Shown here: one piece after another, positions 1 to 64,000 of the stretch
Layout of the letters: each line of letters begins with the position of its first letter
How positions within the stretch are numbered: the stretch's first letter is position 1
NCBI GenBank assembly: GCA_965199715.1
Contig: OZ241322.1
Location: forward strand, 73,226-137,225
DNA from: Vicinamibacteria bacterium
Lineage (GTDB): Bacteria > Acidobacteriota > Vicinamibacteria > Marinacidobacterales > Marinacidobacteraceae
DNA length: 64,000 nucleotides
Direction of reading: 5' to 3'
Position numbers and translations under genes: made by a program
The notes under the pieces: model-generated
Seen by the model: only the letters and a program-made list of their open reading frames with translations
What the model was told of the DNA's origin: nothing
Database searches by the model: none

Positions 1-2780
1 AGCCGCTCGCGCACTGGGCGCTCGCCACGTTCCAGGAGCGCCTCGACGAACCGGACTACGAGGAGGACGAGGCGTGTTCGGACCCCACGCTCGGCGCCGG
101 CCTCCCGTACGGATCGCCCGGGGCGAGGGAGGCGTCGGTCCCGATCTGGTGGGCCCCGTGCCGGGGCGTCGCGATCCGGACCGAGCCCGACGCCTGCGAC
201 GCGCAGGCGAACGCCGACGACGTGCTGCGGCGCCTCCCGCGGGACGTGAACTCGACCGTGACCCCGAACGGAATCGGCCTCTGGCAGCTCGCGCTCCACA
301 TCCGCGGCGCCGCGGCCGTCGATCCGGTCCCCGGCCGTCGCGACTTCATCCTCGCGCTCACCGACGGCGAGGACACCTGCGAGTGCGGCGAGCACTTATG
401 GAAGGACTTCAACGAGGGACCGCGCGGGCGCGCCCGAAGCCGCGACGTCGCCCTGCGCTCGCTCGCCGGATCCCCCGAAGAAGTGTCCGTGCGCCGGCCG
501 GAGCCCCGCGACCTGTACGCCTGGAACGCCGGGCTGAAGGCGCGGGCCGCCTACCGCGCGCTGCGCGGCGAGGATCCGGCGAATCCCGCCGGGGACGTCT
601 TCGTCGTCGGGTACGCGATGGGGGACCCCCGCACCCGGGAGCGCGTGAACCACCTCGGCTGGATGGCGTCCGACCTCCGGCGCCCGACGATCCACGCCGG
701 GAACGCGGGCGAACTGTTGGGAGCGCTTCGCCGCGCCATGGACGTGGTGACGCTGCCCGACGGGATGTCCGCGCTCTCCCCGCCGGCGCTAGCCACGGTC
801 AAGGAGCTCGTGGCCCGCTCGCCGTCCCCGGCCTTCCCGGGCAGCGACCCGTCGCTCCAACCCGGCGATCTCGTCGCCGACCCCTCGGATCCGGACGACC
901 TGAGCCGCGCGCTCCGGCTGCGCGCGGCCTATCGGGACAACATCCTCATCTCCACCGCCGCGGAGCTCCACGAGCTGCGCGGACACCTCCGAGCGCGGCC
1001 GTCAGCCGGCGGCGCGGTCGTCTGGGACGCCGGCGAACGGCTCCGGGACCGCGATCCCGACGGGCGGACGTTGCTGTTCAACCGGCCCGGCCGGCGCGCG
1101 CTGCTTCCCTTCCGGGTGGGGGAGGTCTCCGCCCGGGACGTCGGAGTCGCCGCGGGCTTCCTCGCCGAGTTGGACGGAAAGGGCGCCCGGACCGCCGCCG
1201 ACGCGGCGGAGATCGTGGTGCGGGTCACCCGGGGCGCGGAGCTCGGAATCCACCCGAAGACCGGCCGGATGTACGGCCCGGGCGGCAGGCTCCACTTCAC
1301 CGGCGGAGCGGGCACCTGGAAGCTCCGCGAGGCGCTCGCCGCGCCGGTCGCGGTGGGGAGCCCGCCGACGGCCCCCGACGCCATGACCCGGCGCCGGGAC
1401 GCCTACCGGCCCTTCTTCGACGCCCACGTGAACCGCCGCACGGTCGCCTACCTGCCCACGAGCGGCGGGATGCTACACGCCTTCGCCGCCGACACCGGCC
1501 ACGAGATCTTCGCGTACGTCCCGGACGACGTGCTCGGCCCCGCGCCCGGCGAGACCGAGCCGGACCGGGTCCTTCTGCGGGACCTCGTGGAGCAGACCGT
1601 CGTTCCCGATCCCGGGTACGAGGCGGCTCGCGCCAGCCGATTCAGCCTCGCTGGGTCGGCCTCGGTGCGCGATCTCTGGCTCGAGGGCGAGCGGCGGTGG
1701 GCGACCGTGCTCGCGTTCGGGCGCGACTACGGCGGGCGCTTCCTGACCGCGCTCGACGTCTCGCAGGTGGGCGACGGCTGGCGCGGCGACCTGACCCCGG
1801 CGCACGGGGGCCCGCCGCGGCTCCTGTTCAACGTGGGGCCCCGGGACGCGCTCGCCGGACTCGGCCACACGCCGGTTCCGGCTCTCGCCGAAGTTCCCGG
1901 CGCGGACGGCGCGACGTCGGTCGTGTTCCAGACCGCGGGCGCCGGAGCCCCCGGCGACGATTCCGGCGAGTGGCTCTTCGCGCTCTCGCCGGAGACCGGG
2001 AACGTCCTGCGCCGCTACCGGCTCCCGAGCGACTCCGGCGCCCGGATCGCGGCGAACGCCACCCCGGCGCCGCCCGCGCTCTGGCGCGAGTCCTACGCCG
2101 ACCGCGACGGCGGCGATCTCGTGACGCGCGTGTTCGCAGCGGACGTGCAGGGGCAGATCCACCGCCTCGACGTCCGCGACCCGAGTCGCTGGAAGTGGGG
2201 CCGGGCGTTCTCGCTGGGGCCGGACCAACCGGTCCTGACCGCCCCGGTCGCGCTCGCGCTGCCGGGCCGCACCGAACCGCACCTCCTGGTCGTGACGGGC
2301 GGGGATCGCCGGATTCCCGGCGGCGCGTCGCAGTTGGCGCTCCTGCGCGAATCGGGAACCCGGCTCGTGGAGGTCTGGCGGCGGTCGCTCGACCCCGGCG
2401 AGGCCCCTCAGGGGGTCCCCGCGGTGGTCTCGGATGGCGCGAACGTGGACGTGCTCCTCGCCACCCGGCTGTCCACGACTTCGGGCGAGGACTGCTCGGG
2501 AGTCGTCCGGGAGTCCCGGTCGCGGCTGCGCGCCTTCGACGGCCTCACCGGCGCTCCCGCCGCCGGCGTCGTCGCGACGGACGCCGCGTTTCGGGAGCTC
2601 GGCCCCGGCGCGGTCCGGGGGATCGCGCTGTCGGCCTCGGGCAATGCGGCGCTGAGCTTCTCGTCGGGCGCGGGCGAGGTGATCGACGCGGTCATCGGCG
2701 ACTTCAAGTTCCGCATCCCCGACCGCGCCCTCAAGGACGTGACGCTGTTCGTCGAGGGATTCCGGCGCTCGCCGTTCTGA
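1..2780 (+). CDS. pilY1: PilY1-like type IV pilus tip-associated adhesin, beta-propeller domain protein (5' end lies outside the window)
   Basis: Frame 3 is open from nt 3 and runs into the 222..2780 ORF, so the gene starts upstream of the window. Composition is diverse and protein-like. The motif 'SGGMLHAFAADTGHEIFAYVPDDV' is typical of the PilY1/PilC C-terminal propeller. A prepilin-type gene follows directly. Confidence 0.6.
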   Translation, partial: PLAHWALATFQERLDEPDYEEDEACSDPTLGAGLPYGSPGAREASVPIWWAPCRGVAIRTEPDACDAQANADDVLRRLPRDVNSTVTPNGIGLWQLALHIRGAAAVDPVPGRRDFILALTDGEDTCECGEHLWKDFNEGPRGRARSRDVALRSLAGSPEEVSVRRPEPRDLYAWNAGLKARAAYRALRGEDPANPAGDVFVVGYAMGDPRTRERVNHLGWMASDLRRPTIHAGNAGELLGALRRAMDVVTLPDGMSALSPPALATVKELVARSPSPAFPGSDPSLQPGDLVADPSDPDDLSRALRLRAAYRDNILISTAAELHELRGHLRARPSAGGAVVWDAGERLRDRDPDGRTLLFNRPGRRALLPFRVGEVSARDVGVAAGFLAELDGKGARTAADAAEIVVRVTRGAELGIHPKTGRMYGPGGRLHFTGGAGTWKLREALAAPVAVGSPPTAPDAMTRRRDAYRPFFDAHVNRRTVAYLPTSGGMLHAFAADTGHEIFAYVPDDVLGPAPGETEPDRVLLRDLVEQTVVPDPGYEAARASRFSLAGSASVRDLWLEGERRWATVLAFGRDYGGRFLTALDVSQVGDGWRGDLTPAHGGPPRLLFNVGPRDALAGLGHTPVPALAEVPGADGATSVVFQTAGAGAPGDDSGEWLFALSPETGNVLRRYRLPSDSGARIAANATPAPPALWRESYADRDGGDLVTRVFAADVQGQIHRLDVRDPSRWKWGRAFSLGPDQPVLTAPVALALPGRTEPHLLVVTGGDRRIPGGASQLALLRESGTRLVEVWRRSLDPGEAPQGVPAVVSDGANVDVLLATRLSTTSGEDCSGVVRESRSRLRAFDGLTGAPAAGVVATDAAFRELGPGAVRGIALSASGNAALSFSSGAGEVIDAVIGDFKFRIPDRALKDVTLFVEGFRRSPF

Positions 2781-2782
2781 CC

Positions 2783-4054
2783 ATGTCCGCTTCGCGCAGA
2801 AGCGCCGGATTCACGCTCGTCGAGGCGATCCTCGTCGCCGCGGTCACGCTCTTCGTCGTGGGCGGCTTCCTCGTCCTGTTTCGCGCCGGGCAGGGGGCCT
2901 TCCGGACCGGGCCCGAGGGAGCGGCGCTGCAACTGGACGCCGCCGCCATGCTGGACCTCGTCGCCCGCGACCTCGAACGGGCGGGCTCGGGGCTTCCGCC
3001 GGAGGTCCCCGTGTTCAACGATCTCGGGCAAGCCGGCGACCGGAACCCCGACGGGCTTGACTTTCTCGCCGCGCCCGAGCGCCTCGCCGCAACCGGATTC
3101 GAGCCGGTCGTCGCTTTCGACGGCGCCGTCGCCCGGCTCGACGCGCCCCGCAGCCGCCTCGAACCCAACTCCCTCGCCGTGGTCTTCAACGACGACGAGA
3201 TGACGCCCCGCTGGGCGCTCGGCGAAGTGGCCGAGGCGTCCCGGGGCGGCGGTTCGCCGCAGTCTCCGTCGGGCGCGCGAGTGCGGCTGCGCCCGATCCG
3301 CAACGACTGGCACTTCCACTTCCGCTCGCTCGACTCCGGCACCTTCGAGCCGGGCGGAGGCGGCGGGCTCATGCAGCGCGCCCTCACGAGCGTGCTGGGC
3401 GGAATCATCGAGGCGGCGCTCCCCGGGCTCGGATCCGGCCCCGCCGGGGCCCTCACCGACCAGGTCGTCTCGACGATGCTGGAGCAACTCGGCGAGAAAA
3501 CCCGAAAGAAGAAAGGGAAGGGGAAAGGGAAGTCCGTTCCCGGCGGAACGGACGAGGAGGACGCGAACTTCGGCCCTTTCGGCCTCGGCCAGCCGGGACT
3601 CGTGCCCGTGTCCCGGATCCGCTACTGGCTGCGCGAGCCCCGTGCGCGGGACGGGGGCCGGCGCACGCTCATGCGGCAGGTGGACGACGGCCAGCCGCAG
3701 CCGGTCGGGTTCGCCGAGGACTTCCAGGTCCGCTACGTCACCGGACGCGACGCGGACCGGATGGGCGGCGCGCCGCCCGCCCTCATCGGCGACATGAAGA
3801 CGGCCCGCCAGCTCGGCGACCGGATCGTGCGGGCGGTGGACGTGGAGATCCGGGTGGCGTCCAGCGACGCGCCGAGCCGCGGCCCCTCGAACGAAGCGGA
3901 GTCCCGGACGACGACCGTGCGCCGCCGGGTCGGGCTTCGCGTGACGGCCGCCGGGGTCGGACGGCGGGCGTGGGAGGAGAGCATGCAGCGCAACGCGCTT
4001 CCCACCGAGATCCCGCGGATCGGCCCGCTTCGCTTCATCAAGCTGCCGTGGTGA
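2783..4054 (+). CDS. Type IV pilus minor pilin / pseudopilin (PilW/PilX-like) with prepilin N-terminal cleavage/methylation motif
   Basis: ATG at 2783 is in frame with the tail of the large 74..4054 ORF. The N-terminus 'MSASRRSAGFTLVEAILVAAVTLFVVGG' carries the classic G|FTLxE prepilin motif followed by a hydrophobic helix. It sits 2 nt after the pilY1-like stop. Confidence 0.7.
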   Translation: MSASRRSAGFTLVEAILVAAVTLFVVGGFLVLFRAGQGAFRTGPEGAALQLDAAAMLDLVARDLERAGSGLPPEVPVFNDLGQAGDRNPDGLDFLAAPERLAATGFEPVVAFDGAVARLDAPRSRLEPNSLAVVFNDDEMTPRWALGEVAEASRGGGSPQSPSGARVRLRPIRNDWHFHFRSLDSGTFEPGGGGGLMQRALTSVLGGIIEAALPGLGSGPAGALTDQVVSTMLEQLGEKTRKKKGKGKGKSVPGGTDEEDANFGPFGLGQPGLVPVSRIRYWLREPRARDGGRRTLMRQVDDGQPQPVGFAEDFQVRYVTGRDADRMGGAPPALIGDMKTARQLGDRIVRAVDVEIRVASSDAPSRGPSNEAESRTTTVRRRVGLRVTAAGVGRRAWEESMQRNALPTEIPRIGPLRFIKLPW

Positions 4055-4721
4055 TCTCCGGTTTCGCCCCCGAGTGGATCGCGACCGTCCCCAGCGTGCG
4101 TTTCGTCCACGAGACCGCGCCGAACCCGGCCGCCCGCAGGCTCGCCGCCAGGTCGTCCGCGTCGGGGAAGTCGAGGATCGAGTCCCGGAGGTACCCGTAC
4201 GGGGCCCGCCCGGGAGCGGCCAGCGCCGCGAGCGTCGGCACGCCGAGCCGCAGCCACGCGCCGTGCAGGAGCCGGACGCCGGCGTTCCCCGGCCGGGAGA
4301 ACTCGAGGACGACGAGCCGTCCGCCGGGGACGAGCACCCGCAGGATCTCGGCGAGGCCCGCGCCGAGGTCCGGCAGGTTGCGCACCCCGAACCCCACCGT
4401 CGCCCCGTCGAAGCTCCCGTCAGGGAAGGGGAGCCGCATCGCGTCGCCGGCCACCCACGCGATCGGGCGGCGGCGCGCCTCGGCCTTGACCTGCGCGCGG
4501 CCGAGCATCGCCGGCGTGAAGTCGCACCCCACCGTCCGCAGCTCCCGAGGAACCTCGAGCGCGAGGTCGCCGGTCCCGCAGCACAGGTCCAGAATCCGGT
4601 CGCCGGGCAGCGGAGCGCCGCCGAGGAGCCGGGCGCGCGCCGCCTTGCGCCATCCCCGGTCCAGACCGACGCTCAGGAGCCGGTTCATGCGGTCGTAGCC
4701 GGGCGCCACGGCGTCGAACAT
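4038..4721 (-). CDS. ubiE: Demethylmenaquinone / ubiquinone C-methyltransferase UbiE/MenG
   Basis: 'MFDAVAPGYDRMNRLLSVGLDRGWRK...DLCCGTGDLA...LVPGGRLVVLEFSRP' is the UbiE signature. ATG at 4721 verified in sequence. The R-rich N-terminal extension of the 4038..5297 ORF is an artefact. Confidence 0.85.
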   Translation of the reverse strand: MFDAVAPGYDRMNRLLSVGLDRGWRKAARARLLGGAPLPGDRILDLCCGTGDLALEVPRELRTVGCDFTPAMLGRAQVKAEARRRPIAWVAGDAMRLPFPDGSFDGATVGFGVRNLPDLGAGLAEILRVLVPGGRLVVLEFSRPGNAGVRLLHGAWLRLGVPTLAALAAPGRAPYGYLRDSILDFPDADDLAASLRAAGFGAVSWTKRTLGTVAIHSGAKPEITTAA

Positions 4722-4853
4722 GCCCTGGACGGCGCCGGGCGTCCGCCGGAACGCGTCGGGGCTGCGCTCGAATGCCACGGGCCGGGATTCTGGCGCCGAT
4801 CCCCCGGCGATAATCTTCCGCGCCCGGTGTCCGCCTCTTCTCCGCTCCTCCTG

Positions 4854-5183
4854 ATGATCGGCCCGCTCGGGGTTCAGGAGATGGTCGTCATCATGCTCTT
4901 GGCGCTGATGCTGTTCGGACCCCGGAAGCTGCCGCAGATCGGCAAGACGCTCGGAAAGAGCCTCGCCGAGTTCCGCCGGACCAGCAACGAGCTCAAGAAC
5001 ACCCTGGAGCGCGAGGTCCAGATGGAGGAGTTCCGCAACGCCCGGTCGGAGATGAAGGGCTTTCAGCAGGATCTGCGCGAGGGGCTCGCCGGCTCCGACT
5101 CCGGTCGGCCTCCGGAGGACGACCCCGACGAGCCCCCCGCCGAGTCGTCCGAATCCCCGCCGGACGAACCGCCGCGTGCCTGA
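4854..5183 (+). CDS. tatA: Twin-arginine translocase subunit TatA/E
   Basis: 'MIGPLGVQEMVVIMLLALMLFGPRKLPQIGKTLGKSLAEFRR' is the TatA TM helix plus amphipathic helix, followed by an acidic tail. ATG at 4854. Confidence 0.85.
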   Translation: MIGPLGVQEMVVIMLLALMLFGPRKLPQIGKTLGKSLAEFRRTSNELKNTLEREVQMEEFRNARSEMKGFQQDLREGLAGSDSGRPPEDDPDEPPAESSESPPDEPPRA

Positions 5184-5985
5184 ACCGGAAGACGTCGCGG
5201 ACGGCTCCGGCGAGGGCGGCGGCGCCCCCGACCGGATGACCTTCCTCGAGCACCTGGACGAGCTCCGCACCCGCCTGATCCGGGCGGTCATGGCCATCGG
5301 CGTGACGTTCGTCGCGTGCTTCTTCTTCTACGAGCGGATCTTCAACTTCCTGATGCAGCCGCTGCGGGAGGTGCTGGACCCGCTCGGCGGCGAGCTCATC
5401 GCGACCGCCCCCACCGAGATCTTCTACCTCGGCATGAAGATGAGCCTGTTGGTCGCGGTGCTCGTCTCGACCCCCGCGTGGCTCGGGCAGGTCTGGGGTT
5501 TCGTGGCCCCCGGCCTCTACAAGCACGAGCGCCGGCTCGCGTGGCCGCTCGTGGGGCTCGGCTCGATGTTCTTCGTGCTCGGCGCGGTCTTCGCGCACGC
5601 CGTCCTCTTCCCCGCGGCCGCGGGCTTCCTCGGCACGTTCGGAGGGGGCGGCGAGGGGATCGAGCTTCGCTACAAGGTCTCCGAGGTGTTCAGCTTCTAC
5701 GCCCGCGTGGTGCTGGGCTCCGCGATCGTCTTCCAGATTCCGACGCTCGCGCTGGCGCTCTCGCGCCTCGGGCTCGTCACGCCCCGGATGCTCTGGAAGT
5801 ACTTCCGCTTCGCGGTGCTCGGCGCCTTCGTCCTCGCCGCGCTCCTGACCCCGCCGGACCCGACCACCCAGATTATCCTCGCCGGCCCGATGATCGTCCT
5901 GTATCTGGTCTCCATCGGGATCGCGTGGGTCGGCAACCGCAGCCGCCGCAAGCGGCGCGAGGAGGCCTCGGGCGACGGCTCGTGA
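5176..5985 (+). CDS. tatC: Twin-arginine translocase subunit TatC
   Basis: 'MTFLEHLDELRTRLIRAVMAIGVTFVACFFFYERIFNFLMQPL...' with six predicted TMs. GTG at 5176 overlaps the tatA stop by 8 nt. An alternative ATG start at 5236 is possible. Confidence 0.85.
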   Translation: MPEPEDVADGSGEGGGAPDRMTFLEHLDELRTRLIRAVMAIGVTFVACFFFYERIFNFLMQPLREVLDPLGGELIATAPTEIFYLGMKMSLLVAVLVSTPAWLGQVWGFVAPGLYKHERRLAWPLVGLGSMFFVLGAVFAHAVLFPAAAGFLGTFGGGGEGIELRYKVSEVFSFYARVVLGSAIVFQIPTLALALSRLGLVTPRMLWKYFRFAVLGAFVLAALLTPPDPTTQIILAGPMIVLYLVSIGIAWVGNRSRRKRREEASGDGS

Positions 5986-6025
5986 TCGCCGCCGGCGCGC
6001 GCCGCGGGGCTGCTAGGATGCGGCC

Positions 6026-7669
6026 ATGCCGAAGGCCCGCCTGATCGGCAGGGCGTCGCTCCTGCCTCTCCTGGTCGCTTCCACCATCGCGGTCGCGGTG
6101 GCCGCGCCGGACCCGTGGAAAGAGCTCCGCCAGTGGCACGTGAACGTGATCCGCACGGTGGAGACCGAGTACGTCCGCGAGATCAGCCCCGAGACGCTCA
6201 CGAGCGCCACGGTGTCGGGCATGCTGGCCCGACTCGATCCGCACTCGAGCCTGATGCCGCCGCAGAACTACCGGCAGATGCGCGAGCGCCAGCAGGGCGG
6301 CTACGTGGGCCTCGGGATCCGGGTGCAGCAGCGCAACGGCCTCCTCACCGTGGTCTCGCCCTTCGAGGGCACGCCGGCGTATCGGCTCGGCATCCGCGCC
6401 GGCGACGTGATCTCGCGGATCGAGGGCGTGGACGCCACCGAGTACGACATGGACGGCGCCGTCTCCCGCCTCAGGGGGCCGCAGGGAACCGCGGTCCGCA
6501 TCACGATCACCCGGCCGGGCTACGACGCGCCGCTCGACTTCACCGTGATCCGGGACCGGATCGCGCTCCGCAGCGTCCCGTACTTCTTCCTGCTCGACGC
6601 GGAGGAGCCCACCGGCTACGTCCGGATCTCCGACTTCAACGAGAACACCGACCAGGAGCTCAAGGACGCCATCGTCGAGCTCCGGCTCCAGGGCGCGGAA
6701 CGGCTCATGGTGGACCTCCGCCGGAATCCGGGCGGCCTTCTGAACCAGGCCGTCTCGGTGTCCAACGTCTTCCTGAAGCAGGGCAAGGAAGTGGTCTCGA
6801 TCCGCGGACGCGACGCGCGCATGGATCAGGAGTACCACGCCCGGGAGCCGAGCCCTCACGCGGATCTCCCGCTGGTCGTCCTCGTCTCGAGGGAGAGCGC
6901 GTCCGCGTCGGAGATCGTGGCCGGAGCCGTGCAAGACCATGACCGGGGCCTCATCGTCGGCGAGAACACCTACGGAAAGGGCCTCGTCCAGTCGGTGTTC
7001 CAGCTTCCCCACGGCTACGCGCTCGGCCTGACCTCGGCGCAGTACTTCACCCCCAGCGGCCGGCGGCTTCAGCGCGACTACGACTCGGGCGACTTCCTCG
7101 CCTACTACCAGGGGCGCGGCGAGCACGACTCCAACGACGAGGCGGGGACCGTCGTCCGGACCGGAATCGGCCGCGAGCTCTCGGGCGGCGGCGGAATCGA
7201 ACCCGACCACGAGGCGCGCACCCCGGACCTTCCGGACGCCGTGCTGGAGCTGGAGCAGCGGGGAGCCTTCTTCCGCTTCGCCACCCGTTTCGTCCCGAAG
7301 GACGGCCGCGGCGCCGTCGATGGGGCGGGGGAGCGCCCCGACGAGCTCACCGCCCGGGGCGCGAACGTCCGCGCCGTCGATCAGGCCTTCCGCGCCGACG
7401 AGCGGGCCTTCGAGGAGTTCTTCGCCTTCCTCGAAGAGGAGAACGTGGCCCACGACCGGGAGGCGCTCGAGGCCCACCGCGAGCCGATGGCCATCCGGAT
7501 CGAGAGCGAGGTCTTTCACCTGCTGTGGGGCCCCGGAGCGGCCCAGCGGGCGGTGATCGACCGCGACCCGCAGGTCCGGGCGGGGCTCGATCTCATGCCG
7601 CGGGCGGCGCTCCTGCTCGAGGACCCGGACGCCTACCTCACGACGATGGGCGGTTCGGGACTCCAGTGA
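6026..7669 (+). CDS. ctpA: Carboxyl-terminal processing protease (S41 family, PDZ domain)
   Basis: Signal peptide, then 'GYVGLGIRVQ...GDVISRIEG' (PDZ) and 'DLRRNPGGLLNQAVSVSNVFL...VVLVSRESASASEIVAGA..GENTYGKGLVQ' (S41 catalytic region). Confidence 0.85.
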   Translation: MPKARLIGRASLLPLLVASTIAVAVAAPDPWKELRQWHVNVIRTVETEYVREISPETLTSATVSGMLARLDPHSSLMPPQNYRQMRERQQGGYVGLGIRVQQRNGLLTVVSPFEGTPAYRLGIRAGDVISRIEGVDATEYDMDGAVSRLRGPQGTAVRITITRPGYDAPLDFTVIRDRIALRSVPYFFLLDAEEPTGYVRISDFNENTDQELKDAIVELRLQGAERLMVDLRRNPGGLLNQAVSVSNVFLKQGKEVVSIRGRDARMDQEYHAREPSPHADLPLVVLVSRESASASEIVAGAVQDHDRGLIVGENTYGKGLVQSVFQLPHGYALGLTSAQYFTPSGRRLQRDYDSGDFLAYYQGRGEHDSNDEAGTVVRTGIGRELSGGGGIEPDHEARTPDLPDAVLELEQRGAFFRFATRFVPKDGRGAVDGAGERPDELTARGANVRAVDQAFRADERAFEEFFAFLEEENVAHDREALEAHREPMAIRIESEVFHLLWGPGAAQRAVIDRDPQVRAGLDLMPRAALLLEDPDAYLTTMGGSGLQ

Positions 7670-8970
7670 CGGCCGTCCTCGCGGCGGTTCTGCTGCTCCC
7701 CGCGCTCGCGAACGCGCAGTCCATCGACGAGCTGCTCGTGCGCATCGAGAGCCCCGACGCCGACATCCGGCGCGAGGCGGCCCGCGACCTCGGCCGCAAC
7801 GGTTCGGACGCGGCCGTCGAGGCTCTGAACGGGGCCGCCGCCGACGAGGACGTCCAGGTGCGGGACGAGGTGCTCGCCGCGCTCGTCGCCGTCCGCCGTC
7901 CGGTCGCGGCCCCCGGCGTCCTTCTCTTCCTCGGCAGCGACGTGAAGGCCGACCGCGAGCGGGCGGTCGCGTCGCTCGTGGACATGCACGGGATCGAGGA
8001 GCCGCCGGGACGGGGCGCCCGCGCGATGAACTGGCTGCTCCGCCGCGACGACGACTTCGTGCTGGATCCGCTGCGCCCGGTGTCCCCGAGCGTCGTCGGC
8101 GGGCTCATGGGCCGGCTCCAGGATCCCGAGCGCGACGTCCGCCTCGCGGCCGCGGAAGGACTCGGCCTGCTGCGGGCGGCCGCCGCCGTTCCCGCGCTCA
8201 CGGCGGCGGCGGGCGACGCCGAGGAACGGGTGGCGCGCGCCGCGATCGCGGCGCTCGGCGAGGTGGGCCACGTCGCCCCCGAAACCGCCGGCCCGGCGCT
8301 CGTGGGCCTGCTGGACGGCTCGCCTCATCCCGTGGACGTGGTCGAGAGCCTCGGGATGATGGCCTTCGAGAGCGCCGGTCGGACGCTGCTCGCGGCCTAT
8401 GACGGCGACGCCGACGGCGAGCTCGGCGAGGCGGCGCTCTGGGCGCTCTCTCGGATCGGATATTCGGGCGCGCTCGCCACGTTCATCGCCGAGCTGACCG
8501 GCAGCGACGCCGGGCGGCGCGAGTCGGCCGCGGCGGGTCTCGGCCGCATCGGCGACCGGGATATGGCCGACGGCATGGTCCGCGACTTCCTGCGGGAGGA
8601 CGACCGTCGCGTCCAGCTCGCCTACTGCTTCGCGCTGACGCTGCTGGGCGAGACTCCCTTCGTGGACCGGGTGGTGCTCGATCTGACCGACCGGACGCTC
8701 GGCGACCAGGCGCGCGACTACGCGCTGGAGCTCGGCGAGCCCGCGGTTCCCCAGTTCGTCCGCTATCTCGGCGATCCCGACAAGGACATGCGCCTGCGGC
8801 TGATCGAGCTTCTGGAGCGCATCGGCTCGGCCGCCGCGATCCCCGGGCTCGAGGGCCGCGAGCAGGATCCCGAAGCGGACGTCGTGGATCGGGCGCGGCT
8901 CGCGATCCGCCGCCTGCGCCAGCTCGAGGAAGCCGGAGTCGAAGCGCGGCGCGGGCCGGGCGGCGGTTGA
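7666..8970 (+). CDS. Secreted HEAT-repeat (PBS-lyase-like) protein
   Basis: GTG at 7666 overlaps the ctpA stop (GTGA). Signal peptide 'VTAVLAAVLLLPALANAQS'. Repeated 'D..VR..AA.ALG..G...A...L' HEAT-like units. The upstream part of the 7525 ORF is G/P/R-rich junk. Confidence 0.65.
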   Translation: MTAVLAAVLLLPALANAQSIDELLVRIESPDADIRREAARDLGRNGSDAAVEALNGAAADEDVQVRDEVLAALVAVRRPVAAPGVLLFLGSDVKADRERAVASLVDMHGIEEPPGRGARAMNWLLRRDDDFVLDPLRPVSPSVVGGLMGRLQDPERDVRLAAAEGLGLLRAAAAVPALTAAAGDAEERVARAAIAALGEVGHVAPETAGPALVGLLDGSPHPVDVVESLGMMAFESAGRTLLAAYDGDADGELGEAALWALSRIGYSGALATFIAELTGSDAGRRESAAAGLGRIGDRDMADGMVRDFLREDDRRVQLAYCFALTLLGETPFVDRVVLDLTDRTLGDQARDYALELGEPAVPQFVRYLGDPDKDMRLRLIELLERIGSAAAIPGLEGREQDPEADVVDRARLAIRRLRQLEEAGVEARRGPGGG

Positions 8971-10406
8971 AGCCTCCCGGAAACGATGAGACGATCGGCG
9001 GCGTGAACCTGGCACTCGTGAGTCACTCCACTCGGCGCCGCGTCCCGGCGGCGCTTCTCGCCGCGGTCTTCGTCCTCGGCGCGCTTCCGGCGGACGCGGA
9101 CGCGCCGTCCCGGCGCACCGTCTGGCGCGACATGACGAACAAGGGGAACTCCCTCGTGATCGGGCGGTTCGCGGGCAAGTTCGAGAGTTCCGACTTCCGT
9201 TCCCGGCGCATCGTGATGCGGCACCGGGACACCGGCAAGCGGGAGACGCTCCGGATCGACGACGGTCTCGGCCTGATCGCCGAGATCGTGAAGCCGGGCG
9301 TGTACGACGTGCTCGCGATCGAGGCGGTGTACCTGCCGCAGATCCGCCCCATGAACCCGCGCCGGATCCGCCCCATCCGCCAGCGGTTCTCGGTCTCGCC
9401 CAGGGAGCACGAGATCAGGGAGGCGCTGATCCTCGTCCCCGCCGACCGCCCGGTCTACATCGGCACGATCCGCGCCGGCGCCGAGCGGCGGGGGATGGTG
9501 TACGAGGGCCAGAAGCTGCGCGTGGTCGATGACTTCGACGTGGCCATGGACCGGCTCGCCACGGTGTATCCGCAGCTCGCGACCAGCCTCGAGCAGGAGG
9601 CGCTGGTTCCGCAGCGGCACTTCATGCTGCGTCCGACCCGCACCGACCCGCCGCTCGAGGCCGTCGTCGGCATGGAGGACCCGGTGACGCAGGCGCGGCG
9701 CTACATCGAGGACGGAAAGTACGAGCAGGCCATCGACTGGCTCTCCACGTTCATGCCGGTCTCCGACAACCAGCGCAGCGAGGTGCGGCTCCTGATCGGC
9801 GAGGCGCATCTGGGATCGCGCGACCTGCCGCTCGCCATCGAGGAGCTCGGCGAAGTGCTCCTGAGCGAGCCCGGCAATGTCCGCGCCTTGCGGCTGCTCG
9901 CCCGCGCCCACTCGCTGAACGGCGATCTGGAGGACACCGAGAACCTCTACCACGCGCTTCTCGAGATGCGGCCCCGCGACGCCGAGGCGCACCTCCAGAT
10001 CGGCTACCTGCAGGCGCTTCGCTCCGAGGAGGAGAGTTCGCTCGCCTCGTTCGAAGTCGCCTTCGAGAGCGAGTTCGACTACCTGATGCACGACCTCGCG
10101 CCGTTCCTGATCGCGGTGCGCGGCACCACCGAGCAGGGCGCGCTCTACGAGCCGGCCACGATGCTCGACACCGACGTCCCGTTCGCGGGCGGCTCCGGCT
10201 CCCGGCGCTCGTCGCGCAACGACGGCATCCTCGTGCTGATCGACCACCGGGGGCGCGTCAAGGCGGCGCACTTCGCGCCGGACAGCTCGAACCGCGCCCA
10301 CCTCACGATGTTGTCTTTGGTGCGCGGGCGCTACCGCCCGGCGCGCCTCAACGGGGTCTCGGTGCCGTCGATCCTCGCGAGCGGCCGCTTCCGCGGCGAG
10401 AACTAG
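8967..10406 (+). CDS. Secreted TPR-repeat protein (hypothetical)
   Basis: Protein-like composition. Signal-peptide-like 'RRRVPAALLAAVFVLGALPADA'. TPR-like segments 'YEQAIDWLS...', 'ALRLLARAHSLNGDLEDTENLYHALLEMRP'. Start is uncertain: TTG 8967 (TTGA overlap with the upstream stop), GTG 9003 or GTG 9018. Confidence 0.55.
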   Translation: MKPPGNDETIGGVNLALVSHSTRRRVPAALLAAVFVLGALPADADAPSRRTVWRDMTNKGNSLVIGRFAGKFESSDFRSRRIVMRHRDTGKRETLRIDDGLGLIAEIVKPGVYDVLAIEAVYLPQIRPMNPRRIRPIRQRFSVSPREHEIREALILVPADRPVYIGTIRAGAERRGMVYEGQKLRVVDDFDVAMDRLATVYPQLATSLEQEALVPQRHFMLRPTRTDPPLEAVVGMEDPVTQARRYIEDGKYEQAIDWLSTFMPVSDNQRSEVRLLIGEAHLGSRDLPLAIEELGEVLLSEPGNVRALRLLARAHSLNGDLEDTENLYHALLEMRPRDAEAHLQIGYLQALRSEEESSLASFEVAFESEFDYLMHDLAPFLIAVRGTTEQGALYEPATMLDTDVPFAGGSGSRRSSRNDGILVLIDHRGRVKAAHFAPDSSNRAHLTMLSLVRGRYRPARLNGVSVPSILASGRFRGEN

Positions 10407-11161
10407 GGCGCTTCCAGCAGCCGCTCCACCTCGGCCTCGAGCGCCGAGAACGGTTGGTCGGTGCTCGGCGCCGGGTGCAGTAGCCCTTGGCGGTCGATGA
10501 GGAAGTTGGCCGGGTAGCGGGCGGTCTCCATGAACACCGGCGGCACGGCGCCGCCCTCGAGCGCGCCGGGCACGAGCAGCGGGTACTCGACCGCCACCGA
10601 CTCGTCCCGGAACGTCCGCTGGATCGCCTCCTCCTCGGTCGAGATCCCGAACACCACGAGGCCCCGGTCCGCCTCCTCGGCGGCGAGCCGGTCCAGCTCG
10701 GGCATCTCGGCGCGACACGGCGGACACCACGTGGCCCAGATGTTGACAAGCACGACGGACCCCCGGTAGCCGGAAAGCCGGTGGACGCCGCCGTCCAGAT
10801 CGCGGGCGAGGAAGTCGGGCGCGGGCACGCCCGAGAGCGCGAGGTTGGCCGCCTGCCGCGCCCGGCGGACGCCGCCCCGGATGGGGACGAAGGCGAGCCC
10901 GAGCGTCAGCGTCGCGACGAGCGCGCCCGCGATCCCCGCGGCGCCGAGCGCGCCGGCGCGCCGCGCCCGGAACGCCGAAACCAGCGCGAGGACCGGCGGC
11001 GCCAGCATCGCGAGGGTGACCGCGGCGAGCCGGAACACCCAGTCGCCGTCGGGGTTCGCGCTCAGGCGCGTGAGCCCGACGTACGCGCCGAGGCCGAGGA
11101 CGGCGGAGAGCAGCGGGGCGGAAAGGCCGGCCCACAAGGGCGAGCGGGGCACAAGGCTCAT
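10403..11161 (-). CDS. Membrane-anchored TlpA/ResA-like thiol:disulfide oxidoreductase (thioredoxin fold, WCPPC)
   Basis: Three or four N-terminal TM helices, then 'VVLVNIWATWCPPCRAEMPELD' as the redoxin active site. ATG 11161 overlaps the upstream stop (ATGA). Confidence 0.8.
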   Translation of the reverse strand: MSLVPRSPLWAGLSAPLLSAVLGLGAYVGLTRLSANPDGDWVFRLAAVTLAMLAPPVLALVSAFRARRAGALGAAGIAGALVATLTLGLAFVPIRGGVRRARQAANLALSGVPAPDFLARDLDGGVHRLSGYRGSVVLVNIWATWCPPCRAEMPELDRLAAEEADRGLVVFGISTEEEAIQRTFRDESVAVEYPLLVPGALEGGAVPPVFMETARYPANFLIDRQGLLHPAPSTDQPFSALEAEVERLLEAP

Positions 11162-12141
11162 GGGACGTCTCCCTCGTAGCGGCGGCGGATGACGGGAATC
11201 AGGTACTCGGCGAACAGCGACTCGGCGTCGGGGTCGGGAACCCAGCGGAAGTCGTCCCGCGCCGCGCGGTCGTCCACCTCGGCCGGCCAGCTCTGGACGA
11301 TCCGGTCGCGTTGCACGTCGGGAGCGTAGGTATGGTCGAGGTCCGGGAAGTCCCGCCGCACGCGGGCGGCGACTTCCTCCGCCGAAAGGCTGGGGCCGCC
11401 GAGGTTGTATGCGGTGCGCGAGAGGCGGGACTTGTCCGCGTCGGCCAGCCGGAGCACGCCCTCGACCGCCGTCGGCATGGCGCAAAACGGAAGTCGCGCC
11501 TCGGGACCGACGAAGCACGCGAACGACTCGCCCCGCGCCGCGGCGTGGATCATCTCGGGCGCCCAGTCGCTCGTCCCTCCCGACGGCAGCGTCTCGGCGG
11601 ACAGGAGCCCGGGGAACCGCACCGCGCGGAAGTCCAGATTCGCGCACTCCCGCTCGAGGACCGTCCCGAGGCGCTCGACGTAGAGCTTTTGCGCTCCGTA
11701 GAGCGTCGCCGGGTTCAGGAACTGGTCCTCGCGCACCGGCCCGGGGTCGCGCCGCAGCGGCACTCCGTACACGGCGATCGAGCTCGGGAAGAGGAACGCC
11801 ACCGGGGTCTCGGCGGCGAGCGCCGCCGCTGCCCCGAGCGCCCGGACCGAACCCTCGACGTTGACCCGGTGCGCGAGTTCGGGGACCGACTCGGCGCGGG
11901 TCGAGAGCAGCGCGGCGAGGTGGAAGATCCGCTGCGGCCGATGTCCGAGGATGCGCTTCCAGACCTCCCGGTCGAGGATGTCGCCCTGGATGTGCCCGAG
12001 GCTTCTCGGGGCCGCTTCGCCGGGGAGCGGGCGGATGTCGGTCGTGAGCACCCGGCAGTCGGAACGCGCCGAAAGCCGGCGCACGAGCGCGGTTCCGATC
12101 TCCCCGGACGCGCCGGTGACCAGCGTGACCGGCGGGCTCAC
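11158..12141 (-). CDS. NAD-dependent epimerase/dehydratase family protein (short-chain dehydrogenase, L-threonine-3-dehydrogenase-like)
   Basis: 'VTLVTGASGEIGTALV' Rossmann motif, '...YGAQK' catalytic YxxxK. GTG at 12141 verified; it overlaps the upstream gene stop (GTGA). The R-rich 5' extension of the track ORF was rejected. Confidence 0.75.
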   Translation of the reverse strand: MSPPVTLVTGASGEIGTALVRRLSARSDCRVLTTDIRPLPGEAAPRSLGHIQGDILDREVWKRILGHRPQRIFHLAALLSTRAESVPELAHRVNVEGSVRALGAAAALAAETPVAFLFPSSIAVYGVPLRRDPGPVREDQFLNPATLYGAQKLYVERLGTVLERECANLDFRAVRFPGLLSAETLPSGGTSDWAPEMIHAAARGESFACFVGPEARLPFCAMPTAVEGVLRLADADKSRLSRTAYNLGGPSLSAEEVAARVRRDFPDLDHTYAPDVQRDRIVQSWPAEVDDRAARDDFRWVPDPDAESLFAEYLIPVIRRRYEGDVP

Positions 12142-12827
12142 GCCGGGCCCCCGAGAACGGCGGCGAGGAACCGCCCCACGTCGCGGCACTCGGGCGCCGA
12201 GACCTCGTGGGCGATCGGGTACGCGCGGAAGACTCCGTCCCACCCGGCGTCGCGAAACGCCCGGAACGCGGCCTCGCCGTAGCGGCACGGAATGAGTTCA
12301 TCCGACAGGCCGTGGCCGGCGAAAAGCCGCGCTCCCGGGAGCTTCGGACCGCGCACCAGCTCGGTGTGGGCGACGTGAGTCGAAAGCGCCAGCACGCCGC
12401 CGACCTCGACGGGATCCCCCGCCACGCCGTCGAGCCCGGCGGCGGCGAGCGCCACCGCGCCGCCCTGCGAGAACCCGGCGAGGACGATCCGGCGCGCCGG
12501 AACGCCCGCCTCGCGCTCCTCCCGGACGAGTTCCCGGATCCAGGTCACCGACTCGGCGAGCTGCTCCTCGTCCACGAGCCGCCCGCGGGCCTCCGGAGAC
12601 TCCGCGATGATCGCGCGCAGATCGAACCACGAGCGCATCGGGAAGCCGCCGTTCAACGTCACCGGGCGGACCGGCGCCTCCGGGAAGCGGAAGCGGACTC
12701 CGAGCGCGGGCGGGAGGCCGAGCATGGGGATCACCGGGACGAAGTCGTCGCCGTCGGCCCCGAGGCCGTGGAGCCAGATCACGGTGGCGCGGTGCTCTCC
12801 AGACGGCGGGAGTTCGACGATGCTCAC
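12138..12827 (-). CDS. Phospholipase/carboxylesterase family alpha/beta hydrolase
   Basis: 'TVIWLHGLGADGDDF', 'MRSWFD', 'GFSQGGAVAL' (nucleophile elbow), matching the Abhydrolase_2 pattern. GTG at 12827 overlaps the upstream stop (GTGA). Only the last 229 aa of the 899-aa track ORF are protein-like. Confidence 0.75.
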   Translation of the reverse strand: MSIVELPPSGEHRATVIWLHGLGADGDDFVPVIPMLGLPPALGVRFRFPEAPVRPVTLNGGFPMRSWFDLRAIIAESPEARGRLVDEEQLAESVTWIRELVREEREAGVPARRIVLAGFSQGGAVALAAAGLDGVAGDPVEVGGVLALSTHVAHTELVRGPKLPGARLFAGHGLSDELIPCRYGEAAFRAFRDAGWDGVFRAYPIAHEVSAPECRDVGRFLAAVLGGPA

Positions 12828-15742
12828 GTGAATTGCTCCCGCAGCGCGAAGTCGAGCGTCTCCAGGTACCGGTCGGCGTCGGCGTTCGAGAAGGTGAGCG
12901 GGGGCTTGAGCTTGATCACGTTGCGGTCGGGGCCGTCGGTGCTGTTGAGGATGCGGCAGTCGTGGAGGCGCCGCACGAGCCGCCCGGCCTCCCGGGTCGC
13001 CGGCGCCGGCGGATCGCCCGGGTGCGCGAGCTCGAAGCCGAGGAAGAGGCCCCGGCCGCGGACGTCGGCAAGGATAGGGCAGGAGCGGCCGATCTCGGCG
13101 ATCCCGGAAAGAAGCCGCGCCCCCACGGCCGCCGCGCGCTCGGCGAGCCCCTCGTCGCGGATGACGTCGAGGACGGCGAGGCCGGCGGCGCACGAGACCG
13201 GATTCCCGCCGAAGGTGTTGAAGTACTCCATCCCGTCCTCGAAGGAACGGGCGACCTCCGGGGTCGTCACGACGGCTCCGAGCGGGTGCCCGTTTCCGGC
13301 CGGCTTGCCCACGGTCACGATGTCGGGAACCGCCGCGTCGTCGCCGGTCCGGTCGGAAAAGGCCCAGAACGCCGGGCCGACGCGCCCGAAGCCGGTCTGC
13401 ACCTCGTCGGCGACGATGACGCCGCCGGCCTCGCGCACCGCCCGGTAGAGCGCGTCCAGATATCCCGGCGGCGGGACGATCTGCCCTCCGCAGCTCAGGA
13501 TGGCCTCGTGAACGAGGGTGGCCGGCCCGGCGGCGGCGACGCGGCGGGCCGCGTCCTCCATGAGCCGCTGCGTCCAGTCGGGCCGATTTCGGCGGAAGCG
13601 CCCGCGGAACCCGTCGGGAGCCGGCAGCCGATGGAGGCGGGGGTGCGGCCGGCCGCCGCCCGGACCGTCCAGCTTGTACGGGCTGATCTGGATGAGCGAG
13701 GTCAGGTTCCCGTGGTAGCCGCCGTCGAAGACGATCGCGTCGTCGCGGCCGAGCCGAGCGCGGGCCAGCCGCAGCGCGAGGTCGTTGGCCTCGCTGCCGG
13801 AGTTCGTGAAGAACACGACCGACAGCGGCTCGGGAAGCGTTTCGGCGAGCGCCTCCGCGTATTCGGTCAACTGCCGGTAGAGATACCGGGTGTTCGTGTT
13901 CAGGAGCCGCGCCTGCCTCGCGATGGCCTCGGCGACTCTCGGATGCGCGTGCCCGACGTGGCAGACGTTGTTCACCATGTCGAGGTAGTCGCGCCCAAGG
14001 TTGTCGTACAGCCGGGTGCGCCGCCCGCGCGCCACCGAGACCGGCGGGTCGCCGCTGAGGCTGAGCGCCGCGCTGATCCGTCGCCTCCGCGCCTTCAGCA
14101 GGTGCTCGGGCTCGGCGAGGGCCTCGTGCGAGACCGCGACCCGGTCCGGGTCGAGGCCGAGGAACGCCGCCGGGTTCGGGCTCATCGCCTCGAGGACCGG
14201 AAGGTCGCGGGGCGCGGCCACGCCCGGCGGGTCGTCGCCGAAGCCGAGATCGGCGGTCAGCAACTGGAAATGGAGGTGCGGCGGCCAGCCGCCGTTCTCG
14301 TCTTCGGTCCCGAGCCTCGCGATTCGATCGCCGCGCCGGACCGGGTCGCCGGGCTTCCAGCGGGCGAGGCATTCGCGGGCGAGATGGCCGTACAGCGCGC
14401 CGAAGCCGCCCGGATGCCGGATCGCGAGGCAGGGACCGAACCCGAGCGGGACGGCGTCCTCGCGAATCCAGTCGATCGCGCCGTCCAGCGGGGCGCGGAC
14501 CTCGGTTCCGGCCGGCGCGAAGACGTCGATCCCGAGGTGAATCGTGCGCGGCTCGGCGACCGGCGATCCGCCCCGGAAGCCGGGCGCGGCGTAGAGCAGG
14601 CGCGGCTCGCGATAGCGGCCGATGGAGACTCCGGGCGGGATGGCGTCGGCGAGCTCCTCGGGGCCGGCCAAGGCTTCGGGGCCGAGATCCAGCGCCGGCG
14701 CGTCGTCCGGAATCTCGATCGGCCGAACGGCCGCCCCTCCGGGATCCGCCGATCGAACCCGGAACCCGGCCGCGACCCGCGCCCGAGCCGCGAGCAGCGC
14801 GCCCGGAGTGCGGTCCAGTTCCGACAGGAACCGCCACATCCCGTCCTCGCTGGTCACGAGATACGCCTCGCCGGCGTTGGCTCGCCCGGCGCTGACCGCG
14901 GCGCTCACGAGCGCCCGCGCCGCGAGCGCGGTCGGGAAGAGTTCGGCTTCGGCCGCGAGCGCAGGGGCGAACGCCCGGAGGACGGCGAGCGCCGCCTCGA
15001 GCGGCTCGGCGGCGGTGAGCGAGAGATAGAGCGCGGCGTTCGCGGCCTCAAGCAGCGGCGGACCCCGCGACGCGTCCCCGAAGTCCAGCACGGCGAGCGC
15101 GCCCGGGTTCTCGGGTTCGCCCTCGAGCAGCAGGTTGTCGTCGTTCAGATCGTTGTGGAGCCAGTTCTCCGGAAGGCCGAGGAGTTCCGTCAGTCTCGGC
15201 AGCGTCCGCTCCCGGATCCGGTCGTAGAGCTCCGGATCGCGCAGTCCGCGTCCGGCCGCCCGGATGACGCCCTCGTACCGATCCGGCCGCCAGGGAATGT
15301 CCGCCGGCGGGAGCTCGTCGCCCGCGACCGAGGCCAGCGCCGACTGGAGCCGGGCCGCGGTTTCGCCGGCCCGGGCGAGGAGCGCCGGCGGGCGGCGCCG
15401 GAACGACGAGAGCGCCCGGCCGGGGAGGCGCGGGAAAAGCCGCAGCCAGTGGCGCCGTCCGTCGAAGACGCGCGACGCCCGTGCGCGCCCGTCGGGAAGC
15501 GGGATCGGAACCGCGACCCGGACCTGCGCCGCCGCCGCCCGGATCAGGCGCTCCTCGAGGTCGAGCTGCGCGGCGGAAGCGCCGCTCTCGCTGATCTTGA
15601 GGACGCGGGCGCCCACCGCGAAGTTGAGATCGCGCTCGCCGGGCAGGGGAAGCGCCTGCGCGGAGACGCCCCACAGCGCGGCGGCGAGCTCTTCGGCCTC
15701 CGCCGGGGTGACGCGGGGCCGGCGCGGCAGCGGATCGTTCAC
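12824..15742 (-). CDS. Three-domain fusion protein: APH/hydroxylysine-kinase-like phosphotransferase + M23 metallopeptidase domain + class-III (AGXT2L-like) PLP-dependent aminotransferase/phospho-lyase
   Basis: N-terminal 'ERDLNFAVGARVLKIS...LHNDLNDDNLLL...VLDFGDA' (kinase HxDxxxxN and DFG motifs). Middle 'HLGIDVFAPAGTEV...GGWPPHLHFQL' (M23 HxxxD and HxH zinc motifs). C-terminal 'GGYHGNL...ADEVQTGFGRVG...VTVGKPAGNGHPLGAV' (class-III aminotransferase with PLP lysine). GTG at 15742 overlaps the ALDH stop (GTGA). The first ~400 codons of the 1368-aa track ORF are R/P-rich artefact. Confidence 0.75.
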   Translation of the reverse strand: MNDPLPRRPRVTPAEAEELAAALWGVSAQALPLPGERDLNFAVGARVLKISESGASAAQLDLEERLIRAAAAQVRVAVPIPLPDGRARASRVFDGRRHWLRLFPRLPGRALSSFRRRPPALLARAGETAARLQSALASVAGDELPPADIPWRPDRYEGVIRAAGRGLRDPELYDRIRERTLPRLTELLGLPENWLHNDLNDDNLLLEGEPENPGALAVLDFGDASRGPPLLEAANAALYLSLTAAEPLEAALAVLRAFAPALAAEAELFPTALAARALVSAAVSAGRANAGEAYLVTSEDGMWRFLSELDRTPGALLAARARVAAGFRVRSADPGGAAVRPIEIPDDAPALDLGPEALAGPEELADAIPPGVSIGRYREPRLLYAAPGFRGGSPVAEPRTIHLGIDVFAPAGTEVRAPLDGAIDWIREDAVPLGFGPCLAIRHPGGFGALYGHLARECLARWKPGDPVRRGDRIARLGTEDENGGWPPHLHFQLLTADLGFGDDPPGVAAPRDLPVLEAMSPNPAAFLGLDPDRVAVSHEALAEPEHLLKARRRRISAALSLSGDPPVSVARGRRTRLYDNLGRDYLDMVNNVCHVGHAHPRVAEAIARQARLLNTNTRYLYRQLTEYAEALAETLPEPLSVVFFTNSGSEANDLALRLARARLGRDDAIVFDGGYHGNLTSLIQISPYKLDGPGGGRPHPRLHRLPAPDGFRGRFRRNRPDWTQRLMEDAARRVAAAGPATLVHEAILSCGGQIVPPPGYLDALYRAVREAGGVIVADEVQTGFGRVGPAFWAFSDRTGDDAAVPDIVTVGKPAGNGHPLGAVVTTPEVARSFEDGMEYFNTFGGNPVSCAAGLAVLDVIRDEGLAERAAAVGARLLSGIAEIGRSCPILADVRGRGLFLGFELAHPGDPPAPATREAGRLVRRLHDCRILNSTDGPDRNVIKLKPPLTFSNADADRYLETLDFALREQFT

Positions 15743-17097
15743 CGCAGCAGCATCCGGATCAGCCCCAGCTTGCCGGCGTAGGGCGGATAGCGGATCGGGA
15801 GGTCCAGCCGCGAGCCGGAGAGCACTGCGCGGGGCCGGGACAGGCGGTCGAAGCCGTAGCGGCCGTGGTAGGCGCCGACCCCGCTGCGGCCGGTCCCGCC
15901 GAAGGGCAGCCAGGGGCTCGCGCAGTGGAGCACTGTGTCCTGCGTCACGAGCGCGCCGCCGGGAATCCGCCGCACCGCCACCCCGAGCGAACTCCGCCGC
16001 GACCCGAAGAAGTAGAGCGCGAGCGGCTCCGGATTCGCCGCCACTCGGTCGAGCGCCTCGTCCTCGCTCCTCCACGGGACGAGCGGCAGGATCGGGCCGA
16101 AGATCTCCTCGGTCGCGGCGGCGTGTCCCTCGGGCCACGGCCCGGTGACGGTCGGCGCGAGATAGCGCCGCGCCGGGTCCGCCTCGCCGCCGCGAAGTAC
16201 CGGAAGCCCGTCGAGCAGGCCGAGCAGCCGATCGAGGTGGCTCTCGTTCACGATGCGGGCGTAGTCCGGGCTCTTCGCCGGGTTCTCGCCGTAAAAGCGC
16301 GTCAGCTCGCGGCCCACGAGCGCGGCGAATTCGTCGAGGCGGCGCTCGGGGACGAGCGCGTAGTCGGGCGCCACGCAGGTCTGGCCGGCGTTCAGGAACT
16401 TCCCCCACGCGATCCGGCGGGCGGCGAGCGGCAGATCGGCGGAGTCGTCCACCATCGCCGGGCACTTGCCGCCGAGTTCGAGGGTGACCGGCGCGAGCGT
16501 GTGCGCCGCCGCCTCGGCGACGGCCATTCCGGTGCGCCGGTTTCCGGTGAAGAACACGTGGTCGAACCCGGCCCGCACCAGCGCCGCGCCGGTCTCGGGG
16601 CCGCCCCGCACGACGCTCGCGAGCCCCTCGGGCAGCGCGTCGGGGAGGATGCGGGCGAGGAGGTCGGCGGTCGCCGGCGCGAGTTCCGACGGCTTCAGGA
16701 CGACGGCGTTCCCCGCCGCGATCGCGGCGACGACGGGCGCGAGCGAGAGCTGGACCGGGTAGTTCCACGGCGCGATCACGAGCACCGCCCCGAGCGGGAC
16801 CGGCTCGACCCGGCTGCGCGCCGGAAGCAGCGCGAGCGGCGTGGGCCGGCTCCGCGGACGCATCCACTCTCCGAGATGGCTTCGCGCGTGGCGGATTTCG
16901 GCGCGCACGAGGCCGATCTCGGTGGCCCACGCCTCGAACGGGCCCTTGCCGAGGTCCCTCTCGAGCGCTTTCTCCAGCGCGCCCCGATGCTCCCGCAGCA
17001 TCCGGTCGAGCGAACCGAGCGCGTCCCGCCGGAACCGCCGGGAGAGGGTGGCTCCGCTCCTCGCGAATCGCCTCGCCCGCTCCCGAATCTCGTCCAA
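15739..17097 (-). CDS. Aldehyde dehydrogenase (ALDH3/fatty-aldehyde-dehydrogenase-like)
   Basis: 'VLVIAPWNYPVQL', 'ELGGKCPAMV', 'FLNAGQTCVAPDY', 'EEIFGPILPL'. The N-terminus aligns with ALDH3 proteins from 'MDEIRERARRFARSG', so I chose TTG at 17097, which lies about 10 nt downstream of a TATACT -10 box. The longer track ORF would overlap msrA. Confidence 0.75.
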   Translation of the reverse strand: MDEIRERARRFARSGATLSRRFRRDALGSLDRMLREHRGALEKALERDLGKGPFEAWATEIGLVRAEIRHARSHLGEWMRPRSRPTPLALLPARSRVEPVPLGAVLVIAPWNYPVQLSLAPVVAAIAAGNAVVLKPSELAPATADLLARILPDALPEGLASVVRGGPETGAALVRAGFDHVFFTGNRRTGMAVAEAAAHTLAPVTLELGGKCPAMVDDSADLPLAARRIAWGKFLNAGQTCVAPDYALVPERRLDEFAALVGRELTRFYGENPAKSPDYARIVNESHLDRLLGLLDGLPVLRGGEADPARRYLAPTVTGPWPEGHAAATEEIFGPILPLVPWRSEDEALDRVAANPEPLALYFFGSRRSSLGVAVRRIPGGALVTQDTVLHCASPWLPFGGTGRSGVGAYHGRYGFDRLSRPRAVLSGSRLDLPIRYPPYAGKLGLIRMLLR

Positions 17098-17131
17098 GGG
17101 AGGGCGAGTATAGAGTCTAGAATCGGCGGCG

Positions 17132-17779
17132 ATGGCCGCCCGTTCCCAAGCTCTCCCGTACCCCTCCGCAACGCTGCCGGACCGCCCGGTCGCCATCCCG
17201 CCGCCCGCCGCGCACCGCGTCCTCGGGAATCCGATGGCTCCGCCGTGGCCGGCGGGAATCGATGAGAGCTTCTTCGGCATGGGCTGCTTCTGGGGCGCCG
17301 AGCGGCTGTTCTGGAAGCTCCCGGGCGTCTGGAGCACCGCGGTCGGATACGCCGGCGGAACCACCGCGAACCCGTCGTACGAGGACGTCTGCTCGGGGAG
17401 GACCGGCCACGCCGAGGTGGTGCGGGTCGCGTTCGACCCGGCGCGGATCGACTACGACGGGCTGCTGTGCGCGTTTTGGAACAACCACGACCCCACCCAG
17501 GGAATGCGCCAGGGCGGCGACGTCGGCACGCAGTACCGCTCGGCGCTCTATACGGTGGGCGACCGGCAGCGGGACGCCGCGCTCGCCTCGCGCGACGCCT
17601 TCGAGGCGCGCCTCCGGGACGCCGGGCTCGGCGCGATCACGACCGAGATCCGGCCCTCGCCGGCGTTCCATTTCGCCGAGGAGTACCACCAGCAGTACCT
17701 CGACAAGAACCCGTGGGGGTACTGCGGCCTCGCCGGTACCGGCGTCTCCTGCCCGACGGGCGTCCGCGCCGCGAGCTGA
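17132..17779 (+). CDS. msrA: Peptide-methionine (S)-S-oxide reductase MsrA
   Basis: '[29 protein letters not shown]...GHAEVVRV...[19 protein letters not shown]...EEYHQQYL'. The N-terminus aligns with E. coli MsrA. TAGAAT -10 box 8 nt upstream. Confidence 0.9.
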
Positions 17780-18074
17780 TGGCGGGGACCGGGCGGCGGA
17801 GCGCGCCGCCGGGCTGCGCCTCGGAGCGATCCGGCGCCGGATCTTCCTCTGCGCGGACGCGACGAAGCCCAGGTGCTGCGCCCCCGAGCGCTCGCTCGAG
17901 TCCTGGGCCTTCCTGAAGCGGCGGCTCGCCGAACTGGGCCTCGCGCGCGGCCCCGAGGGAGGCCCGGTGGCGCGGACGAAGGCGAACTGCCTGCGCGAGT
18001 GCGCCGACGGGCCGGTCAGCCCAGCAGGCGCCGCAGCAGCGTCTCCGCGCGCTCCGCCGGAATCCCCCTCCTGA
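17779..18074 (+). pseudogene. Probable remnant of a thioredoxin-like [2Fe-2S] ferredoxin gene (frameshifted at 5' end, runs into metH 3' end)
   Basis: Frame 0 encodes 'RRRIFLCADATKPRCCAPERSLESWAFLKRRLAELGL...VARTKANCLRECADGPV', matching the small Trx-like ferredoxin family. That frame has no start codon: the ATG at 17779 is in a different frame. The conserved 'VVVYP..WY' continuation is missing. Confidence 0.3.
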
Positions 18075-21000
18075 GCGCGTAGTCGCGCAACTGGTCCCGG
18101 CCGATCCGGCCGACGCTGAAGTACCGCGCTTCGGGGCTTCCGAAGTACATCCCGGCCACCGACGCGGCCGGATGGATCGCGAAGTTCTCGGTGAGCGCGA
18201 CCCCGATCCGCGCCGGGGCGTCCAGAAGCTCGAACACGTCGGCGAGGATTCCGAGGTCGGGCGTCGCGGGATAGCCGGGCGCGGGCCGGATCCCCTGGTA
18301 CGCCTCCCGCAGCAGATCCTCGGGTGCCAGGTTCTCGTCGCGCCCGTAGCCGAGCGCGCGCCGCGCCTCCTGGTGGGTCTTCTCGGCGAGCGCCTCGGCC
18401 AGCCGGTCGCCGAGCGAACGCAGGAGCAGCGCGTCGTAGTCGTCTCCCTCCGCCGCCCGCACGAGATCGTCCAGCCCGGCGACGGTCACGGCGAACAGCC
18501 CGACCGTGTCCGCTTCGGAATCGAGGAAGTCGGCGGCGGCGAGGCGCGGGCCGGGCCGATCCTCCTGCTGGCGGAGCGTCGGGATGCGGCGAAGCGCCCG
18601 CTGCGGGTCCTCGGGATCGCGGACCTCGAGGTCGTCCCCGACCGAGACCGCCGGGAACAGCCCGAAGACCGCCTCGCCCGAGAGACCGTCCAGCCCCTCG
18701 AGCCGCGCCCGGGCGGCGTCGTGAAGCTCGCGGGCGGCGGGACCGGCGTAGGGGTGGTCGAGGAGCGCCGGGAATGTTCCCCGGAACTGCCAGGCGTGGA
18801 AGAACGGCGTCCAGTCGATGTACGGGACGAGATCGACGACGGGAACGCTCCGCCGGCGGAACCCGAAGAACTCGGGGCGCACCGACTCCGCGCGCGCGAA
18901 CCGGGGAGCGCGGGCGCGGGCCTCCTCGAGGCCCAGCAGCTTCGGCCGGGAGCGCGGGTCGCGCCGGCGGATCGCTTCCTGCTCGTCCCGGTTCCGTGCG
19001 ACGAACGCGTCCCGGTCCGCGCCGAGGAGCGCCGCCGCCACCCCCGACGCCCGGGACGCGTCCGCCACGTGCACCACCGGCGCGGCGCGCTTGGGGGCGA
19101 TCCGCAGCGCCGTGTGGCGGACCGAGGTCGTCGCCCCGCCGATCAGCAGCGGCGTCGCGACCCCCCGGCGTTCCATTTCTTCGGCGAAGCGCTCCATCTC
19201 GTCGAGCGACGGCGTGATGAGGCCGGAAAGCCCGATCAGCGAGGCCTCCGAGTCCAGCGCGGCGTCGAGGATCCGGTCCGCCGGGACCATGACCCCGAGG
19301 TCGTGGATCCGGTAGCCGTTGCAGGCCAGCACGATGCCCACGATGCTCTTGCCGATGTCGTGGACATCGCCGCGCACCGTCGCGAGCACGATGGAGCCGC
19401 GCCGCGCGCCGGCGTCGGTCTCCATGAAGGGCTCGAGCGCGGCGACCGCCCGCTTCATCACCCGCGCGCTCTTGACCACCTGAGGCAGGAACATCCGCCC
19501 GGCCCCGAACCGGTCGCCGACGACGCGCATCCCGTCCATGAGCGGCCCCTCGATCACCGCAAGCGCCTCGCCATGCTCGCCGAGCGCTTCCACGGCGTCC
19601 CGCTCCATGTGGTCGAGAACGCCTTCGAGGACCGCCCGGGCGAGCCGCTCGCCCACCGGCAGGTCGTCCCGCCGCTCGGCCTTGCGGCTGCGAAGCCGCG
19701 CCCGCGCTCCGGCGGCCGCCTCGACGAGCCGCTCCGTCGCGTCCGGACGGCGGGCGAGGAGCACGTCCTCCACCCGCTCGCGCAGCGCCTCGGGAATCGA
19801 GTCGATCGGTGGCAGCCTCCCGGCGTTCACGATCGCCATGTCGAGGCCGGCGGCGATCGCGTGGTGCAAGAAGACCGAGTTCATGGCTTGGCGCACCGCC
19901 TCGTTCCCCCGAAACGCGAACGAGACGTTCGAGACTCCGCCGGAGAGCAGCGACCCCGGGCACGCCTCCCTGATGAGCGGCAGCGACGCGAGGAACTCCA
20001 GCGCGTAGCGGTCGTGCTCGGGAATTCCCGTGGCCACCGCGAGCACGTTGGGGTCGAGGATCACGTCCTCGGGCGGAAAACCGACGCGCTCGACCAGAAG
20101 GCGCGCCGCCCGCGCCGCGATCGCCGTCTTCCGCTCCCGGTCCACCGCCTGGCCCCGCTCGTCGAAGGCCATCACCACTGTCGCGGCCCCGAACCGGCGC
20201 ACCCGCTCCGCCGCCCGCAGGAAGGCGTCCTCGCCGTCCTTCAGCGAGAGCGAGTTCACGACGCACTTGCCGGGCGCCGCCCGAAGCCCGCGCTCCAGCA
20301 CGCCCTGCCGCGAGCTGTCGATCATGATCGGGAGGCGGGCGACCTCCGGCTCCATCGCCACCAGCCGGAGGAACCGCTCCATCGCCGCCTCCGCGTCCAG
20401 AAGCGCGTCGTCCATGTTTACGTCGATGAGGTTCGCGCCGCTGCTCACCTGGTCCCGCGCGACCGCGAGCGCCTCTTCCAGCCGCTCCTCGCGGACGAGG
20501 CGGGCGAACTTGCGGGAGCCGGTGACGTTCGTGCGCTCGCCGATCACGAGGAAGCTGCCCTCGGGGCGCACGAGCGGCTCGGTCCCGGCGAGGCGGAGGC
20601 GGCGCGCGGGGCGGGGGACGCCGCGCGGCGGCACGTCCCGGACCGCCGCCCCGATCGCCTCGACGTGCTCGGGGCCGGTTCCGCAGCACCCCCCGACCGC
20701 ATTCACGAGGCCGTCCCCGGCGAGGCTGCGTATCTCCCGGGCCATCGCCTCGGGGGTTTCGTCGTACTCGCCGAGCTCGTTCGGAAGCCCGGCGTTCGGC
20801 GCGAGCGTGATGGGAACCGCCGCCTCCCGCGCCAGATCCCGAACGAACGGGCGCATCGCCCCGGGGCCGAGCGAGCAGTTGATTCCGGCCGCCGTGACCG
20901 CGGCGTGGCCGACCGAGATCCAGAACGCCTCCGCGGTGTGCCCGGTCAGGTTCCGTCCGCTCCGATCGACCGCGGTGAACGAGACCACCAGGCCGGCGCG

Positions 21001-21600
21001 GCCCGGCGCCCGGTCGATGGCTTCGGTGGCGGCGTCCAGCGCCGCCTTCGCGTTCAGCGTGTCGAAGCAGGTCTCCACCAGAAGGACGTCGGCCCCGCCC
21101 TCGAGCAGCCCGGACGCCTGCTCTGCGTAGGAGTCGCGCAGCTCGTCGTAGCCCAGCGCGCGATGCGCCGGGTCGGCCACGTCGGGGGAGATCCCGAGCG
21201 TGCGGTTCGTGGGCCCCATGGAGCCGAGCACGAAGACCTCCGGCCCGCCCGCCCGCCGCGCCAGCGCCGCGCCCGCCCGGTTGATCTCGAACGCGAGGCT
21301 CGCCGCGCCGTAGTCGGCGAGCGAGATCGAGGTCGCGGTGAACGTGTTCGTGGTCAGCGCCTCGGCTCCCGCCGCGAGGTAGCGCCGATGCACCCCGAGC
21401 ACCAGCTCGGGCCGGGTCAGGCAGAGCGCGTCGCCGAGGCCGGCGAGCGGCTGCGGGTGGTCGCGAAGCCGCTCGCCCCGATACCCCGCCTCGTCGAGCC
21501 GCTCCCGCTGGATCATGGTCCCGATCGCGCCGTCGATGAGCAGGATGCGCTGCGCCAGGGCGTCCAGCAGCGCCCCGTGGCGGTCGTCGCGAGCGGTCAT
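18016..21600 (-). CDS. metH: Cobalamin-dependent methionine synthase MetH
   Basis: 1194 aa with the Hcy-binding domain ('LIDGAIGTMIQ', 'GGCCGTGPEH'), pterin-binding, B12-binding ('VRGDVHDIGKSIV') and AdoMet-activation domains in canonical order. Confidence 0.92.
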   Translation of the reverse strand: MTARDDRHGALLDALAQRILLIDGAIGTMIQRERLDEAGYRGERLRDHPQPLAGLGDALCLTRPELVLGVHRRYLAAGAEALTTNTFTATSISLADYGAASLAFEINRAGAALARRAGGPEVFVLGSMGPTNRTLGISPDVADPAHRALGYDELRDSYAEQASGLLEGGADVLLVETCFDTLNAKAALDAATEAIDRAPGRAGLVVSFTAVDRSGRNLTGHTAEAFWISVGHAAVTAAGINCSLGPGAMRPFVRDLAREAAVPITLAPNAGLPNELGEYDETPEAMAREIRSLAGDGLVNAVGGCCGTGPEHVEAIGAAVRDVPPRGVPRPARRLRLAGTEPLVRPEGSFLVIGERTNVTGSRKFARLVREERLEEALAVARDQVSSGANLIDVNMDDALLDAEAAMERFLRLVAMEPEVARLPIMIDSSRQGVLERGLRAAPGKCVVNSLSLKDGEDAFLRAAERVRRFGAATVVMAFDERGQAVDRERKTAIAARAARLLVERVGFPPEDVILDPNVLAVATGIPEHDRYALEFLASLPLIREACPGSLLSGGVSNVSFAFRGNEAVRQAMNSVFLHHAIAAGLDMAIVNAGRLPPIDSIPEALRERVEDVLLARRPDATERLVEAAAGARARLRSRKAERRDDLPVGERLARAVLEGVLDHMERDAVEALGEHGEALAVIEGPLMDGMRVVGDRFGAGRMFLPQVVKSARVMKRAVAALEPFMETDAGARRGSIVLATVRGDVHDIGKSIVGIVLACNGYRIHDLGVMVPADRILDAALDSEASLIGLSGLITPSLDEMERFAEEMERRGVATPLLIGGATTSVRHTALRIAPKRAAPVVHVADASRASGVAAALLGADRDAFVARNRDEQEAIRRRDPRSRPKLLGLEEARARAPRFARAESVRPEFFGFRRRSVPVVDLVPYIDWTPFFHAWQFRGTFPALLDHPYAGPAARELHDAARARLEGLDGLSGEAVFGLFPAVSVGDDLEVRDPEDPQRALRRIPTLRQQEDRPGPRLAAADFLDSEADTVGLFAVTVAGLDDLVRAAEGDDYDALLLRSLGDRLAEALAEKTHQEARRALGYGRDENLAPEDLLREAYQGIRPAPGYPATPDLGILADVFELLDAPARIGVALTENFAIHPAASVAGMYFGSPEARYFSVGRIGRDQLRDYALRRGIPAERAETLLRRLLG

Positions 21601-21639
21601 TGGCGCCCGGAAGTGTAGGGGTAGGATTGCCGGGCGCCG

Positions 21640-22871
21640 TGAGCCGCATCCCCCTCCACCTTCAGGTCGTCATCGGCGCGGTCGCCGGAATCCTCGTCGG
21701 CGCGCTCGTGGGCGAACCGGCGTCCCTGCTCCAGCCGGTTGCGGATCTCTTCGTCCAGTTGCTGCGGATGATCATCGCCCCGATGATCTTCCTCACGCTG
21801 GCGGTGGCCATCATCGGCCACGGGGCGCGGTCGGTTTCGGGCGTCGGCGTCCGGGCGGTCGCCTACAACCTCGTCACGCTCTCGATCGCGCTCGCCGTCG
21901 GGATCGGCGTCGCCGCCGCGCTCGGCCCGGGCGAGGGTCTGGACGCCGCGACCCGCGCCTCGCTGGAGGGGAGCGGAACGGCTCCGGCGGTGACGGGCGA
22001 GCCCCGGTCGGCCCTCGACGTCCTCATCGGCGTCGTCCCGACGAACGTCTTCAGCGCGTTCGTGGACGGCGACGTCCTCCAGATCCTCTTCCTCGCGATC
22101 CTCTTCGGCGTGGCGGTGCGGGCGGTGGGGATCGACCGGTTGGACGGCCTCGTGCGCGTCGTGCGGGGCATGAACCAGCTCGTGTACAAGGTGGTCCACT
22201 GGGTGGTGCTGCTCGCCCCGTTCGGCGTGTTCGCGATCCTCGCCGCGGTGGTGGGCCGCAGCGGGCTCGGCATCCTCGGCGCGCTCGCGTGGTACTGCGC
22301 CGTGGTCTTCCTCGCGATCCTCGCGCACGTCACGTTCGTCCACGTCGGCGCGGTTCGCGTTCTCGCCCGGCAGCCGCTCGGCAACTTCCTTCGGGCGCTG
22401 CGGGAGCCGCTTCCGATCGCCTTCGCGGCGGTCTCGACCGCGGCGGCGCTTCCGGCGTCCATGGTGGCCGTGCCGCGCGAGACCGGGATCACCGAGCGCG
22501 CCGCTGGGTTCGTGCTGCCGCTCGGGGCCGCCGCCGGACGCGATTCCAGCGGGATCTACCAAGTCGTCTCGGTGCTTTGCATCGCCCAGCTCGTGGGCCG
22601 CTCGCTCGACGGCCCCGAACTCTTCCTGCTGTGGGTGACCGCGATCCTCTCCTCGCTCGCGGTCGCGGCGGTGCCGGGCGCGAGCTTCGTGAACCTGACC
22701 ATCCTGCTGGACGCCGTCGGCCTTCCGGTCACGCTCGCCGCGCTCGTGTTCGCGGTGGAGCGGCCGCTCGACCACCTGCGCACCAGCGGGAATCTCATCG
22801 GCCAGCTCGCCAACGCGACGTTCACCGGAGCGACGAGCGGCGAGATCGGACCGCCGGGACGAAGGCGCTGA
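21640..22871 (+). CDS. Dicarboxylate/amino-acid:cation symporter (DAACS family, GltP/DctA-like)
   Basis: Multi-TM protein. 'AFAAVSTAAALPASMVAVPRETGI...FVLPLGAAAGRDSSGIYQVVSVLCIAQLVG' matches DAACS TM7/HP2 motifs. GTG 21640 chosen; the TTG at 21600 would coincide with the metH start codon. Confidence 0.75.
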
Positions 22872-22872
22872 G

Positions 22873-23781
22873 TTGCGGCGCGTCCTCCTCGCGCTGCCGC
22901 TCCTCGTCGGCTGCGGCGGCTCCGAACCGAGTTCGGTCGCGCCGACTCCGCCATCCGCGGCGAACGTGCGGGGCATGGTCGTCGCTACGGTCACCGGCGT
23001 CCCGGCCCCGGGCGCGACGCTGCGCGCCGGGGAGCGGACCGCGAGCGCCGGCTCGGACGGCCGATTCTCGCTGGACCTCCCCGTCGGGACGCACCGGATC
23101 ACGCTCTCCGCCCCCGGCTTTGTGGAGCGCGTGACGACGATCCGGGCGCCCAACGCCGACCTGCGGCTCGACCTCATCCCCGAGGCGGCCCCGTGGGACC
23201 TGCGGTTCTATCGGGAGCTGGCCCGAAACGGCGCTGGCGGCGGCGACCTGGAGCCGCTGCGCCGCTGGAACCAGGAGCCGGTCTTCTACGTCGATTCCAA
23301 CCCCGAGCCCACGACCGGCGACCTGGTTCCCGAAGCCGCGATCGAGCTCGTCCTGGAAGCGATCCGGGTGACCGTGCCGCTGCTCACCGGCGGCCGCTTC
23401 ACCGGCGAGCGGGTCCACGTCACGACGGACCCGCCCGCCGACATGACGCCGGGCACGGTCGTGCTGCGCTGGAACGCCGCCGAGGTGGAGTCCGAGATCG
23501 GCGTGGGGGACGCCTTCGCCTACCGGGTCGGCGGACCGGCGAACGTGGTCGTCTTCCGGCACTTCGAGCAGACCTTCGCCGCGCACCACGAGATCGGGCA
23601 CGTGCTCGGCCTCTACCACCCGCTCGGCGGCTTTCGGCCCTCGCACATGTGGTACTCCGGCGTCCTCGACCCGCCCCACTTCACCCAGTGGGACGTCTTC
23701 CACGCCCGCGTCCTCTACAGCCGGCCCGAGGGCAACTCCGATCCGGACGTGGACCCGCCGGGCTTCGTGGCCGGTGAGTAG
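22873..23781 (+). CDS. Lipoprotein zinc metallopeptidase (carboxypeptidase-regulatory-like domain + HExxH)
   Basis: Lipobox 'LLVGCGG'. 'GMVVATVTGVPAPGATLRAGERTASAGSDGRFSLDLPVGTHRITLSAPGF' (CarbopepD_reg-like). 'AAHHEIGHVLGLYHP' zinc site. Confidence 0.65.
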   Translation: MRRVLLALPLLVGCGGSEPSSVAPTPPSAANVRGMVVATVTGVPAPGATLRAGERTASAGSDGRFSLDLPVGTHRITLSAPGFVERVTTIRAPNADLRLDLIPEAAPWDLRFYRELARNGAGGGDLEPLRRWNQEPVFYVDSNPEPTTGDLVPEAAIELVLEAIRVTVPLLTGGRFTGERVHVTTDPPADMTPGTVVLRWNAAEVESEIGVGDAFAYRVGGPANVVVFRHFEQTFAAHHEIGHVLGLYHPLGGFRPSHMWYSGVLDPPHFTQWDVFHARVLYSRPEGNSDPDVDPPGFVAGE

Positions 23782-23782
23782 G

Positions 23783-25312
23783 TCAGGGAACGAGCAGGTT
23801 CCGCCGGAGCCGGCCGGCCGCCGGGTCGGACATCCCGTCGGCGAGCGTCGAGGCGAAGCCGGGCCCGTAGCGCCCGGCGAAGACGAGCGGCCCCAGCCGA
23901 CGCTCCTGCGGCGCGCCGCCGGGGAAGAGCGCGTTCCGCGCCCGCAGGAAGCGCCGCCGCCGCTCCTGGTCGCGCCGCTTGGCCGCCCGCAGCGCCTTGC
24001 CCTCCAGATCGCCGAGGATGCCCAGCACCTTGCCCCGCGCGCGGGCGACGGCTCCGGCGAGGCTCGGGTCGAGCGCCCCGAGCGCCGCCTCGACCGCGGC
24101 GAGCCGTTCCTCGTTCGCGGCCCGCGCCGAAGCGAGCGCCGCGTCGGAACGGGGATCGCCGGAGCGCCGGTTGAGCGCGGCCTCGTCGGCGTGCGAGAGC
24201 TCATCGAAGCCGATCCCGTCCTCGTCCAGAACCCGCAGCGCCGGCCGATGCAGGATGCTGACGAGGTGCCGCGGCAGCACCAGCGGCCGCGGAATTCCGT
24301 GGAGTTCGTAGAGCGCTCCCATCTGCGCGTGGTAGGCGAGCTCCGACGGCCCCGCGACGTACGCCGCGGTGGGGAGGAGCGCGTCCTGGACCAGCGGGCG
24401 CAAGAGCACCGCGGCGCTCGCGCGTTCCGGCGCGGACTCCAGATCCGGCCACGGCGGCTCGGCGCGGCTGCGGACGGAGTCCACCGTTCGGAAGACGCCG
24501 TACCCGGTCGGGCTCGCCTGCGGCGCGAACCCCCGCGCCTCGATTCGCGCGCTCGTCGACTCCACGAGCGCCCGCGCCTCGTCCTGCCGGTCGAGCGCCG
24601 CCCGATAGACCGGCGTCGCCAGCGCCTTCAGCGCCGGGTCGCTCGGGTTCATCACGACGAGTCCGGACCCCCGGGTCAGCCACGCGAGCAGCCGGGCGAA
24701 GGCGCCCGCGAGCGTCCGGCCCGGCCGGTAGGCGTCGCGCGCGGCGGCGACCGTTTCTTCGGAGAACGCCGTCTTCGGCAGCGTCCGCTCGAACTCGTCC
24801 AGCAGCGTCAGGACGTTGTCGTCCAGCCGGCGCACCGATCCCGGCGTTCCCGGCGCCTCGTCGTCCGGGGCGTACCGCAGCGAGACCGGCTTCCCGCCCG
24901 AATCCAGGATCCACGCGGTCCGGATTTCCTCGAAATCGTGGTCGTCGCCCTCGACCCAGAACACCGGCACCGCCGGGCGCCCGGCGCGCTCCTCGAATCG
25001 CCGCGCCGCCACGACCGTCGAGATCGCCTTCGCGAGCCCGTAGAGCGGTCCGCCGAGGAGACCCGGCTGCTGGCCGGTGACGATCGCGACCGCGCTCGGA
25101 TCGGCGAGGCGGCCGGCTGCCTCGCCGCCTTGCCGGACGAGCGCCTCTGCGACCGCCTCCCGGGGTCGGGCGAGGCTCAGCGTCCGCTCGACCGCGTCCC
25201 GCTCGGCGTCCGGAGCGAACGGATCGGGCAGGAACTCGGCGAACCCGCCCGGATCCCGCGCCCACGCCCCGAAGAACCCGCCCGGCGGGAGGTCGAGCGT
25301 CCGGACGTTCAC
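23783..25312 (-). CDS. bshC: Bacillithiol biosynthesis cysteine-adding enzyme BshC
   Basis: 'AIVTGQQPGLLGGPLY' and 'VPVFWVEGDDHDFEEI' match the B. subtilis BshC motifs 'VVVGGQQAGLLTGPLY' and 'IPIFWVAGEDHDLDEI'. GTG 25312 overlaps the lepB stop (GTGA). Confidence 0.85.
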   Translation of the reverse strand: MNVRTLDLPPGGFFGAWARDPGGFAEFLPDPFAPDAERDAVERTLSLARPREAVAEALVRQGGEAAGRLADPSAVAIVTGQQPGLLGGPLYGLAKAISTVVAARRFEERAGRPAVPVFWVEGDDHDFEEIRTAWILDSGGKPVSLRYAPDDEAPGTPGSVRRLDDNVLTLLDEFERTLPKTAFSEETVAAARDAYRPGRTLAGAFARLLAWLTRGSGLVVMNPSDPALKALATPVYRAALDRQDEARALVESTSARIEARGFAPQASPTGYGVFRTVDSVRSRAEPPWPDLESAPERASAAVLLRPLVQDALLPTAAYVAGPSELAYHAQMGALYELHGIPRPLVLPRHLVSILHRPALRVLDEDGIGFDELSHADEAALNRRSGDPRSDAALASARAANEERLAAVEAALGALDPSLAGAVARARGKVLGILGDLEGKALRAAKRRDQERRRRFLRARNALFPGGAPQERRLGPLVFAGRYGPGFASTLADGMSDPAAGRLRRNLLVP

Positions 25313-25740
25313 AGCCGGCCCATCCGTTCAAGCGGCCAGTAGCGGAACAGCACCTTCCCCACGATGGCCTCGCCCGCGACCGCGCCGAACTGGCGGCTGT
25401 CCCGGCTGCGCCCGCGGTTGTCCCCGAGCACGAAGTAGCGGTCGCCGTCGAGGACCAGCGGCGCGGGGGCGCGGCCCCGGCGAGCGGCGAACCGCACCGT
25501 GTCTCCCGGAAGCGCCACCACCCGCTTCACCATCGCGGTCTCCCGATGGTCGAACACGACGAGATCGCCGCGATCCACGCCGAACCACCGGAACCCCGCC
25601 GGGCTGATGAGGATGCGCTCCCCCGGCTGGAGCGCCGGCGCCATGCTGCGGCCCTCGACCCGGTAGCTGCGGACCGCGTGGCCCGCCCCGAATCCGAGCG
25701 CGCCGGCGGCGAGCAGCGTGAGCGCGACCCGGACTCTCAC
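25309..25740 (-). CDS. lepB: Signal peptidase I
   Basis: TM anchor, then 'GRSMAPAL' (Ser box), 'VKRVVALPGDTV' (Lys box) and 'GDNRGRSRDSR' (box E). GTG 25740 overlaps the argS stop (GTGA). Confidence 0.8.
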   Translation of the reverse strand: MRVRVALTLLAAGALGFGAGHAVRSYRVEGRSMAPALQPGERILISPAGFRWFGVDRGDLVVFDHRETAMVKRVVALPGDTVRFAARRGRAPAPLVLDGDRYFVLGDNRGRSRDSRQFGAVAGEAIVGKVLFRYWPLERMGRL

Positions 25741-27644
25741 ATGCGCTCCGGGGCGGGGATGCCGAGCAGCGCCATCCCCGCCGCGTGCCACGCGAGGAAG
25801 CAGGCGACCGCGTGCGCCCGCAGCTCGAGGGCGTTCGCGTCCGGCTCGCCCGCGATCCGGTAGCGGTGGTAGAAGGCGTTGAAGCGCTGGGCGCCGTCGT
25901 AGGCCCAGCGGGCGAGGATCTGGGGTTCCTCGGATTCCGCGGCGCGGGCGGCCGCGTCCCGCAGCGAGGCGGCCTCGCGCATCAGCGTCCAGAGCGCGGT
26001 GGACTCCTCGGGATCGAGCGCGTCGAGGCGACGGTCGAGGTCGGGCAGGGGAGCGGGCGGACGATCGGGAACCTCCGCGCCGATGCGCACGAGGATGTTG
26101 CGGGCGCGGACCGCCGCGTACTGGAGGTACGGGCCGGTCGCGCCGTCGAAGCTGAGCGCCTCGTCGAGGTCGAACGCGATGATCTGGCTCTTCGTGACCT
26201 TGACCATCAGGTACCGCAGCGCCCCGACGGCGACGTCCCGCGCCAGCGCCCACCGCGCCGCCTCGTCGAGGTCGGGATTCCGACGCGCGACCTCCTCCCC
26301 GGCCCGCTCGATGAGCGCGTCGAGGAAGTCGTCCGCCTTCACCCCAATGCCCTTGCGCCCGGACACCTCCACGCTGCCGCGCCCCGAGCCGTCGCCGAGG
26401 CCGAGCCGCTCGAGCGTCGCCCGCGTGAGCGAGACCATCTCGTAGGCGAAGTGCCGCGTCCGGGCGCGGTCCGCCTCCGTCGTCAGGCGGGCGACGGCCT
26501 CCTGGACGATCTGCTGCGGGTAGGACTGGCGGGCGTCGATCACGTGGTGGACGACCGCGCCGGCGCCGAACGTCGGCGCGTCCGGGTCCGCCTCCCCGTC
26601 GGTCGTGATCCACGCGGTGGCGCCGTCCGGATAGCAGTGGAACCGGCGGGAGCGGAATTCGAGGCCGAGCAGGCCGATCTGCCACAACTGATACGGGATG
26701 TCCTTGCCCACGTAGGTCACGGTGCCGTTCGAGCGGACGATCACCTTCTCGCCGTCCTGCGCGAGCGGGGTGTCCATGACCCAGCAGCCCCGGTTCTTGC
26801 CGGAGTCGCTCAGCCGGATCGCGCCGCGCTCCTGCAGCAGCTCGAACGCGCGGTCCCAGAAGCGGAGCCGAAGGATCGTCTTCTCGCAGGGCAGGACGTC
26901 GTAGCGCGCCCCGATCCGCTCCATCGTCTCGACGTGGCGAAGCGCGACCCGATCCGCGACGATCGCGCCGATCTCCGACCACGGCGGATCGCCGTGTTCG
27001 AGGCCCCACAGCGCCTCGCGCCGCAGCTCCGCCCGCTCCGGATCCTCTTCCAGCCAGCGCGAGACCTCGGTGTAGAGCTCCCAGCAGAGGTAGTCGAAGC
27101 GCGGCTTCCGGGCGAGCTCCCGCACTGCGTCGGCGTCGAGCCCGCGCAGCGCGACGAAGCCGAGCGCCACGTCGGCCACCTGCACCCCGGTGTCGTCGAT
27201 GTAGTTGTGGATCTCGACCGCGTGGCCGAGGAACTTCAGAATGCGGGCGAAGGAATCGCCGAGCGCCGCGTTCCGCAGGTGGCCGATGTGCGCGGCCTTG
27301 TTGGGGTTGATGCAGGTGTGCTCGACGATGCGCAGCCCGTCCGGCGCCTGCGTCGGCGGTTCGGCGGCGGCGCGCAGCCAGCGCTCCCGGTCGAGGAACA
27401 CGTTCACGTAGCCCGGGCCGGCGACTTCGACCCGCCGCACGGCCGGATGAGCTTCGAGCGACGCAGCGATCGAGGCCGCGATCTCGCGGGGCGGCCGCCG
27501 GAGGACGCGGGCGAGGGCGAGCGCGGCGGGGAACGCGACGTCGCCCCGGTCCGGGCTGGCGGGGGTGTCCGCGACGACCCGCGGTTTCGGGACGCCGAGG
27601 TCCCGAACCGCCTCCCGGACCGTATCGACCAGTCCGGTGAGCAT
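25737..27644 (-). CDS. argS: Arginine--tRNA ligase
   Basis: 'INPNKAAHIGHLRNAALGDSF' HIGH motif, ArgRS N-terminal and anticodon-binding regions, 635 aa. Confidence 0.92.
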   Translation of the reverse strand: MLTGLVDTVREAVRDLGVPKPRVVADTPASPDRGDVAFPAALALARVLRRPPREIAASIAASLEAHPAVRRVEVAGPGYVNVFLDRERWLRAAAEPPTQAPDGLRIVEHTCINPNKAAHIGHLRNAALGDSFARILKFLGHAVEIHNYIDDTGVQVADVALGFVALRGLDADAVRELARKPRFDYLCWELYTEVSRWLEEDPERAELRREALWGLEHGDPPWSEIGAIVADRVALRHVETMERIGARYDVLPCEKTILRLRFWDRAFELLQERGAIRLSDSGKNRGCWVMDTPLAQDGEKVIVRSNGTVTYVGKDIPYQLWQIGLLGLEFRSRRFHCYPDGATAWITTDGEADPDAPTFGAGAVVHHVIDARQSYPQQIVQEAVARLTTEADRARTRHFAYEMVSLTRATLERLGLGDGSGRGSVEVSGRKGIGVKADDFLDALIERAGEEVARRNPDLDEAARWALARDVAVGALRYLMVKVTKSQIIAFDLDEALSFDGATGPYLQYAAVRARNILVRIGAEVPDRPPAPLPDLDRRLDALDPEESTALWTLMREAASLRDAAARAAESEEPQILARWAYDGAQRFNAFYHRYRIAGEPDANALELRAHAVACFLAWHAAGMALLGIPAPERM

Positions 27645-27689
27645 GAGGGATCGGCGCGGATTCTATGCCGCGCTTCCTAGAATCCCCGC

Positions 27690-29540
27690 GTGCGCCGCGA
27701 CGAGTTCACCGCTTTCCTGCGGGAGCGCCCGCGGGTCGCCGACGGAGCGGTCGGGACCGCGCTCTACCGGGGCGGCGTGTCGGTGCGGCGCTGCTTCGAC
27801 GACCTGAACCGGTCCGATCCGGCCCGCGTCCACGCGATCCACGCGGGGCACCTGGCGGCGGGCGCCGAACTGGTCACCACGAACACCTTCGGCGCGAACC
27901 GCTTCAAGCTCCGCCGGCACGGCCTCGGTTCGGAAGTCGCCGCGATCAACGCCGCCGGGGTCGAGATCGCGCGCCGCGCGGCCGGCCGCAAGGCGCTCGT
28001 CTTCGGCTCGGTCGGCCCCACTGGCGAGAGCGTCGGCCCGTACGCGCCGCAGGCGCTGCGCGACGAGGTCCGCGAGGCGTTTCGGGAGCAGTGCGCGGCG
28101 CTCGCCGAAGCCGGCGTGGACGGGTTCCAGATCGAGACCTTCACGAGCCTCGCCGAGTGCCTTCTCGCGCTCGCCGCGGCGCGCGAAGCCGCGCCGGACC
28201 TCGCCGTCGTCGCGCTCATGACGTTTTCGGAGCAGGGGACCGCGGCCGCCGGCGAGACCCCGAAGGCGGTGACGGCCGCACTCGAGAGCGCCGGCGCGGA
28301 CGCGGTCGGCTCCAACTGCGGCCGCGGGCCGGCCACGACCTGCGACGCCCTCGAGGAGATGCGCGGCGCGACCGCGCTGCCGCTCGCCGCGCAGCCCAAC
28401 GCGGGCGTTCCGGAGCGGGTGGACGACCGGTTCCTCTATCCGTCCTCGCCGGACTACATGGCGCACTTCGCGAAGCGCTTCCTGCGGCTCGGGGCGCGGC
28501 TCATCGGCGGCTGCTGCGGCACCGGCGAGGAGCACTTGGGCGCGATCGCCGGTGCCGTCCGGGCGCTTTCCGCGTCGGGCCGGGCGATCCCGGCGGCGGC
28601 CGGAGCTGGGTCGCGCCGGGGCGGCGAGGCGAAGGAGCCGGTCCCGAGCCGGGATCGCTCGGGCCTCGGGGCGGCGCTCGCCGAGGGGCGGTTCGCGGTC
28701 TCGGTGGAGTTCGACCCGCCCCGCGGCGCGAACGCGGCGCCGCTCTTGAAGAAGGCGCGGTCGCTCGCCGCCGCCGGCGTGCGATTCGCGAACGTGGCGG
28801 ACGGACCCCGCGCCAGCGCCCGGATGAGCGCGATCGCGTTCGCCGCGCTGCTCGAGCGGGAGGGGGCGCTCGAGACGATCCTCCACTACCAGTGCCGCGA
28901 CCGGAACCTGATCGGGATCCAGGCGGATCTGCTCGGGGCGCACGCGCTCGGGCTGCGCAACGTGCTGGCGGTGACCGGCGATCCGCCGAAGCTCGGCGAC
29001 TACCCGCACGCCACCCCGGTCTTCGATCTCGATTCGGTGGGGCTCGTGCGCATCCTCTCGTCGCTCAACCGGGCGCTCGACCTCGCCGGAAATCCCGTCG
29101 GCGCGCCGCTGCCGTTCCTCGCCGGCGTGGGCGCGAACCCGGCGGCGGTGGACCTCGAGGCGGAAGTCGGGAAGTTCCGCCGCAAGGTGGAGGCGGGAGC
29201 GAGCTACGGCCTCACCCAGCCGGTGTACGAGCCGCGGGTCCTCGAGCGCTTCCTCGAGGCGATCCGGGACTCTCGGGTTCCCATCCTCGTGGGGGTGCTG
29301 CCGCTCGTGAGCTCGCGCAACGCCGAGTTCCTCCACAACGAGGTGCCCGGGATGACGGTGCCGCAGCCGGTGCGCGAGCGCATGGCGCGGGCGCCGGACG
29401 CCGAGGCGGCGCGGTCCGTCGGGGTCGAGGTGGCGCGGGAGATGGTGGCCGTCTCGCGCGACCTGGCCGAGGGGGTGTACGTGATGCCGCCGTTCAACCG
29501 GTTCGAGCTGGCGATCCGGGCGGTGCGGGGGTTCGTCTGA
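27690..29540 (+). CDS. metF: Bifunctional homocysteine S-methyltransferase / 5,10-methylenetetrahydrofolate reductase
   Basis: N-terminal Hcy-binding domain ('DGAVGTALY', 'GGCCGTGEEH') fused to an MTHFR domain ('SVEFDPPRG', 'ILHYQCRDRN', 'LAVTGDPP'). GTG start at 27690. Confidence 0.85.
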   Translation: MRRDEFTAFLRERPRVADGAVGTALYRGGVSVRRCFDDLNRSDPARVHAIHAGHLAAGAELVTTNTFGANRFKLRRHGLGSEVAAINAAGVEIARRAAGRKALVFGSVGPTGESVGPYAPQALRDEVREAFREQCAALAEAGVDGFQIETFTSLAECLLALAAAREAAPDLAVVALMTFSEQGTAAAGETPKAVTAALESAGADAVGSNCGRGPATTCDALEEMRGATALPLAAQPNAGVPERVDDRFLYPSSPDYMAHFAKRFLRLGARLIGGCCGTGEEHLGAIAGAVRALSASGRAIPAAAGAGSRRGGEAKEPVPSRDRSGLGAALAEGRFAVSVEFDPPRGANAAPLLKKARSLAAAGVRFANVADGPRASARMSAIAFAALLEREGALETILHYQCRDRNLIGIQADLLGAHALGLRNVLAVTGDPPKLGDYPHATPVFDLDSVGLVRILSSLNRALDLAGNPVGAPLPFLAGVGANPAAVDLEAEVGKFRRKVEAGASYGLTQPVYEPRVLERFLEAIRDSRVPILVGVLPLVSSRNAEFLHNEVPGMTVPQPVRERMARAPDAEAARSVGVEVAREMVAVSRDLAEGVYVMPPFNRFELAIRAVRGFV

Positions 29541-29556
29541 TCGGGAAGGTGGGAGA

Positions 29557-30507
29557 ATGCGGGGCATGAGGCTCGGCGCCGCCGCGATCCTGCTGGCGCT
29601 TCCGGCCGCGGCTCAGGAGATCCCGCGCTTCGAGGCGGGGGTCGATCTCGTCTCGGTGCCGGTCGCGGTCACGGATCGCGACGGGGACTTCGTCACCGGA
29701 CTGACGGCGGCGGATTTCCGCGTCTTCGAGGATGGAGTCGAGCAGGAGATCCTGATCTTCGGCGCCGGGCTCGACGAGTCGTGGGTCGAGCTGCCCCCGG
29801 AAGCGAAGGAGGACACGCCCGGCCGCAACGTCATCGGCCTGCTCCTCGACTCGTCGGGCAGCATGGAGAAGGACATGAGCCTGCTCCACGAGGCGGCGAT
29901 CAAGTTCCTGACCAACATTCCGCCCGCAGAGCATCTCTTCGTCATCAGCTTCGACGAGAACATCCGGCTTTCCGAGTATTCGTCGGACGACCAGCGGACC
30001 ATCGCGAACCGCATCTACGACATCGAGGCCGACGGTTGGACCGCGCTCTACGACTCGGTGGCGACGTTCCTCGACCGCGTCTGGGACTACGAGGGACGCA
30101 AGACGCTCGCGGTGTTCAGCGACGGAGCCGACTCGCGCTCGGCGCTCAGCTTCGGCGAGGCCATGGACCTCGTCAAGCTCGGCGACACCACCATCCACAC
30201 GATCCAGTTCGGCGACCGGGCGCGCGCCCGGGACCTCTTTCACAACTCGCGCTTCCTGCGGGCCATCGCCGAGGAGACCGGCGGCTCGCACGCGGTGGCG
30301 TCCTCGCTCGACCAGATCGACGAGCTCTACGACCGCATCCTCGACGAGCTCCACAGCCAGTACGCCATCGGCTACGTGTCCAGCAACCTGAAGCGCGAGG
30401 GCCGCTACCGGGACATCGAGGTGCGCGTCGTCGCCGACGGGCTGGACGACCCGAAGGTGCGGGCGCGCCGGGGGTACTACGGCCCGATGGACCCGCCGAG
30501 CCCCTGA
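29557..30507 (+). CDS. Secreted von Willebrand factor A (VWA) domain protein
   Basis: Signal peptide; 'IGLLLDSSGSMEKDM' MIDAS DxSxS motif; '...TALYDSVATFL...LAVFSDGADS'. Confidence 0.8.
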   Translation: MRGMRLGAAAILLALPAAAQEIPRFEAGVDLVSVPVAVTDRDGDFVTGLTAADFRVFEDGVEQEILIFGAGLDESWVELPPEAKEDTPGRNVIGLLLDSSGSMEKDMSLLHEAAIKFLTNIPPAEHLFVISFDENIRLSEYSSDDQRTIANRIYDIEADGWTALYDSVATFLDRVWDYEGRKTLAVFSDGADSRSALSFGEAMDLVKLGDTTIHTIQFGDRARARDLFHNSRFLRAIAEETGGSHAVASSLDQIDELYDRILDELHSQYAIGYVSSNLKREGRYRDIEVRVVADGLDDPKVRARRGYYGPMDPPSP

Positions 30508-31107
30508 CCGGGCGCCGCGAGCCGGCGAAGCAACTCCCGCACTTCGCCCAGGCGTTCGTGGTCGAGGTTCCAGAGCGCCTTCTTCGCCGCCACCCCGACG
30601 GACGCCTGGGGAGCGGAGGTCGTCGCGAGGAAGGCTCGCGACCGCGCCTTCGCCGTGGGCGCGACGAGCCGTCCACTCGGGCGACGCAGTCGAAGAACTC
30701 GTCGATGCACGGCGTGATGGGACGTTTTCCTCAAGGCTCTGCAATCGAGGCTCGAGCGCCTTCAGCGAGTGAAGAAGCAAACCCTCGCGCTTCCGCCTGC
30801 GCAGCACGGAGAGCCGATTCGCGTCTTCCGTAGCATTTCGATTGGCCGCCGACAGGAACGCGCCCCGAAACTGCGTTGCCTCGGGACAGTCCATCGACAG
30901 TTTGCCGTCCTTCCCGAATCGCCGGGTCGGCTCCCGTCTGGAATTCTGCTCATGGGACAGCGAAAGGGTTGGCAACCGGACGGTCTCGGCTTGCGTCGCG
31001 ATCGCGGCGGGTGCGCGGTTGCACCCATTGCCATTGGCTTCTGATTGGTCCCCACGGACCGGGACAGCGAGTGATCCGTCCTCGCGGTCAACGCGAATGG
31101 TCAGCGC

Positions 31108-31536
31108 CTAGGAACCGTGATCTCGATGCTGGCCGCCAAGCTTGATCGACCGTTTCAGGTCGAGCTGTGAGAAGAGGGGCTTCCAGATCGTGTTCTGGAT
31201 CGCATCGGGCGATCCCGCGAAATCCACGACGCCGCGGAATCCGGTAACCCGCATGATCAGCCCGGCGTGTCCAGCGCCGGCCAACAGGAAGAGCGCTTCG
31301 AGCAAGGAGGTCTTCCCGACGCTGTTTCCCCCGGCGAACAGATTGATTGGGCCGAGACGGGAGATGTGGAGATCTTCCAGCCCCGGAAATTGCGGATTCG
31401 CCGTTGCTCGAACATGGGTTGCTCCACTCTGACGGGGCCCTGAACGGACGGAACCGCCCGCCCCGGTCCACGTCGCGTCGAACTGTACGTCGCCCCGACC
31501 GATACGCCGCCCAGGTAGCCTACGCTTCCCCGCCAT
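31108..31536 (-). pseudogene. Truncated AAA/P-loop ATPase N-terminal fragment (OLD/AAA_15/AAA_21-type, defense-system-like)
   Basis: 'LEDLHISRLGPINLFAGGNSVGKTSLLEALFLL' is the N-terminal Walker-A region typical of OLD-family/abortive-infection ATPases. The ORF stops after about 90 homologous residues with no Walker B or ATPase core. Lower-GC context. Confidence 0.5.
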
Positions 31537-32557
31537 GCAGAAGCTCGCCGCCGCGCTCCTCCTCGGCGCCCTCGCCGCGCCCGCCGCCGGCCAGCCGGAA
31601 TTCCACGACGTCCACTTCCATGCGACGGACTACATCCAGCGCCAGATCGATTTACGGGACTTCCTCGGGATGATGGGCGATCGGGTGGGCCGTTCCACCG
31701 TCATGCCCATCCCGCTCCAGCAGAAGTGGGATCCGCACGTCTCGGGGGACCGCGCCCCCGACTACTACCTGCGCACCGACGCGCCGCTGTACTACTACTC
31801 GTTCGTGGACGCCATGGTCGCCGAGGCGGTGCTCGCGCTCCCCGAAGCGGACCGCGCCCGGCTGGACCCGATGATCACCGGCTTCAACCCCACCGACATG
31901 TACGCGGCGGACCACATCGAGCGCGCGCTTCGCATGTACCCCGGAGTGTTCAGCGGAATCGGCGAGTTCTCCATCCACAAGGAAGTCGTGACTCCCAAGA
32001 CGCTCGGCCACGCGGCGAGCCTCCGCAACCCGGCGCTCGACCGGATCCTCGAGTTCGCCGCCGAGTCCGGCCTGCTCGCGCTCGTCCACAACGACGCGGA
32101 CGTCATCCTGCCGCACGCGGACGCCCATCCGGCGCACTTCGACGCCTTCCTCGAGCTCGTCGCCGACCACCCGGACGCGACCATTGTTTGGGCGCACTCC
32201 GGGCTCGGGCGCTTCGTCGAGCCGACGGACGGATACGTGGACCTGCTGGAGGACGTGCTGGAGGACGACCGCTACGCCCATCTGCACCTCGATCTCTCGT
32301 GGGACGTCGTCGCGGAGCAGATCGCCGACGACCCGGCGTGGGCCGATCTCGTCGAGCGCTTTCCGACGCGGTTCCTGCTGGGTTCCGACGCCGTGACTCC
32401 CCGGGACGAGGCCGCCTACCTGCGGAACCTGGCCGTCTGGGAGCCGCTCCTCGACCGGCTCGGCGCGGACGCCGGCGAGGCGCTGCGCCTGCGGAACTAC
32501 GAGCGCCTCTTCGATGAGGCCCGCCGGCGGGTGCGGGCGTTCGAGGCGTCCCGATAA
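31535..32557 (+). CDS. Secreted amidohydrolase-family (metal-dependent TIM-barrel hydrolase) protein
   Basis: Signal peptide 'MQKLAAALLLGALAAPAAG'. 'FHDVHFHATDY' (HxH metal motif), 'ALVHNDADV', 'IVWAHSGLG', 'LLGSDAV' are typical amidohydrolase metal ligands. Confidence 0.75.
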   Translation: MQKLAAALLLGALAAPAAGQPEFHDVHFHATDYIQRQIDLRDFLGMMGDRVGRSTVMPIPLQQKWDPHVSGDRAPDYYLRTDAPLYYYSFVDAMVAEAVLALPEADRARLDPMITGFNPTDMYAADHIERALRMYPGVFSGIGEFSIHKEVVTPKTLGHAASLRNPALDRILEFAAESGLLALVHNDADVILPHADAHPAHFDAFLELVADHPDATIVWAHSGLGRFVEPTDGYVDLLEDVLEDDRYAHLHLDLSWDVVAEQIADDPAWADLVERFPTRFLLGSDAVTPRDEAAYLRNLAVWEPLLDRLGADAGEALRLRNYERLFDEARRRVRAFEASR

Positions 32558-33036
32558 GCGGGCCCGGAGTCGGTCAGGGAGCCGTGACGCTGACATTGTC
32601 GCTCACGATGTAGGGCCCATTCCTCGCGGCCGTCGAATGGACGCAGGCGTAGTAGTCGTGGTCGATGAAGTTCGGGGGGGCTCCGGCCGTCCGTCTGCCT
32701 GAATCCGGTGGCGTTCCAGGTCGCGCTGAGACCGCCCTTGCCGGCCGCGCCCCAGTTGTCCTCGGTCTTCTTCCCGGTCGAATGGAGCTCCGCGCGGATC
32801 TCCTCGGCTTTCGTCTTGGTCAACGCCGCCGACGCGCTGATCGTAAAGTGGACGTCATGTTCCGTAGAGCTCGACCCAAGCTGCCCGGAGGAATTCCGAA
32901 GCGCGAGGCGGAGCGGCTCGAGAAAGGCTGTCCTGCCGGCGTTGTCGGGGCCGTCCAGGACGGTCATCTCGCCGAGGTCGCGCGCGACGCGTCGGATGGG
33001 CCGAAAGTTCTCGATCTCAATGCGGACGATGCGCAC
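32497..33036 (-). pseudogene. Truncated OLD-family/AAA_21-like ATPase N-terminal fragment
   Basis: 'MRIVRIEIENFRPIRRVARDLGEMTVLDGPDNAGRTAFLEPLRLAL' is the canonical N-terminus of OLD/ATP-dependent-endonuclease ATPases with a degenerate P-loop (GPDNAGRT). It decays into low-complexity sequence and overlaps the amidohydrolase 3' end by 60 nt. Confidence 0.45.
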
Positions 33037-33133
33037 GCGACGGACAACTCCCTTCGCCGCCGCGGTCGTGATTTCCTGCGTGGAGCGCAGCGAAAAGGGG
33101 GACGGGACATCGCTTCGATCTCGGCGGAAGCGA

Positions 33134-33171
33134 AAAAGGGAGCAGGCCCGCTCCTTGTGGAGCGGGCCTGC
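33134..33171 (-). terminator. Rho-independent terminator of the FN3 lipoprotein gene
   Basis: Perfect 13-bp inverted repeat GCAGGCCCGCTCC-TTGT-GGAGCGGGCCTGC, followed on the minus strand by CCCTTTTTCG. About 20 nt downstream of the stop at 33191. Coordinates approximate to 1-2 nt. Confidence 0.7.
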
Positions 33172-33190
33172 TGGGGAGTCGGGAATCAGG

Positions 33191-35062
33191 TCAGGGCGTG
33201 GGGATCGCAGGAAGGCGTACGCCGTTGCTCAGCGTCCAAGCATCCAGGTCTTTGTTCTGGACGGGGGCAGCGCAGACGTAGTACGTGGCCGCGACAACTC
33301 GTCGGGTGACGTCTTGATCCCAGGTGGCCGTTGTCGCGGTCGGAGCAGTGGCGGTCTTCGGCGTCAAGCCATTGCCACCGCGGCAGGCTTCCAGTGGGTC
33401 GGGAGGATTTTCGTCGTCGTCCCTCACGACATACCTGCGAAACGCGTAGTTTGTGATCTCTTCGTCGGCGGCCTTCGGGAACGCCCAACTGTCGGCCGCG
33501 CGGCGGATGGTGAAACGAATGTTGCCGGCGTTGGCCCGGTCCGGGTCGTCGGAGGACTCTGAGACCCACCGGCCTCCACGGATCGAAACGATCGGCGCGG
33601 AAACGGTCTCGACCGGAATGTCAGAGAACTTCCAGTCGGAACGTCCGTTCTCATTCTGCGCTCGGTAACACAGGTAGTACTCGGAGTGCGGAGTGAGGGC
33701 TCCAGTAGTCGTGTACCGGTCAACAGTCGCTCCGCTCAGCGTGTCGGACGTCTGAGCTGCGTCGCACGTACCCTGATCGATCTTCCTCGGATCGATGTTG
33801 TCCGTCTTGATCGCCATTCGGTCCACGAGATACCGGAACTCGTACTCGATGGCGGCGACGTCGGACATCTCGACGTCCCAGGAGATGGTGTCGGTAACGC
33901 CGTCAGCGTTGATCGAATTCGGCATCCCTCCCGCCAACGTAGTTGGGGCAGGCGCTCCCCACGACCACGAGGGGTCGCCGAACTGTCGCTCGCCGGAGGA
34001 GTCCGTCCAAGTCGCCCGAACGCAAAGGACGCGAGCGTGTCCATCGGGACCGTTGTAGGCCTGCGTGAAGGAGTTTCCGAAGCCAAGGTCATTGTCTCGC
34101 CACTGAATGGATCTGTCGTCGCATGGCGCGTCCAGATCGAGCACTCTCGCGGACAGCTTCGTCTGATAGTCCACGTCAGCGCCAGCCTGGTCCCAGCGCC
34201 ACGTCACGTTGTTTGCGTCGCTGCGCCAGGTGACGTTCAGGGCGCCGGAGCCGGTCACCGGGCCGGGCCTGGGGCCGCCAGAGCCGCTCAGCGTGGTCGC
34301 TTCGGCGGTGTCGCTCCACTCGCTCGCGGCCATCGTCTCGTCGTCCTCGTCGGGAACGGCGCGCACTCGGAACTCATACTCGGTGTCGGCCTCGAGGCCG
34401 GTCACCGTGCATTCCGGATCGTCCACGTCGTCCACGTCGCAGTCCACGTCGTCCCAGTCGCCTGTCCCGATGCGGGCCTGGACCTCGTAGCTCTCGGCGT
34501 CGTCCACGGCGTCCCACGCGAGATCCACGGTGGTCTCTCCCGGGTCGCTGGTCTCGAGGTCGTCGGGCGTGTCGAGAGCGACCGCCGGAGGCGTGCCCGC
34601 GACGCCGCGCACCGACTCCGTCCAGTCGCTGAACTGGGGATCGGCGACGGTTCCCACGAGGGATCGCACCCGGGCGTGGGCCACGGCGTCCTTGGCGAGG
34701 TTGCTCAGCCGGAATTTCGGCACGGTCACGACGGTGAAGTTCTCTCCGCCCACGAACGCCGCGCCGACGCTGTACTCGACGAAGTAGCCGCTGACGTCCT
34801 TGACCGCGGTCCACGTCCACTCGACGTAGCCGGACCCGGACTGGGCCGCGAGGTCGGTCGGAACGGCGATGGCTTCGGGCTCGGGCTCGGGCTCGGGCGC
34901 CGGTTCGGGAGCCGGAGCTGGAGCGGGGGTCGGAGCTGGAGCGGGGGTCGGAGTGGGCTTGTCGTCCCCGCAGCCGGCGGTGAGCAGCCCGAGGCCAGCG
35001 ATCAAGCCGAGCGACAGGACCCAGAAGCGCCAGGAGCGGCGTCCGCGCGTGGAATTCAGCAT
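33191..35062 (-). CDS. Acidic lipoprotein with Pro/Thr-rich linker and multiple fibronectin type III domains
   Basis: 'MLNSTRGRRSWRFWVLSLGLIAGLGLLTAGC' (lipobox), a PTPAPAPEPEP linker, and repeated FN3-like units ('SGYFVEYSVGAAF..', 'ESYEVQARIGTGDWDDVD...TVTGLEADTEYEFRVRAV'). Strong GGAGGA SD. Lower GC (~60%). Confidence 0.75.
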   Translation of the reverse strand: MLNSTRGRRSWRFWVLSLGLIAGLGLLTAGCGDDKPTPTPAPAPTPAPAPAPEPAPEPEPEPEAIAVPTDLAAQSGSGYVEWTWTAVKDVSGYFVEYSVGAAFVGGENFTVVTVPKFRLSNLAKDAVAHARVRSLVGTVADPQFSDWTESVRGVAGTPPAVALDTPDDLETSDPGETTVDLAWDAVDDAESYEVQARIGTGDWDDVDCDVDDVDDPECTVTGLEADTEYEFRVRAVPDEDDETMAASEWSDTAEATTLSGSGGPRPGPVTGSGALNVTWRSDANNVTWRWDQAGADVDYQTKLSARVLDLDAPCDDRSIQWRDNDLGFGNSFTQAYNGPDGHARVLCVRATWTDSSGERQFGDPSWSWGAPAPTTLAGGMPNSINADGVTDTISWDVEMSDVAAIEYEFRYLVDRMAIKTDNIDPRKIDQGTCDAAQTSDTLSGATVDRYTTTGALTPHSEYYLCYRAQNENGRSDWKFSDIPVETVSAPIVSIRGGRWVSESSDDPDRANAGNIRFTIRRAADSWAFPKAADEEITNYAFRRYVVRDDDENPPDPLEACRGGNGLTPKTATAPTATTATWDQDVTRRVVAATYYVCAAPVQNKDLDAWTLSNGVRLPAIPTP

Positions 35063-35177
35063 GTCAGGTTCCTCCGATATGCACAACTCGTGGGGCAAGT
35101 AACGTGCCCAAGTTACAAGGGCAGCGCAACCATAACAGAAGCGAAACCGGATGAAAAGCGCAACCGGCGCGGCGGCG

Positions 35178-35795
35178 TCAGGGGAGCCGCCGCGCCGCCA
35201 GCGCGACGAGCCCCGCCCCGACGAGGAGCGCGGCGCCGATCCGGTTCGCGGTCCGGCGCGACTCCGGGCTCGCGAGCCGTCCCCGCAATCCCGAGGCCAG
35301 CAGGATCCATCCCACGACCGCGATCCCCCCGAGAACCACGAACGTGGCTTCGAGGATTGCGAACTGTAGCGGCAACGGGCGCTCCGGCTCCACGAATTGC
35401 GGCAGGACCGCCATGAAGAAGACGATGCTCCTCGGGTTGATCGCGGTCACCACGAACGAGTCGAGGAACATGGCGCGCCCGGAGCCCGACCGCGCCTCGC
35501 CGCTCGCGTCCGGCTCGCTGCGCCAGCGGCGGACGCCGAGGACGATCAGGTACGCGCCGCCCGCCACGGCGAGCGTCCGGAAGAGCGCGTCCGAGAGATG
35601 CAGCGCCGCCGCCACGGCGGCGAGCGAGGCGGTCATCGCCACCACGTCGCCGAGCACCACGCCGGGCACGGTGAACCGCCCCGAACTCCGGCCGCTTCCG
35701 AGCGCGTAGCCGATCACCACGAGGATCGTCGGGCCGGGGACCATCATGAACGCCGTCGTGGCGGCGACCCACGCGAACCAGAGTTCGGGGGCCAA
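35178..35795 (-). CDS. LysE/RhtB-family amino-acid exporter
   Basis: Six-TM protein with 'MMVPGPTILVVIGYALGSG' and 'FVVTAINPRSIVFFMAVLPQF', typical of LysE/RhtB translocators. Confidence 0.8.
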   Translation of the reverse strand: MAPELWFAWVAATTAFMMVPGPTILVVIGYALGSGRSSGRFTVPGVVLGDVVAMTASLAAVAAALHLSDALFRTLAVAGGAYLIVLGVRRWRSEPDASGEARSGSGRAMFLDSFVVTAINPRSIVFFMAVLPQFVEPERPLPLQFAILEATFVVLGGIAVVGWILLASGLRGRLASPESRRTANRIGAALLVGAGLVALAARRLP

Positions 35796-35801
35796 GCGCG
35801 G

Positions 35802-36917
35802 TCAGGGAGTCGCGGCGGAGAGGCCGAAGACCGCGCCGTCCTGCGTGCCCACGACCAGGAACCCGTCCGTGACCGCCGGCGACCCCATGATCGCCGCCCC
35901 GAGGTGGTGCTCGGCGACCGGCGCGCCGGTCTCGAGGTCGAGCACGTGGAGGCGCCCGTCGGCGTTGCCGACGTACGCGCGGTCGCCCGCGATCGCGGGC
36001 GAGGAGTCGAACCGCGCGCCGCCGCGGAAGGTCCAGCGGGCCTCCCCCGACGCGCGGTCGAGCGCGTGGACGAGCTTGTCGCGTCCGGCGACGATCACGA
36101 GGTCGCCGCGGACCGCGGCCGAGGCGTAGAACGGGAAGTGGCGCTGCGGATGCTCGTAGGACCACCGCGGCGCCCCGGCGTCCAGATCCACCGCGAGCAC
36201 CTGGTTGTCGAACGTTCCGTAGAACGCGATCCCCGACGCGATCGCCGCCGAAGCCGCGGTGTAGCCGCCCGAGTCGAACCGGAACGCCTCGGCGCCGGTC
36301 GATAGCCGCACCCCCCGCAGGAACCCGTCGCAGCCGCTGATGTAGGCGATCCCGTCCCGGATCGCGGCGGTCGCGTGCACCGGCCCCTCGGTCTCGACCG
36401 AAAAGCGCAGCGCCCCGGTCTTCCGGTCGAGTGCGTAGAACTTCTGGTCGTAGCTGCCGATGAGCACGAGATCGCCCGACACCACCGGCGAGGCCTTGAT
36501 CTCGGCCCCGGTCGCGAAGGTCCAGCGCGGCTCGCCCGTCTCCGCGTCGAGGGCGTGGACGACGCCGAGGAGGTCCCCGATATACAGCAGCCCGCCCGCG
36601 ACCGCGGGGGAGGACTCCCCGAAGAGATCGTCCTCGCCGTCGGGGTCGGCGGACGGTTGGAAGCGCCAGCGCTCGGCGCCGGTCGCGAGGTCGAGCCGGA
36701 CCACGACGTCGGGAAGCGCCGAGACATAGACCGCGCCATCGACGACGGCGGGGGAGGACTCGACCGAGAACCCGAGCGGAGCGGTCCAGCGCACGTCGAG
36801 GTCGTCGGGAAGCGCCTCGGCGGCGACCCCGGTGAGGCCGGCGTCGCGGCGGAACTGCGGCCAGTCTCCGGCGGAGGCGGAGCCGGCGGCGAGGGCGAGG
36901 AGGAGGGTCAGGCGCAT
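35802..36917 (-). CDS. Secreted PQQ-like 8-bladed beta-propeller repeat protein (BamB-like fold), paralog 1
   Basis: Signal peptide plus 'DWPQFRRDAGLTG', then repeated 'G.VYVG..DG.L.ALD..TGE..W' blades. Start taken from the ORF track (M at codon 205). Confidence 0.8.
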   Translation of the reverse strand: MRLTLLLALAAGSASAGDWPQFRRDAGLTGVAAEALPDDLDVRWTAPLGFSVESSPAVVDGAVYVSALPDVVVRLDLATGAERWRFQPSADPDGEDDLFGESSPAVAGGLLYIGDLLGVVHALDAETGEPRWTFATGAEIKASPVVSGDLVLIGSYDQKFYALDRKTGALRFSVETEGPVHATAAIRDGIAYISGCDGFLRGVRLSTGAEAFRFDSGGYTAASAAIASGIAFYGTFDNQVLAVDLDAGAPRWSYEHPQRHFPFYASAAVRGDLVIVAGRDKLVHALDRASGEARWTFRGGARFDSSPAIAGDRAYVGNADGRLHVLDLETGAPVAEHHLGAAIMGSPAVTDGFLVVGTQDGAVFGLSAATP

Positions 36918-38032
36918 GCTCGGTAGATGTGGAGCGCGTCCTCGGCGGCGAAGGCGCGGGGGTTGTGCCGCCCGGTCCATTCGCGGGCGGCTTCGGCGGC
37001 GAGGTCGGGCAGCTCGCCGAGGCCGTGGTCGAGCCTTGGGGGAAGGCCGGCGGTCTCGATCCAGTCCTCGAGGAGATCCGCGAGGGTCGCCGCCGGATTC
37101 GGCCCCGGTTCGATCCCGGCGGCCTCGAGGAGCGCCCGGTAGCCGTCTTCCGCATCGGGGCCGTTCCAGCGGACCACCCGCGGCAGGGTGATCGCGAGCG
37201 CCTCGCCGTGGGGGACGCCGTAGCGGCGGGTCAACGGGTTTGCGGCGGCGTGTCCGGCGCCGAGCATGGAGCGCTCGATCGCGGCCCCCGCGAGAAACGC
37301 CCCGAGCTGCATGTCGGCCGGGGCCCCGCCGGGGAACGCCCGCGCCAGCAGCGCGAAGGCCGCCCGGCTGAGCGCGAGCGATTCGGGGGTGCGCGTCTTC
37401 GTCACGGCGGTCTCGACCGCGTGGGCCACCGCGTCGAAGCCGGCGGCGCGGGCGACGGCTTCGGGGGCCGAGCGGGTCAGCTCGGGGTCGAGCACTACGG
37501 CGCGGAACATGGCGTCCGGCGCCCCGCACGCCAGCTTGGCGTGGTCCCGGTCGCGCGAGATGAGCGCGTACGATTGCGCCTCGCTTCCGGTGCCGGCGGT
37601 CGTGGGCACGCCGAAGAGCGGAGGAAGCGGGCAGCGGCGGCGCCCGTGGCCCCGGTAGTCCTCCATCCGGCCCCCGCCCGCGAGCAGGAAGCCGATCCCC
37701 TTGGCCATGTCGAGCGAGCTTCCGCCGCCGCAGCCGACGAGGCAGTCGGCCCCGGTCTCCTTGGCGAAGGCGGCTCCCGCGGCGACCTGGCTCTCGGTCG
37801 GGTTCGCGCCGAAGTCGGAGAAGACGCGCGGCTCGCGCCCGGCCTCCCGCAGCGCTTCTTCGACCCGGCTCGCGATCCCGGCGCGGACGACGCCGGGGTC
37901 GGCGGCGACGAGCGGGCGCGCTCCCGTCCGTTCGGCCAGCGCCCGCAGGTCGGGCAGGACGTCCGGCGAGGGGTCGTCCAGCCGCCAGCTTCCGGCGGTC
38001 GCGCCCGGCCGCCGGGGGAATGCGCCGGTCAA
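36908..38032 (-). CDS. Iron-containing (group III) alcohol dehydrogenase
   Basis: 'CLVGCGGGSSLDMAKG' and the Fe-ADH His cluster ('HAVETAV', 'GVPHGEA'). Confidence 0.8.
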   Translation of the reverse strand: MTGAFPRRPGATAGSWRLDDPSPDVLPDLRALAERTGARPLVAADPGVVRAGIASRVEEALREAGREPRVFSDFGANPTESQVAAGAAFAKETGADCLVGCGGGSSLDMAKGIGFLLAGGGRMEDYRGHGRRRCPLPPLFGVPTTAGTGSEAQSYALISRDRDHAKLACGAPDAMFRAVVLDPELTRSAPEAVARAAGFDAVAHAVETAVTKTRTPESLALSRAAFALLARAFPGGAPADMQLGAFLAGAAIERSMLGAGHAAANPLTRRYGVPHGEALAITLPRVVRWNGPDAEDGYRALLEAAGIEPGPNPAATLADLLEDWIETAGLPPRLDHGLGELPDLAAEAAREWTGRHNPRAFAAEDALHIYRACA

Positions 38033-38038
38033 GCCGCC

Positions 38039-39430
38039 CTATTCGGCGATGGCGAAGAGCTGGTTGCGGCTCGCGATGTAGAGGGTCCCGTTCGCCGGGA
38101 CCACGCTCGAGTACACCGAGCTGCCCATGTTCATCTCGGCCAGGACTTCCTCGGTCGGGCCGGGTCGGAGCACGACCACGTCGCCGTCCTCGTCGCCGAG
38201 GTAGAGCTTGCCGTCCGCGACGACCGGCGATCCCCAGACGGCGGCGAAGGTGTCATGCACCCACAGCGGCTCGCCGGTCTCCATGTCGAGCGCGTGCAGG
38301 AAGCCGGAGAAGTCCGGCATGTACACGATCCCCTCGTGCGCCGCGGCGGTCGAGATCGAGCGGCGGATCACGTCGTAATGCCACAGCCGGCCCGAGTCGG
38401 TGACGTCGCCGCGCATCGTCGGGTCGATGGCGAAGAAGTGGCCCACGCCCTCCCCGTGCTCGGGGTCCTGCCCGTTCGCGATGAAGAGGCGGTCGTCGAG
38501 GATCACCGGGGTCGAGATCACGTTGTTGCGGGTGCGCGGCCACAGCGAGTCCTTGGGGTTCGTGTCGAAGGACCAAAGCAGCTCGCCGGTGTCGGCGACG
38601 TAGCCGCGCACCCAGCCGTCGCCCTCGCCCATGACGACCTGCGCCACGCCGCCGATCTCGGCCACTCCGGCGGAGGACCACTGGCCGTGGAGGATGTTCT
38701 CGCCCACGTGGTTCGCCTCCCAGACCAGCTCGCCGGTCAGCTTGTCGAGAGCGATGATGGCGGGGGCGCGGGGGGAGGGGACGGTGACGTGGGTCTCGTC
38801 CTGGCCGTTCGAGGTGTTGATGAACAGCAGGTTCCCCCACGAGACCGGGCTGGAGTTGGACATGTTGTGGGGGAATGCTCCGACCTCCTCCATCATGTCG
38901 AACCGCCACAGGACGTCGCCGTCCTGCGGGGCCTGGTAGGTCTCGCCGCTCCAGCCGTCGTTGCCGTCCGCCATCCCGTTCACGTCCGCCGCCAGCACCT
39001 CGCCCCGGTTCGTGACGTAGTAGAGGACGTCGCCCTCGACGAGCGGCGAGGAGCACACGCCCTGGAACGGCCAGTCGTTCACCCGGCCCGAAGCGAGCTT
39101 GTCCGAGACGAGCTGCCAGAGGAACTCGCCGGTGGCGGCGTCGAACGCCAGCATCACGCCCTTGTCGCCGGAGATCTCCTGGTCGTAGAGCGCCTCGTTG
39201 TTGGTCCCGACGAAGACCCGCCCGCCGGCGACGACCGGGTTCCCGTAGGTCTGCGAGCCGAGCGCCGCGACCCAGCGGACGTTCTCGCCGGAGCGCACGT
39301 CCCAGGTCAGCGGCAGCGGCGCCGGGGCGTCCGAGACCATGTTGCGGTCGGGGGTTCCGCCCCACATGGGCCAGTCCTGGGCCGCGGCGGGCGCGGCGAG
39401 AAGGAGGGCGGCGGAAACGATTCGGGACAT
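38039..39430 (-). CDS. Secreted PQQ-like beta-propeller repeat protein, paralog 2
   Basis: 'MSRIVSAALLLAAPAAAQDWPMWGGTPDRNM' plus propeller blades. ATG at 39430 verified. Confidence 0.8.
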   Translation of the reverse strand: MSRIVSAALLLAAPAAAQDWPMWGGTPDRNMVSDAPAPLPLTWDVRSGENVRWVAALGSQTYGNPVVAGGRVFVGTNNEALYDQEISGDKGVMLAFDAATGEFLWQLVSDKLASGRVNDWPFQGVCSSPLVEGDVLYYVTNRGEVLAADVNGMADGNDGWSGETYQAPQDGDVLWRFDMMEEVGAFPHNMSNSSPVSWGNLLFINTSNGQDETHVTVPSPRAPAIIALDKLTGELVWEANHVGENILHGQWSSAGVAEIGGVAQVVMGEGDGWVRGYVADTGELLWSFDTNPKDSLWPRTRNNVISTPVILDDRLFIANGQDPEHGEGVGHFFAIDPTMRGDVTDSGRLWHYDVIRRSISTAAAHEGIVYMPDFSGFLHALDMETGEPLWVHDTFAAVWGSPVVADGKLYLGDEDGDVVVLRPGPTEEVLAEMNMGSSVYSSVVPANGTLYIASRNQLFAIAE

Positions 39431-39438
39431 GGAGCCTC

Positions 39439-41598
39439 TCAGTTGCTCACGGGGCCGACCGTGACGTTGTCGAGGAAGATCTCCGCGGCGACGGCGTCGG
39501 CGAACACTCCTGGAGCGCCCTCGAGGTGCGGCAGCTCCTCCCGCCATTCGATCGTCCAGCCGTCGGGCTCCGGATCGCCGCGGCGCCAGACGCGGCCGCG
39601 GGCGACGACGTCCTCGGCGTCCTTGAACACCTCGAAGCGCATCGAGTACCAGGCGTCGGGTTCCCACGCGAAGGGAGTCGCGGTCGAGCGTCCGGGGGTG
39701 GCGTGCCACGAGTGGATCTCGAGGCGCTGGTGGTTGCCCATGAGGACCAACTGGTAGCGCTGGGCGACGAGGCCGACGTTGCCGAGCTGGCGGCGGCGTT
39801 CGGTGGCCATCACGTCGGCGGTCACCGCGTAGTTGCTGAGCTGCGGCGAGCCCATGAAGACCCGCGCCCGCCGCAGGAAGGGGTTGTCGGCGAGCTTCAC
39901 GAGCGTCCCGTCGCGCACGGCGTACTTCCCGGCCGCGTTCACCCACTGCGCGGGAACGGCGGCGTCCTCGGCGTCGAAGTCCCAGCTCCACGGAAGCGGC
40001 GGGACCACCCGGAAGCGGGCGGAGCCGGACAGGTCGCCCGCCCGGGCGGTCACCGCTCCGGCGCCCGCCGGCGCGTCCGCCGGAATCCGCAGCGCGCCGC
40101 CTTCGACCGATCCGGCGAACGCCTCCCACGCCGGATCGCCGGGAACGTCGGTCTCGCGGCCGCGGTCGTCGAAGGCGCGCACGGTCAGGGGAACCTCGTC
40201 GCCCGGGGCGAGGAGCGCCTCGGTGGGCGAGACCAGCAGCCGGACCGCCGGGCCGCCCGCCTCGGGCGCGGTGTCCGTCGCCGGCATGTCGTCCGAGGGA
40301 CGGTGGGCGCCGATCGCGTAGAGGTGGGCGTTCGAGACGAGATACACGAGGCCGTCGCTCACCGCGACCGAGGCGACGACCTCCTCCGGCTCGGTCTCGG
40401 AGCCGAGCAGGTCCTCATCGAGCACGGTCGCTCCTTCGGCCTCCGGCTTCAGGATGTAGAAGCGCCCGTTGCCGGTCCCCACCCACAGCTTGCCGTCGGC
40501 GAGCACCGGCGAGGCGCGCTGGATCGTGCCGAGGTTGCGGGTCCAGCGCCGCTCGCCGTCGCTCGGATCGAACGCCGCGAGGTTCGCGCTGTTGTCCATC
40601 CAGTAGAGGGTCTCGCCGTCGGTCACGCCGGACGAGTAGCCGCCGAGGAAACCCGGCGCCCGCCACAGCGCCGCCTCCTCGGCGATCTCGCCGGTCGAGC
40701 GGGCGTCGAGCGCCGCGAGCAGGCCCATGGTCGAGAAACTCACGTTTTCCTCGCCGTGGCTCACCACGACCGTGTCGCCGAAGAGGATCGCGCCGCTGTT
40801 CACTCCGCGCTTGCTCATCGGGTAGTGCCAGACCGGGTCGCCGGTCGCCGGATCGATCGCGTGGAAGGCGCCGTCCCCGCCGCCGACGAGCAGCAGTCGG
40901 CGGCCGCCGACCGTGCGGATCGAGGGCGGCGAGTAGGTGGTGTCGTAGGGGCGGGCGCCGGGGGCGCTCATCCAGCGCGCCGCGCCGGTGGTCTTCTCGA
41001 AGGCGAAGAAGCGCTGACTGCCGCGGGCGTGCGCGCCCCACGACGAGCTCACCCCGCTCACGATCACGACGTCGCCGTGGATCAGCGGCGACGGGGTGCG
41101 TCCGCCGTGGGTGCTGATGACGCCGAGCTCCTCCGACAGCGAGCGGCGCCAGCGGACCTCGCCGGTGGCCGCGTCGAACGCGGTCAGTTCCGCGCCGACG
41201 GTCAGGGAGAAGACGAGGCCGGACTCGGGATCCGCCGCCGGGGAGGCCCAGCCGGCGCGCCGGGGCGGGGCGTCCGAGTGGAAGACGTTCCGCCGGTGCT
41301 CCCACAGCAGCTCGCCGGTGCGGGCGTCGAGCGCGAGAAGCCGCTCCTGACGGGTCCCGCCGTCGCCCGAGGCGTTTTGCAGGAACAGTCGGTCGCCCAT
41401 GACCACCGGGGTGGAGCGCCCGCCGTAGGGAAGCCGGAACGCGAGGTTCTCGCCGTCCGGCGACCACGAGTCGGGAAGGCCGGTTTCGGCGGAGACGCCG
41501 TCTCGGGTCGGCCCCCGGACTTCCGGCCAGTCGGCCGCCGCGGATCCTGCCAACGACGCCGCGAGCGCGAGGAGGACGCCGGTACGCATGGCCCGCAT
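39439..41598 (-). CDS. Secreted PQQ-like beta-propeller + Big_2 (Ig-like) + DUF1080/LamG-like jelly-roll C-terminal domain protein, paralog 3
   Basis: 'MRAMRTGVLLALAASLAGSAAADWPEVRGPTRDG'. Propeller, then 'LLVSPTEALLAPGDEVPLTVRAFDDRG' (Big_2-like), then 'YAVRDGTLVKL...WYSMRFEVF...EIFLDNVTVGP' (concanavalin-like/DUF1080). Alternative start ATG 41589. Confidence 0.8.
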   Translation of the reverse strand: MRAMRTGVLLALAASLAGSAAADWPEVRGPTRDGVSAETGLPDSWSPDGENLAFRLPYGGRSTPVVMGDRLFLQNASGDGGTRQERLLALDARTGELLWEHRRNVFHSDAPPRRAGWASPAADPESGLVFSLTVGAELTAFDAATGEVRWRRSLSEELGVISTHGGRTPSPLIHGDVVIVSGVSSSWGAHARGSQRFFAFEKTTGAARWMSAPGARPYDTTYSPPSIRTVGGRRLLLVGGGDGAFHAIDPATGDPVWHYPMSKRGVNSGAILFGDTVVVSHGEENVSFSTMGLLAALDARSTGEIAEEAALWRAPGFLGGYSSGVTDGETLYWMDNSANLAAFDPSDGERRWTRNLGTIQRASPVLADGKLWVGTGNGRFYILKPEAEGATVLDEDLLGSETEPEEVVASVAVSDGLVYLVSNAHLYAIGAHRPSDDMPATDTAPEAGGPAVRLLVSPTEALLAPGDEVPLTVRAFDDRGRETDVPGDPAWEAFAGSVEGGALRIPADAPAGAGAVTARAGDLSGSARFRVVPPLPWSWDFDAEDAAVPAQWVNAAGKYAVRDGTLVKLADNPFLRRARVFMGSPQLSNYAVTADVMATERRRQLGNVGLVAQRYQLVLMGNHQRLEIHSWHATPGRSTATPFAWEPDAWYSMRFEVFKDAEDVVARGRVWRRGDPEPDGWTIEWREELPHLEGAPGVFADAVAAEIFLDNVTVGPVSN

Positions 41599-41625
41599 TC
41601 TATTGACCCGGCACAATACGCGGCG

Positions 41626-42936
41626 ATGCACCGAGCCGTCCTCGCGGCCCTTCTGGCGTCGCTGGCCGCGCCCGGCGCCGGACAGTGGCCCGGCTGGCGC
41701 GGTCCTTCCGCGAACGGCGTCTCGGAAGAGACCGGTCTCCCCGAGCGGATCACCGCCGGGGCCGAGGCGTGGAGCGTCGAGGTTCCCGGGCGCGGGCACT
41801 CGTCGCCGGTGGTCGAGGGCGGCCTCGTGTTCCTGACCGCGTCCGTCGAGGGCGAGGTCGTCCCCGGCCATGAGCCACCGATCCACTACCGGGACGGCGA
41901 GGTCTATCTCCACCCTGGCAGCGGATCGGGCGACCGCAGCCACGCGCTGCTCGCGCTCGCGTACGACGCCGAAACCGGGGCGGAGGCCTGGCGGCGGACG
42001 CTCCACGACGGGCCGGTGCACGACAACCGCTACCGCACGAACACCTACGCATCGCTGACCGCGCTGACCGACGGGGAGCGGGTCTATTTCTGGTTCGGCT
42101 CGCAGGGCCTTTACGCGCTGACGCTGGACGGCGAGCCGGTCTGGAGCCGCGACCTCGGCGACTTCGGCGACTGGGGGCTCGGCCACGGGATCTCGCCGGT
42201 GCTCCACGGCGATCTCCTGATCCTCGTCTGCGACGACGACGCCGGCGAGAAGTCGCAGATCTTCGCGGTCCATCGGAAGACCGGCGAGATCGCGTGGCGG
42301 ATCGGGCGGCGTGCGCGCAAGAGCTGGGGGACGCCGAGCCTTGTGCCGGTCGGCGACCGGACGCAGTTGGTGGTCGCGAGCTACGACCGGATCGCGGCCT
42401 ACGACCCGACGAGCGGCCGGGAAGTCTGGGGCGGGGCCGGCTTCGACTCGAACGTGGTCCACACGCCGGTGCATCTCGCCGTCGGCGACGACCGGCTGGT
42501 GTTCGTCTCGACCGGCTACCCCGACAAGGAGGTGCGGGCGCTGCGCCTGAGCCCCGGCCGCGCCGAGCCGACGCGCGAGTGGACGCACGCCCGGGGGACC
42601 GGGTACCTGCCGTCGGGGATCGCGTACGGGGGCGTACTGTTCGTGATCTCGGACGGCGGGGTCGTCACGGGGCTCGATCCGTTGACCGGCGCGGTCCATT
42701 TTCAGGGGCGGCCGCCGAACCCGGGCCGGTACCACGCCTCGCCGGTGGGGTACGAGGGGAAGGTGCTCATTGGGAGCCTCGAGGGCGACCTCACCGTCTT
42801 CCGCGCCGCCCCCGAGTTCGAGGTTCTTTCCACGGGGTCGCTGGACGAGGCGATCTGGGCGTCGCCCGCCATCGCCGACGGGACGCTGTTCCTGCGGACC
42901 GTGTCCCGGCTCTACGCCTTCCGGAGGGGGTCGTGA
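41626..42936 (+). CDS. Secreted PQQ-like beta-propeller repeat protein, paralog 4
   Basis: 'MHRAVLAALLASLAAPGAGQWPGWRGPSANGV...'. ATG 41626 verified. Divergent from paralog 3 across a 27-bp gap. Confidence 0.8.
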   Translation: MHRAVLAALLASLAAPGAGQWPGWRGPSANGVSEETGLPERITAGAEAWSVEVPGRGHSSPVVEGGLVFLTASVEGEVVPGHEPPIHYRDGEVYLHPGSGSGDRSHALLALAYDAETGAEAWRRTLHDGPVHDNRYRTNTYASLTALTDGERVYFWFGSQGLYALTLDGEPVWSRDLGDFGDWGLGHGISPVLHGDLLILVCDDDAGEKSQIFAVHRKTGEIAWRIGRRARKSWGTPSLVPVGDRTQLVVASYDRIAAYDPTSGREVWGGAGFDSNVVHTPVHLAVGDDRLVFVSTGYPDKEVRALRLSPGRAEPTREWTHARGTGYLPSGIAYGGVLFVISDGGVVTGLDPLTGAVHFQGRPPNPGRYHASPVGYEGKVLIGSLEGDLTVFRAAPEFEVLSTGSLDEAIWASPAIADGTLFLRTVSRLYAFRRGS

Positions 42937-44197
42937 AGGCGCTCGCGCTCGTCCTGCTCGTCGCGGCGGGGGGCGAGTGGCCCGGCTGGCGCGGTCCGGG
43001 AGGCCGGGGCGTCGCGGCGTCGCCGGCTCCGACCGAGTGGGGGCCGGAGCATCCGAACCTGCGGTGGCGGCGCGAGATTCCCGGCCGGGGGCACTCGTCG
43101 CCCATCGTGGCCGGGGATCTGGTTCTCCTGACCACCGGGATCGCCGGCGAGACCGTGCCCGGAGCCTCCGCCGTGACCCATCGCATGGGCGGCGAGGAGT
43201 TCGTGCATCCCGACAGCGTCGGAGCCGACCGGCGGGTCACGCTGCTGCTGCTGGCCTACGACCGCGAGACGGGCGAACCCCGCTGGGAGCGGACGGTCCG
43301 GGACGGCGCGCTCCCCCACGACGCGCGCCATCGCGTGGGCTCCTACGCGAACCCCACGCCGCTGTTCGACGGCGAGCGCGTCCTCGCGTGGTTCGGCTCG
43401 CAGGGCCTCCACGCCTTCGACTTCGACGGCGAGCCGCTCTGGTCGCTCGACCTCGGCGGCGTCGCGACGCTCGGGATGGGCGTCGGGGTCTCGCCGCTCC
43501 TCGTCCCGTCGGAGGGGCTGGTCGTGGTTCTCAACGACGCGAGCGACAAAGGCTCGTTCATCGCGGCGGTGGACGCCGCGACCGGGGCCGTGCGCTGGCG
43601 GAAGGAACGGACCCAGCCGGTCGGCTGGGCCTCGCCGATCCTCGTCGGCGACCGGATCGTGACCGCGGGAACGGACGACGTCGTGGCCTACGACGCGGCG
43701 ACCGGGGCCGAGGTCTGGCGCGCCGAGGGCCTCCATGCGAACGCGGTCCCGAGCCCGGTCGCGGACGACGGCGTCGTGGTGGTCGCGACCGGCTATCCCA
43801 GCAAGAAGGTCATGGGGATCGACGCCGCCGACGGAAGCGCGCTGTGGATCCACGCCCGGGGCCAGGGCTACGTGCCGTCGCCGATCCTCTACCGGGGGAT
43901 CGTCCGGCTCGTCAGCGACGGCGGAATCCTGACCGCGCTCGACGCCCGGACCGGAGCGGTCCTCCACGACCCGGGGCGCATGCCGACCCCCGGCAAGTTC
44001 TTCGCGTCGCCGGTGGCGGCCGGGGACTTCCTCTACCTGACCAGCGAGGACGGCGACACTCACGTCGTCCCCGCCGGGCCGGAGTTCCGGGTCGAGGCCA
44101 CGAACTCGCTGGACGAGCCGGTGTTCGCCTCGCCCGCCATCCACGACGGGGCGCTGTACCTGCGCAGCGTCTCCTCCCTCTACTCGGTGGCCGAACC

Positions 44198-44201
<4 letters not shown>
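42933..44201 (+). CDS. Secreted PQQ-like beta-propeller repeat protein, paralog 5
   Basis: GTG 42933 overlaps the upstream stop (GTGA). 'VKALALVLLVAAGGEWPGWRGPGGRGV'. About 50% identical to paralog 4 over its full length. Confidence 0.8.
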
Positions 44202-46071
<1,870 letters not shown>

Positions 46072-46075
<4 letters not shown>

Positions 46076-47487
46076 CGCTGCTGTTTCTCGCGCTGCTCGC
46101 CGTGGCGCCCGCCGAGTGGGACCGCTTCCGCGGCCCCAACGGGAGCGGACGCGGCCCCGACGGGTCGCTGCCCGTGGAATTCACCCCCGACCGGGAGCTC
46201 TTTCGGGTTCCGGTCCCGCTCGGGCACTCGTCGCCGATCCTCGCCGGCGGGCGGGTGCATTTGACCGCGTTCCGGGACGACGAGTTCGTGACCTTCGCGC
46301 TCGACATGGACACCGGCGAGACCCTGTGGGAGTCGATCGCCGCGAGGCCGCGCTTCACTGAGGTGGACTCGCGCAACAACGCCGCGTCGCCGAGCGTCGC
46401 GGCGACCCCGGACGAGGTCGTCGCGTTCTTTCCCGATCTCGGCGTGATCGCCTACGACGGGGCGGGGGAGGAGCGCTGGCGGCTCCCGCTCGGCCCGTTC
46501 GACAACCTCTACGGGATGGGCGCCTCGCCGATCTTCGCGGGCGAGTACGTGGTGCTCGTGCTCGACCAGAACCTGGGCTCGGAGATCCTCGCGATCCATC
46601 GGGACGCTGGAACCGTGGCGTGGCGGACTCCCCGGCCCGAGGCCACGAGCGGCCATTCCACGCCGATCCTCCGGGACGCCGCGGGCGGGGTCGAAATCCT
46701 CGCGCCGGGGAGCTTCCTGCTCACCGCCTACGCGCTGGAGACCGGGACGCCGAGCTGGTGGGTGCGCGGGCTGCCGTGGGAGATGAAGTCCACGCCGGTG
46801 ATGGCCGGCGGCCTCGTGTACGTGAACGGCTACGGGGCGCCGCTGAACGAGCCGGGCAACCAGCGCACCGCGCCGAGCTTCGCGGACGCGCTCGAGGCGT
46901 CGGACGCCGACGGCGACGGGGCGATCTGCCGCGACGAGGCCGAGGGGCATCCGGCGTCGTGGTTTGGCGTGATCGACCTCAGTGGGGACGACGCGCTCCA
47001 GGCCTCCGAATGGGCCTATTACGAGGCGGTGCTCGCGTCGCGCAACGGGGTGATCGCCGTCCGTCCGCCGGGCGTCGGCGAGTCGGGAGACGTGACCGAC
47101 GCGAACACCGTCTGGACCTACCACCGCCGCGCGCCGCAGCTCCCGTCGCCGCTCGAAATCGGGGGCGTGCTGTACCTCGTGAACGACGGCGGGATCGTGA
47201 CCGCGCTCGACCCCGAAGAGGGGGTCATGCTGTCGCAGAACCGGCTGCGGGGCGCGGTGGACGCCTATTACGCCTCGCCGGTGGCCGCCGACGGGAAGAT
47301 CTTCTTCGTGAGCGAGCTCGGCATGGTCGCGGTGACCCGGCCGCTCGAGCCGGGCGAGGAGTCGTCCGAGCTGGAGGTGCTCCACGTGAACCACCTCGAG
47401 GAGGCGGTGTACGCGACGCCCGCGATCGCGCCGTCGCGCCTCTACATCCGGACGGTCGAGCACCTGATCGCGATCACGGGGGAGTAG
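46072..47487 (+). CDS. Secreted PQQ-like beta-propeller protein with inserted EF-hand-like Ca-binding loops, paralog 6
   Basis: GTG 46072 (GTGA overlap). 'VTLLFLALLAVAPAEWDRFRGPNGSG'. Insertion 'DADGDGAICRDEAEG...DLSGDDALQASEW' resembles paired EF-hand DxDxDG loops. Confidence 0.8.
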
Positions 47488-47488
47488 C

Positions 47489-49621
47489 GTGGTCCTCCTG
47501 CTGCTGGCGCTCGCCCTCCAGCCGGACCCCGGCGCCGCGTTGCTGCAAGCCGCCGGCGACGGCGACGCGGCGGCGGTCCGGGAGCTGCTGGACGCGGGAG
47601 CGCCGGTCAACGCCGAGAACCGCTACGGCGCCACGCCGCTCTTCTTCGCGGCGGAGCGCGGCCACGTCGGGATCGTCCGGATGCTGCTGGACGCCGGCGC
47701 GGACGCCGCCCGGCGCGACCGGTTCTACCAGATGACGGCGCTGACCCGGGCGCTCGGGGCCGACCGCCGCGAGGCGGCGCTGCTGCTGATCGACCACGGC
47801 TCCGGCGAAGTCGGGTCGGCGCTGGTGTTCGCCGCGCGGGGCGGCGACGTCGAGCTTCTCGAGGCGGCGCTCGCGAACGGGACGTTCTTCCTCGAGGATC
47901 TGGAGGCGGCGCGGGACGCGGGCGTGGGCGCGATCCGGGAGCGTCTGGCGGCCGTCGTCGCCGAGCCGCGTCCGGTGGAGCCGGCGATCGCGCCCGGAGC
48001 GGTGGCCGGGCGGTACTTGCGCGAGGCCGACCGGGACGGCGTGCTGGTCCGGGCGGCCGGCGACGGGATCGAGGCCCGGTTCTTCACCGGCGAGGACGAG
48101 CCGGGCGAGCCGGTGCGGCTCGATCCGTCGGGCGAGCGCAGCTTCTCGGCCGAGGGACTGACGCTCGTCTTTCCCGGCCGCGGCGGCATGATCGAGCGGC
48201 TCGTCGTGGATCGCGGGGGGGAGATGCGCTCCTTCGAGCCGGTCGGCGAGCTGGAGGGGCGGGCGGAGGCGGACGTGGAGCCGGAGGAGGAGCGGGCGCC
48301 GGCGGCGGATCCGGTGGCTCCGCTGACGCCGGGACCGTGGCCGCAGTTCCGCGGGCCGCGCGGCTCGGGGATCGCCGACGGGCAGGGAACCCCGATCCGC
48401 TGGAGCGCCGAGACCGGCGAGGGGATCCGCTGGGAGGCCGAGCTTCCGGGGCTCGGCGTGTCCAGCCCGATCATCCATGGCGACCGGGTCTTCGCGGTGA
48501 CCGCGGCGAGCGTGACCGGGGACACGGAGTTCCGGATCGGCCTCTACGGCGACGTCGCGCCGGTCGAGAACGAGACCGAGCACGAGTTCGCGCTGCGGGC
48601 GCTCGATCTTTCGACCGGAGAGCCGCTCTGGACGACCGAGCTGCATCGGGGCGTCCCGAAGACGCTGCGGCACACCAAGTCCAGCCAGGCGAACGCCACG
48701 CCGGCGACCGACGGCGAGCGGATCGTCACCGTGCTCGGCAGCGTCGGGCTCCTGTTCGCGCACGACCTCGACGGGAATCTGCTGTGGGAGCGGGACGTGG
48801 GGCCGCTGAACAGCGGCTGGTTCTACGACCCCGCGTTCCAGTGGGGGCACGCATCCTCCCCGGTGATCCACGAGGACACGGTGATCCTGCTCGCCGACGT
48901 CCACGGCGACGCCTTCCTCGGGGCGTTCGACCTCGAGACCGGCGTGCCGGTCTGGCGCGCCGAGCGCAACGAGGTCTCGACGTTCTCCACGCCGCTCGTG
49001 CATGACGCGGGCGGCGCGCCGGAGGTCGTCGTCAACGGCACGGTCATCGCCGGCTACGACGCTTCCACGGGAGCCGAGCGCTGGCGGCTCGGCCCCAACT
49101 CGGAGATCCCGATCGGAGTGCCGCTCCGGGGCGACGGCCTCCTGTACGTGCAGGCCGGGTATCCGCCGGTCCGCCCGATCTACGCGATCCGTCCGGGGAT
49201 GACCGGCGACCTCACGCTGCCCCTGGGCGAGGACGCGAGCGAGGCGATCGCGTGGAGCCACGACCGGGGCGGCGTGTACATCCCGTCGCCGCTGCTCTAC
49301 CGGGGCGTCCTGTACCTGAACGCGAACAACGGCAGGCTCGCGGCCTACAGCGCCGAGACCGGGGAGCGCATCTACCGCGCGCGCATCGGCGGCGTCGGCG
49401 GCTCGTATTCGGCCTCGCCCATCGCCGCCGACGGACGGCTGTACTTCACGTCCGAGGAGGGCGAGACCTTCGTGATCCGCGCCGGACGCGAGTACGCGCT
49501 CCTCGCCCGGAACACCGTGGATCGGATCGTCATGGCGAGCCCGGCGGCGAGCGACGGGGTTCTGGTGATCCGGGCGATCGACCGGTTGTTCGGGATCTCC
49601 GGCGGGGACGCGCATCCTTGA
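47489..49621 (+). CDS. Ankyrin-repeat + PQQ-like beta-propeller fusion protein, paralog 7
   Basis: N-terminal 'GDAAAVRELLDAGAPVNAENRYGATPLFFAAERGHVGIVRMLLDAGADA' (ANK repeats), an acidic linker, then 'PWPQFRGPRGSG' plus propeller blades. Confidence 0.8.
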   Translation: MVLLLLALALQPDPGAALLQAAGDGDAAAVRELLDAGAPVNAENRYGATPLFFAAERGHVGIVRMLLDAGADAARRDRFYQMTALTRALGADRREAALLLIDHGSGEVGSALVFAARGGDVELLEAALANGTFFLEDLEAARDAGVGAIRERLAAVVAEPRPVEPAIAPGAVAGRYLREADRDGVLVRAAGDGIEARFFTGEDEPGEPVRLDPSGERSFSAEGLTLVFPGRGGMIERLVVDRGGEMRSFEPVGELEGRAEADVEPEEERAPAADPVAPLTPGPWPQFRGPRGSGIADGQGTPIRWSAETGEGIRWEAELPGLGVSSPIIHGDRVFAVTAASVTGDTEFRIGLYGDVAPVENETEHEFALRALDLSTGEPLWTTELHRGVPKTLRHTKSSQANATPATDGERIVTVLGSVGLLFAHDLDGNLLWERDVGPLNSGWFYDPAFQWGHASSPVIHEDTVILLADVHGDAFLGAFDLETGVPVWRAERNEVSTFSTPLVHDAGGAPEVVVNGTVIAGYDASTGAERWRLGPNSEIPIGVPLRGDGLLYVQAGYPPVRPIYAIRPGMTGDLTLPLGEDASEAIAWSHDRGGVYIPSPLLYRGVLYLNANNGRLAAYSAETGERIYRARIGGVGGSYSASPIAADGRLYFTSEEGETFVIRAGREYALLARNTVDRIVMASPAASDGVLVIRAIDRLFGISGGDAHP

Positions 49622-49676
49622 ACGACGCCGAATCGGACGCGCGCTACCTCTCGCTCGTCATCGATCCGGTGCGCCG

Positions 49677-50544
49677 GTGCGCGTCCCGCCCCGACGCGGT
49701 CTCGGCGACGCCGCAGCGATGGCGCCGCTGCCGGGAATTTCGAACGTCGAGCGCTGGTGGAACGAGCCGGAGCTCGCGTCCTGCGGCGGATGCTCGCCGC
49801 GATCCACGCCCACCCGCTCGACTCGGAGGGCGTCCGCGACCTGCTGCTCGTCGCGTTCTGCCGGACGATGATGGGTCTGTCCAACGCCGCGTTCCCCCAC
49901 CAGTCGATGTCCTTCCGGGCGACGAACGGCGCGATGCGGACGCTGTTCGAGCGAAGCGTCGGGGAGCGCCATCGGGAGCGGTTCGAGCGGGATTTCGCGA
50001 CGGTGCTGAAGGGCGCGACCGCTCCGCCCGGGGCCGGGGCGCGGACGGGTCGTCCTGGCGGACGCGCGATCGCCCGAATCCGCGTCCGGGGCCGACCTGC
50101 TCATCGCCTCGCCGCCGACCCGAATCGAATGTCCTACGTGCGGGAGCTTCGGCCCTGCATGTACTGGCTCGGATTCCTCGACAACCCCCGGCAGGCCGGA
50201 GAGCTTGATTGGAAGGCGATCGGCGGAACCTGGGGGGTCGCGACGAGCCGCTTGGCCTCGTGGGAAAGCAGCGGCGACGTCTTCCTGCCGCCGAGCCCGC
50301 CCGGCCTCCTCGGACGGATCGGAAACGGCGGAACCTCCGGCGGCGGTCTGTCGCGTTACGTCGGGAAGTGCTTCGAGGACGTCTGGCGACACATCGCCGC
50401 GACCTCGACCTGGATGCGCCCCGACGCGGACGGGACATGCTGCGCGAGGCCGGCGGGGACGACGTGACCGTGACCGCCATCAGGAAGCGCAACTCGAAGA
50501 AGGAGTTGTTCGAGTTCGCCGTGAGCGGTCGGGTGCCGCGATGA
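49677..50544 (+). pseudogene. Decayed gene of unknown function (at least two frameshifts; possible nucleic-acid-modifying enzyme remnant)
   Basis: Protein-like sequence shifts between frames: frame 0 'MAPLPGISNVERWWNEPELA', then frame 2 'RVLRRMLAAIHAHPLDSEGVRDLLLVAFCRTMMGLSNAAFPHQSMSFRATNG...', then frame 1 '...DMLREAGGDDVTVTAIRKRNSKKELFEFAVSGRVPR'. No single intact ORF. Confidence 0.2.
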
Positions 50545-51075
50545 ACCACCCGTTGGTCGAGGCCCTGCTGATCGTCGCCGTCGCGGTCGGGCTGCTCGGC
50601 TGGGCGACCTGGGAGTTCTTCAAGGAGGTTGCGTCGAACCGCTGACCGCCGCTTCGTCCGTGCGTGGGGCCTCGTCGAGATCGGCCAACGCCACCCGGAC
50701 GAAGGCGTCGGGGAGCGTCCCGGCGTTTGCGCACCGGGCGCGGCGGTGCGTGCCGTCGAGGCTGACCGAACAAGGGACCTGTCCGTCCGAACGACGCCGG
50801 ATGAGTACCGACCGCCGGTGCCCGCCCGGCGCTTGGATCGTGACCTCCCCGTAGTGCGTCGGGTACGTTTCCAGTCGGCAAGGACGCAGTTGGTGCACCA
50901 TCGGCAGCAGTCGCCGGGCGTTCGCCATCGCCCGACCGGAGGGCGCCGGGAATCCTTTCTTCCCGGGCCTCCGCCGGCGCGTCCTCGAGATCGGACAGCG
51001 CCGCTGCCAGATCGGGAGTCTCCACCGCATCCACGTCGGAAAACTAGCGAACCCCCCTTCGGGCATGATTCGGCG

Positions 51076-52440
51076 ATGCGCCCGACCCCGCTCCTCCTCC
51101 TCCTCCTCGCCGCCGCGTGCGGCCCCGCCGCCGTCCCCGAACCGGACCCGTACGGAGTCCCGGGCGCGAAGAAGCGGTTCGAGATCCGGCGCGACGTCGT
51201 CGTCGGCAAGCTGGAGGCGGCGCTCGGGCCGGCGATGCGTGCCCACGGGATCGATCTCTGGCTCGTGCTCGACCGGGAGAACAACTACGACCCGCTCCAT
51301 GAGGAGGTCGGCGGCGGCTTCTCCGGCGTCCGGGGCGCGTACATCTTCCACGACCGGGGCGGGGATCGTCCCGAGCGCATCTACATCGGCTCGCACGAAC
51401 ATCCGGGCAACTCGGTGGTCGGGCAGGCGTTCGACGAGACGCTCTACTACGGCTACCACCCGGACGGGATCACGCCGCACCTGCGGGCGGCTATCGAGTC
51501 GCGGGACCCCGAACGGATCGGCGTGAACACGTCGCACACGCTCCCCGAAGCGGACGGGCTCACCGCGGGTCTCCGGAACTTCCTCGAGGACGCGCTCGGG
51601 CCGGAGTACGCGCCCCGCCTCGTCTCCGCCGAGCTTCTGGTCCGGGACTTCCGCCTCGCGCGCACCGAGGCCGAGACCCGCGCCTACCGAAAGGCGCTCG
51701 AGTGGACCGCGCGCTGGATGACCGAGACGCTGCGGGAGATCGAGCCGGGGGTCACGACCGCCGAGGACGTGGCCTGGCGCCTGCAGGACCGCGCCCGGGA
51801 GCTCGGCCTCACCGGCGGCGGCACGGTCCGGGTGGTCCGGGAAGGGGAGCTGCTCCCGATCCACGATCCGGACGTCGCGCTCCAGCCGGGCGACGTCGTC
51901 GGGATCGACGGCGGGCTCAAGTACCTGCACTTCGCCGTGGACATCAAGCGGACCGCCTATCTCCTGAAACCCGGCGAGACCGAGCTTCCGCCCGCGCTCG
52001 CTTCGGCGTGGGAGGACACGGTTCGCTTCGGCGAGCGCTACGCCTCGATGATGCTTCCGGGAACGGTCGGCCACGAACTCTGGTCGGCGCTGGGCGCCGA
52101 GGCGACGGCCGCCGGATACCGCAGCGTGGGACCCGACGCGGGCGGCGATGCGGTCACGACCACCGACCCCGAGGTCGGCGTGTACGGGCACTCGGTCGGC
52201 AACGTCGCCCACGACATCGGCGCCCGCGTCGCCGACAACCTGCCGTTCGCCTACGGGGACCGCGTGGGCTTCTCGCTCGTCGCCGACGAGTGGGTCTCGA
52301 TCGAGTTCCACATGAGCACGCCCATCCCCGATTGGGGCGGCCGGACGTGGTATGCCCGCTTCGAGGAGACCGCGCAGGTCACGCCGGAGGGCGCCGAGTG
52401 GCTCATCCCGTTCCAGCGCGAGATCCTCCTCGTACCGTGA
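51076..52440 (+). CDS. Lipoprotein M24-family metallopeptidase (creatinase/prolidase fold)
   Basis: 'MRPTPLLLLLLAAACGP' lipobox. Pita-bread-fold region 'GDVVGIDGGLKYLHFAVDIKRTAYL...GHSVGNVAHDIG'. ATG 51076 verified. Confidence 0.7.
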   Translation: MRPTPLLLLLLAAACGPAAVPEPDPYGVPGAKKRFEIRRDVVVGKLEAALGPAMRAHGIDLWLVLDRENNYDPLHEEVGGGFSGVRGAYIFHDRGGDRPERIYIGSHEHPGNSVVGQAFDETLYYGYHPDGITPHLRAAIESRDPERIGVNTSHTLPEADGLTAGLRNFLEDALGPEYAPRLVSAELLVRDFRLARTEAETRAYRKALEWTARWMTETLREIEPGVTTAEDVAWRLQDRARELGLTGGGTVRVVREGELLPIHDPDVALQPGDVVGIDGGLKYLHFAVDIKRTAYLLKPGETELPPALASAWEDTVRFGERYASMMLPGTVGHELWSALGAEATAAGYRSVGPDAGGDAVTTTDPEVGVYGHSVGNVAHDIGARVADNLPFAYGDRVGFSLVADEWVSIEFHMSTPIPDWGGRTWYARFEETAQVTPEGAEWLIPFQREILLVP

Positions 52441-53480
52441 AGCCGGTCGGCTTCGGCCTGATCGGGACCGGCATGGCCGGGGGCTTCCACGCCGACGAGC
52501 TGCGCCACGTTCCGAACGGCTTCCTCGCCGCGGTCTGTTCGCGCAACGCGGAGAACGCCCGCCGCTTCGCCGAGGCCCACGGCGCCGCTCGCTGGCACAC
52601 CGACTACCGGGCGCTCCTCGACGACCCCGCGGTCGAGGTCGCGGCCGTCCTGAGTCCGACCGGCCTCCACGCCGAGATGGCCCTCGCCGCCGCCGAGCGC
52701 GGCAAGCACGTACTCGTCGAGAAGCCGCTCGAGGCCACCGTCGAGGCGGGCGAGCGCCTCGTCCGGGGCTGCCGCGAGCGGGAGGCGCTCGTCGGGGTCA
52801 TCTTCCAGATGCGCTTCGGGCGCGTCGCCCGGATGCTGCGGGCGCTCATCGGAAGCGGCGGGCTCGGCGAGATCTGGATGGCCGACGCCTTCGACAAGGC
52901 CAGCCGCCCGCCGTCGTACTACCGGCGCGCCGCGTGGCGGGGGACCGAGGCGCTCGAGGGCGGCGGCTGCCTGATGACCCAGTCGATCCACATCGCGGAC
53001 CTCCTCCAGCACCTCGTCGGGCCGGTGGCCTCGGTGGTCGGGCGCACCGCCACCCGCCGCCACGACGTCGAGGTCGAGGACATGGCTGCGGCGCTGCTGC
53101 GGTTCGGGTCGGGCGCGATGGGCGTGCTGGAGAGCACGACGGCGATTCGGCCGGCGCTGCGCTCGCGGATCGAGATCCACGGCGAGCGGGGAACCGTCGT
53201 CGCGAACGCCCAATACGACCAGTTCCTAGTCTGGAACGTCGAGGGCGTTCCCGGGCCGCCCGGCGTTCCCGAGAGCGACGCGCTGGAGGACACCGACGAC
53301 CCGTGGGCCTATCCGCAGACCCGCCACCGAGTCCAGCTCCAGGACATGGCCCAGGCGGTGCGCGACGGGCGCGAACCGATCCTCAACGGCGAGGAGGCGC
53401 TCAAGTCGCTGCGCCTCGTGCAGGCGATCCGGGAGTCGGCGCGCGCCGGACGCGAGGTCTTCCTTCCGGGCCTAAACTAG
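52437..53480 (+). CDS. Gfo/Idh/MocA-family NAD(P)-dependent oxidoreductase
   Basis: GTG 52437 (GTGA overlap). 'VGFGLIGTGMAGGFHADEL' Rossmann start, 'KHVLVEKPLE' consensus. Confidence 0.8.
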   Translation: MKPVGFGLIGTGMAGGFHADELRHVPNGFLAAVCSRNAENARRFAEAHGAARWHTDYRALLDDPAVEVAAVLSPTGLHAEMALAAAERGKHVLVEKPLEATVEAGERLVRGCREREALVGVIFQMRFGRVARMLRALIGSGGLGEIWMADAFDKASRPPSYYRRAAWRGTEALEGGGCLMTQSIHIADLLQHLVGPVASVVGRTATRRHDVEVEDMAAALLRFGSGAMGVLESTTAIRPALRSRIEIHGERGTVVANAQYDQFLVWNVEGVPGPPGVPESDALEDTDDPWAYPQTRHRVQLQDMAQAVRDGREPILNGEEALKSLRLVQAIRESARAGREVFLPGLN

Positions 53481-53499
53481 CGGCGCGGAGGTTCTACTG

Positions 53500-54825
53500 A
53501 TGCGTTTTCTCGTTCTCGTCGCCGCGGCCGCCCTCCTTCTCGGGGCCGCTTCCGAAGACTGGCCCCACTGGCGGGGGCCCAACCACGACGGCGTGAGCGA
53601 CGAGGTCGGCTTGCCGGTGTCGTGGGACACCGAGGACGGCGTGGTCTGGAAGGCCGAAATGCCGGCGTGGAGCGGCTCCACGCCGATCATCGCCGGCGAC
53701 CGCATCTTCCTCAACGTCTCGGTTCCGGACGACGACGCGGGCGTGCCCGCAAACCCGTCGGGACGCCGCCCGAGGCGCCAGACCGGAGCCGGCAACGCGA
53801 CGTACAGCGGGACGATCGAGCTCTGGGCGCTCTCCCGGACCGACGGCTCGCTCCTGTGGAAGCGGCCGCTGAGCGACCGCGACTACCGGGGCCGCAAGAA
53901 CAACATGTCGTCGCCCTCGCCGGTGACCGACTCCGAACGGGTCATCAGCCTCACCGGAACCGGGATCCTGAAGTCGTTCGACCACGACGGCGGCGAGCTC
54001 TGGTCGCGCGACATCCAGGCCGACTACGGCGACTTCGGGCTGAACTGGGGCTACGCGAGCAGCCCGCTTCTCGTCGGCGACGCGCTGTTCGTGCAGGTGC
54101 TCCACGGCATGAAGACGGACGATCCCTCCTACGTGATGCGGCTCGACGTCGGAACCGGCGAGACCGAATGGAAGATCGAGCGCCCCACCGACGCGATTCA
54201 CGAGTCCCCCGACTCCTACACGACCCCGTTCGTCCATGAGGTCGAAGGGCGCCGGGAGATCGTCATCACCGGCGGCGACGCGGTCACCGGGCACGACTTC
54301 GACACCGGCGAGGAGCTGTGGCGCTCGGACGGGCTCAACCCCGAGAACAACCGGGCCTACCGGATCGTGGCCTCGCCGGTCGTCAAGGACGGGATCATCT
54401 ACGCGCCCACCCGGGTGAAGCCGCTGCTCGCGATCCGCACTGGCGGCGCCGGCGACATCACGGAAAGCCACCGCCTGTGGTCCTTCGACCGGGGTCCCGA
54501 CGTCCCGAGCCCGGTCACCGACGGCAAGAGCTTCTACGTGGTCACCGACAACGGCGTCATGTACGCGCTCGACGCCCGCACCGGCGAGGTCCAGTGGGGC
54601 CCCGAGCGCATCGCGCCGGGCACCTATAGCGCGTCGCCGATCCTCGCCGAGGGCCGCATCTACATCATCAACGAGGACGGGGTGGCCTCGGTGATCTCGG
54701 TGGAGGACGGCTTCGAGGTGCTCGCGACGAACGACATGGGGGCCTACACCCTGAGCTCGTTCGCGATCTCCGGGGGGCAGCTCTTCGTCCGCACCGCCGA
54801 CGCGCTCTACTGCATCGGCGACTGA
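53500..54825 (+). CDS. Secreted PQQ-like beta-propeller repeat protein, paralog 8 (outlying copy)
   Basis: 'MRFLVLVAAAALLLGAASEDWPHWRGPNHDGV' plus blades. Confidence 0.8.
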   Translation: MRFLVLVAAAALLLGAASEDWPHWRGPNHDGVSDEVGLPVSWDTEDGVVWKAEMPAWSGSTPIIAGDRIFLNVSVPDDDAGVPANPSGRRPRRQTGAGNATYSGTIELWALSRTDGSLLWKRPLSDRDYRGRKNNMSSPSPVTDSERVISLTGTGILKSFDHDGGELWSRDIQADYGDFGLNWGYASSPLLVGDALFVQVLHGMKTDDPSYVMRLDVGTGETEWKIERPTDAIHESPDSYTTPFVHEVEGRREIVITGGDAVTGHDFDTGEELWRSDGLNPENNRAYRIVASPVVKDGIIYAPTRVKPLLAIRTGGAGDITESHRLWSFDRGPDVPSPVTDGKSFYVVTDNGVMYALDARTGEVQWGPERIAPGTYSASPILAEGRIYIINEDGVASVISVEDGFEVLATNDMGAYTLSSFAISGGQLFVRTADALYCIGD

Positions 54826-56699
54826 GCGCGCTTACGGAGGCCGTACGCCGCCAGCAGCAGCAGGATCCCCGCGCCGGCCCAGTTCGGCGCGGCCAGCAGC
54901 GCCCCGGCGTCGGGCGGCCAGAGCAGGAAGACGGTCGCGAGCAGCAGCAGCGCCCGTGAGGCGACCCCGAGCGGGCCGAACAGCCAGCCAGTGAGCCCGG
55001 CGGAGAGCGTCGCCACGACGAGCGCGCCGAGCAGGAACGCCGCGACCGCCCCGGGGACGCCGCGCCCGTCGAGGATCAGCAGCAGCTCCGGCCGCCATAC
55101 GAAGAAGTAGGGCAGCGCGAATCCGGTCAGCGCGAATCGGAAGGCGGTGACCGCCACCGGCAGGATCGGGGCGTTCGCGATTCCCGCCGTCGTGTAGGCG
55201 GCGAGCGCGACCGGCGGGGTCACCATCGAGAGCATCCCGAAGTAGAAGATGAAGAAGTGGATCGACAGCGGCGGCACGCCGAGCTGGCCGATGATCGGGC
55301 CGATTAGAGTGGCCATCAGCAGGTAGCAGACCGCCGACGGCAGGCCCATGCCGAGCACGACCGAGCCGACCATGATGAGCAGCAGCGCCGGCAGCAGGCC
55401 GTCGCCGGCCACCGAGAGGACCGTCGCCGGAAACCGCGTCCCGAGCCCGGTCAGCGTGACCATCCCGAGGATGATCCCGACCGATCCCGCCGCGGCGACG
55501 AGCGGCGCCGCGCCGCCGGCGATCTGGCGCAACCCGTCGAGACCGCGGCTCAGGCTCGGGCGCGTCGAGGGGTGGAGCGCGGCGACGACCGCGACCACGA
55601 CGAGCGCCACGCTCACCGAGCGGAAGACGGTGCGTCCGGCGACGAGCGACGCGAGCAGGCTGAGCAGCCCGGCGGAGAAGACGACCCCGGGCCAGATCGG
55701 TCCGCGCGCTTGTTCGGACGCAGGCGCCTCGGTCTCGCCGAACCGCTCGCGGCGCGCCTCGAGGTGGACCATCGTCAGCAGCGCGAGGTAGTAGAGGATC
55801 GACGGCAGGATCGCTGCCCGCACCACGGTGAGGAAGCTCACCGGCGGGTCCACGAGCTCCAGCATCATGTAGGCGCCCGCGCCCATGACCGGGGGCACGA
55901 GCGCCGCGCCCGAAGCCGCGGCCGCCGTGATCCCGGCGGCGGCCCGGGCGGTGAACCCGGTGCTGCGCATGAGCGGGATCGTCAGCGTGCCGGTGGTGGC
56001 CGCTCCCGCGACCGCGCTTCCCGACAGCGAACCCATGAGCGCGTTCGCGAAGACCGAGACCTTCGCCGCCCCGCCCACGCTTCCGAGGAAGAGCCGCCGC
56101 GCCGAGCGGGTGATGAACCCGGTCGCGCCGGTCTGCTGGAGCGCCGCCCCGAACGCGACGAACAGGAAGACGTACGAGAACATCACCTTCATCGCGATCC
56201 CGAAGACGCCCTGGCTTTGCAAGAAGCCCTGCGACGCGATCCGGCTCAGCGAGTACCCCCGGTGCGGGAACAGGAGGTCCGGCATGTGGGGCCCGAGGAT
56301 CGCGTGGACGAGGAAGAGGCCGGTCAGGATCGGCAGCGCCGGCCCGAGCGCCCGCCACGTCGCGAGCAGCGCCGCGCCGATCCCGAGCGTCCCGAACGCG
56401 AGGTCCATCGGGGTCTCGGCCCCCGCCCGCGCGCCGAGCGTGGTCGGCCCGAGCGCGCTCCACCAGAAGACGTAGCCCGCGGCCGCCGCCGAGGCGGCGA
56501 TTCCGGCGACGTCGAGGAGCCGCAGCCAGAGCGGGTCGCCGTCCTTCCCCTTGGCGAGGAAGCACAGCGGCAGCCCGAGCAGCGCGAAGACGGCGAGCTG
56601 CGCCTGCGGCGCGAGCGAGGGCCGGTTGACCTCGACGAGGACGAACCCGGTCAGCAGAAGCGCGAGCGCCGGGATCCCGAACCGGCGCGCGGAGCTCAG
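54807..56699 (-). CDS. TAXI-type TRAP transporter fused permease (4TM DctQ-like + 12TM DctM-like)
   Basis: The DctM-like body runs from the ATG at 56408. The same frame stays open and TM-rich upstream ('LLSSARRFGIPALALLLTGFVLVEV...'), but has no ATG/GTG/TTG. The first in-frame codon after the SBP stop is CTG (CTGA overlap at 56696-56699). The 5' end is therefore uncertain; the minimal ORF is 54807..56408. Confidence 0.6.
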   Translation of the reverse strand: MSSARRFGIPALALLLTGFVLVEVNRPSLAPQAQLAVFALLGLPLCFLAKGKDGDPLWLRLLDVAGIAASAAAAGYVFWWSALGPTTLGARAGAETPMDLAFGTLGIGAALLATWRALGPALPILTGLFLVHAILGPHMPDLLFPHRGYSLSRIASQGFLQSQGVFGIAMKVMFSYVFLFVAFGAALQQTGATGFITRSARRLFLGSVGGAAKVSVFANALMGSLSGSAVAGAATTGTLTIPLMRSTGFTARAAAGITAAAASGAALVPPVMGAGAYMMLELVDPPVSFLTVVRAAILPSILYYLALLTMVHLEARRERFGETEAPASEQARGPIWPGVVFSAGLLSLLASLVAGRTVFRSVSVALVVVAVVAALHPSTRPSLSRGLDGLRQIAGGAAPLVAAAGSVGIILGMVTLTGLGTRFPATVLSVAGDGLLPALLLIMVGSVVLGMGLPSAVCYLLMATLIGPIIGQLGVPPLSIHFFIFYFGMLSMVTPPVALAAYTTAGIANAPILPVAVTAFRFALTGFALPYFFVWRPELLLILDGRGVPGAVAAFLLGALVVATLSAGLTGWLFGPLGVASRALLLLATVFLLWPPDAGALLAAPNWAGAGILLLLAAYGLRKRAQSPMQ

Positions 56700-57658
56700 G
56701 AGCCCGGCCAGATCCCGGCTTCCCGGTAGTACCGCTCCGCCCCCGGATGGAAGGGGACGCCGGTGCTGCGCACGGCGTTGTCAGCGCGGATGGAGCGCCC
56801 CGCCGGATGCTTGGTCGCGACGTCCTCGCGGGCCTCCCACAGCGTCCGGGTGATCCGGTAGATCAGCTCGGGATCCGCGTCGGCGCGGGTGATGAGGTGC
56901 ATGGATCCCACGTCGAGTCCGAGGTAGTCCTCGTCCTGGTTCCGGTAGGTCCCCGCCGGGACCACCGCGGGCCGGTAGAACGGGTACTCGTCGGGAAGCG
57001 CGTCCCGGACCGCGGGATCGAGCGGCACGAGGCGGACGTCCATTCCCGAGGCGGCCTGCACGATCGAGGCGGTGGGGACCGCGCCGCCGAGGAAGGCGGC
57101 CTGGGCGGAGCCGTCGGTGAGCATGTCCACCGCGCCCGCCTGGGTGTTGTACAGCGGCACGAAGTCCTGGTAGCCGACCCCGTGCGCCTCGACGATCGGG
57201 CGGATGAAGTGCTCGAACCCGGCGCCGGCCACGCCGACCACGACCCGCCGCCCGGCGAGGTCGGAGAGCCCCGCGATCCCGTGGCGGACCGGCGCGACGA
57301 AGGTCGCCACGTTCGGGGCGAGGGTCATGACCGCCTGCACCGGATACGCCTGGCCCCAGCCGTCCTCGCCGCGCGACGCGAAGTAGGTGACAGCGGCGTT
57401 CGAGAGCGCCAGATCCAGCTCGCCCCGGCTGAGGCGGCGGATGTTCTCGCCCGAGCCCTTGGTCGCCTCGGCGGTGATCTCGAACTCGCCGGACTCCTGG
57501 AGCACCTCGGCGAGCGCCCCCGCGACCACGAAGAACGCCCCGCCGGGAGGGGCGCCGCCGAGGCTCAGGAAGCGGTTCGTCGAGTCCCCGCCGACTCCGC
57601 AACTCGCGGCCAGAAGCAGGAGGGCGGGGGCGATTCGGGTCATGCGCCCCGGAAGCAT
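56696..57658 (-). CDS. TAXI-family TRAP transporter solute-binding protein (lipoprotein)
   Basis: 'MTRIAPALLLLAASCG' lipobox. 'FFVVAGALAEV...TKGSGENIRRLSRGELDLAL' is typical of TAXI/Imp receptors. Confidence 0.8.
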   Translation of the reverse strand: MLPGRMTRIAPALLLLAASCGVGGDSTNRFLSLGGAPPGGAFFVVAGALAEVLQESGEFEITAEATKGSGENIRRLSRGELDLALSNAAVTYFASRGEDGWGQAYPVQAVMTLAPNVATFVAPVRHGIAGLSDLAGRRVVVGVAGAGFEHFIRPIVEAHGVGYQDFVPLYNTQAGAVDMLTDGSAQAAFLGGAVPTASIVQAASGMDVRLVPLDPAVRDALPDEYPFYRPAVVPAGTYRNQDEDYLGLDVGSMHLITRADADPELIYRITRTLWEAREDVATKHPAGRSIRADNAVRSTGVPFHPGAERYYREAGIWPGS

Positions 57659-57674
57659 ATAAACTCACAATGAC

Positions 57675-58307
57675 GTGCTTCTGCGCCAGTCGGACCAGGA
57701 CGCCATTCGCAAGCTGCTCGCCCAGCTTCCGGGGCCGGTGACCCTCACGCTGCGAACGATCCGCGAGGGCGAGTGCCGCTCCTGCCCGACGACCGAGCAG
57801 TTGCTGCAGGAGGTCGCGGAGCTCTCCCCGAACGTCCGCGTCGAGATCGAGGAGGCGGAGGCGCCCGAGGAGCCGGCCCCGGTCATCACGCTCACCGGCG
57901 CCGCCGCCGGCCGGGTCCGCTTCCTCGGGCTGCCCGAGGGGCACGAGTTCGCTTCGCTCCTCGACGCGATGCGGCGGGTCGCGGGCGAGCCGCTCACGCT
58001 CGGCGACGCGACGAGGGACGCGCTCGCCGGACTCCGGCGGCCGGCGCACGTCCGCGTCTTCGCCACCCCCAATTGACCGTATTGCCCCCCGGCGGCCGGT
58101 CTGGCCGTCCAGTTCGCGGTCGCGAGCGAGAAGGTCTCGACCGACGTGGTGCTGGCGCGGGACTACCCGGGGCTGGCCCGGCGGTATCGGCTCAGTTCGG
58201 TGCCGCTGACCGTGATCGAGTCGGAGGGAGCCTCGCGCAGCGTCCTCGGCGCGCGGCCGGAGGCGGACTTCCGCGACGCCCTGCTGGAGGCCGACGGCGA
58301 TGCCTGA
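57675..58307 (+). CDS. Candidate selenoprotein: two-domain glutaredoxin-like / protein-disulfide-oxidoreductase-like thioredoxin-fold protein with in-frame UGA (Sec) at 58074..58076
   Basis: Unit 1 has 'CRSCP' and 'RVRFLGLPEGHEFASLLDAM'. Unit 2 reads 'HVRVFATPN-TGA-PYCPPAAGLAVQFAV...RYRLSSVPLTVIE', so the TGA sits exactly where the first Cys of the conserved CPYC motif belongs. The reading frame stays open to TGA 58305-58307. A SECIS-like hairpin lies 14 nt downstream of the UGA. Confidence 0.6.
58091..58109 (+). promoter_or_regulatory. SECIS-like stem-loop (GGCGGCC-GGUCU-GGCCGUC) downstream of in-frame UGA
   Basis: 7-bp stem (one G-U pair) with apical loop GGUCU, starting 14 nt after the UGA. 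The apical GGUCU is about 21 nt from the UGA. In E. coli fdhF the apical GGUCU lies about 18 nt from the UGA. Confidence 0.55.
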
Positions 58308-59748
58308 ACTGACCCGACGCGCGGCGCTCGCGCTCCTGGGCGCCTCGCCGGCCTCGCTAGCCCGTTCGGCGCCGTTCCCCGAAGACTCGGTCGGCGACCT
58401 CGGGCGGAGGATCCACGGCGTCCGCCGCCGGTTCGGCCTGAACCGGGCGATCGGCGTCCACGTCCGCCATCTCGAGTCCGGGACCGAACTCTTCAGCCAC
58501 AACGCCGACCGGACCTACATCCCGGCGTCGGGCATGAAGCTGCCGGTGATGGGGGCGTGCCTCCACTACCTCGGGCCGTCGTACCGCTTTCCGACGCGGT
58601 TCTACGTGGACGCGCCGCCCGACGCGGATGGGGTGATCCACGGGCCGGTCCACGTCGTCGGCTGCGGCGATCCGTCCATCACCCGCCACGACATGGACTT
58701 CATCGCCGACTCGCTCGCCGCCGCCGGAATCACGGAAGTGCGGGGCGGCGTGCTCCTCGACGACGGGTTCTTCGAGGCGCAGGAGGAGGACCAGCCGCGG
58801 ATCGCCCGCATGATGGCCAAGCGACTGCCGATCCAGAGCGCGCTCGGCTACATGTGGAACCGGGTCGAGGTGGCGGGCGTGCCGGGCGAGGGAAACCGGC
58901 CCGACGTCCGCGACGAGGGCCACGGGTACTACGAGCTCGACAACCGCATGGTGCTGCGCAACTCCGGGCGCCCCTACATCCTCGTCCAACGCCGGGGCAG
59001 GCGGCGCGCGCGCATCCAGGGGCGCATCCGCCGGGGCGGAAGCGAGCGGGTGGCGCGGTTCACCGCGACCGAGCCGGCGCTCTACTTCGGCTACGCCTTC
59101 CAGGGCAAGCTCGCGGAGCGCGGGATCGTCGTCCACGGCGAGCCCGAACGGAAGGCGCTGCCGAATCCGCGCGAGAAGCTGCTCCTGTACCGACACGAGT
59201 CGGCGTCGCTGCCGCAGGTGCTGGAGGCGCTCGGCAAGTACAGCAACAACTGGTCCTCCGAGCAGTTGCTCTTCGTCGCCGGCGCGCACCGCTGGGGGCC
59301 GCCCGGAACGGTCGAAAAGGGCGCGGCGGCGCTCGAGGAGTACATCGTCGGCCTCGGGTTCCCGGCCAGCACCTTCAAGATCGCCGACGGCTCCGGGCTC
59401 TCCCGCGAGAACAAGCTGAGCGCGCGGATCCTCGTGGCCATCGTGCGCGACCTCTACCGCCCGCCCGAGCTCCGCTCCGACTTCCTCTGCTCGCTCGCGG
59501 TCTCCGGCGTGGACGGCACGCTCGCCCGCCGCATGCGCTCCCGGAACACGCTCGGCCAGGTCATGGCCAAGACCGGCAGCCTCAACGGCGTGAGCTCGCT
59601 CTCCGGCGTGGCGTTCCCGCACGGGCCGCAGGATCGGGCGCTCGGGTTCTCGGTCGTGACGAACGGCGTGCGCCAGAGCAGCGGCGACGCGGTCGAGAAC
59701 GTGATCGCGGGCGAGCTGGTGAGCTGGGCGAGCGACCTGACCACCTGA
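58300..59748 (+). CDS. dacB: D-alanyl-D-alanine carboxypeptidase/endopeptidase (PBP4, S13 family)
   Basis: Tat-like signal 'RRAALALLGASPASLA'. 'PASGMKLPV' (SxxK), 'SNNWSSEQL', 'KTGSL' motifs. ATG 58300 overlaps the preceding stop by 8 nt. Confidence 0.8.
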   Translation: MPELTRRAALALLGASPASLARSAPFPEDSVGDLGRRIHGVRRRFGLNRAIGVHVRHLESGTELFSHNADRTYIPASGMKLPVMGACLHYLGPSYRFPTRFYVDAPPDADGVIHGPVHVVGCGDPSITRHDMDFIADSLAAAGITEVRGGVLLDDGFFEAQEEDQPRIARMMAKRLPIQSALGYMWNRVEVAGVPGEGNRPDVRDEGHGYYELDNRMVLRNSGRPYILVQRRGRRRARIQGRIRRGGSERVARFTATEPALYFGYAFQGKLAERGIVVHGEPERKALPNPREKLLLYRHESASLPQVLEALGKYSNNWSSEQLLFVAGAHRWGPPGTVEKGAAALEEYIVGLGFPASTFKIADGSGLSRENKLSARILVAIVRDLYRPPELRSDFLCSLAVSGVDGTLARRMRSRNTLGQVMAKTGSLNGVSSLSGVAFPHGPQDRALGFSVVTNGVRQSSGDAVENVIAGELVSWASDLTT

Positions 59749-60741
59749 GTGCGGGGCGTCCCGGGCCTCGATCCGCCCGAGTACTGCGACTGGAAGCCGG
59801 ACCCCGACGCGGTCCGGGAGTTCCGCGACAACGCCGGCGACGCGGACGACGCCGACTTCCTCGGGCTGTACCGGGGGCTCGTGCGGAATCGGCTCCACGA
59901 CCGCCAGCTCAAGCGGTGGGTGCGGTCGGGCCGGCTCTCGAAGGCGTGGCTCGGGACCGGGGAGGAGGCGGTCACCGTCGGGGCCTGCCACGCGCTCGGC
60001 CCCCGGGACGCGGTCGGGCCGATGATCCGCAACGCGGGAGCCGCGCGAGAGCGGGGCATGCCGCTCGTCGAGATGTTCCGGGGCGCGCTCGGGGACCTCG
60101 ACGGTCCCGCCTGCGGGCGCGACCTCCATTTCGGCGACCTCGACCGGGGCGTGGTCGCGCCCATCAGCATGGTCGGGTCGCTCGTCCCGGTGCTGGCCGG
60201 GATGGCGCTCGCCTATCGGCTGCGGGGCGAGGACCGGGCCGGCCTCACGTGGGTCGGCGACGGGACCACCGGAACCGCCGGATTCCACGAAGGGCTCACG
60301 TCGGCGGTCGCGCTCGGGGCGCCGCTGATCGTCGTGATCCAGAACAACCGGGTCGCGCTCGGAACCCGGACGCCCGAGGACGCGCCCTTCGCCGCGCTCG
60401 GGGCGGCGTACGGAGTTGCGTCGCTGGAAGTGGACGGCAACCATGTCCTCGACGTGCTCCGGGGCGTGCGCCGCGCGCGGGAGCGATGCCTTGCCGACGC
60501 GCGTCCGGCGCTCGTCGTGGCGAGCACGTTCCGGATGGGCGGGCACGCGACGCACGACGAGGCCGAGGCGCGAGCGCTGTTTCCCCCGGAGGTCTTCCGG
60601 TGGTGGGGAAGCCGCGACCCGGTGCGCCAGTACCGGCACTGGCTCGTCGAGGAGGGCCGCGCCGATGAGGCGGCGGTGGAGGCCGTCGAGCGCGAGGTCG
60701 AGGCGGAGGTCGAGGCGGCGGCGAGCGAGGCGTCAGGGTAG
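59749..60741 (+). CDS. Thiamine-pyrophosphate-dependent 2-oxoacid dehydrogenase E1 component alpha subunit (no beta subunit gene follows)
   Basis: 'YRGLVRNRLHDRQLKRWVRSGRLSKAWLGTGEEAV', 'GDGTTGTAGFHEGL' (TPP-binding GDG), 'VIQNNRVALGT'. GTG 59749. Confidence 0.7.
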   Translation: MRGVPGLDPPEYCDWKPDPDAVREFRDNAGDADDADFLGLYRGLVRNRLHDRQLKRWVRSGRLSKAWLGTGEEAVTVGACHALGPRDAVGPMIRNAGAARERGMPLVEMFRGALGDLDGPACGRDLHFGDLDRGVVAPISMVGSLVPVLAGMALAYRLRGEDRAGLTWVGDGTTGTAGFHEGLTSAVALGAPLIVVIQNNRVALGTRTPEDAPFAALGAAYGVASLEVDGNHVLDVLRGVRRARERCLADARPALVVASTFRMGGHATHDEAEARALFPPEVFRWWGSRDPVRQYRHWLVEEGRADEAAVEAVEREVEAEVEAAASEASG

Positions 60742-61185
60742 GGGGAGGACGACCAGGTCGATCCAGACCCCGCGCCGGGGCTCGAAGTCCCGGTCGGTCG
60801 TGACGAGGGTGGCGCCGGTGACGCGAGCCGTAGCCGCGAGCCAGATCTCGTTCTTGCCGAGATTGCGGGCGGGTTTCCACGGCGGCTCCCCGGCCGGACC
60901 GGGGATCTTCCCCTCGAGCCATGCGTCGATTTCGGCGTATGTCTCAAGAAGACCAGGTTCGAGAGGGAGCATCTGGGCCCGATCGAGCATCTGTTGAATC
61001 CTCCGACGTTTGCCGTCGCCTCAGTGGCGTTTGTGCGCGAGGGCGAGGAGTTCGCCATGGCACACGATCGAGAAGTACTTGCCGACGTTTTCGGCCTAGC
61101 CGTTCGTGTCGCGCAGGGCGGGCCACGGCTTGCCGCGCACCAGTTCCAGGAGAAGCCCGCTGTCGAGGACGAACCGCCCCGCGGT
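60733..61185 (-). pseudogene. vapC: vapC (PIN-domain toxin) pseudogene, disrupted by two frameshifts/stop
   Basis: Three minus-strand frames carry consecutive VapC segments: 'RFVLDSGLLLELVRGKPWPALRD' (N-terminus, ends TAG), 'YFSIVCHGELLALAHKRH', and 'NEIWLAATARVTGATLVTTDRDFEPR' (C-terminus, the 60733..60990 ORF). Confidence 0.55.
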
Positions 61186-61752
61186 CAACGAAGCTCAGCG
61201 TGAAGTTCCGCGAAGTCTTCCGTGCCCGGCCACGGCTCGTCGAACCGGGGCGGGAAGCGATACGGATCCTCGGGATCCCGCTTCGGAAGCAGCGGACGCT
61301 GACCTTTTTCTCGATTGGGAAGCGAGCGGAACAACGCGTCCCGCTCCTGCGCCTGCTTTCGCGAGTTCGCCTGCGGCCTTGAGGACCGCGCTGTCGAAGC
61401 GGCCCATGTCCGCGACTGCGGACGCGGCCAGATGGATCGCCGTGCCGCCAAGTGTCCGCCGCCGGGAAACGCTCGCGAGCCATCTCCAGCCTCGGGGCGC
61501 TCAGTTCGACGATCGTGGAGCCGCTGGGAGTTCCGTCAGTTCGAAGTCCACGAGCTTCCTCAGCCAGTCCGGCGAGGGCCCGCGTCGCGCTCCCGAACCG
61601 GTCACGACGAAGCGGGCCGCCGTGTCGGCGGTCGCCCGCAGCGTGTCCACCAGTCGAACGAGCTCGAGCCAACCGATCATCCCCGGCGCGCGCACCGATC
61701 CCCGGAACTCAAGCGAACGATGCGCCCGCGGCGCTTCACCCATCGCCCGCAT
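61185..61752 (-). pseudogene. Frameshifted copy of the duplicated small gene module (paralog of 61757..62547)
   Basis: Segments in three frames ('GWLELVRLVDTLRATADTAARFVVTGSGARRGPSPDWLRKLVDFE', 'ELSAPRLEMARERFP', 'MGRFDSAVLKAAGELAKAG', tail 'RFDEPWPGTEDFAELHAELR') are collinear with the intact-looking copy 2. Confidence 0.4.
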
Positions 61753-61756
61753 CCTA

Positions 61757-62547
61757 CTCCTTCAGCTCGGCGTGCATCTCCAGCATCTCCTCACGGGACC
61801 ACGGCTCGTCGTCCGGGGGGAGCCGGGGCAGCGGCCCCGTCCGGAAGTACGCGTCGAAGCGTTCCCGCTTCCGCCGTCGTTCGTCGGGAGGCGAGCGGAA
61901 CGGCTCGCTCCGGCTCCGGCTCGACGCCGCCGGCCTCGACCGTTCGCGCGCCGCCGTCGCGTGAAGAGCCGGTCACGGTGACGGCCTTGCCCTACAAGCC
62001 GCGCAGGGACTCCACGTCCACTCCCCCGAGCTTCACGCGCAGCGGGGAGCCGGAGTCCACCACCAACAAGCACTCGCGCCTGCCGTAGTCGATCTCGTCG
62101 AGCCGCCCGGTGATTGCGCACGGGCGGGGCGGGGGGATCGATGGACTGGCGAACCGGGTCGAGCGCCTTCAGCCGCCACCTGACGCCCGCCTTCGCGAGT
62201 TCGCTCGCGGCCTTCAGGACGGCTTGGTCGAAGCGGCCCATGTTCGCGATGGCCAGCGCCGCAAGATCGATGGCCGTGTCGTCGAGGTCGGACTCGGGGA
62301 AGCGCTCCCGGGCCGCCGCCAGTCTCGGGGCGGTCAGTTCGAGGGAACCGCGGCGAAGCCCGGCGGCCTCGAAGTCCACGAGCTTCCTCGGCCAGGCCGA
62401 CGCCGGCCCCGGCCGCGCTCCTGAACCAGTGGCCGTGAAGCAGGCAGCCCGTTCGGCGGTCTTCCGCAGCGCCTCCCCGACCCGGGCGAGTTCGCTCCAC
62501 CCGCCGCCGTCCATCTCCAGCGCGTAGCGCGCCCGCGTCCCGTCCAC
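61757..62547 (-). CDS. Hypothetical protein, duplicated module (possible nucleotidyltransferase-fold/TA-associated); C-terminal tail appears to be in a second frame
   Basis: 'MDGGGWSELARVGEALRKTAERAACFTATGSGARPGPASAWPRKLVDFEAAGL...APRLAAARERFPESDLDDTAIDLAALAIANMGRFDQAVLKAASELAKAG'. 'GS...DFE' resembles a Pol-beta NTase motif. The conserved tail '...RFDAYFRTGPLPRLPPDDEPWSREEMLEMHAELKE*' (stop near 61757) is in a different frame, so this is either two small overlapping genes or a shifted gene. Confidence 0.35.
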
Positions 62548-62564
62548 CGTCGGGCGTCCTACCC

Positions 62565-63980
62565 TCAGACCGGGGGGAGCTCCTCGTGGAAATTCGTCCG
62601 CGCCTCGATGGCGTGGGCGACCTGGAGAATGCGCGCCTCGGCGAACGGCGGGCCGTAGATCTGGAGCGCGAGCGGCAACCTCGGCTCGCCGGCGGTGAAC
62701 CCGCAGCCCATCGTAAGCGCCGGAACGCCGGTCATGTTGCCGATGAAGGTCGTTCCAGGACGGGTCGTCATCCCGTCAGGATCGCGTCCTTCGGGCACGT
62801 CGCTGCGCGCCTCGTCGGGGGTTCGCAGCCGTCCCGCGGGCGCGAGCGCGCCGGGAACGATCATCACGTCGCAATCCTCGAACGCCGCAGCCATCTCGCG
62901 CTTCAGGATCGTGCGCACCCGCAGCGCCTTGATGTAGTCGGTCGCCGAGTAGAACCTGGCCACCTCCAGCCGCTCGCGCACCAGGGGATCCAGTAGCTCG
63001 GGCGTTTCGGCGAGGCGCTTCTCGTGGAACGTCGTCGCTTCCGCCATCGCGACGATCCAGCCCGCGGTTCCGGCGAGGTCGGCGTGGGGGATCGAGACCT
63101 CGACGGTCGTTGCGCCGTCGTCTTCGAGAAGCCCGATCGCGCTCTCGACGGCGGCCCGCACCTCGTCGGTCGCTCCTTCGAACATGCCGACCCCGATGCG
63201 CAGGCCTCGGACCCCGGGCGCGAGCGCCGCGAGGTAGTCGGGGACGGGTTCGTCCGCCGCCGTCGGGTCCAGGGGATCGGGGCCGGCGAGAACCTGGAGC
63301 ATGGCCGCTGCGTCGTGCGCGGTGCGGGTCATCGGCCCGGCGTGGTCGAGCGTCCAGCTCAGGGTCGTGACCCCGTAGCGGCTGATCCGCCCGTAGGTCT
63401 GCTTCAGGCCGACCACGCCGCACGCGGCCGCCGGTCCCCGGATCGAGCCGCCGGTGTCGGTGCCGATGGAGAGCGGAACGAACCGGGCGGCGAGCGCGGC
63501 GCCGGAGCCGGACGACGAGCCGGACGGCGAGTGATCGGTCGCCCAGGGGTTGCGGGCGGGGCCGAAGCCGGAGAGGACGCCGCTCCCCATCGCGAACTCC
63601 AGCAAGTTCAGTTTCCCGATCAGGATCGCCCCGGCGTCGTCCAGCCGCCTCGTGATGGTCGAGTCGTAGTCGGGAACCCAGTCGGCGGTCGCCTGCGAGC
63701 CGTTCGTCGTCAGGATCCCGCACGTCGCGAGGATGTCCTTCGGCGCGTAGGGAACGCCGTGCAGCGGGCTCCGGAGGTCCCCGGCGCGGATCTCGGCCTC
63801 GGCCCGGCGCGCCCGCTCCCGCGCATGGTCCGCCGTCACCGTGATGAACGAGTGGATCGCCGGGTCCGCCGCCTCGATATGGGCGAGATGGGCCTCCACC
63901 ACCTCGACCGGCGAGAGCTCGCCCGACCGGTAGCGCTCGGCGAGCGCCCGCGCGCTCAGCCGGCAGAGTTCGGGGATCAC
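62565..63980 (-). CDS. Amidase-signature family amidase (GatA-like)
   Basis: 'GKLNLLEFAMGSG', 'GGSSSGSGAALAA', 'GTDTGGSIRGPAAACGVVGLKQTYGRIS' contain the amidase signature Ser-cisSer-Lys. ATG 63980. Confidence 0.85.
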   Translation of the reverse strand: MIPELCRLSARALAERYRSGELSPVEVVEAHLAHIEAADPAIHSFITVTADHARERARRAEAEIRAGDLRSPLHGVPYAPKDILATCGILTTNGSQATADWVPDYDSTITRRLDDAGAILIGKLNLLEFAMGSGVLSGFGPARNPWATDHSPSGSSSGSGAALAARFVPLSIGTDTGGSIRGPAAACGVVGLKQTYGRISRYGVTTLSWTLDHAGPMTRTAHDAAAMLQVLAGPDPLDPTAADEPVPDYLAALAPGVRGLRIGVGMFEGATDEVRAAVESAIGLLEDDGATTVEVSIPHADLAGTAGWIVAMAEATTFHEKRLAETPELLDPLVRERLEVARFYSATDYIKALRVRTILKREMAAAFEDCDVMIVPGALAPAGRLRTPDEARSDVPEGRDPDGMTTRPGTTFIGNMTGVPALTMGCGFTAGEPRLPLALQIYGPPFAEARILQVAHAIEARTNFHEELPPV

Positions 63981-64000
63981 CGCGCCGTGAAGCGGACCGC

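Follow-up and report, generated by a model that had tools for sequence, protein, structure and literature searches.

A conserved divergent gene cluster for exported PQQ_2 propeller proteins in the Acidobacteriota and its possible role in ligand recognition

The window analysed here, a stretch of 64,000 nucleotides from the chromosome (73% GC) of a member of the Vicinamibacteria (Acidobacteriota), contains a divergently transcribed set of genes for exported PQQ_2 propeller proteins. The gene order was established by third-position GC frame analysis and Pfam (Table 1); it reproduces the order that a first-pass annotation had given for both arms, and the divergent gap was confirmed in size and position. 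As had also been claimed, nearly all genes are tightly coupled: in the plus arm, three junctions are overlaps of 4 nt and the fourth is a spacer of 1 nt, and those of the minus arm are spacers of 8, 6 and 6 nt, the last of which separates m2 from the downstream m1, and one 10-nt overlap of the Fe-ADH gene with the start of m2. The true start codon of m5 may be the ATG at position 41589. The count of the propeller genes had to be corrected: tblastn gives seven rather than eight PQQ_2 genes in the ten-gene stretch, and the additional paralog reported further downstream (n9) is indeed a PQQ_2 gene but brings the total of the window to eight, not nine.

Table 1. Features of the propeller cluster and its surroundings; positions are those of the window.
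Feature	Position	Strand	Basis
m1, LysE-type exporter	35178-35795	-	PF01810 at 91 bits
m2, PQQ_2 propeller, 371 aa, exported	35802-36917	-	PF13360 at 142 bits
m3, iron-type alcohol dehydrogenase (Fe-ADH)	36908-38032	-	PF00465 and PF25137
m4, PQQ_2 propeller, 8-bladed, 463 aa, exported	38039-39430	-	
m5, PQQ_2 propeller and 320-aa C-terminal module, 719 aa, exported	39439-41598	-	
Divergent intergenic gap, 27 bp	41599-41625	no strand	
p1, PQQ_2 propeller, 436 aa, exported	41626-42936	+	PF13360 at 96 bits
p2, PQQ_2 propeller, 422 aa, exported	42933-44201	+	PF13360 at 114 bits
p3, S9 (acylaminoacyl-peptidase-like) serine peptidase, exported	44198-46075	+	PF00326 at 161 bits and PD40
p4, PQQ_2 propeller with inserted EF-hand pair, 471 aa, exported	46072-47487	+	PF13360 at 73 bits
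p5, ankyrin repeats, 150-aa linker domain and PQQ_2 propeller, 710 aa, exported	47489-49621	+	Ank_2/Ank_4, PF13360
p5-n9 insert, lineage-specific	49622-53499	+	Pfam and gene calls
Hypothetical protein in insert, 225 aa	49790-50467	+	
M24 peptidase in insert	51076-52440	+	
GFO/IDH/MocA oxidoreductase in insert	52437-53480	+	
n9, PQQ_2 propeller, 441 aa, exported	53500-54825	+	PF13360 at 123 bits
TRAP transporter pair, convergent on n9	54807-57664	-	TIGR02123 at 425 bits, TIGR02122 at 245 bits
Fused TRAP permease	54807-56780	-	
TAXI solute-binding protein	56696-57664	-	

All propeller paralogs and their orthologs carry Sec signal peptides, and none of them has a lipobox. The common N-terminal architecture noted earlier is present with a slightly looser consensus than WP.(F/W)RG: a short hydrophobic signal-like segment is followed by W(P/D)x(F/W/V)(R/G)(G/R). 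In p5, this motif is internal (residue 284, behind the ankyrin part), and the N-termini of the p5 orthologs are clear signal peptides. Eight blades had been assumed for every paralog; they are seen in the AF2 model of m4 (pLDDT 84). The Fe-ADH lacks a signal peptide in the window and in its orthologs.

The cluster is real and conserved across the soil phylum Acidobacteriota. The clustering goes far beyond chance, as one-to-one orthologs of these genes lie together in dozens of other contigs. In a sample of 83 loci containing m4 (L089 to L091 and 80 metagenome loci), m5 immediately precedes m4 in 55 of 56 evaluable loci, m2 lies downstream of m4 in 48 of 52, and the divergent arm, made up of p4, p5, n9 and a gene of the p1/p2 type, is present in 18 of 29. 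The alcohol dehydrogenase had been regarded as part of the system; this holds for 27 of 48 loci, in which its gene lies between m4 and m2, but not for the 21 that lack it in the operon, and the Fe-ADH is a cytoplasmic, facultative operon member. The genes are not scattered in other strains: the cluster is kept from the graded relatives L002 and L082 to L086 to other classes (L089, Pyrinomonadaceae; L090, Bryobacteraceae; also L091). This synteny supports the earlier suggestion of a dedicated, co-inherited set of exported propellers as opposed to scattered BamB housekeeping genes. The functional unit, however, is not the ten-gene stretch as originally drawn: its conserved core is the operon m5-m4-(Fe-ADH)-m2, with m5 as the first gene and m2 completing the conserved triad as its third, plus p4, p5 and n9. 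The latter gene is a cluster member with which the plus arm ancestrally ended, and it directly follows p5 in L084, L085, L086 and L091; its orthologs, which are 59-85% identical and form a separate clade in the tree, lie beside p5 in L082 to L086 and L091, and in the window a 3.9-kb insert parts the two genes. The first-pass annotation knew of no described function for such an array, and we likewise found no description of such a cluster in the literature.

Pairs of paralogs are only 22-35% identical, except for p1 and p2 (47%), and each paralog has its own orthologs at 45-85% identity in the same order across classes; the tree resolves clean ortholog clades, one per paralog. Because other genomes have a counterpart of each individual paralog, the paralogy is ancient and not the result of a recent radiation. 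The genes p1 and p2 are old tandem duplicates, and their duplication is a lineage-specific addition: p1 orthologs are present in L002, L082, L083 and L084, p2 orthologs in L083 and L084 but not in L002 and L082, and the Blastocatellia-type loci have one p1/p2-type gene. This duplication as well as the genes for S9, LysE, M24, GFO and defence proteins that come and go within the cluster among relatives are what one would expect if a common propeller family had merely expanded in tandem around unrelated genes in one lineage, with no functional meaning of the clustering. The deep divergence of the paralogs, set against the conserved order of their orthologs and the nearly invariable m5-m4 adjacency, contradicts this idea, and we regard its probability as next to negligible.

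The gap between the two arms carries an inverted repeat (TATTG-N8-CAATA) and -10-like boxes near both start codons, and in the window, L082 and L084 the sequence CA(C/T)AAT is found 6-8 nt 5' of the start codon of p1. A shared control region had been proposed here; the gap is present in the window but it is not a conserved element, since in L002 the intergenic region is interrupted by a restriction-modification insert and in other relatives it measures between 109 bp and about 450 bp. A comparison of 53 loci gave no upstream motif shared by all of them.

Several propellers are combined with accessory modules, in good part as previously annotated: (i) Behind its propeller, the m5 protein is predicted to have an Ig-like domain and then a ConA-like lectin domain, and the confident model of its C-terminus matches carbohydrate-binding and glycanase jelly rolls. 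The Big_2 and DUF1080 domains assigned to it before did not stand, as Pfam finds neither of them in m5 even at E<=1. (ii) In p4, a pair of EF-hands is inserted at residues 278-313 with two canonical calcium-binding loops, DADGDGAICRDE and DLSGDDALQASE. The Pfam model EF-hand_5 remains sub-threshold (20.1 versus 25.9 bits; E 4e-4 for the insert alone), and many of the p4 orthologs, which are 50-57% identical, have EF-hand Pfam matches. The p4 gene is found in the cluster in L002, L082 to L086 and L091 and is solitary in L087 and L088. (iii) The ankyrin part of p5 is encoded in the Blastocatellia-type loci by a separate gene (Ank and DUF3471) adjoining the propeller gene.

The remaining genes are less constant. 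The S9 peptidase has the nucleophile motif GGSYGG, and its closest solved relative is the amino acyl peptidase 5L8S (1e-65). The clusters of L082, L085, L086 and L091 lack it, and of the 80 loci with an S9 ortholog, 79 are without a PQQ_2 gene next to it. LysE, with sub-threshold matches to homoserine/threonine efflux models, has orthologs at the cluster position only in the closest relatives (L002 and L082). Both are thus lineage-specific additions, and the processing system that had been argued from peptidase and exporter is not borne out. The Fe-ADH has intact GGGS, D..AH and PHG motifs, stays under every NCBIfam equivalog cutoff, and is closest among solved structures to the lactaldehyde reductase FucO and NAD methanol dehydrogenase (about 130 bits). 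A DctM-type TRAP permease gene abuts n9 in L082, L084 and L086, followed in L084 and L086 by a gene for an NMT1_3/TAXI binding protein; the TRAP transporter is a recurrent neighbour and only a candidate partner of the system. Genes for TonB-dependent receptors adjoin the cluster in at least 15 loci. Acidobacteriota have large numbers of transporters, TonB receptors and peptidases, and those beside the cluster differ from locus to locus, so that the association may be a chance one.

Of all proteins of the cluster, m4 is the most conserved: it is 61-86% identical across classes (61-75% in the 83 loci), compared with 45-55% for m2, m5 and the Fe-ADH. Its best 120 homologs are all at least 65% identical and include proteins from Vicinamibacteria, Bryobacteraceae and Pyrinomonadaceae. 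Many invariant polar loop motifs are concentrated on the D-A and B-C loops: with the faces assigned from the canonical topology and not from coordinates, invariant residues make up 48% of the top-face loops versus 22% of the bottom loops and 28% of the strands, and this loop face is rich in His, Asp, Glu, Asn, Gln, Arg and Trp. Among the best 150 m4 homologs (50%-identity representatives), 37 are fusions to BlaR1-type M56 proteins and nine are kinase and single-TM fusions. The fused homologs are 35-54% identical to m4 and keep the hallmark loop motifs, and their propeller follows the last transmembrane segment as the extracytoplasmic domain of a transducer; at least one is from Planctomycetota, the one named entry on which the taxonomy of the fused forms rests. 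The near-invariant loop face and the presence of the same motifs in transducers point to the binding of a conserved ligand rather than to PQQ redox chemistry, and by this analogy m4 may be the putative ligand-recognition subunit.

The reading that we favour, although tentatively, is that the cluster encodes a putative periplasmic assembly that captures or recognises a conserved ligand of the envelope or the environment, be it glycan-containing or of another kind, and feeds nearby uptake systems. Distinct Sec-exported, non-lipoprotein, BamB-like eight-bladed propellers would act jointly in the periplasm or envelope, with m4 recognising the ligand, possibly a glycan, via its loop face, m5 contributing a carbohydrate-binding-type module, p4 a calcium-dependent behaviour, and p5 an ankyrin surface for protein docking. 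Products or signals would be handed to uptake systems, TRAP-TAXI here and SSF symporters or TonB receptors elsewhere, and in about half of the lineages they would also reach the cytoplasmic Fe-ADH step. In this Vicinamibacteria lineage, the module has additionally gained a peptidase (S9), an exporter (LysE) and the duplication behind p1 and p2.

The conserved polar face of m4 could just as well be that of an enzyme active site. The propellers, m4 in particular, might be cofactor-free or metal-only periplasmic enzymes that act on a polymer or small molecule, similar to tetrathionate hydrolase or the beta-propeller polysaccharide lyases, with the m5 lectin targeting the substrate and the Fe-ADH metabolising the imported product. 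The layout of m5 (propeller, Ig-like, CBM-like) resembles that of carbohydrate-active enzymes, and transporters and a cytoplasmic dehydrogenase are encoded nearby. The tetrathionate hydrolase of Acidithiobacillus and Metallosphaera, which ranks with BamB and PedH among the best fold matches of m4 and also among the best sequence matches, is a PQQ_2-like propeller with eight blades; it acts without PQQ, either periplasmically or outside the cell, and its family is annotated in the same way (PMC11818568). However, the identity is just 16-18%, a sulfur-oxidation gene context is absent, and no catalytic residues common to this enzyme and the window propellers could be established, nor could any be named otherwise. 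Moreover, no match reached the curated cutoff of any characterised catalytic family, and beyond its own orthologs the nearest relatives of m4 are for the most part the extracytoplasmic portions of BlaR1-type and kinase transducers, a position usually taken by sensors and not by enzymes. An enzymatic role thus seems somewhat unlikely to us.

BamB (YfgL), the lipoprotein of the beta-barrel assembly machine, is an extracytoplasmic protein-binding scaffold of the same PF13360 family and eight-bladed fold and works without a cofactor. BamB is the top structural match of m4 (query-normalised TM-score about 0.62), and the most BamB-like paralog, m2, has regular repeats and matches Cake designs as well as BamB in the PDB sequences at about 1e-19, the latter over the full length. 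Together with the phylum-wide conservation, which suggests a housekeeping role, and the neighbouring TonB receptor genes, this might indicate that the propellers are outer membrane protein assembly factors that were multiplied in Acidobacteriota for their many large TonB-dependent barrels. Yet every window propeller scores below the BamB equivalog cutoffs (35-175 versus 285 bits, with m2 at 175 for TIGR03300, and 31-136 versus 423 bits), the lipobox cysteine is absent, also from the signal peptide of m2, and no bam genes are located nearby. BamB also differs from at least six distinct paralog lineages that share one conserved cluster and bear lectin, EF-hand and ankyrin modules. The identity of m4 across classes seems high for a BamB, and m4-type domains occur on signal transducers. 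We consider a BamB-type function to be clearly unlikely.

The quinoprotein dehydrogenases MxaF, XoxF, ExaA and PedH (TIGR03075, PF01011) belong to the same propeller superfamily, are periplasmic, and have a related N-terminal strand, which we take the W-P-x-W-G-G strand of the window propellers to resemble. The weak matches to both models would be compatible with true PQQ- or lanthanide-dependent dehydrogenases using PQQ scavenged from the environment. In this respect, Vicinamibacteria have been reported as the class of Acidobacteria with the PQQ importer PqqU but without PQQ synthesis (bioRxiv 10.1101/2024.06.04.597491). However, the TIGR03075 scores are far too low (24-85 versus 480 bits), the PF01011 matches are fragments of a model of 595 positions, and the window proteins of 371-471 aa are about 100-200 residues shorter than the catalytic PQQ propellers of about 560-600 aa. 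The window propellers have no Cys-Cys pair, the cluster contains neither a cytochrome c partner nor pqq genes, the TonB receptors encoded beside it in related genomes are of the siderophore type (37-50 bits for PqqU versus 1200), and the best fold match of m4 is BamB. A role as quinoproteins is therefore very unlikely. The propellers also belong to a different family than TIGR04528, the 'acido-empty-quinoprotein group A' (21-56 versus 650 bits; 493 positions), presumably a multi-copy paralogous family of acidobacteria that is related to PQQ propellers and lacks PQQ.

A further parallel is provided by the propeller sensor domains of transmembrane signal transducers, which are BlaR1/MecR1-type M56 proteins and Ser/Thr kinases such as AfsK and PknD. 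Propellers of the m4 type make up the extracytoplasmic part of M56 and kinase proteins, and m2 weakly matches the AfsK propeller model. In contrast to these sensor domains, the window propellers are free-standing and secreted, and no transducer, kinase or BlaI-type repressor is encoded in the cluster. The unusually well conserved m4 type of propeller is therefore found in other bacteria as the outward-facing part of signalling proteins in the membrane.

At the 73% GC of the window, open reading frames alone are uninformative; third-position GC, a frame plot and the inspection of start codons gave one consistent gene model. On the minus strand, five genes extend from 41598 to 35178; on the plus strand, five extend from 41626 to 49621, and a gap of 27 bp lies between the two arms. 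Pfam assignments for both arms confirm the gene order proposed by the first-pass annotation. That annotation had counted eight propeller genes and a ninth; a tblastn search of the window with all paralogs finds exactly eight, so the total was one too high. Apart from this miscount and from domain names that were too specific, its observation was essentially right. The plus-arm junctions are 4-nt overlaps or a 1-nt spacer, those of the minus arm 6-8-nt spacers and one 10-nt overlap, and all eight propeller proteins have a signal-like short N-terminus and a W-P-x-(F/W)-(R/G)-G strand. The remainder of the window holds ordinary chromosomal genes (MetH, ArgRS, BshC, MTHFR, an S41 peptidase and others). 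The ORF that runs off its left edge encodes another large propeller protein without relation to the PQQ_2 set; its weak match to the PilY1 beta-propeller (PF05567, E 4.5e-6) falls just under the cutoff.

Coordinates of the propeller cluster (m, minus arm; p, plus arm) and of associated features in the window and in compared loci of other genomes or metagenome contigs (L-numbers)
Locus	Feature	Coordinates	Strand	Content
Window	m1	35178-35795	-	LysE
Window	m2	35802-36917	-	PQQ_2
Window	m3	36908-38032	-	Fe-ADH
Window	m4	38039-39430	-	PQQ_2
Window	m5	39439-41598	-	PQQ_2 + long C-terminus
Window	p1	41626-42936	+	PQQ_2
Window	p2	42933-44201	+	PQQ_2
Window	p3	44198-46075	+	S9 peptidase
Window	p4	46072-47487	+	PQQ_2
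Window	p5	47489-49621	+	ankyrin-PQQ_2
Window	n9	53500-54825	+	further PQQ_2 gene
Window	segment between p5 and n9	49622-53499		insert
Window	ORF in insert	49622-50467		281 aa
Window	gene in insert	49790-50467		Arg-rich hypothetical, 225 aa, no Pfam match
Window	gene in insert	51076-52440		M24 peptidase
Window	gene in insert	52437-53480		GFO/IDH/MocA oxidoreductase
Window	ORF	52352-53500		wrong frame, no Pfam match
Window	ORF at left edge	3-2780	+	925 aa, PilY1-like
Window	flank past cluster	57663-59748		syntenic with L086 flank
L086	flank past cluster	20848-21416		syntenic with window flank
L002	insert	5940-8472		defence/mobile
L083	insert	3446-3967		defence/mobile
L083	insert	11480-13216		defence/mobile
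L084	insert	11502-14603		defence/mobile
L082	insert	14442-15647		defence/mobile
L085	head of p4 arm	1714-2712		DUF3179, two ORFs
L086	head of p4 arm	8976-9923		DUF3179, two ORFs
L091	head of p4 arm	6444-7070		DUF3179
L138	tandem m4	1622-4431		second m4 copy
L156	tandem m4	8554-12000		second m4 copy
L088	solitary p4-type gene	10001-11515		lipobox-like LMAC
L089	gene between m5 and m4	8929-9966		O-methyltransferase

The comparison with other genomes revealed a genuine module whose age and distribution exceed by far what the first-pass annotation could see. The best genome match of the S9 peptidase (81% identity) lies on the Vicinamibacteria MAG chromosome OZ244068.1 (locus L002); an identical contig is present in a Logan assembly. 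Locus L002 has LysE-m2-FeADH-m4 and p1-S9-p4 with an AccI restriction enzyme and a methylase between the arms; m5, p2 and p5 are absent. Among 80 S9 ortholog loci, L002 is the only one with propeller genes beside the peptidase. Since the other 79 have no PQQ_2 neighbours, the S9 peptidase is a late recruit, an addition rather than a core member, and it was ruled out as a synteny anchor. Graded relatives were obtained with p4 orthologs of falling identity as probes, and the loci were scored by tblastn. At 83% p4 identity, L082 has LysE-m2-FeADH-m4-m5 opposite p1-p4-p5, followed by n9, and lacks S9 and p2. Both L083 (77%) and L084 (70%) carry p1-p2-S9-p4, mobile or defence genes and then p5-n9, to which L084 adds FeADH-m4-m5. 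At 56%, L085 has m5 on the other strand some 8 kb upstream, then unrelated genes (aminotransferase, MacAB), then p4-p5-n9, and at 55% (L086, 62% GC) m2-FeADH-m4-m5 lies opposite DUF3179-p4-p5-n9, followed by TRAP. Only p4 itself is found at 52% and 50% (L087, L088). In these loci an ortholog of its own was found for each paralog, and n9 is thus an ancestral member of the cluster. The segment that separates p5 from n9 in the window is an insert; it is missing from L084-L086 and L091. The 281-aa ORF at its start shows no homology to a 279-aa gene that L082 has between p4 and p5.

The m5-m4-FeADH-m2 operon recurs in other classes (L089, L090 and L091), and L089 and L091 also have a divergent arm of further propellers with an ankyrin gene. 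A metagenome scan with the m4 alignment gave 80 loci at 61-73% identity, and together with L089-L091 a set of 83 m4-containing loci was scored; a scan with the Fe-ADH of the window gave 244 pattern matches, none of which was confirmed. Directly upstream of m4 lies m5 in 55 of 56 evaluable loci, and m2 lies downstream in 48 of 52, with the Fe-ADH gene in between in 27 and absent in 21; of 29 loci, 18 have a divergent p-type arm. Relative to the window proteins, the median identity of m4 is 64%, that of m5 46% and those of m2 and Fe-ADH 48% each. The compact operon can be recovered from hundreds of contigs of soil, sediment or aquatic origin. In a neighbour-joining tree of the propeller domains, m2, m4, m5, p5, p1/p2, n9 and p4 form clean ortholog clades, and the paralogs are 22-35% identical to each other, with the exception of p1/p2 (47%). 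The paralogy is ancient and held by selection rather than a recent expansion, and we consider it highly improbable that the genes cluster without functional meaning. Variations on the operon were seen as well: in two metagenome loci (L138 and L156), the m4 copy of 63-64% identity is directly preceded by a tandem second one of 53-54%. The Pyrinomonadaceae locus L089 has an inserted O-methyltransferase gene (Methyltransf_2 plus dimerisation domain) that separates m5 from m4; a C-terminal methyltransferase domain is also found in the m4-type fusion protein P0387.

Restriction-modification, Kiwa, AAA_15 and HNH genes have been inserted repeatedly into the cluster of relatives, so the intergenic spaces tolerate insertions, and the gaps of the cluster behave as insertion hot spots. 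The inserts in L002 and L082-L084 comprise an AccI restriction enzyme with an N6 methylase, KwaA (Kiwa), AAA_15 ATPases with methyltransferases, and an HNH-methylase fusion. As for the 27-bp divergent region, it is confined to the closest relatives of the window. Three genomes, i.e. the window (CACAAT, ending 8 nt before the ATG), L082 and L084, have a CA(C/T)AAT box 6-8 nt ahead of the p1 start, and a TAGAAT overlaps the m5 ATG at 41598, 7 nt upstream of a second ATG at 41589. In the window, this stretch covers 41586-41628. These boxes suggest that the transcripts of both divergent genes may be leaderless, and 41589 may be the true start of m5. Upstream of m5 (53 loci) there is no promoter or operator motif common to all; the motifs are clade-specific, such as TTACGTATTCTAC in low-GC soil loci.

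Among the neighbours, SSF symporters occur near the cluster in 14 loci and TonB-dependent receptors in 9 + 6 loci, M28/M20 peptidases are recurrent, and a TRAP permease adjoins n9 in the window, L082, L084 and L086, accompanied by a TAXI binding protein in the window, L084 and L086. Such genes fit a role in nutrient capture, but we attach little weight to them: all of them are widespread in Acidobacteriota, and no single one recurs in every locus. Past the cluster, the synteny between the window and the distant relative L086 covers TRAP/TAXI, a small thioredoxin-like gene and an S13 D-Ala-D-Ala carboxypeptidase gene. In the more distant Vicinamibacteria-type loci, DUF3179 genes head the p4 arm in the position of p1/p2/S9 in the window. 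A soil clade of about 65% GC that lacks Fe-ADH (L124, L128, L136, L140, L148, L153, L161 and L169) has a recurrent gene set downstream of m2, encoding a HemN-like radical SAM protein, a 4HBT thioesterase, a FAD enzyme of the Trp-halogenase/geranylgeranyl-reductase type and an EamA transporter; this set looks like a small-molecule pathway. The first-pass annotation had read the cluster as a dedicated extracellular binding or processing system, and this reading is supported in part: a dedicated, conserved module does exist, but the S9 peptidase, the LysE exporter and the common control region, on which that reading leaned, are peripheral to it.

All eight propeller proteins match PF13360 (PQQ_2) with 73-142 bits at a gathering cutoff of 27.6. 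The AF2 model of m4 (pLDDT 84) has eight sets of four strands, with the N-terminal strand closing the ring; for the other seven propellers, we infer the eight-bladed fold from homology and length only. The automatic labels 'BamB' and 'PQQ' on these proteins are misleading. A function as BamB-type assembly factors is improbable, as no paralog reaches the equivalog cutoff of TIGR03300 (35-175 vs 285 bits) or that of NF008351 (31-136 vs 423 bits, p4 having no match at all), and all paralogs and orthologs inspected lack a lipobox cysteine in or just after the signal peptide. The 64-kb window contains no bam genes. In the solitary p4-type protein of L088 (GCA_029261995.1, a contig of 52% GC), the signal peptide ends in a lipobox-like LMAC, which no acidobacterial copy has. 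We regard it as slightly less probable still that the propellers are true quinoproteins, even though Vicinamibacteria have been reported to possess PqqU without PQQ synthesis (10.1101/2024.06.04.597491). No curated cutoff is reached, neither that of the methanol/ethanol dehydrogenases (TIGR03075, 24-85 vs 480 bits) nor those of TIGR03074 (26-42 vs 833 bits) and of the membrane glucose/quinate dehydrogenases; matches to PF01011 span at most about 170 of 595 model positions. Likewise, seven paralogs score 21-56 bits against the cutoff of 650 for the acido-empty-quinoprotein group A (TIGR04528), and p4 has no match. The stand-alone propellers are 371-471 residues long, none of the paralogs contains the vicinal Cys-Cys pair (0-1 cysteine per paralog), and pqqABCDE, PqqU and a cytochrome c acceptor are all absent from the 64-kb window. 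The TonB receptors that adjoin the cluster in relatives were ruled out as PqqU, being of the siderophore type. A comparison of the m4 profile with the PDB gave repeat-level local matches only, which do not suffice for an alignment of the PQQ-ligand residues. Less improbable than either of these functions, but still unlikely in our view, is that the propellers are cofactor-less or metal enzymes.

Several propellers carry additional modules. The ankyrin repeats claimed for p5 are borne out by matches above the Pfam cutoff to Ank_2 (51-54 bits) and Ank_4 (49-53 bits); DUF3471 was not detected in the p5 linker of the window protein, and a separate ankyrin protein of locus L100 carries it. The EF-hands claimed for p4 hold as well: two loops, at residues 278 and 302, fit the canonical D-x-[DNS]-x-[DNS]-...-[ED], and many orthologs match PF13202, PF00036 or PF13499; the insert of p4 itself scores 20.1 bits with EF-hand_5, under the cutoff of 25.9. 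The C-terminus of m5 (residues 400-719) has no Pfam family at E<=1 and no PDB sequence match at E<=10, so a structure model was needed. This model (pLDDT 91) consists of an Ig-like sandwich followed by a ConA-like jelly roll, and Foldseek relates it to Big_2-CBM56 tandems (7R3T, 7QUZ), legume lectins and ERGIC-53. Thus, the Ig-like and lectin-like description stands at the level of the fold, whereas no Pfam match supports membership in Big_2 (PF02368) or DUF1080 (PF06439). The 320-residue C-terminus is conserved in 112 proteins; those with a named organism are all acidobacterial, and the longer ones also contain PQQ_2. As for the non-propeller genes, p3 is an S9 peptidase (PF00326, 161 bits) with GGSYGG at residue 478 as the GxSxGG nucleophile motif and an HGF motif in its tail, and its best solved relative is the amino acyl peptidase 5L8S (1e-65). 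The Fe-ADH m3 matches PF00465 (132 bits) and PF25137 (65 bits) and has the GGGS, D..AH and PHG motifs; the specific equivalogs ErcA (178 vs 550) and lactaldehyde reductase (159 vs 523) are not reached.

Across classes, m4 is 61-86% identical, whereas its operon partners are at 45-55%. None of its best 120 database matches falls below 65% identity, and Vicinamibacteria, Bryobacteraceae and Pyrinomonadaceae are among them; current annotations of the protein do not go beyond 'BamB' or 'PQQ-binding-like'. When the invariant columns of the family alignment were projected on the order of strands in the model, 78 of the 164 residues in the D-A and B-C loops were invariant (39 of them polar or aromatic), as compared to 17 of 77 in the opposite loops and 47 of 170 in the strands. 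Loops that are more conserved than the core indicate one functional face; from canonical propeller topology, we infer that this is the 'top' face.

An exhaustive m4 search of 1.84 billion cluster representatives revealed that the ortholog group makes up a handful of clusters, followed by propellers 35-54% identical to m4. Among the best 150 matches, 48 are stand-alone propellers and 72 lie in proteins of more than 800 residues; 37 begin with a four-TM BlaR1-type Peptidase_M56 transducer, and nine contain a Ser/Thr kinase and then one TM segment, in many cases together with WD40 repeats. The propeller comes after the last membrane segment in either type of fusion and is thus extracytoplasmic. 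According to the alignment, the fused forms keep the m4 hallmark motifs (DWPxWGG, GTNN, GRVxDWP, HNMSNxS, NTSNGxDExH, LHGQWSS, GDGW, DPEHGEG, RGD(I/V)S, DFSGxxH and GDEDGD). One fused-type member is named as Planctomycetota. With the domain at the sensor position of transducers and the same face kept, it is, by analogy, most simply read as a putative ligand-binding module.

Taken together, we tentatively favour the idea of a periplasmic multi-propeller assembly for ligand recognition, in which m4 would be the recognition subunit and m5 its glycan-binding partner. A broader proposal, which we put forward with a little more reserve, is that m5-m4-m2 and the p4/p5/n9 arm form an unrecognised, Acidobacteriota-wide periplasmic multi-propeller machine, and that m4 represents a new subfamily of ligand-sensing propellers that is plugged into BlaR1-type or Ser/Thr kinase transducers elsewhere, in at least one planctomycete. 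If this is true, the identity of the ligand would uncover a new envelope system within a phylum that is among the most abundant in soil and, at the same time, tell which input a large class of orphan membrane sensors responds to. The link from m4 to the transducers is a concrete and testable handle, as one ligand, or one activity, would account for the operon and the orphan-sensor family alike. The first-pass annotation knew of no described function for such an array, and we likewise found no description of the propeller cluster in the literature; the cluster is a 'conserved unknown' that is both compact and testable, belongs to a dominant phylum of the soil and is tied to orphan membrane sensors. 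The propellers themselves fall within a known protein superfamily, and the m4 model has its best fold matches in BamB, tetrathionate hydrolase and PedH, with identities of 14-20%.

Follow-up and report, generated by a model that had tools for sequence, protein, structure and literature searches.

A probable selenocysteine-containing protein disulfide oxidoreductase encoded across an in-frame UGA in an acidobacterium

In a 64 kb stretch of acidobacterial DNA (hereafter the window, 72.4% GC), a predicted gene ends at a TGA codon beyond which the same reading frame stays open. Does this TGA terminate a short protein, does it mark a decayed or wrongly sequenced gene, or is it read as selenocysteine (Sec)? 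The original prediction took the locus for that of an unannotated selenoprotein, a view now backed by a UGA conserved in a Cys column, by purifying selection on the sequence downstream of it and by a conserved SECIS-type hairpin. From these sequence comparisons, we regard it as highly probable that 57675..58307 is a single gene coding for a genuine 210-residue Sec-containing protein, with a U-P-Y-C site and an in-frame bacterial SECIS. This gene is a new and divergent member of a known selenoprotein family, in a phylum known to use Sec.

The gene, its neighbours and its family

The gene (57675..58307, forward strand) starts with GTG and runs in one frame through the TGA at 58074-58076 to a stop TGA at 58305-58307, i.e. 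133 + 1 + 76 = 210 codons, with codon 134 as the single in-frame TGA. Around this codon, the peptide reads ...VRVFATPN-U-PYCPPAAGLAVQFAVASEK... (in a shorter rendering, ...VFATPN-U-PYCPPAAGLAVQFA...), and the N-terminus of the 210-aa protein, MLLR.SD, agrees with that of the orthologs. The original prediction had pointed out that the gene track breaks the gene at the TGA although the frame continues, and that gene callers would reduce it to a 133-aa fragment. Both points are correct, the public gene calls for the locus consisting of two products of 133 aa (P0001, 100% identical) and 53 aa.

The last 8 nt of this gene (ATGCCTGA, 58300..58307, forward strand), with its stop codon at 58305-58307, are shared with the following gene, which begins with the ATG at 58300. 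This overlap is common to four genomes, namely, those of the window and of three syntenic loci (L003, L004 and L005), and is consistent with ribosomes reaching the stop at 58305-58307, as in translational coupling. The next gene (58300-59748, forward strand) codes for a Peptidase_S13, PBP4-like D-Ala-D-Ala carboxypeptidase, and is directly followed, in the same frame, by a gene for an E1_dh protein (dehydrogenase E1 component). The two occupy 58300-60741 in the window, with counterparts at about 10662-13300 in L003-L005. The order TAXI-TRAP receptor/DctM (opposite strand), the Sec-containing gene, S13 peptidase and E1_dh is kept in the four genomes, and no functional link among these genes is obvious. 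On the other side, 16 nt (57659-57674) separate the divergent starts of the gene for the TAXI-type TRAP solute receptor (56696-57658, reverse strand) and of the gene studied here (57675, GTG); this leaves room for promoters only within the adjacent coding regions, unless one of the annotated starts has been placed too far upstream. Of note, E1_dh is split into products of 91 and 239 aa in one assembly of the same species (L001, 12075-13066, a 3x-coverage ENA contig), whereas it is intact (330 aa) in a second assembly (L002, 12075-13067) and in the window (59749-60741). L001 differs by one base in length, and this split is probably a low-coverage assembly error.

With regard to the protein, family searches were carried out with the 210-aa product in which U was replaced by C. 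The top family match was TIGR02187.2 (NCBIfam, PDO_seleno_TRX, protein disulfide oxidoreductase, hereafter PDO; E=1.1e-47, 162.1 bits), with residues 5-205 aligned to positions 2-208 of the 209 of the model. The alignment to TIGR02187-type proteins that had been foreseen is therefore an end-to-end match, although its score falls below the curated equivalog cutoff of 185 bits. The same holds for other Sec-type proteins (L003, 164.8; L004, 169.7; L006, 182.5; L008, 169.0 bits), whereas the more distant Sec-type L007 (236 bits) and the Cys homologs (246-298 bits) score above the cutoff. As the window protein and its close Sec orthologs score 162-182 bits, compared with 236 for L007 and 246-298 for the Cys homologs, the window clade represents a divergent branch of the family. 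In view of this sub-cutoff score, we assign the protein to the broad family of PDOs and AhpF N-terminal domain homologs as a divergent relative, and not as a strict equivalog. Furthermore, the N-terminal unit of the window clade is shortened, with about nine residues missing before the conserved Pro69.

Among structures, the protein aligns over its full length with Pyrococcus furiosus PDO (PfPDO, 1A8L; E=1.5e-28, residues 4-206 versus 5-224), and full-length alignments were likewise obtained with the proteins of P. horikoshii (1J08), Aquifex (2AYT/2YWM) and Aeropyrum (2HLS), while the alignment with the AhpF N-terminal domain was weaker. Both active sites correspond to those of PfPDO: C34-R-S-C37 (57774..57785, forward strand) aligns with the N-site CQYC, and TPN-U-PYC-P with the C-site TPTCPYCP. 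The family motif, a C/U-P-x-C site after [VF]-T-P-[TN], is found as VFATPN-U-PYC-P. In the orthologs, the CxxC of the N-terminal unit is CPSC, CATC, CPTC or CDTC, and it is absent from L008. The 210-aa protein would thus comprise two thioredoxin-fold units, the end-to-end matches to TIGR02187.2 and to the PDOs of known structure bearing out the earlier assignment of the downstream half to the second one. An identity as AhpF itself (TIGR03140) was considered and rejected, the match being restricted to positions 2-172 of 515 and scoring 61.6 bits where the cutoff is 502.9; lacking an FAD/NADH module, the protein is not AhpF.

Conservation of the UGA and of the frame downstream

A first protein search returned 18 homologs, of which 10 are full length and read TP[TN]CPYCP, and 8 end exactly at ...TPT or ...TPN. 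The UGA at codon 134 occupies the column of the first Cys of the C-terminal TP[TN]-C-P-Y-C of these homologs, where the Cys types have TGC or TGT. Alignment to the full-length homologs and to 1A8L places the UGA (58074..58076, forward strand; U134, the first residue of U-P-Y-C, 58074-58085) at the redox-active Cys of the motif, which is where the original prediction had put it. The TGA is kept at this column in 10 out of 10 further loci (L001-L008, L089 and L093), each with 73-97 open codons after it that encode the second thioredoxin fold, and none of the ten ends there with a separate downstream gene. These loci consist of the two independent assemblies of the same species (L001 and L002) and of eight distinct orthologs of about 30-70% identity, originating from Acidobacteriota, Methylomirabilota and metagenomes. 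The syntenic loci L003-L005 lie on contigs of about 3 Mb and code for PDO proteins 66-70% identical to that of the window; L006 and L089 share 53-54% identity with it, L089 being the sole extra locus yielded by a metagenome search with the N-terminal alignment. More distant are L007 (a Vicinamibacterales MAG), L008 and L093 (a cluster with Methylomirabilota members). The Cys-type controls came from a contig search with the full-length alignment and a peptide pattern that included the Cys, and hence returned only Cys types. As to the source organism, the arginyl-tRNA synthetase (ArgRS) of the window shares 79-83% identity with those of the L003-L005 genomes, 68% with that of an Acidobacteria/Acidobacteriota MAG and 50% with that of Vicinamibacteria, which identifies the source as an acidobacterium.

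The dN/dS values downstream of the TGA (0.16-0.65) resemble those upstream (0.20-0.48), and it is on such grounds that the reading as one gene has to be weighed against those in which the TGA is a stop, an accident or an ordinary sense codon. That the locus harbours two genes, for a 133-aa N-terminal thioredoxin-like protein and an independently started small C-terminal thioredoxin-fold protein, would agree with the 133-aa and 53-aa products of the gene callers and with the fact that the downstream pieces of L008 and L093 match PF13192 on their own. However, the first possible restart codon after the TGA is unconserved (+7 to +24) and its use would always remove the conserved xxC and the residues following it. 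The stretch from the TGA to this restart is, moreover, under strong purifying selection, with dN/dS of 0.03-0.12 in comparisons of the window with its closest relatives when the hairpin codons are excluded, the frame is unbroken in all loci examined, and all Cys homologs are single fused proteins. We thus hold an arrangement of two genes to be very unlikely. That a Cys-type PDO gene suffered a nonsense mutation, or that the sequence is in error, would require only a single-base change from TGC or TGT to TGA, but the identical TGA in the independent assemblies L001 and L002 and in eight diverged orthologs, together with purifying selection downstream, effectively refutes this explanation, to which we attach almost no probability. 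Genome-wide reassignment of UGA as a sense codon (Trp or Gly) has nothing in its favour beyond the in-frame TGA itself. TGA is a normal stop in this genome, most high-GC3 ORFs of the window ending in it, the PDO gene included, and a scan of the window and of L003-L005 for further internal TGA codons in frame and flanked by coding signal came out empty, its other matches being adjacent same-frame genes; reassignment, too, is effectively refuted, and its chances are negligible. Taken together, the conserved TGA, the selection, the syntenic overlap and the use of TGA as a stop make a pseudogene, a sequencing error, split genes and reassignment very unlikely.

The hairpin as a probable bacterial SECIS

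The UGA is followed by a perfect 7-bp stem, GGCGGCC/GGCCGUC (58091-58097 and 58103-58109), closed by the loop GGUCU (58098-58102), which together form the upper stem-loop of the candidate SECIS (58091..58109, forward strand; -12.2 kcal/mol). The stem starts 14 nt and the loop 21 nt after the UGA; the coordinates and the pairing, as originally proposed, were confirmed by folding. The published criteria for bacterial SECIS elements (PMC13188914) comprise a loop of 3-9 nt, a stem of 4-16 bp, 16-37 nt from the UGA to the loop and a folding energy of at most -7.5 kcal/mol. They further require G at position 1 or 2 of the loop, which is mostly of the form N1-G-[G/U]-N-N2 with N1/N2 pairing. With its 5-nt loop, 7-bp stem, 21-nt spacing and -12.2 kcal/mol, the hairpin lies within all of these ranges (PMC13188914), so that it passed the structural check that the original prediction had called for. 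The criteria, as implemented here, singled out 8 of 8 Sec forms versus 11 of 79 Cys forms (7 of 35 for Cys-type homologs with a GC content of at least 0.65), and L093, scored apart from the eight, was also selected. The window-type loop, [G/A]GUCU, fits N1-G-U-N-N2, with a G.U or A-U combination at N1:N2.

In the pairing register of the window, 7 out of 7 pairs can form in all six members of the clade, while at least six of the seven form in none of the 79 Cys homologs. Codons +5 to +14 (58089..58118, forward strand), which overlap the SECIS, form a block of low synonymous variation: third-position identity across the six members of the clade reaches 0.93 here, the highest value in 155 sliding windows (median, 0.51). 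Considering four-fold degenerate columns at conserved residues, 4 of 5 within the hairpin (+5 to +11) are identical in all six orthologs, versus 4 of 32 outside (Fisher p=0.005). The fifth hairpin column varies between C and U, keeping a G-C or G-U pair; apart from this, the hairpin has changed only at the loop-closing position, where G to A turns G.U into A-U. This synonymous freeze, with pairing kept, is characteristic of an RNA structure superimposed on a coding sequence.

Folding energy carries no such information. The 60-nt region folds no better than its shuffles (z = -0.19, in a sequence of 72% GC), and the minimum free energy of +10 to +52 did not separate the Sec forms from GC-rich Cys forms. 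Since folding energy is uninformative at this GC content, position-specific criteria and the analysis of synonymous sites were used instead, and the significance of the hairpin rests on its position, its loop sequence and the comparative data. A lower SECIS stem including the UGA, in which 7-10 of 10 positions pair but without compensatory changes, is not claimed. No SECIS family of Rfam gave a match in this sequence at either the gathering or permissive thresholds. Two minus-strand Rfam matches, Pseudomon-Rho (E=0.063) and sR45 (E=0.32), are below threshold and were taken as chance, the former lying inside the 3' end of the PDO gene (58248-58307, reverse strand) with 26.4 bits against a gathering score of 45.

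The SECIS register is not the same in all Sec forms: the window clade has [G/A]GUCU at 21 nt, whereas L007, L008 and L093 display another register, with a 6-bp stem and the loop CGUG[A/C] at 17 nt, which only one Cys homolog matches (L068). These CGUG[A/C] hairpins (L007, 639-700; L008, 1343-1400; L093, 10427-10490) occupy the same codons as the SECIS of the window, which suggests that, under coding constraint, the element drifted or arose anew. The presence of two SECIS solutions in one frame constitutes a small natural experiment in how such elements evolve under this constraint. In L068 (Candidatus Eisenbacteria MAG CAVYIE010000005.1), a Cys-type locus, the SECIS-like hairpin, CCGGGCGC-GGU-GCGCCUGG, follows directly after the TGC of CPxC, with -13.9 kcal/mol, a G-first loop and 17-nt spacing in the L007/L008 register; it may have persisted from a Sec ancestor or represent a pre-adaptation.

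Whether the hairpin serves Sec insertion also depends on the machinery of the organism. As previously noted for the window, it harbours neither sel genes nor a tRNA-Sec: the tRNA search found no tRNA in these 64 kb (of a genome of 2.35 Mb), and homologs of SelA, SelB or SelD were detected neither among the 20 largest genes of the window, when these were scanned with Pfam, nor in tblastn comparisons of the window with the E. coli proteins. The syntenic loci are likewise devoid of selA, selB, selD and tRNA-Sec. This absence from the window and the syntenic loci is what speaks for a read-through of UGA-134 without Sec, in which a near-cognate tRNA would insert Cys, Trp or Arg, the hairpin would be a generic stimulator, and the organism would have no Sec machinery. 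Against it, the hairpin fits the SelB-type consensus specifically, with an apical G-U and a spacing of 17-21 nt across the Sec forms, and the UGA stands at a catalytic Cys position in a family known for Sec/Cys pairs. A Cys codon is, besides, one mutation away, yet the TGA is kept in every ortholog examined, and 87 related cluster representatives, of the best 149 described below, were counted as retaining it. The phylum is also known to use Sec, with three selenoprotein families and four selenoproteins listed for Acidobacteria in the 2006 survey (PMC1794560). All this leaves read-through without Sec with a small probability. More specifically, one may conceive of a lineage lacking canonical selA, selB, selC and selD that decodes the UGA and hairpin otherwise, for instance by hairpin-stimulated insertion of Cys or Trp. 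This seems to us rather far-fetched, but such Sec-free decoding, if true, would make the widespread class of 'truncated PDOs' a Sec-independent recoding system.

Proposed function, distribution and comparison with known systems

Returning to the reading as a selenoprotein, we infer Sec insertion, SelB binding, redox partners and substrates only indirectly, in the following model. The product would be a cytoplasmic PDO with two thioredoxin folds, in which the attacking residue of the C-terminal site is Sec (U134-P-Y-C137). When the ribosome arrives at UGA-134, the hairpin 14 nt downstream, with its [G/A]GUCU loop, would be bound by SelB-GTP-Sec-tRNA(Sec); Sec would then be inserted, and translation would carry on as far as the stop at 58305. 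As judged from the homologous PfPDO and AhpF N-terminal domain, U134 may attack substrate disulfides or sulfenic acids and form a selenenylsulfide with C137. The U-P-Y-C site could, again by homology, be re-reduced by a thioredoxin-reductase-like flavoprotein, possibly via C34xxC37 of the N-terminal unit, and the protein might shuttle electrons to peroxiredoxin-type or disulfide targets. The merged gene would imply that the organism runs a full selenocysteine pathway.

In other respects, the window harbours a homolog of BshC, involved in bacillithiol biosynthesis (23783-25312, reverse strand; Pfam E=2e-62). Bacillithiol may be the low-molecular-weight thiol of this acidobacterium, and its use could bear on the redox partners of the Sec-containing PDO. 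The window also codes for a 710-aa protein (47489-49621, forward strand) combining ankyrin repeats with a PQQ-like beta-propeller, which is conserved in related genomes (left ends of L001-L003 and L005); such a combination is unusual in a free-living bacterium.

A profile of the truncated N-terminal fragments, searched against 1.84 billion cluster representatives, gave 2,341 matches. Among the best 149 of these (representatives of clusters at 50% identity), 87 end exactly at ...TP[TN] and 43 go on with CxxC. Sampled members of the clusters carry the labels "hypothetical protein", "AhpF" or "glutaredoxin-like protein", and come from MAGs of Methylomirabilota/Rokubacteria, Chloroflexota/Anaerolineae and Acidobacteriota. 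L093, the one sampled cluster checked in DNA, shows the TGA, the open frame and a SECIS. On the basis of the 87 of the best 149 representatives that end at TP[TN], and of L093, Sec forms of the PDO family appear to be common in soil and sediment lineages, where they are routinely mis-called and so systematically mis-annotated. In practical terms, the "hypothetical" fragments of 133 and 53 aa are to be merged into one Sec-containing oxidoreductase. This is a useful annotation correction that comes as no surprise and leaves the current understanding of selenoproteins unchanged.

Compared with known elements, the hairpin resembles the SECIS of E. coli fdhF by the literal GGUCU at its apex. The G-U in the apical loop is the motif contacted by SelB. 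The distance from UGA-140 to GGUCU is 18 nt in fdhF of E. coli K-12, versus 21 nt from the UGA in the window; because this offset is exactly one codon, the likeness at a similar distance that had been remarked upon in the original prediction is correct. Unlike that of fdhF, the hairpin of the window has a GC-rich, perfect 7-bp stem with no bulged U, and the U that ends GGUCU either stays unpaired or forms a wobble pair with the first base of the loop, whereas it takes part in the closing A-U pair in fdhF. As for an fdhF-type lower stem including the UGA, the 7-10 of 10 positions that pair in the window do so without clean covariation. The hairpin would operate in the manner of the fdhF element, but is a different one.

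At the protein level, P. furiosus PDO and its relatives (1J08, 2AYT/2YWM and 2HLS) match the window protein end to end and at both active sites, but they carry Cys instead of Sec, originate from hyperthermophiles and are about 16-30 residues longer. No Sec form is represented among the PDB sequence matches to the 210-aa protein. The N-terminal domain of AhpF (1ZYN, 1HYU and 4O5Q) shares the tandem thioredoxin folds and a redox CxxC in the second unit. However, AhpF (about 520 aa) has this domain fused to a FAD/NAD(P)H thioredoxin-reductase-like module, whereas the window protein stands alone with 210 residues. AhpF is not known to carry a CxxC in its N-terminal unit.

The closest system is a selenoprotein family already on record, the TIGR02187-type family being catalogued as "AhpF N-terminal domain homolog, UxxC". 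Kryukov and Gladyshev reportedly listed this UxxC homolog in 2004 as a predicted selenoprotein family, with an example from Carboxydothermus hydrogenoformans. The 2006 survey (PMC1794560) encountered it in two bacteria, and Asgard archaea joined these later. As the family has long been catalogued, the present finding is far less novel than first judged. The known members and the window gene have in common the two-unit glutaredoxin-like/PDO architecture, Sec in place of the first Cys of the C-terminal CPxC, and a SECIS hairpin located immediately downstream, within the coding sequence. What sets the window clade apart is its position as a divergent branch with a shortened N-terminal unit, and its source in Acidobacteriota, which are not among the organisms cited for the UxxC family in the 2006 survey (PMC1794560) or in the Asgard work.
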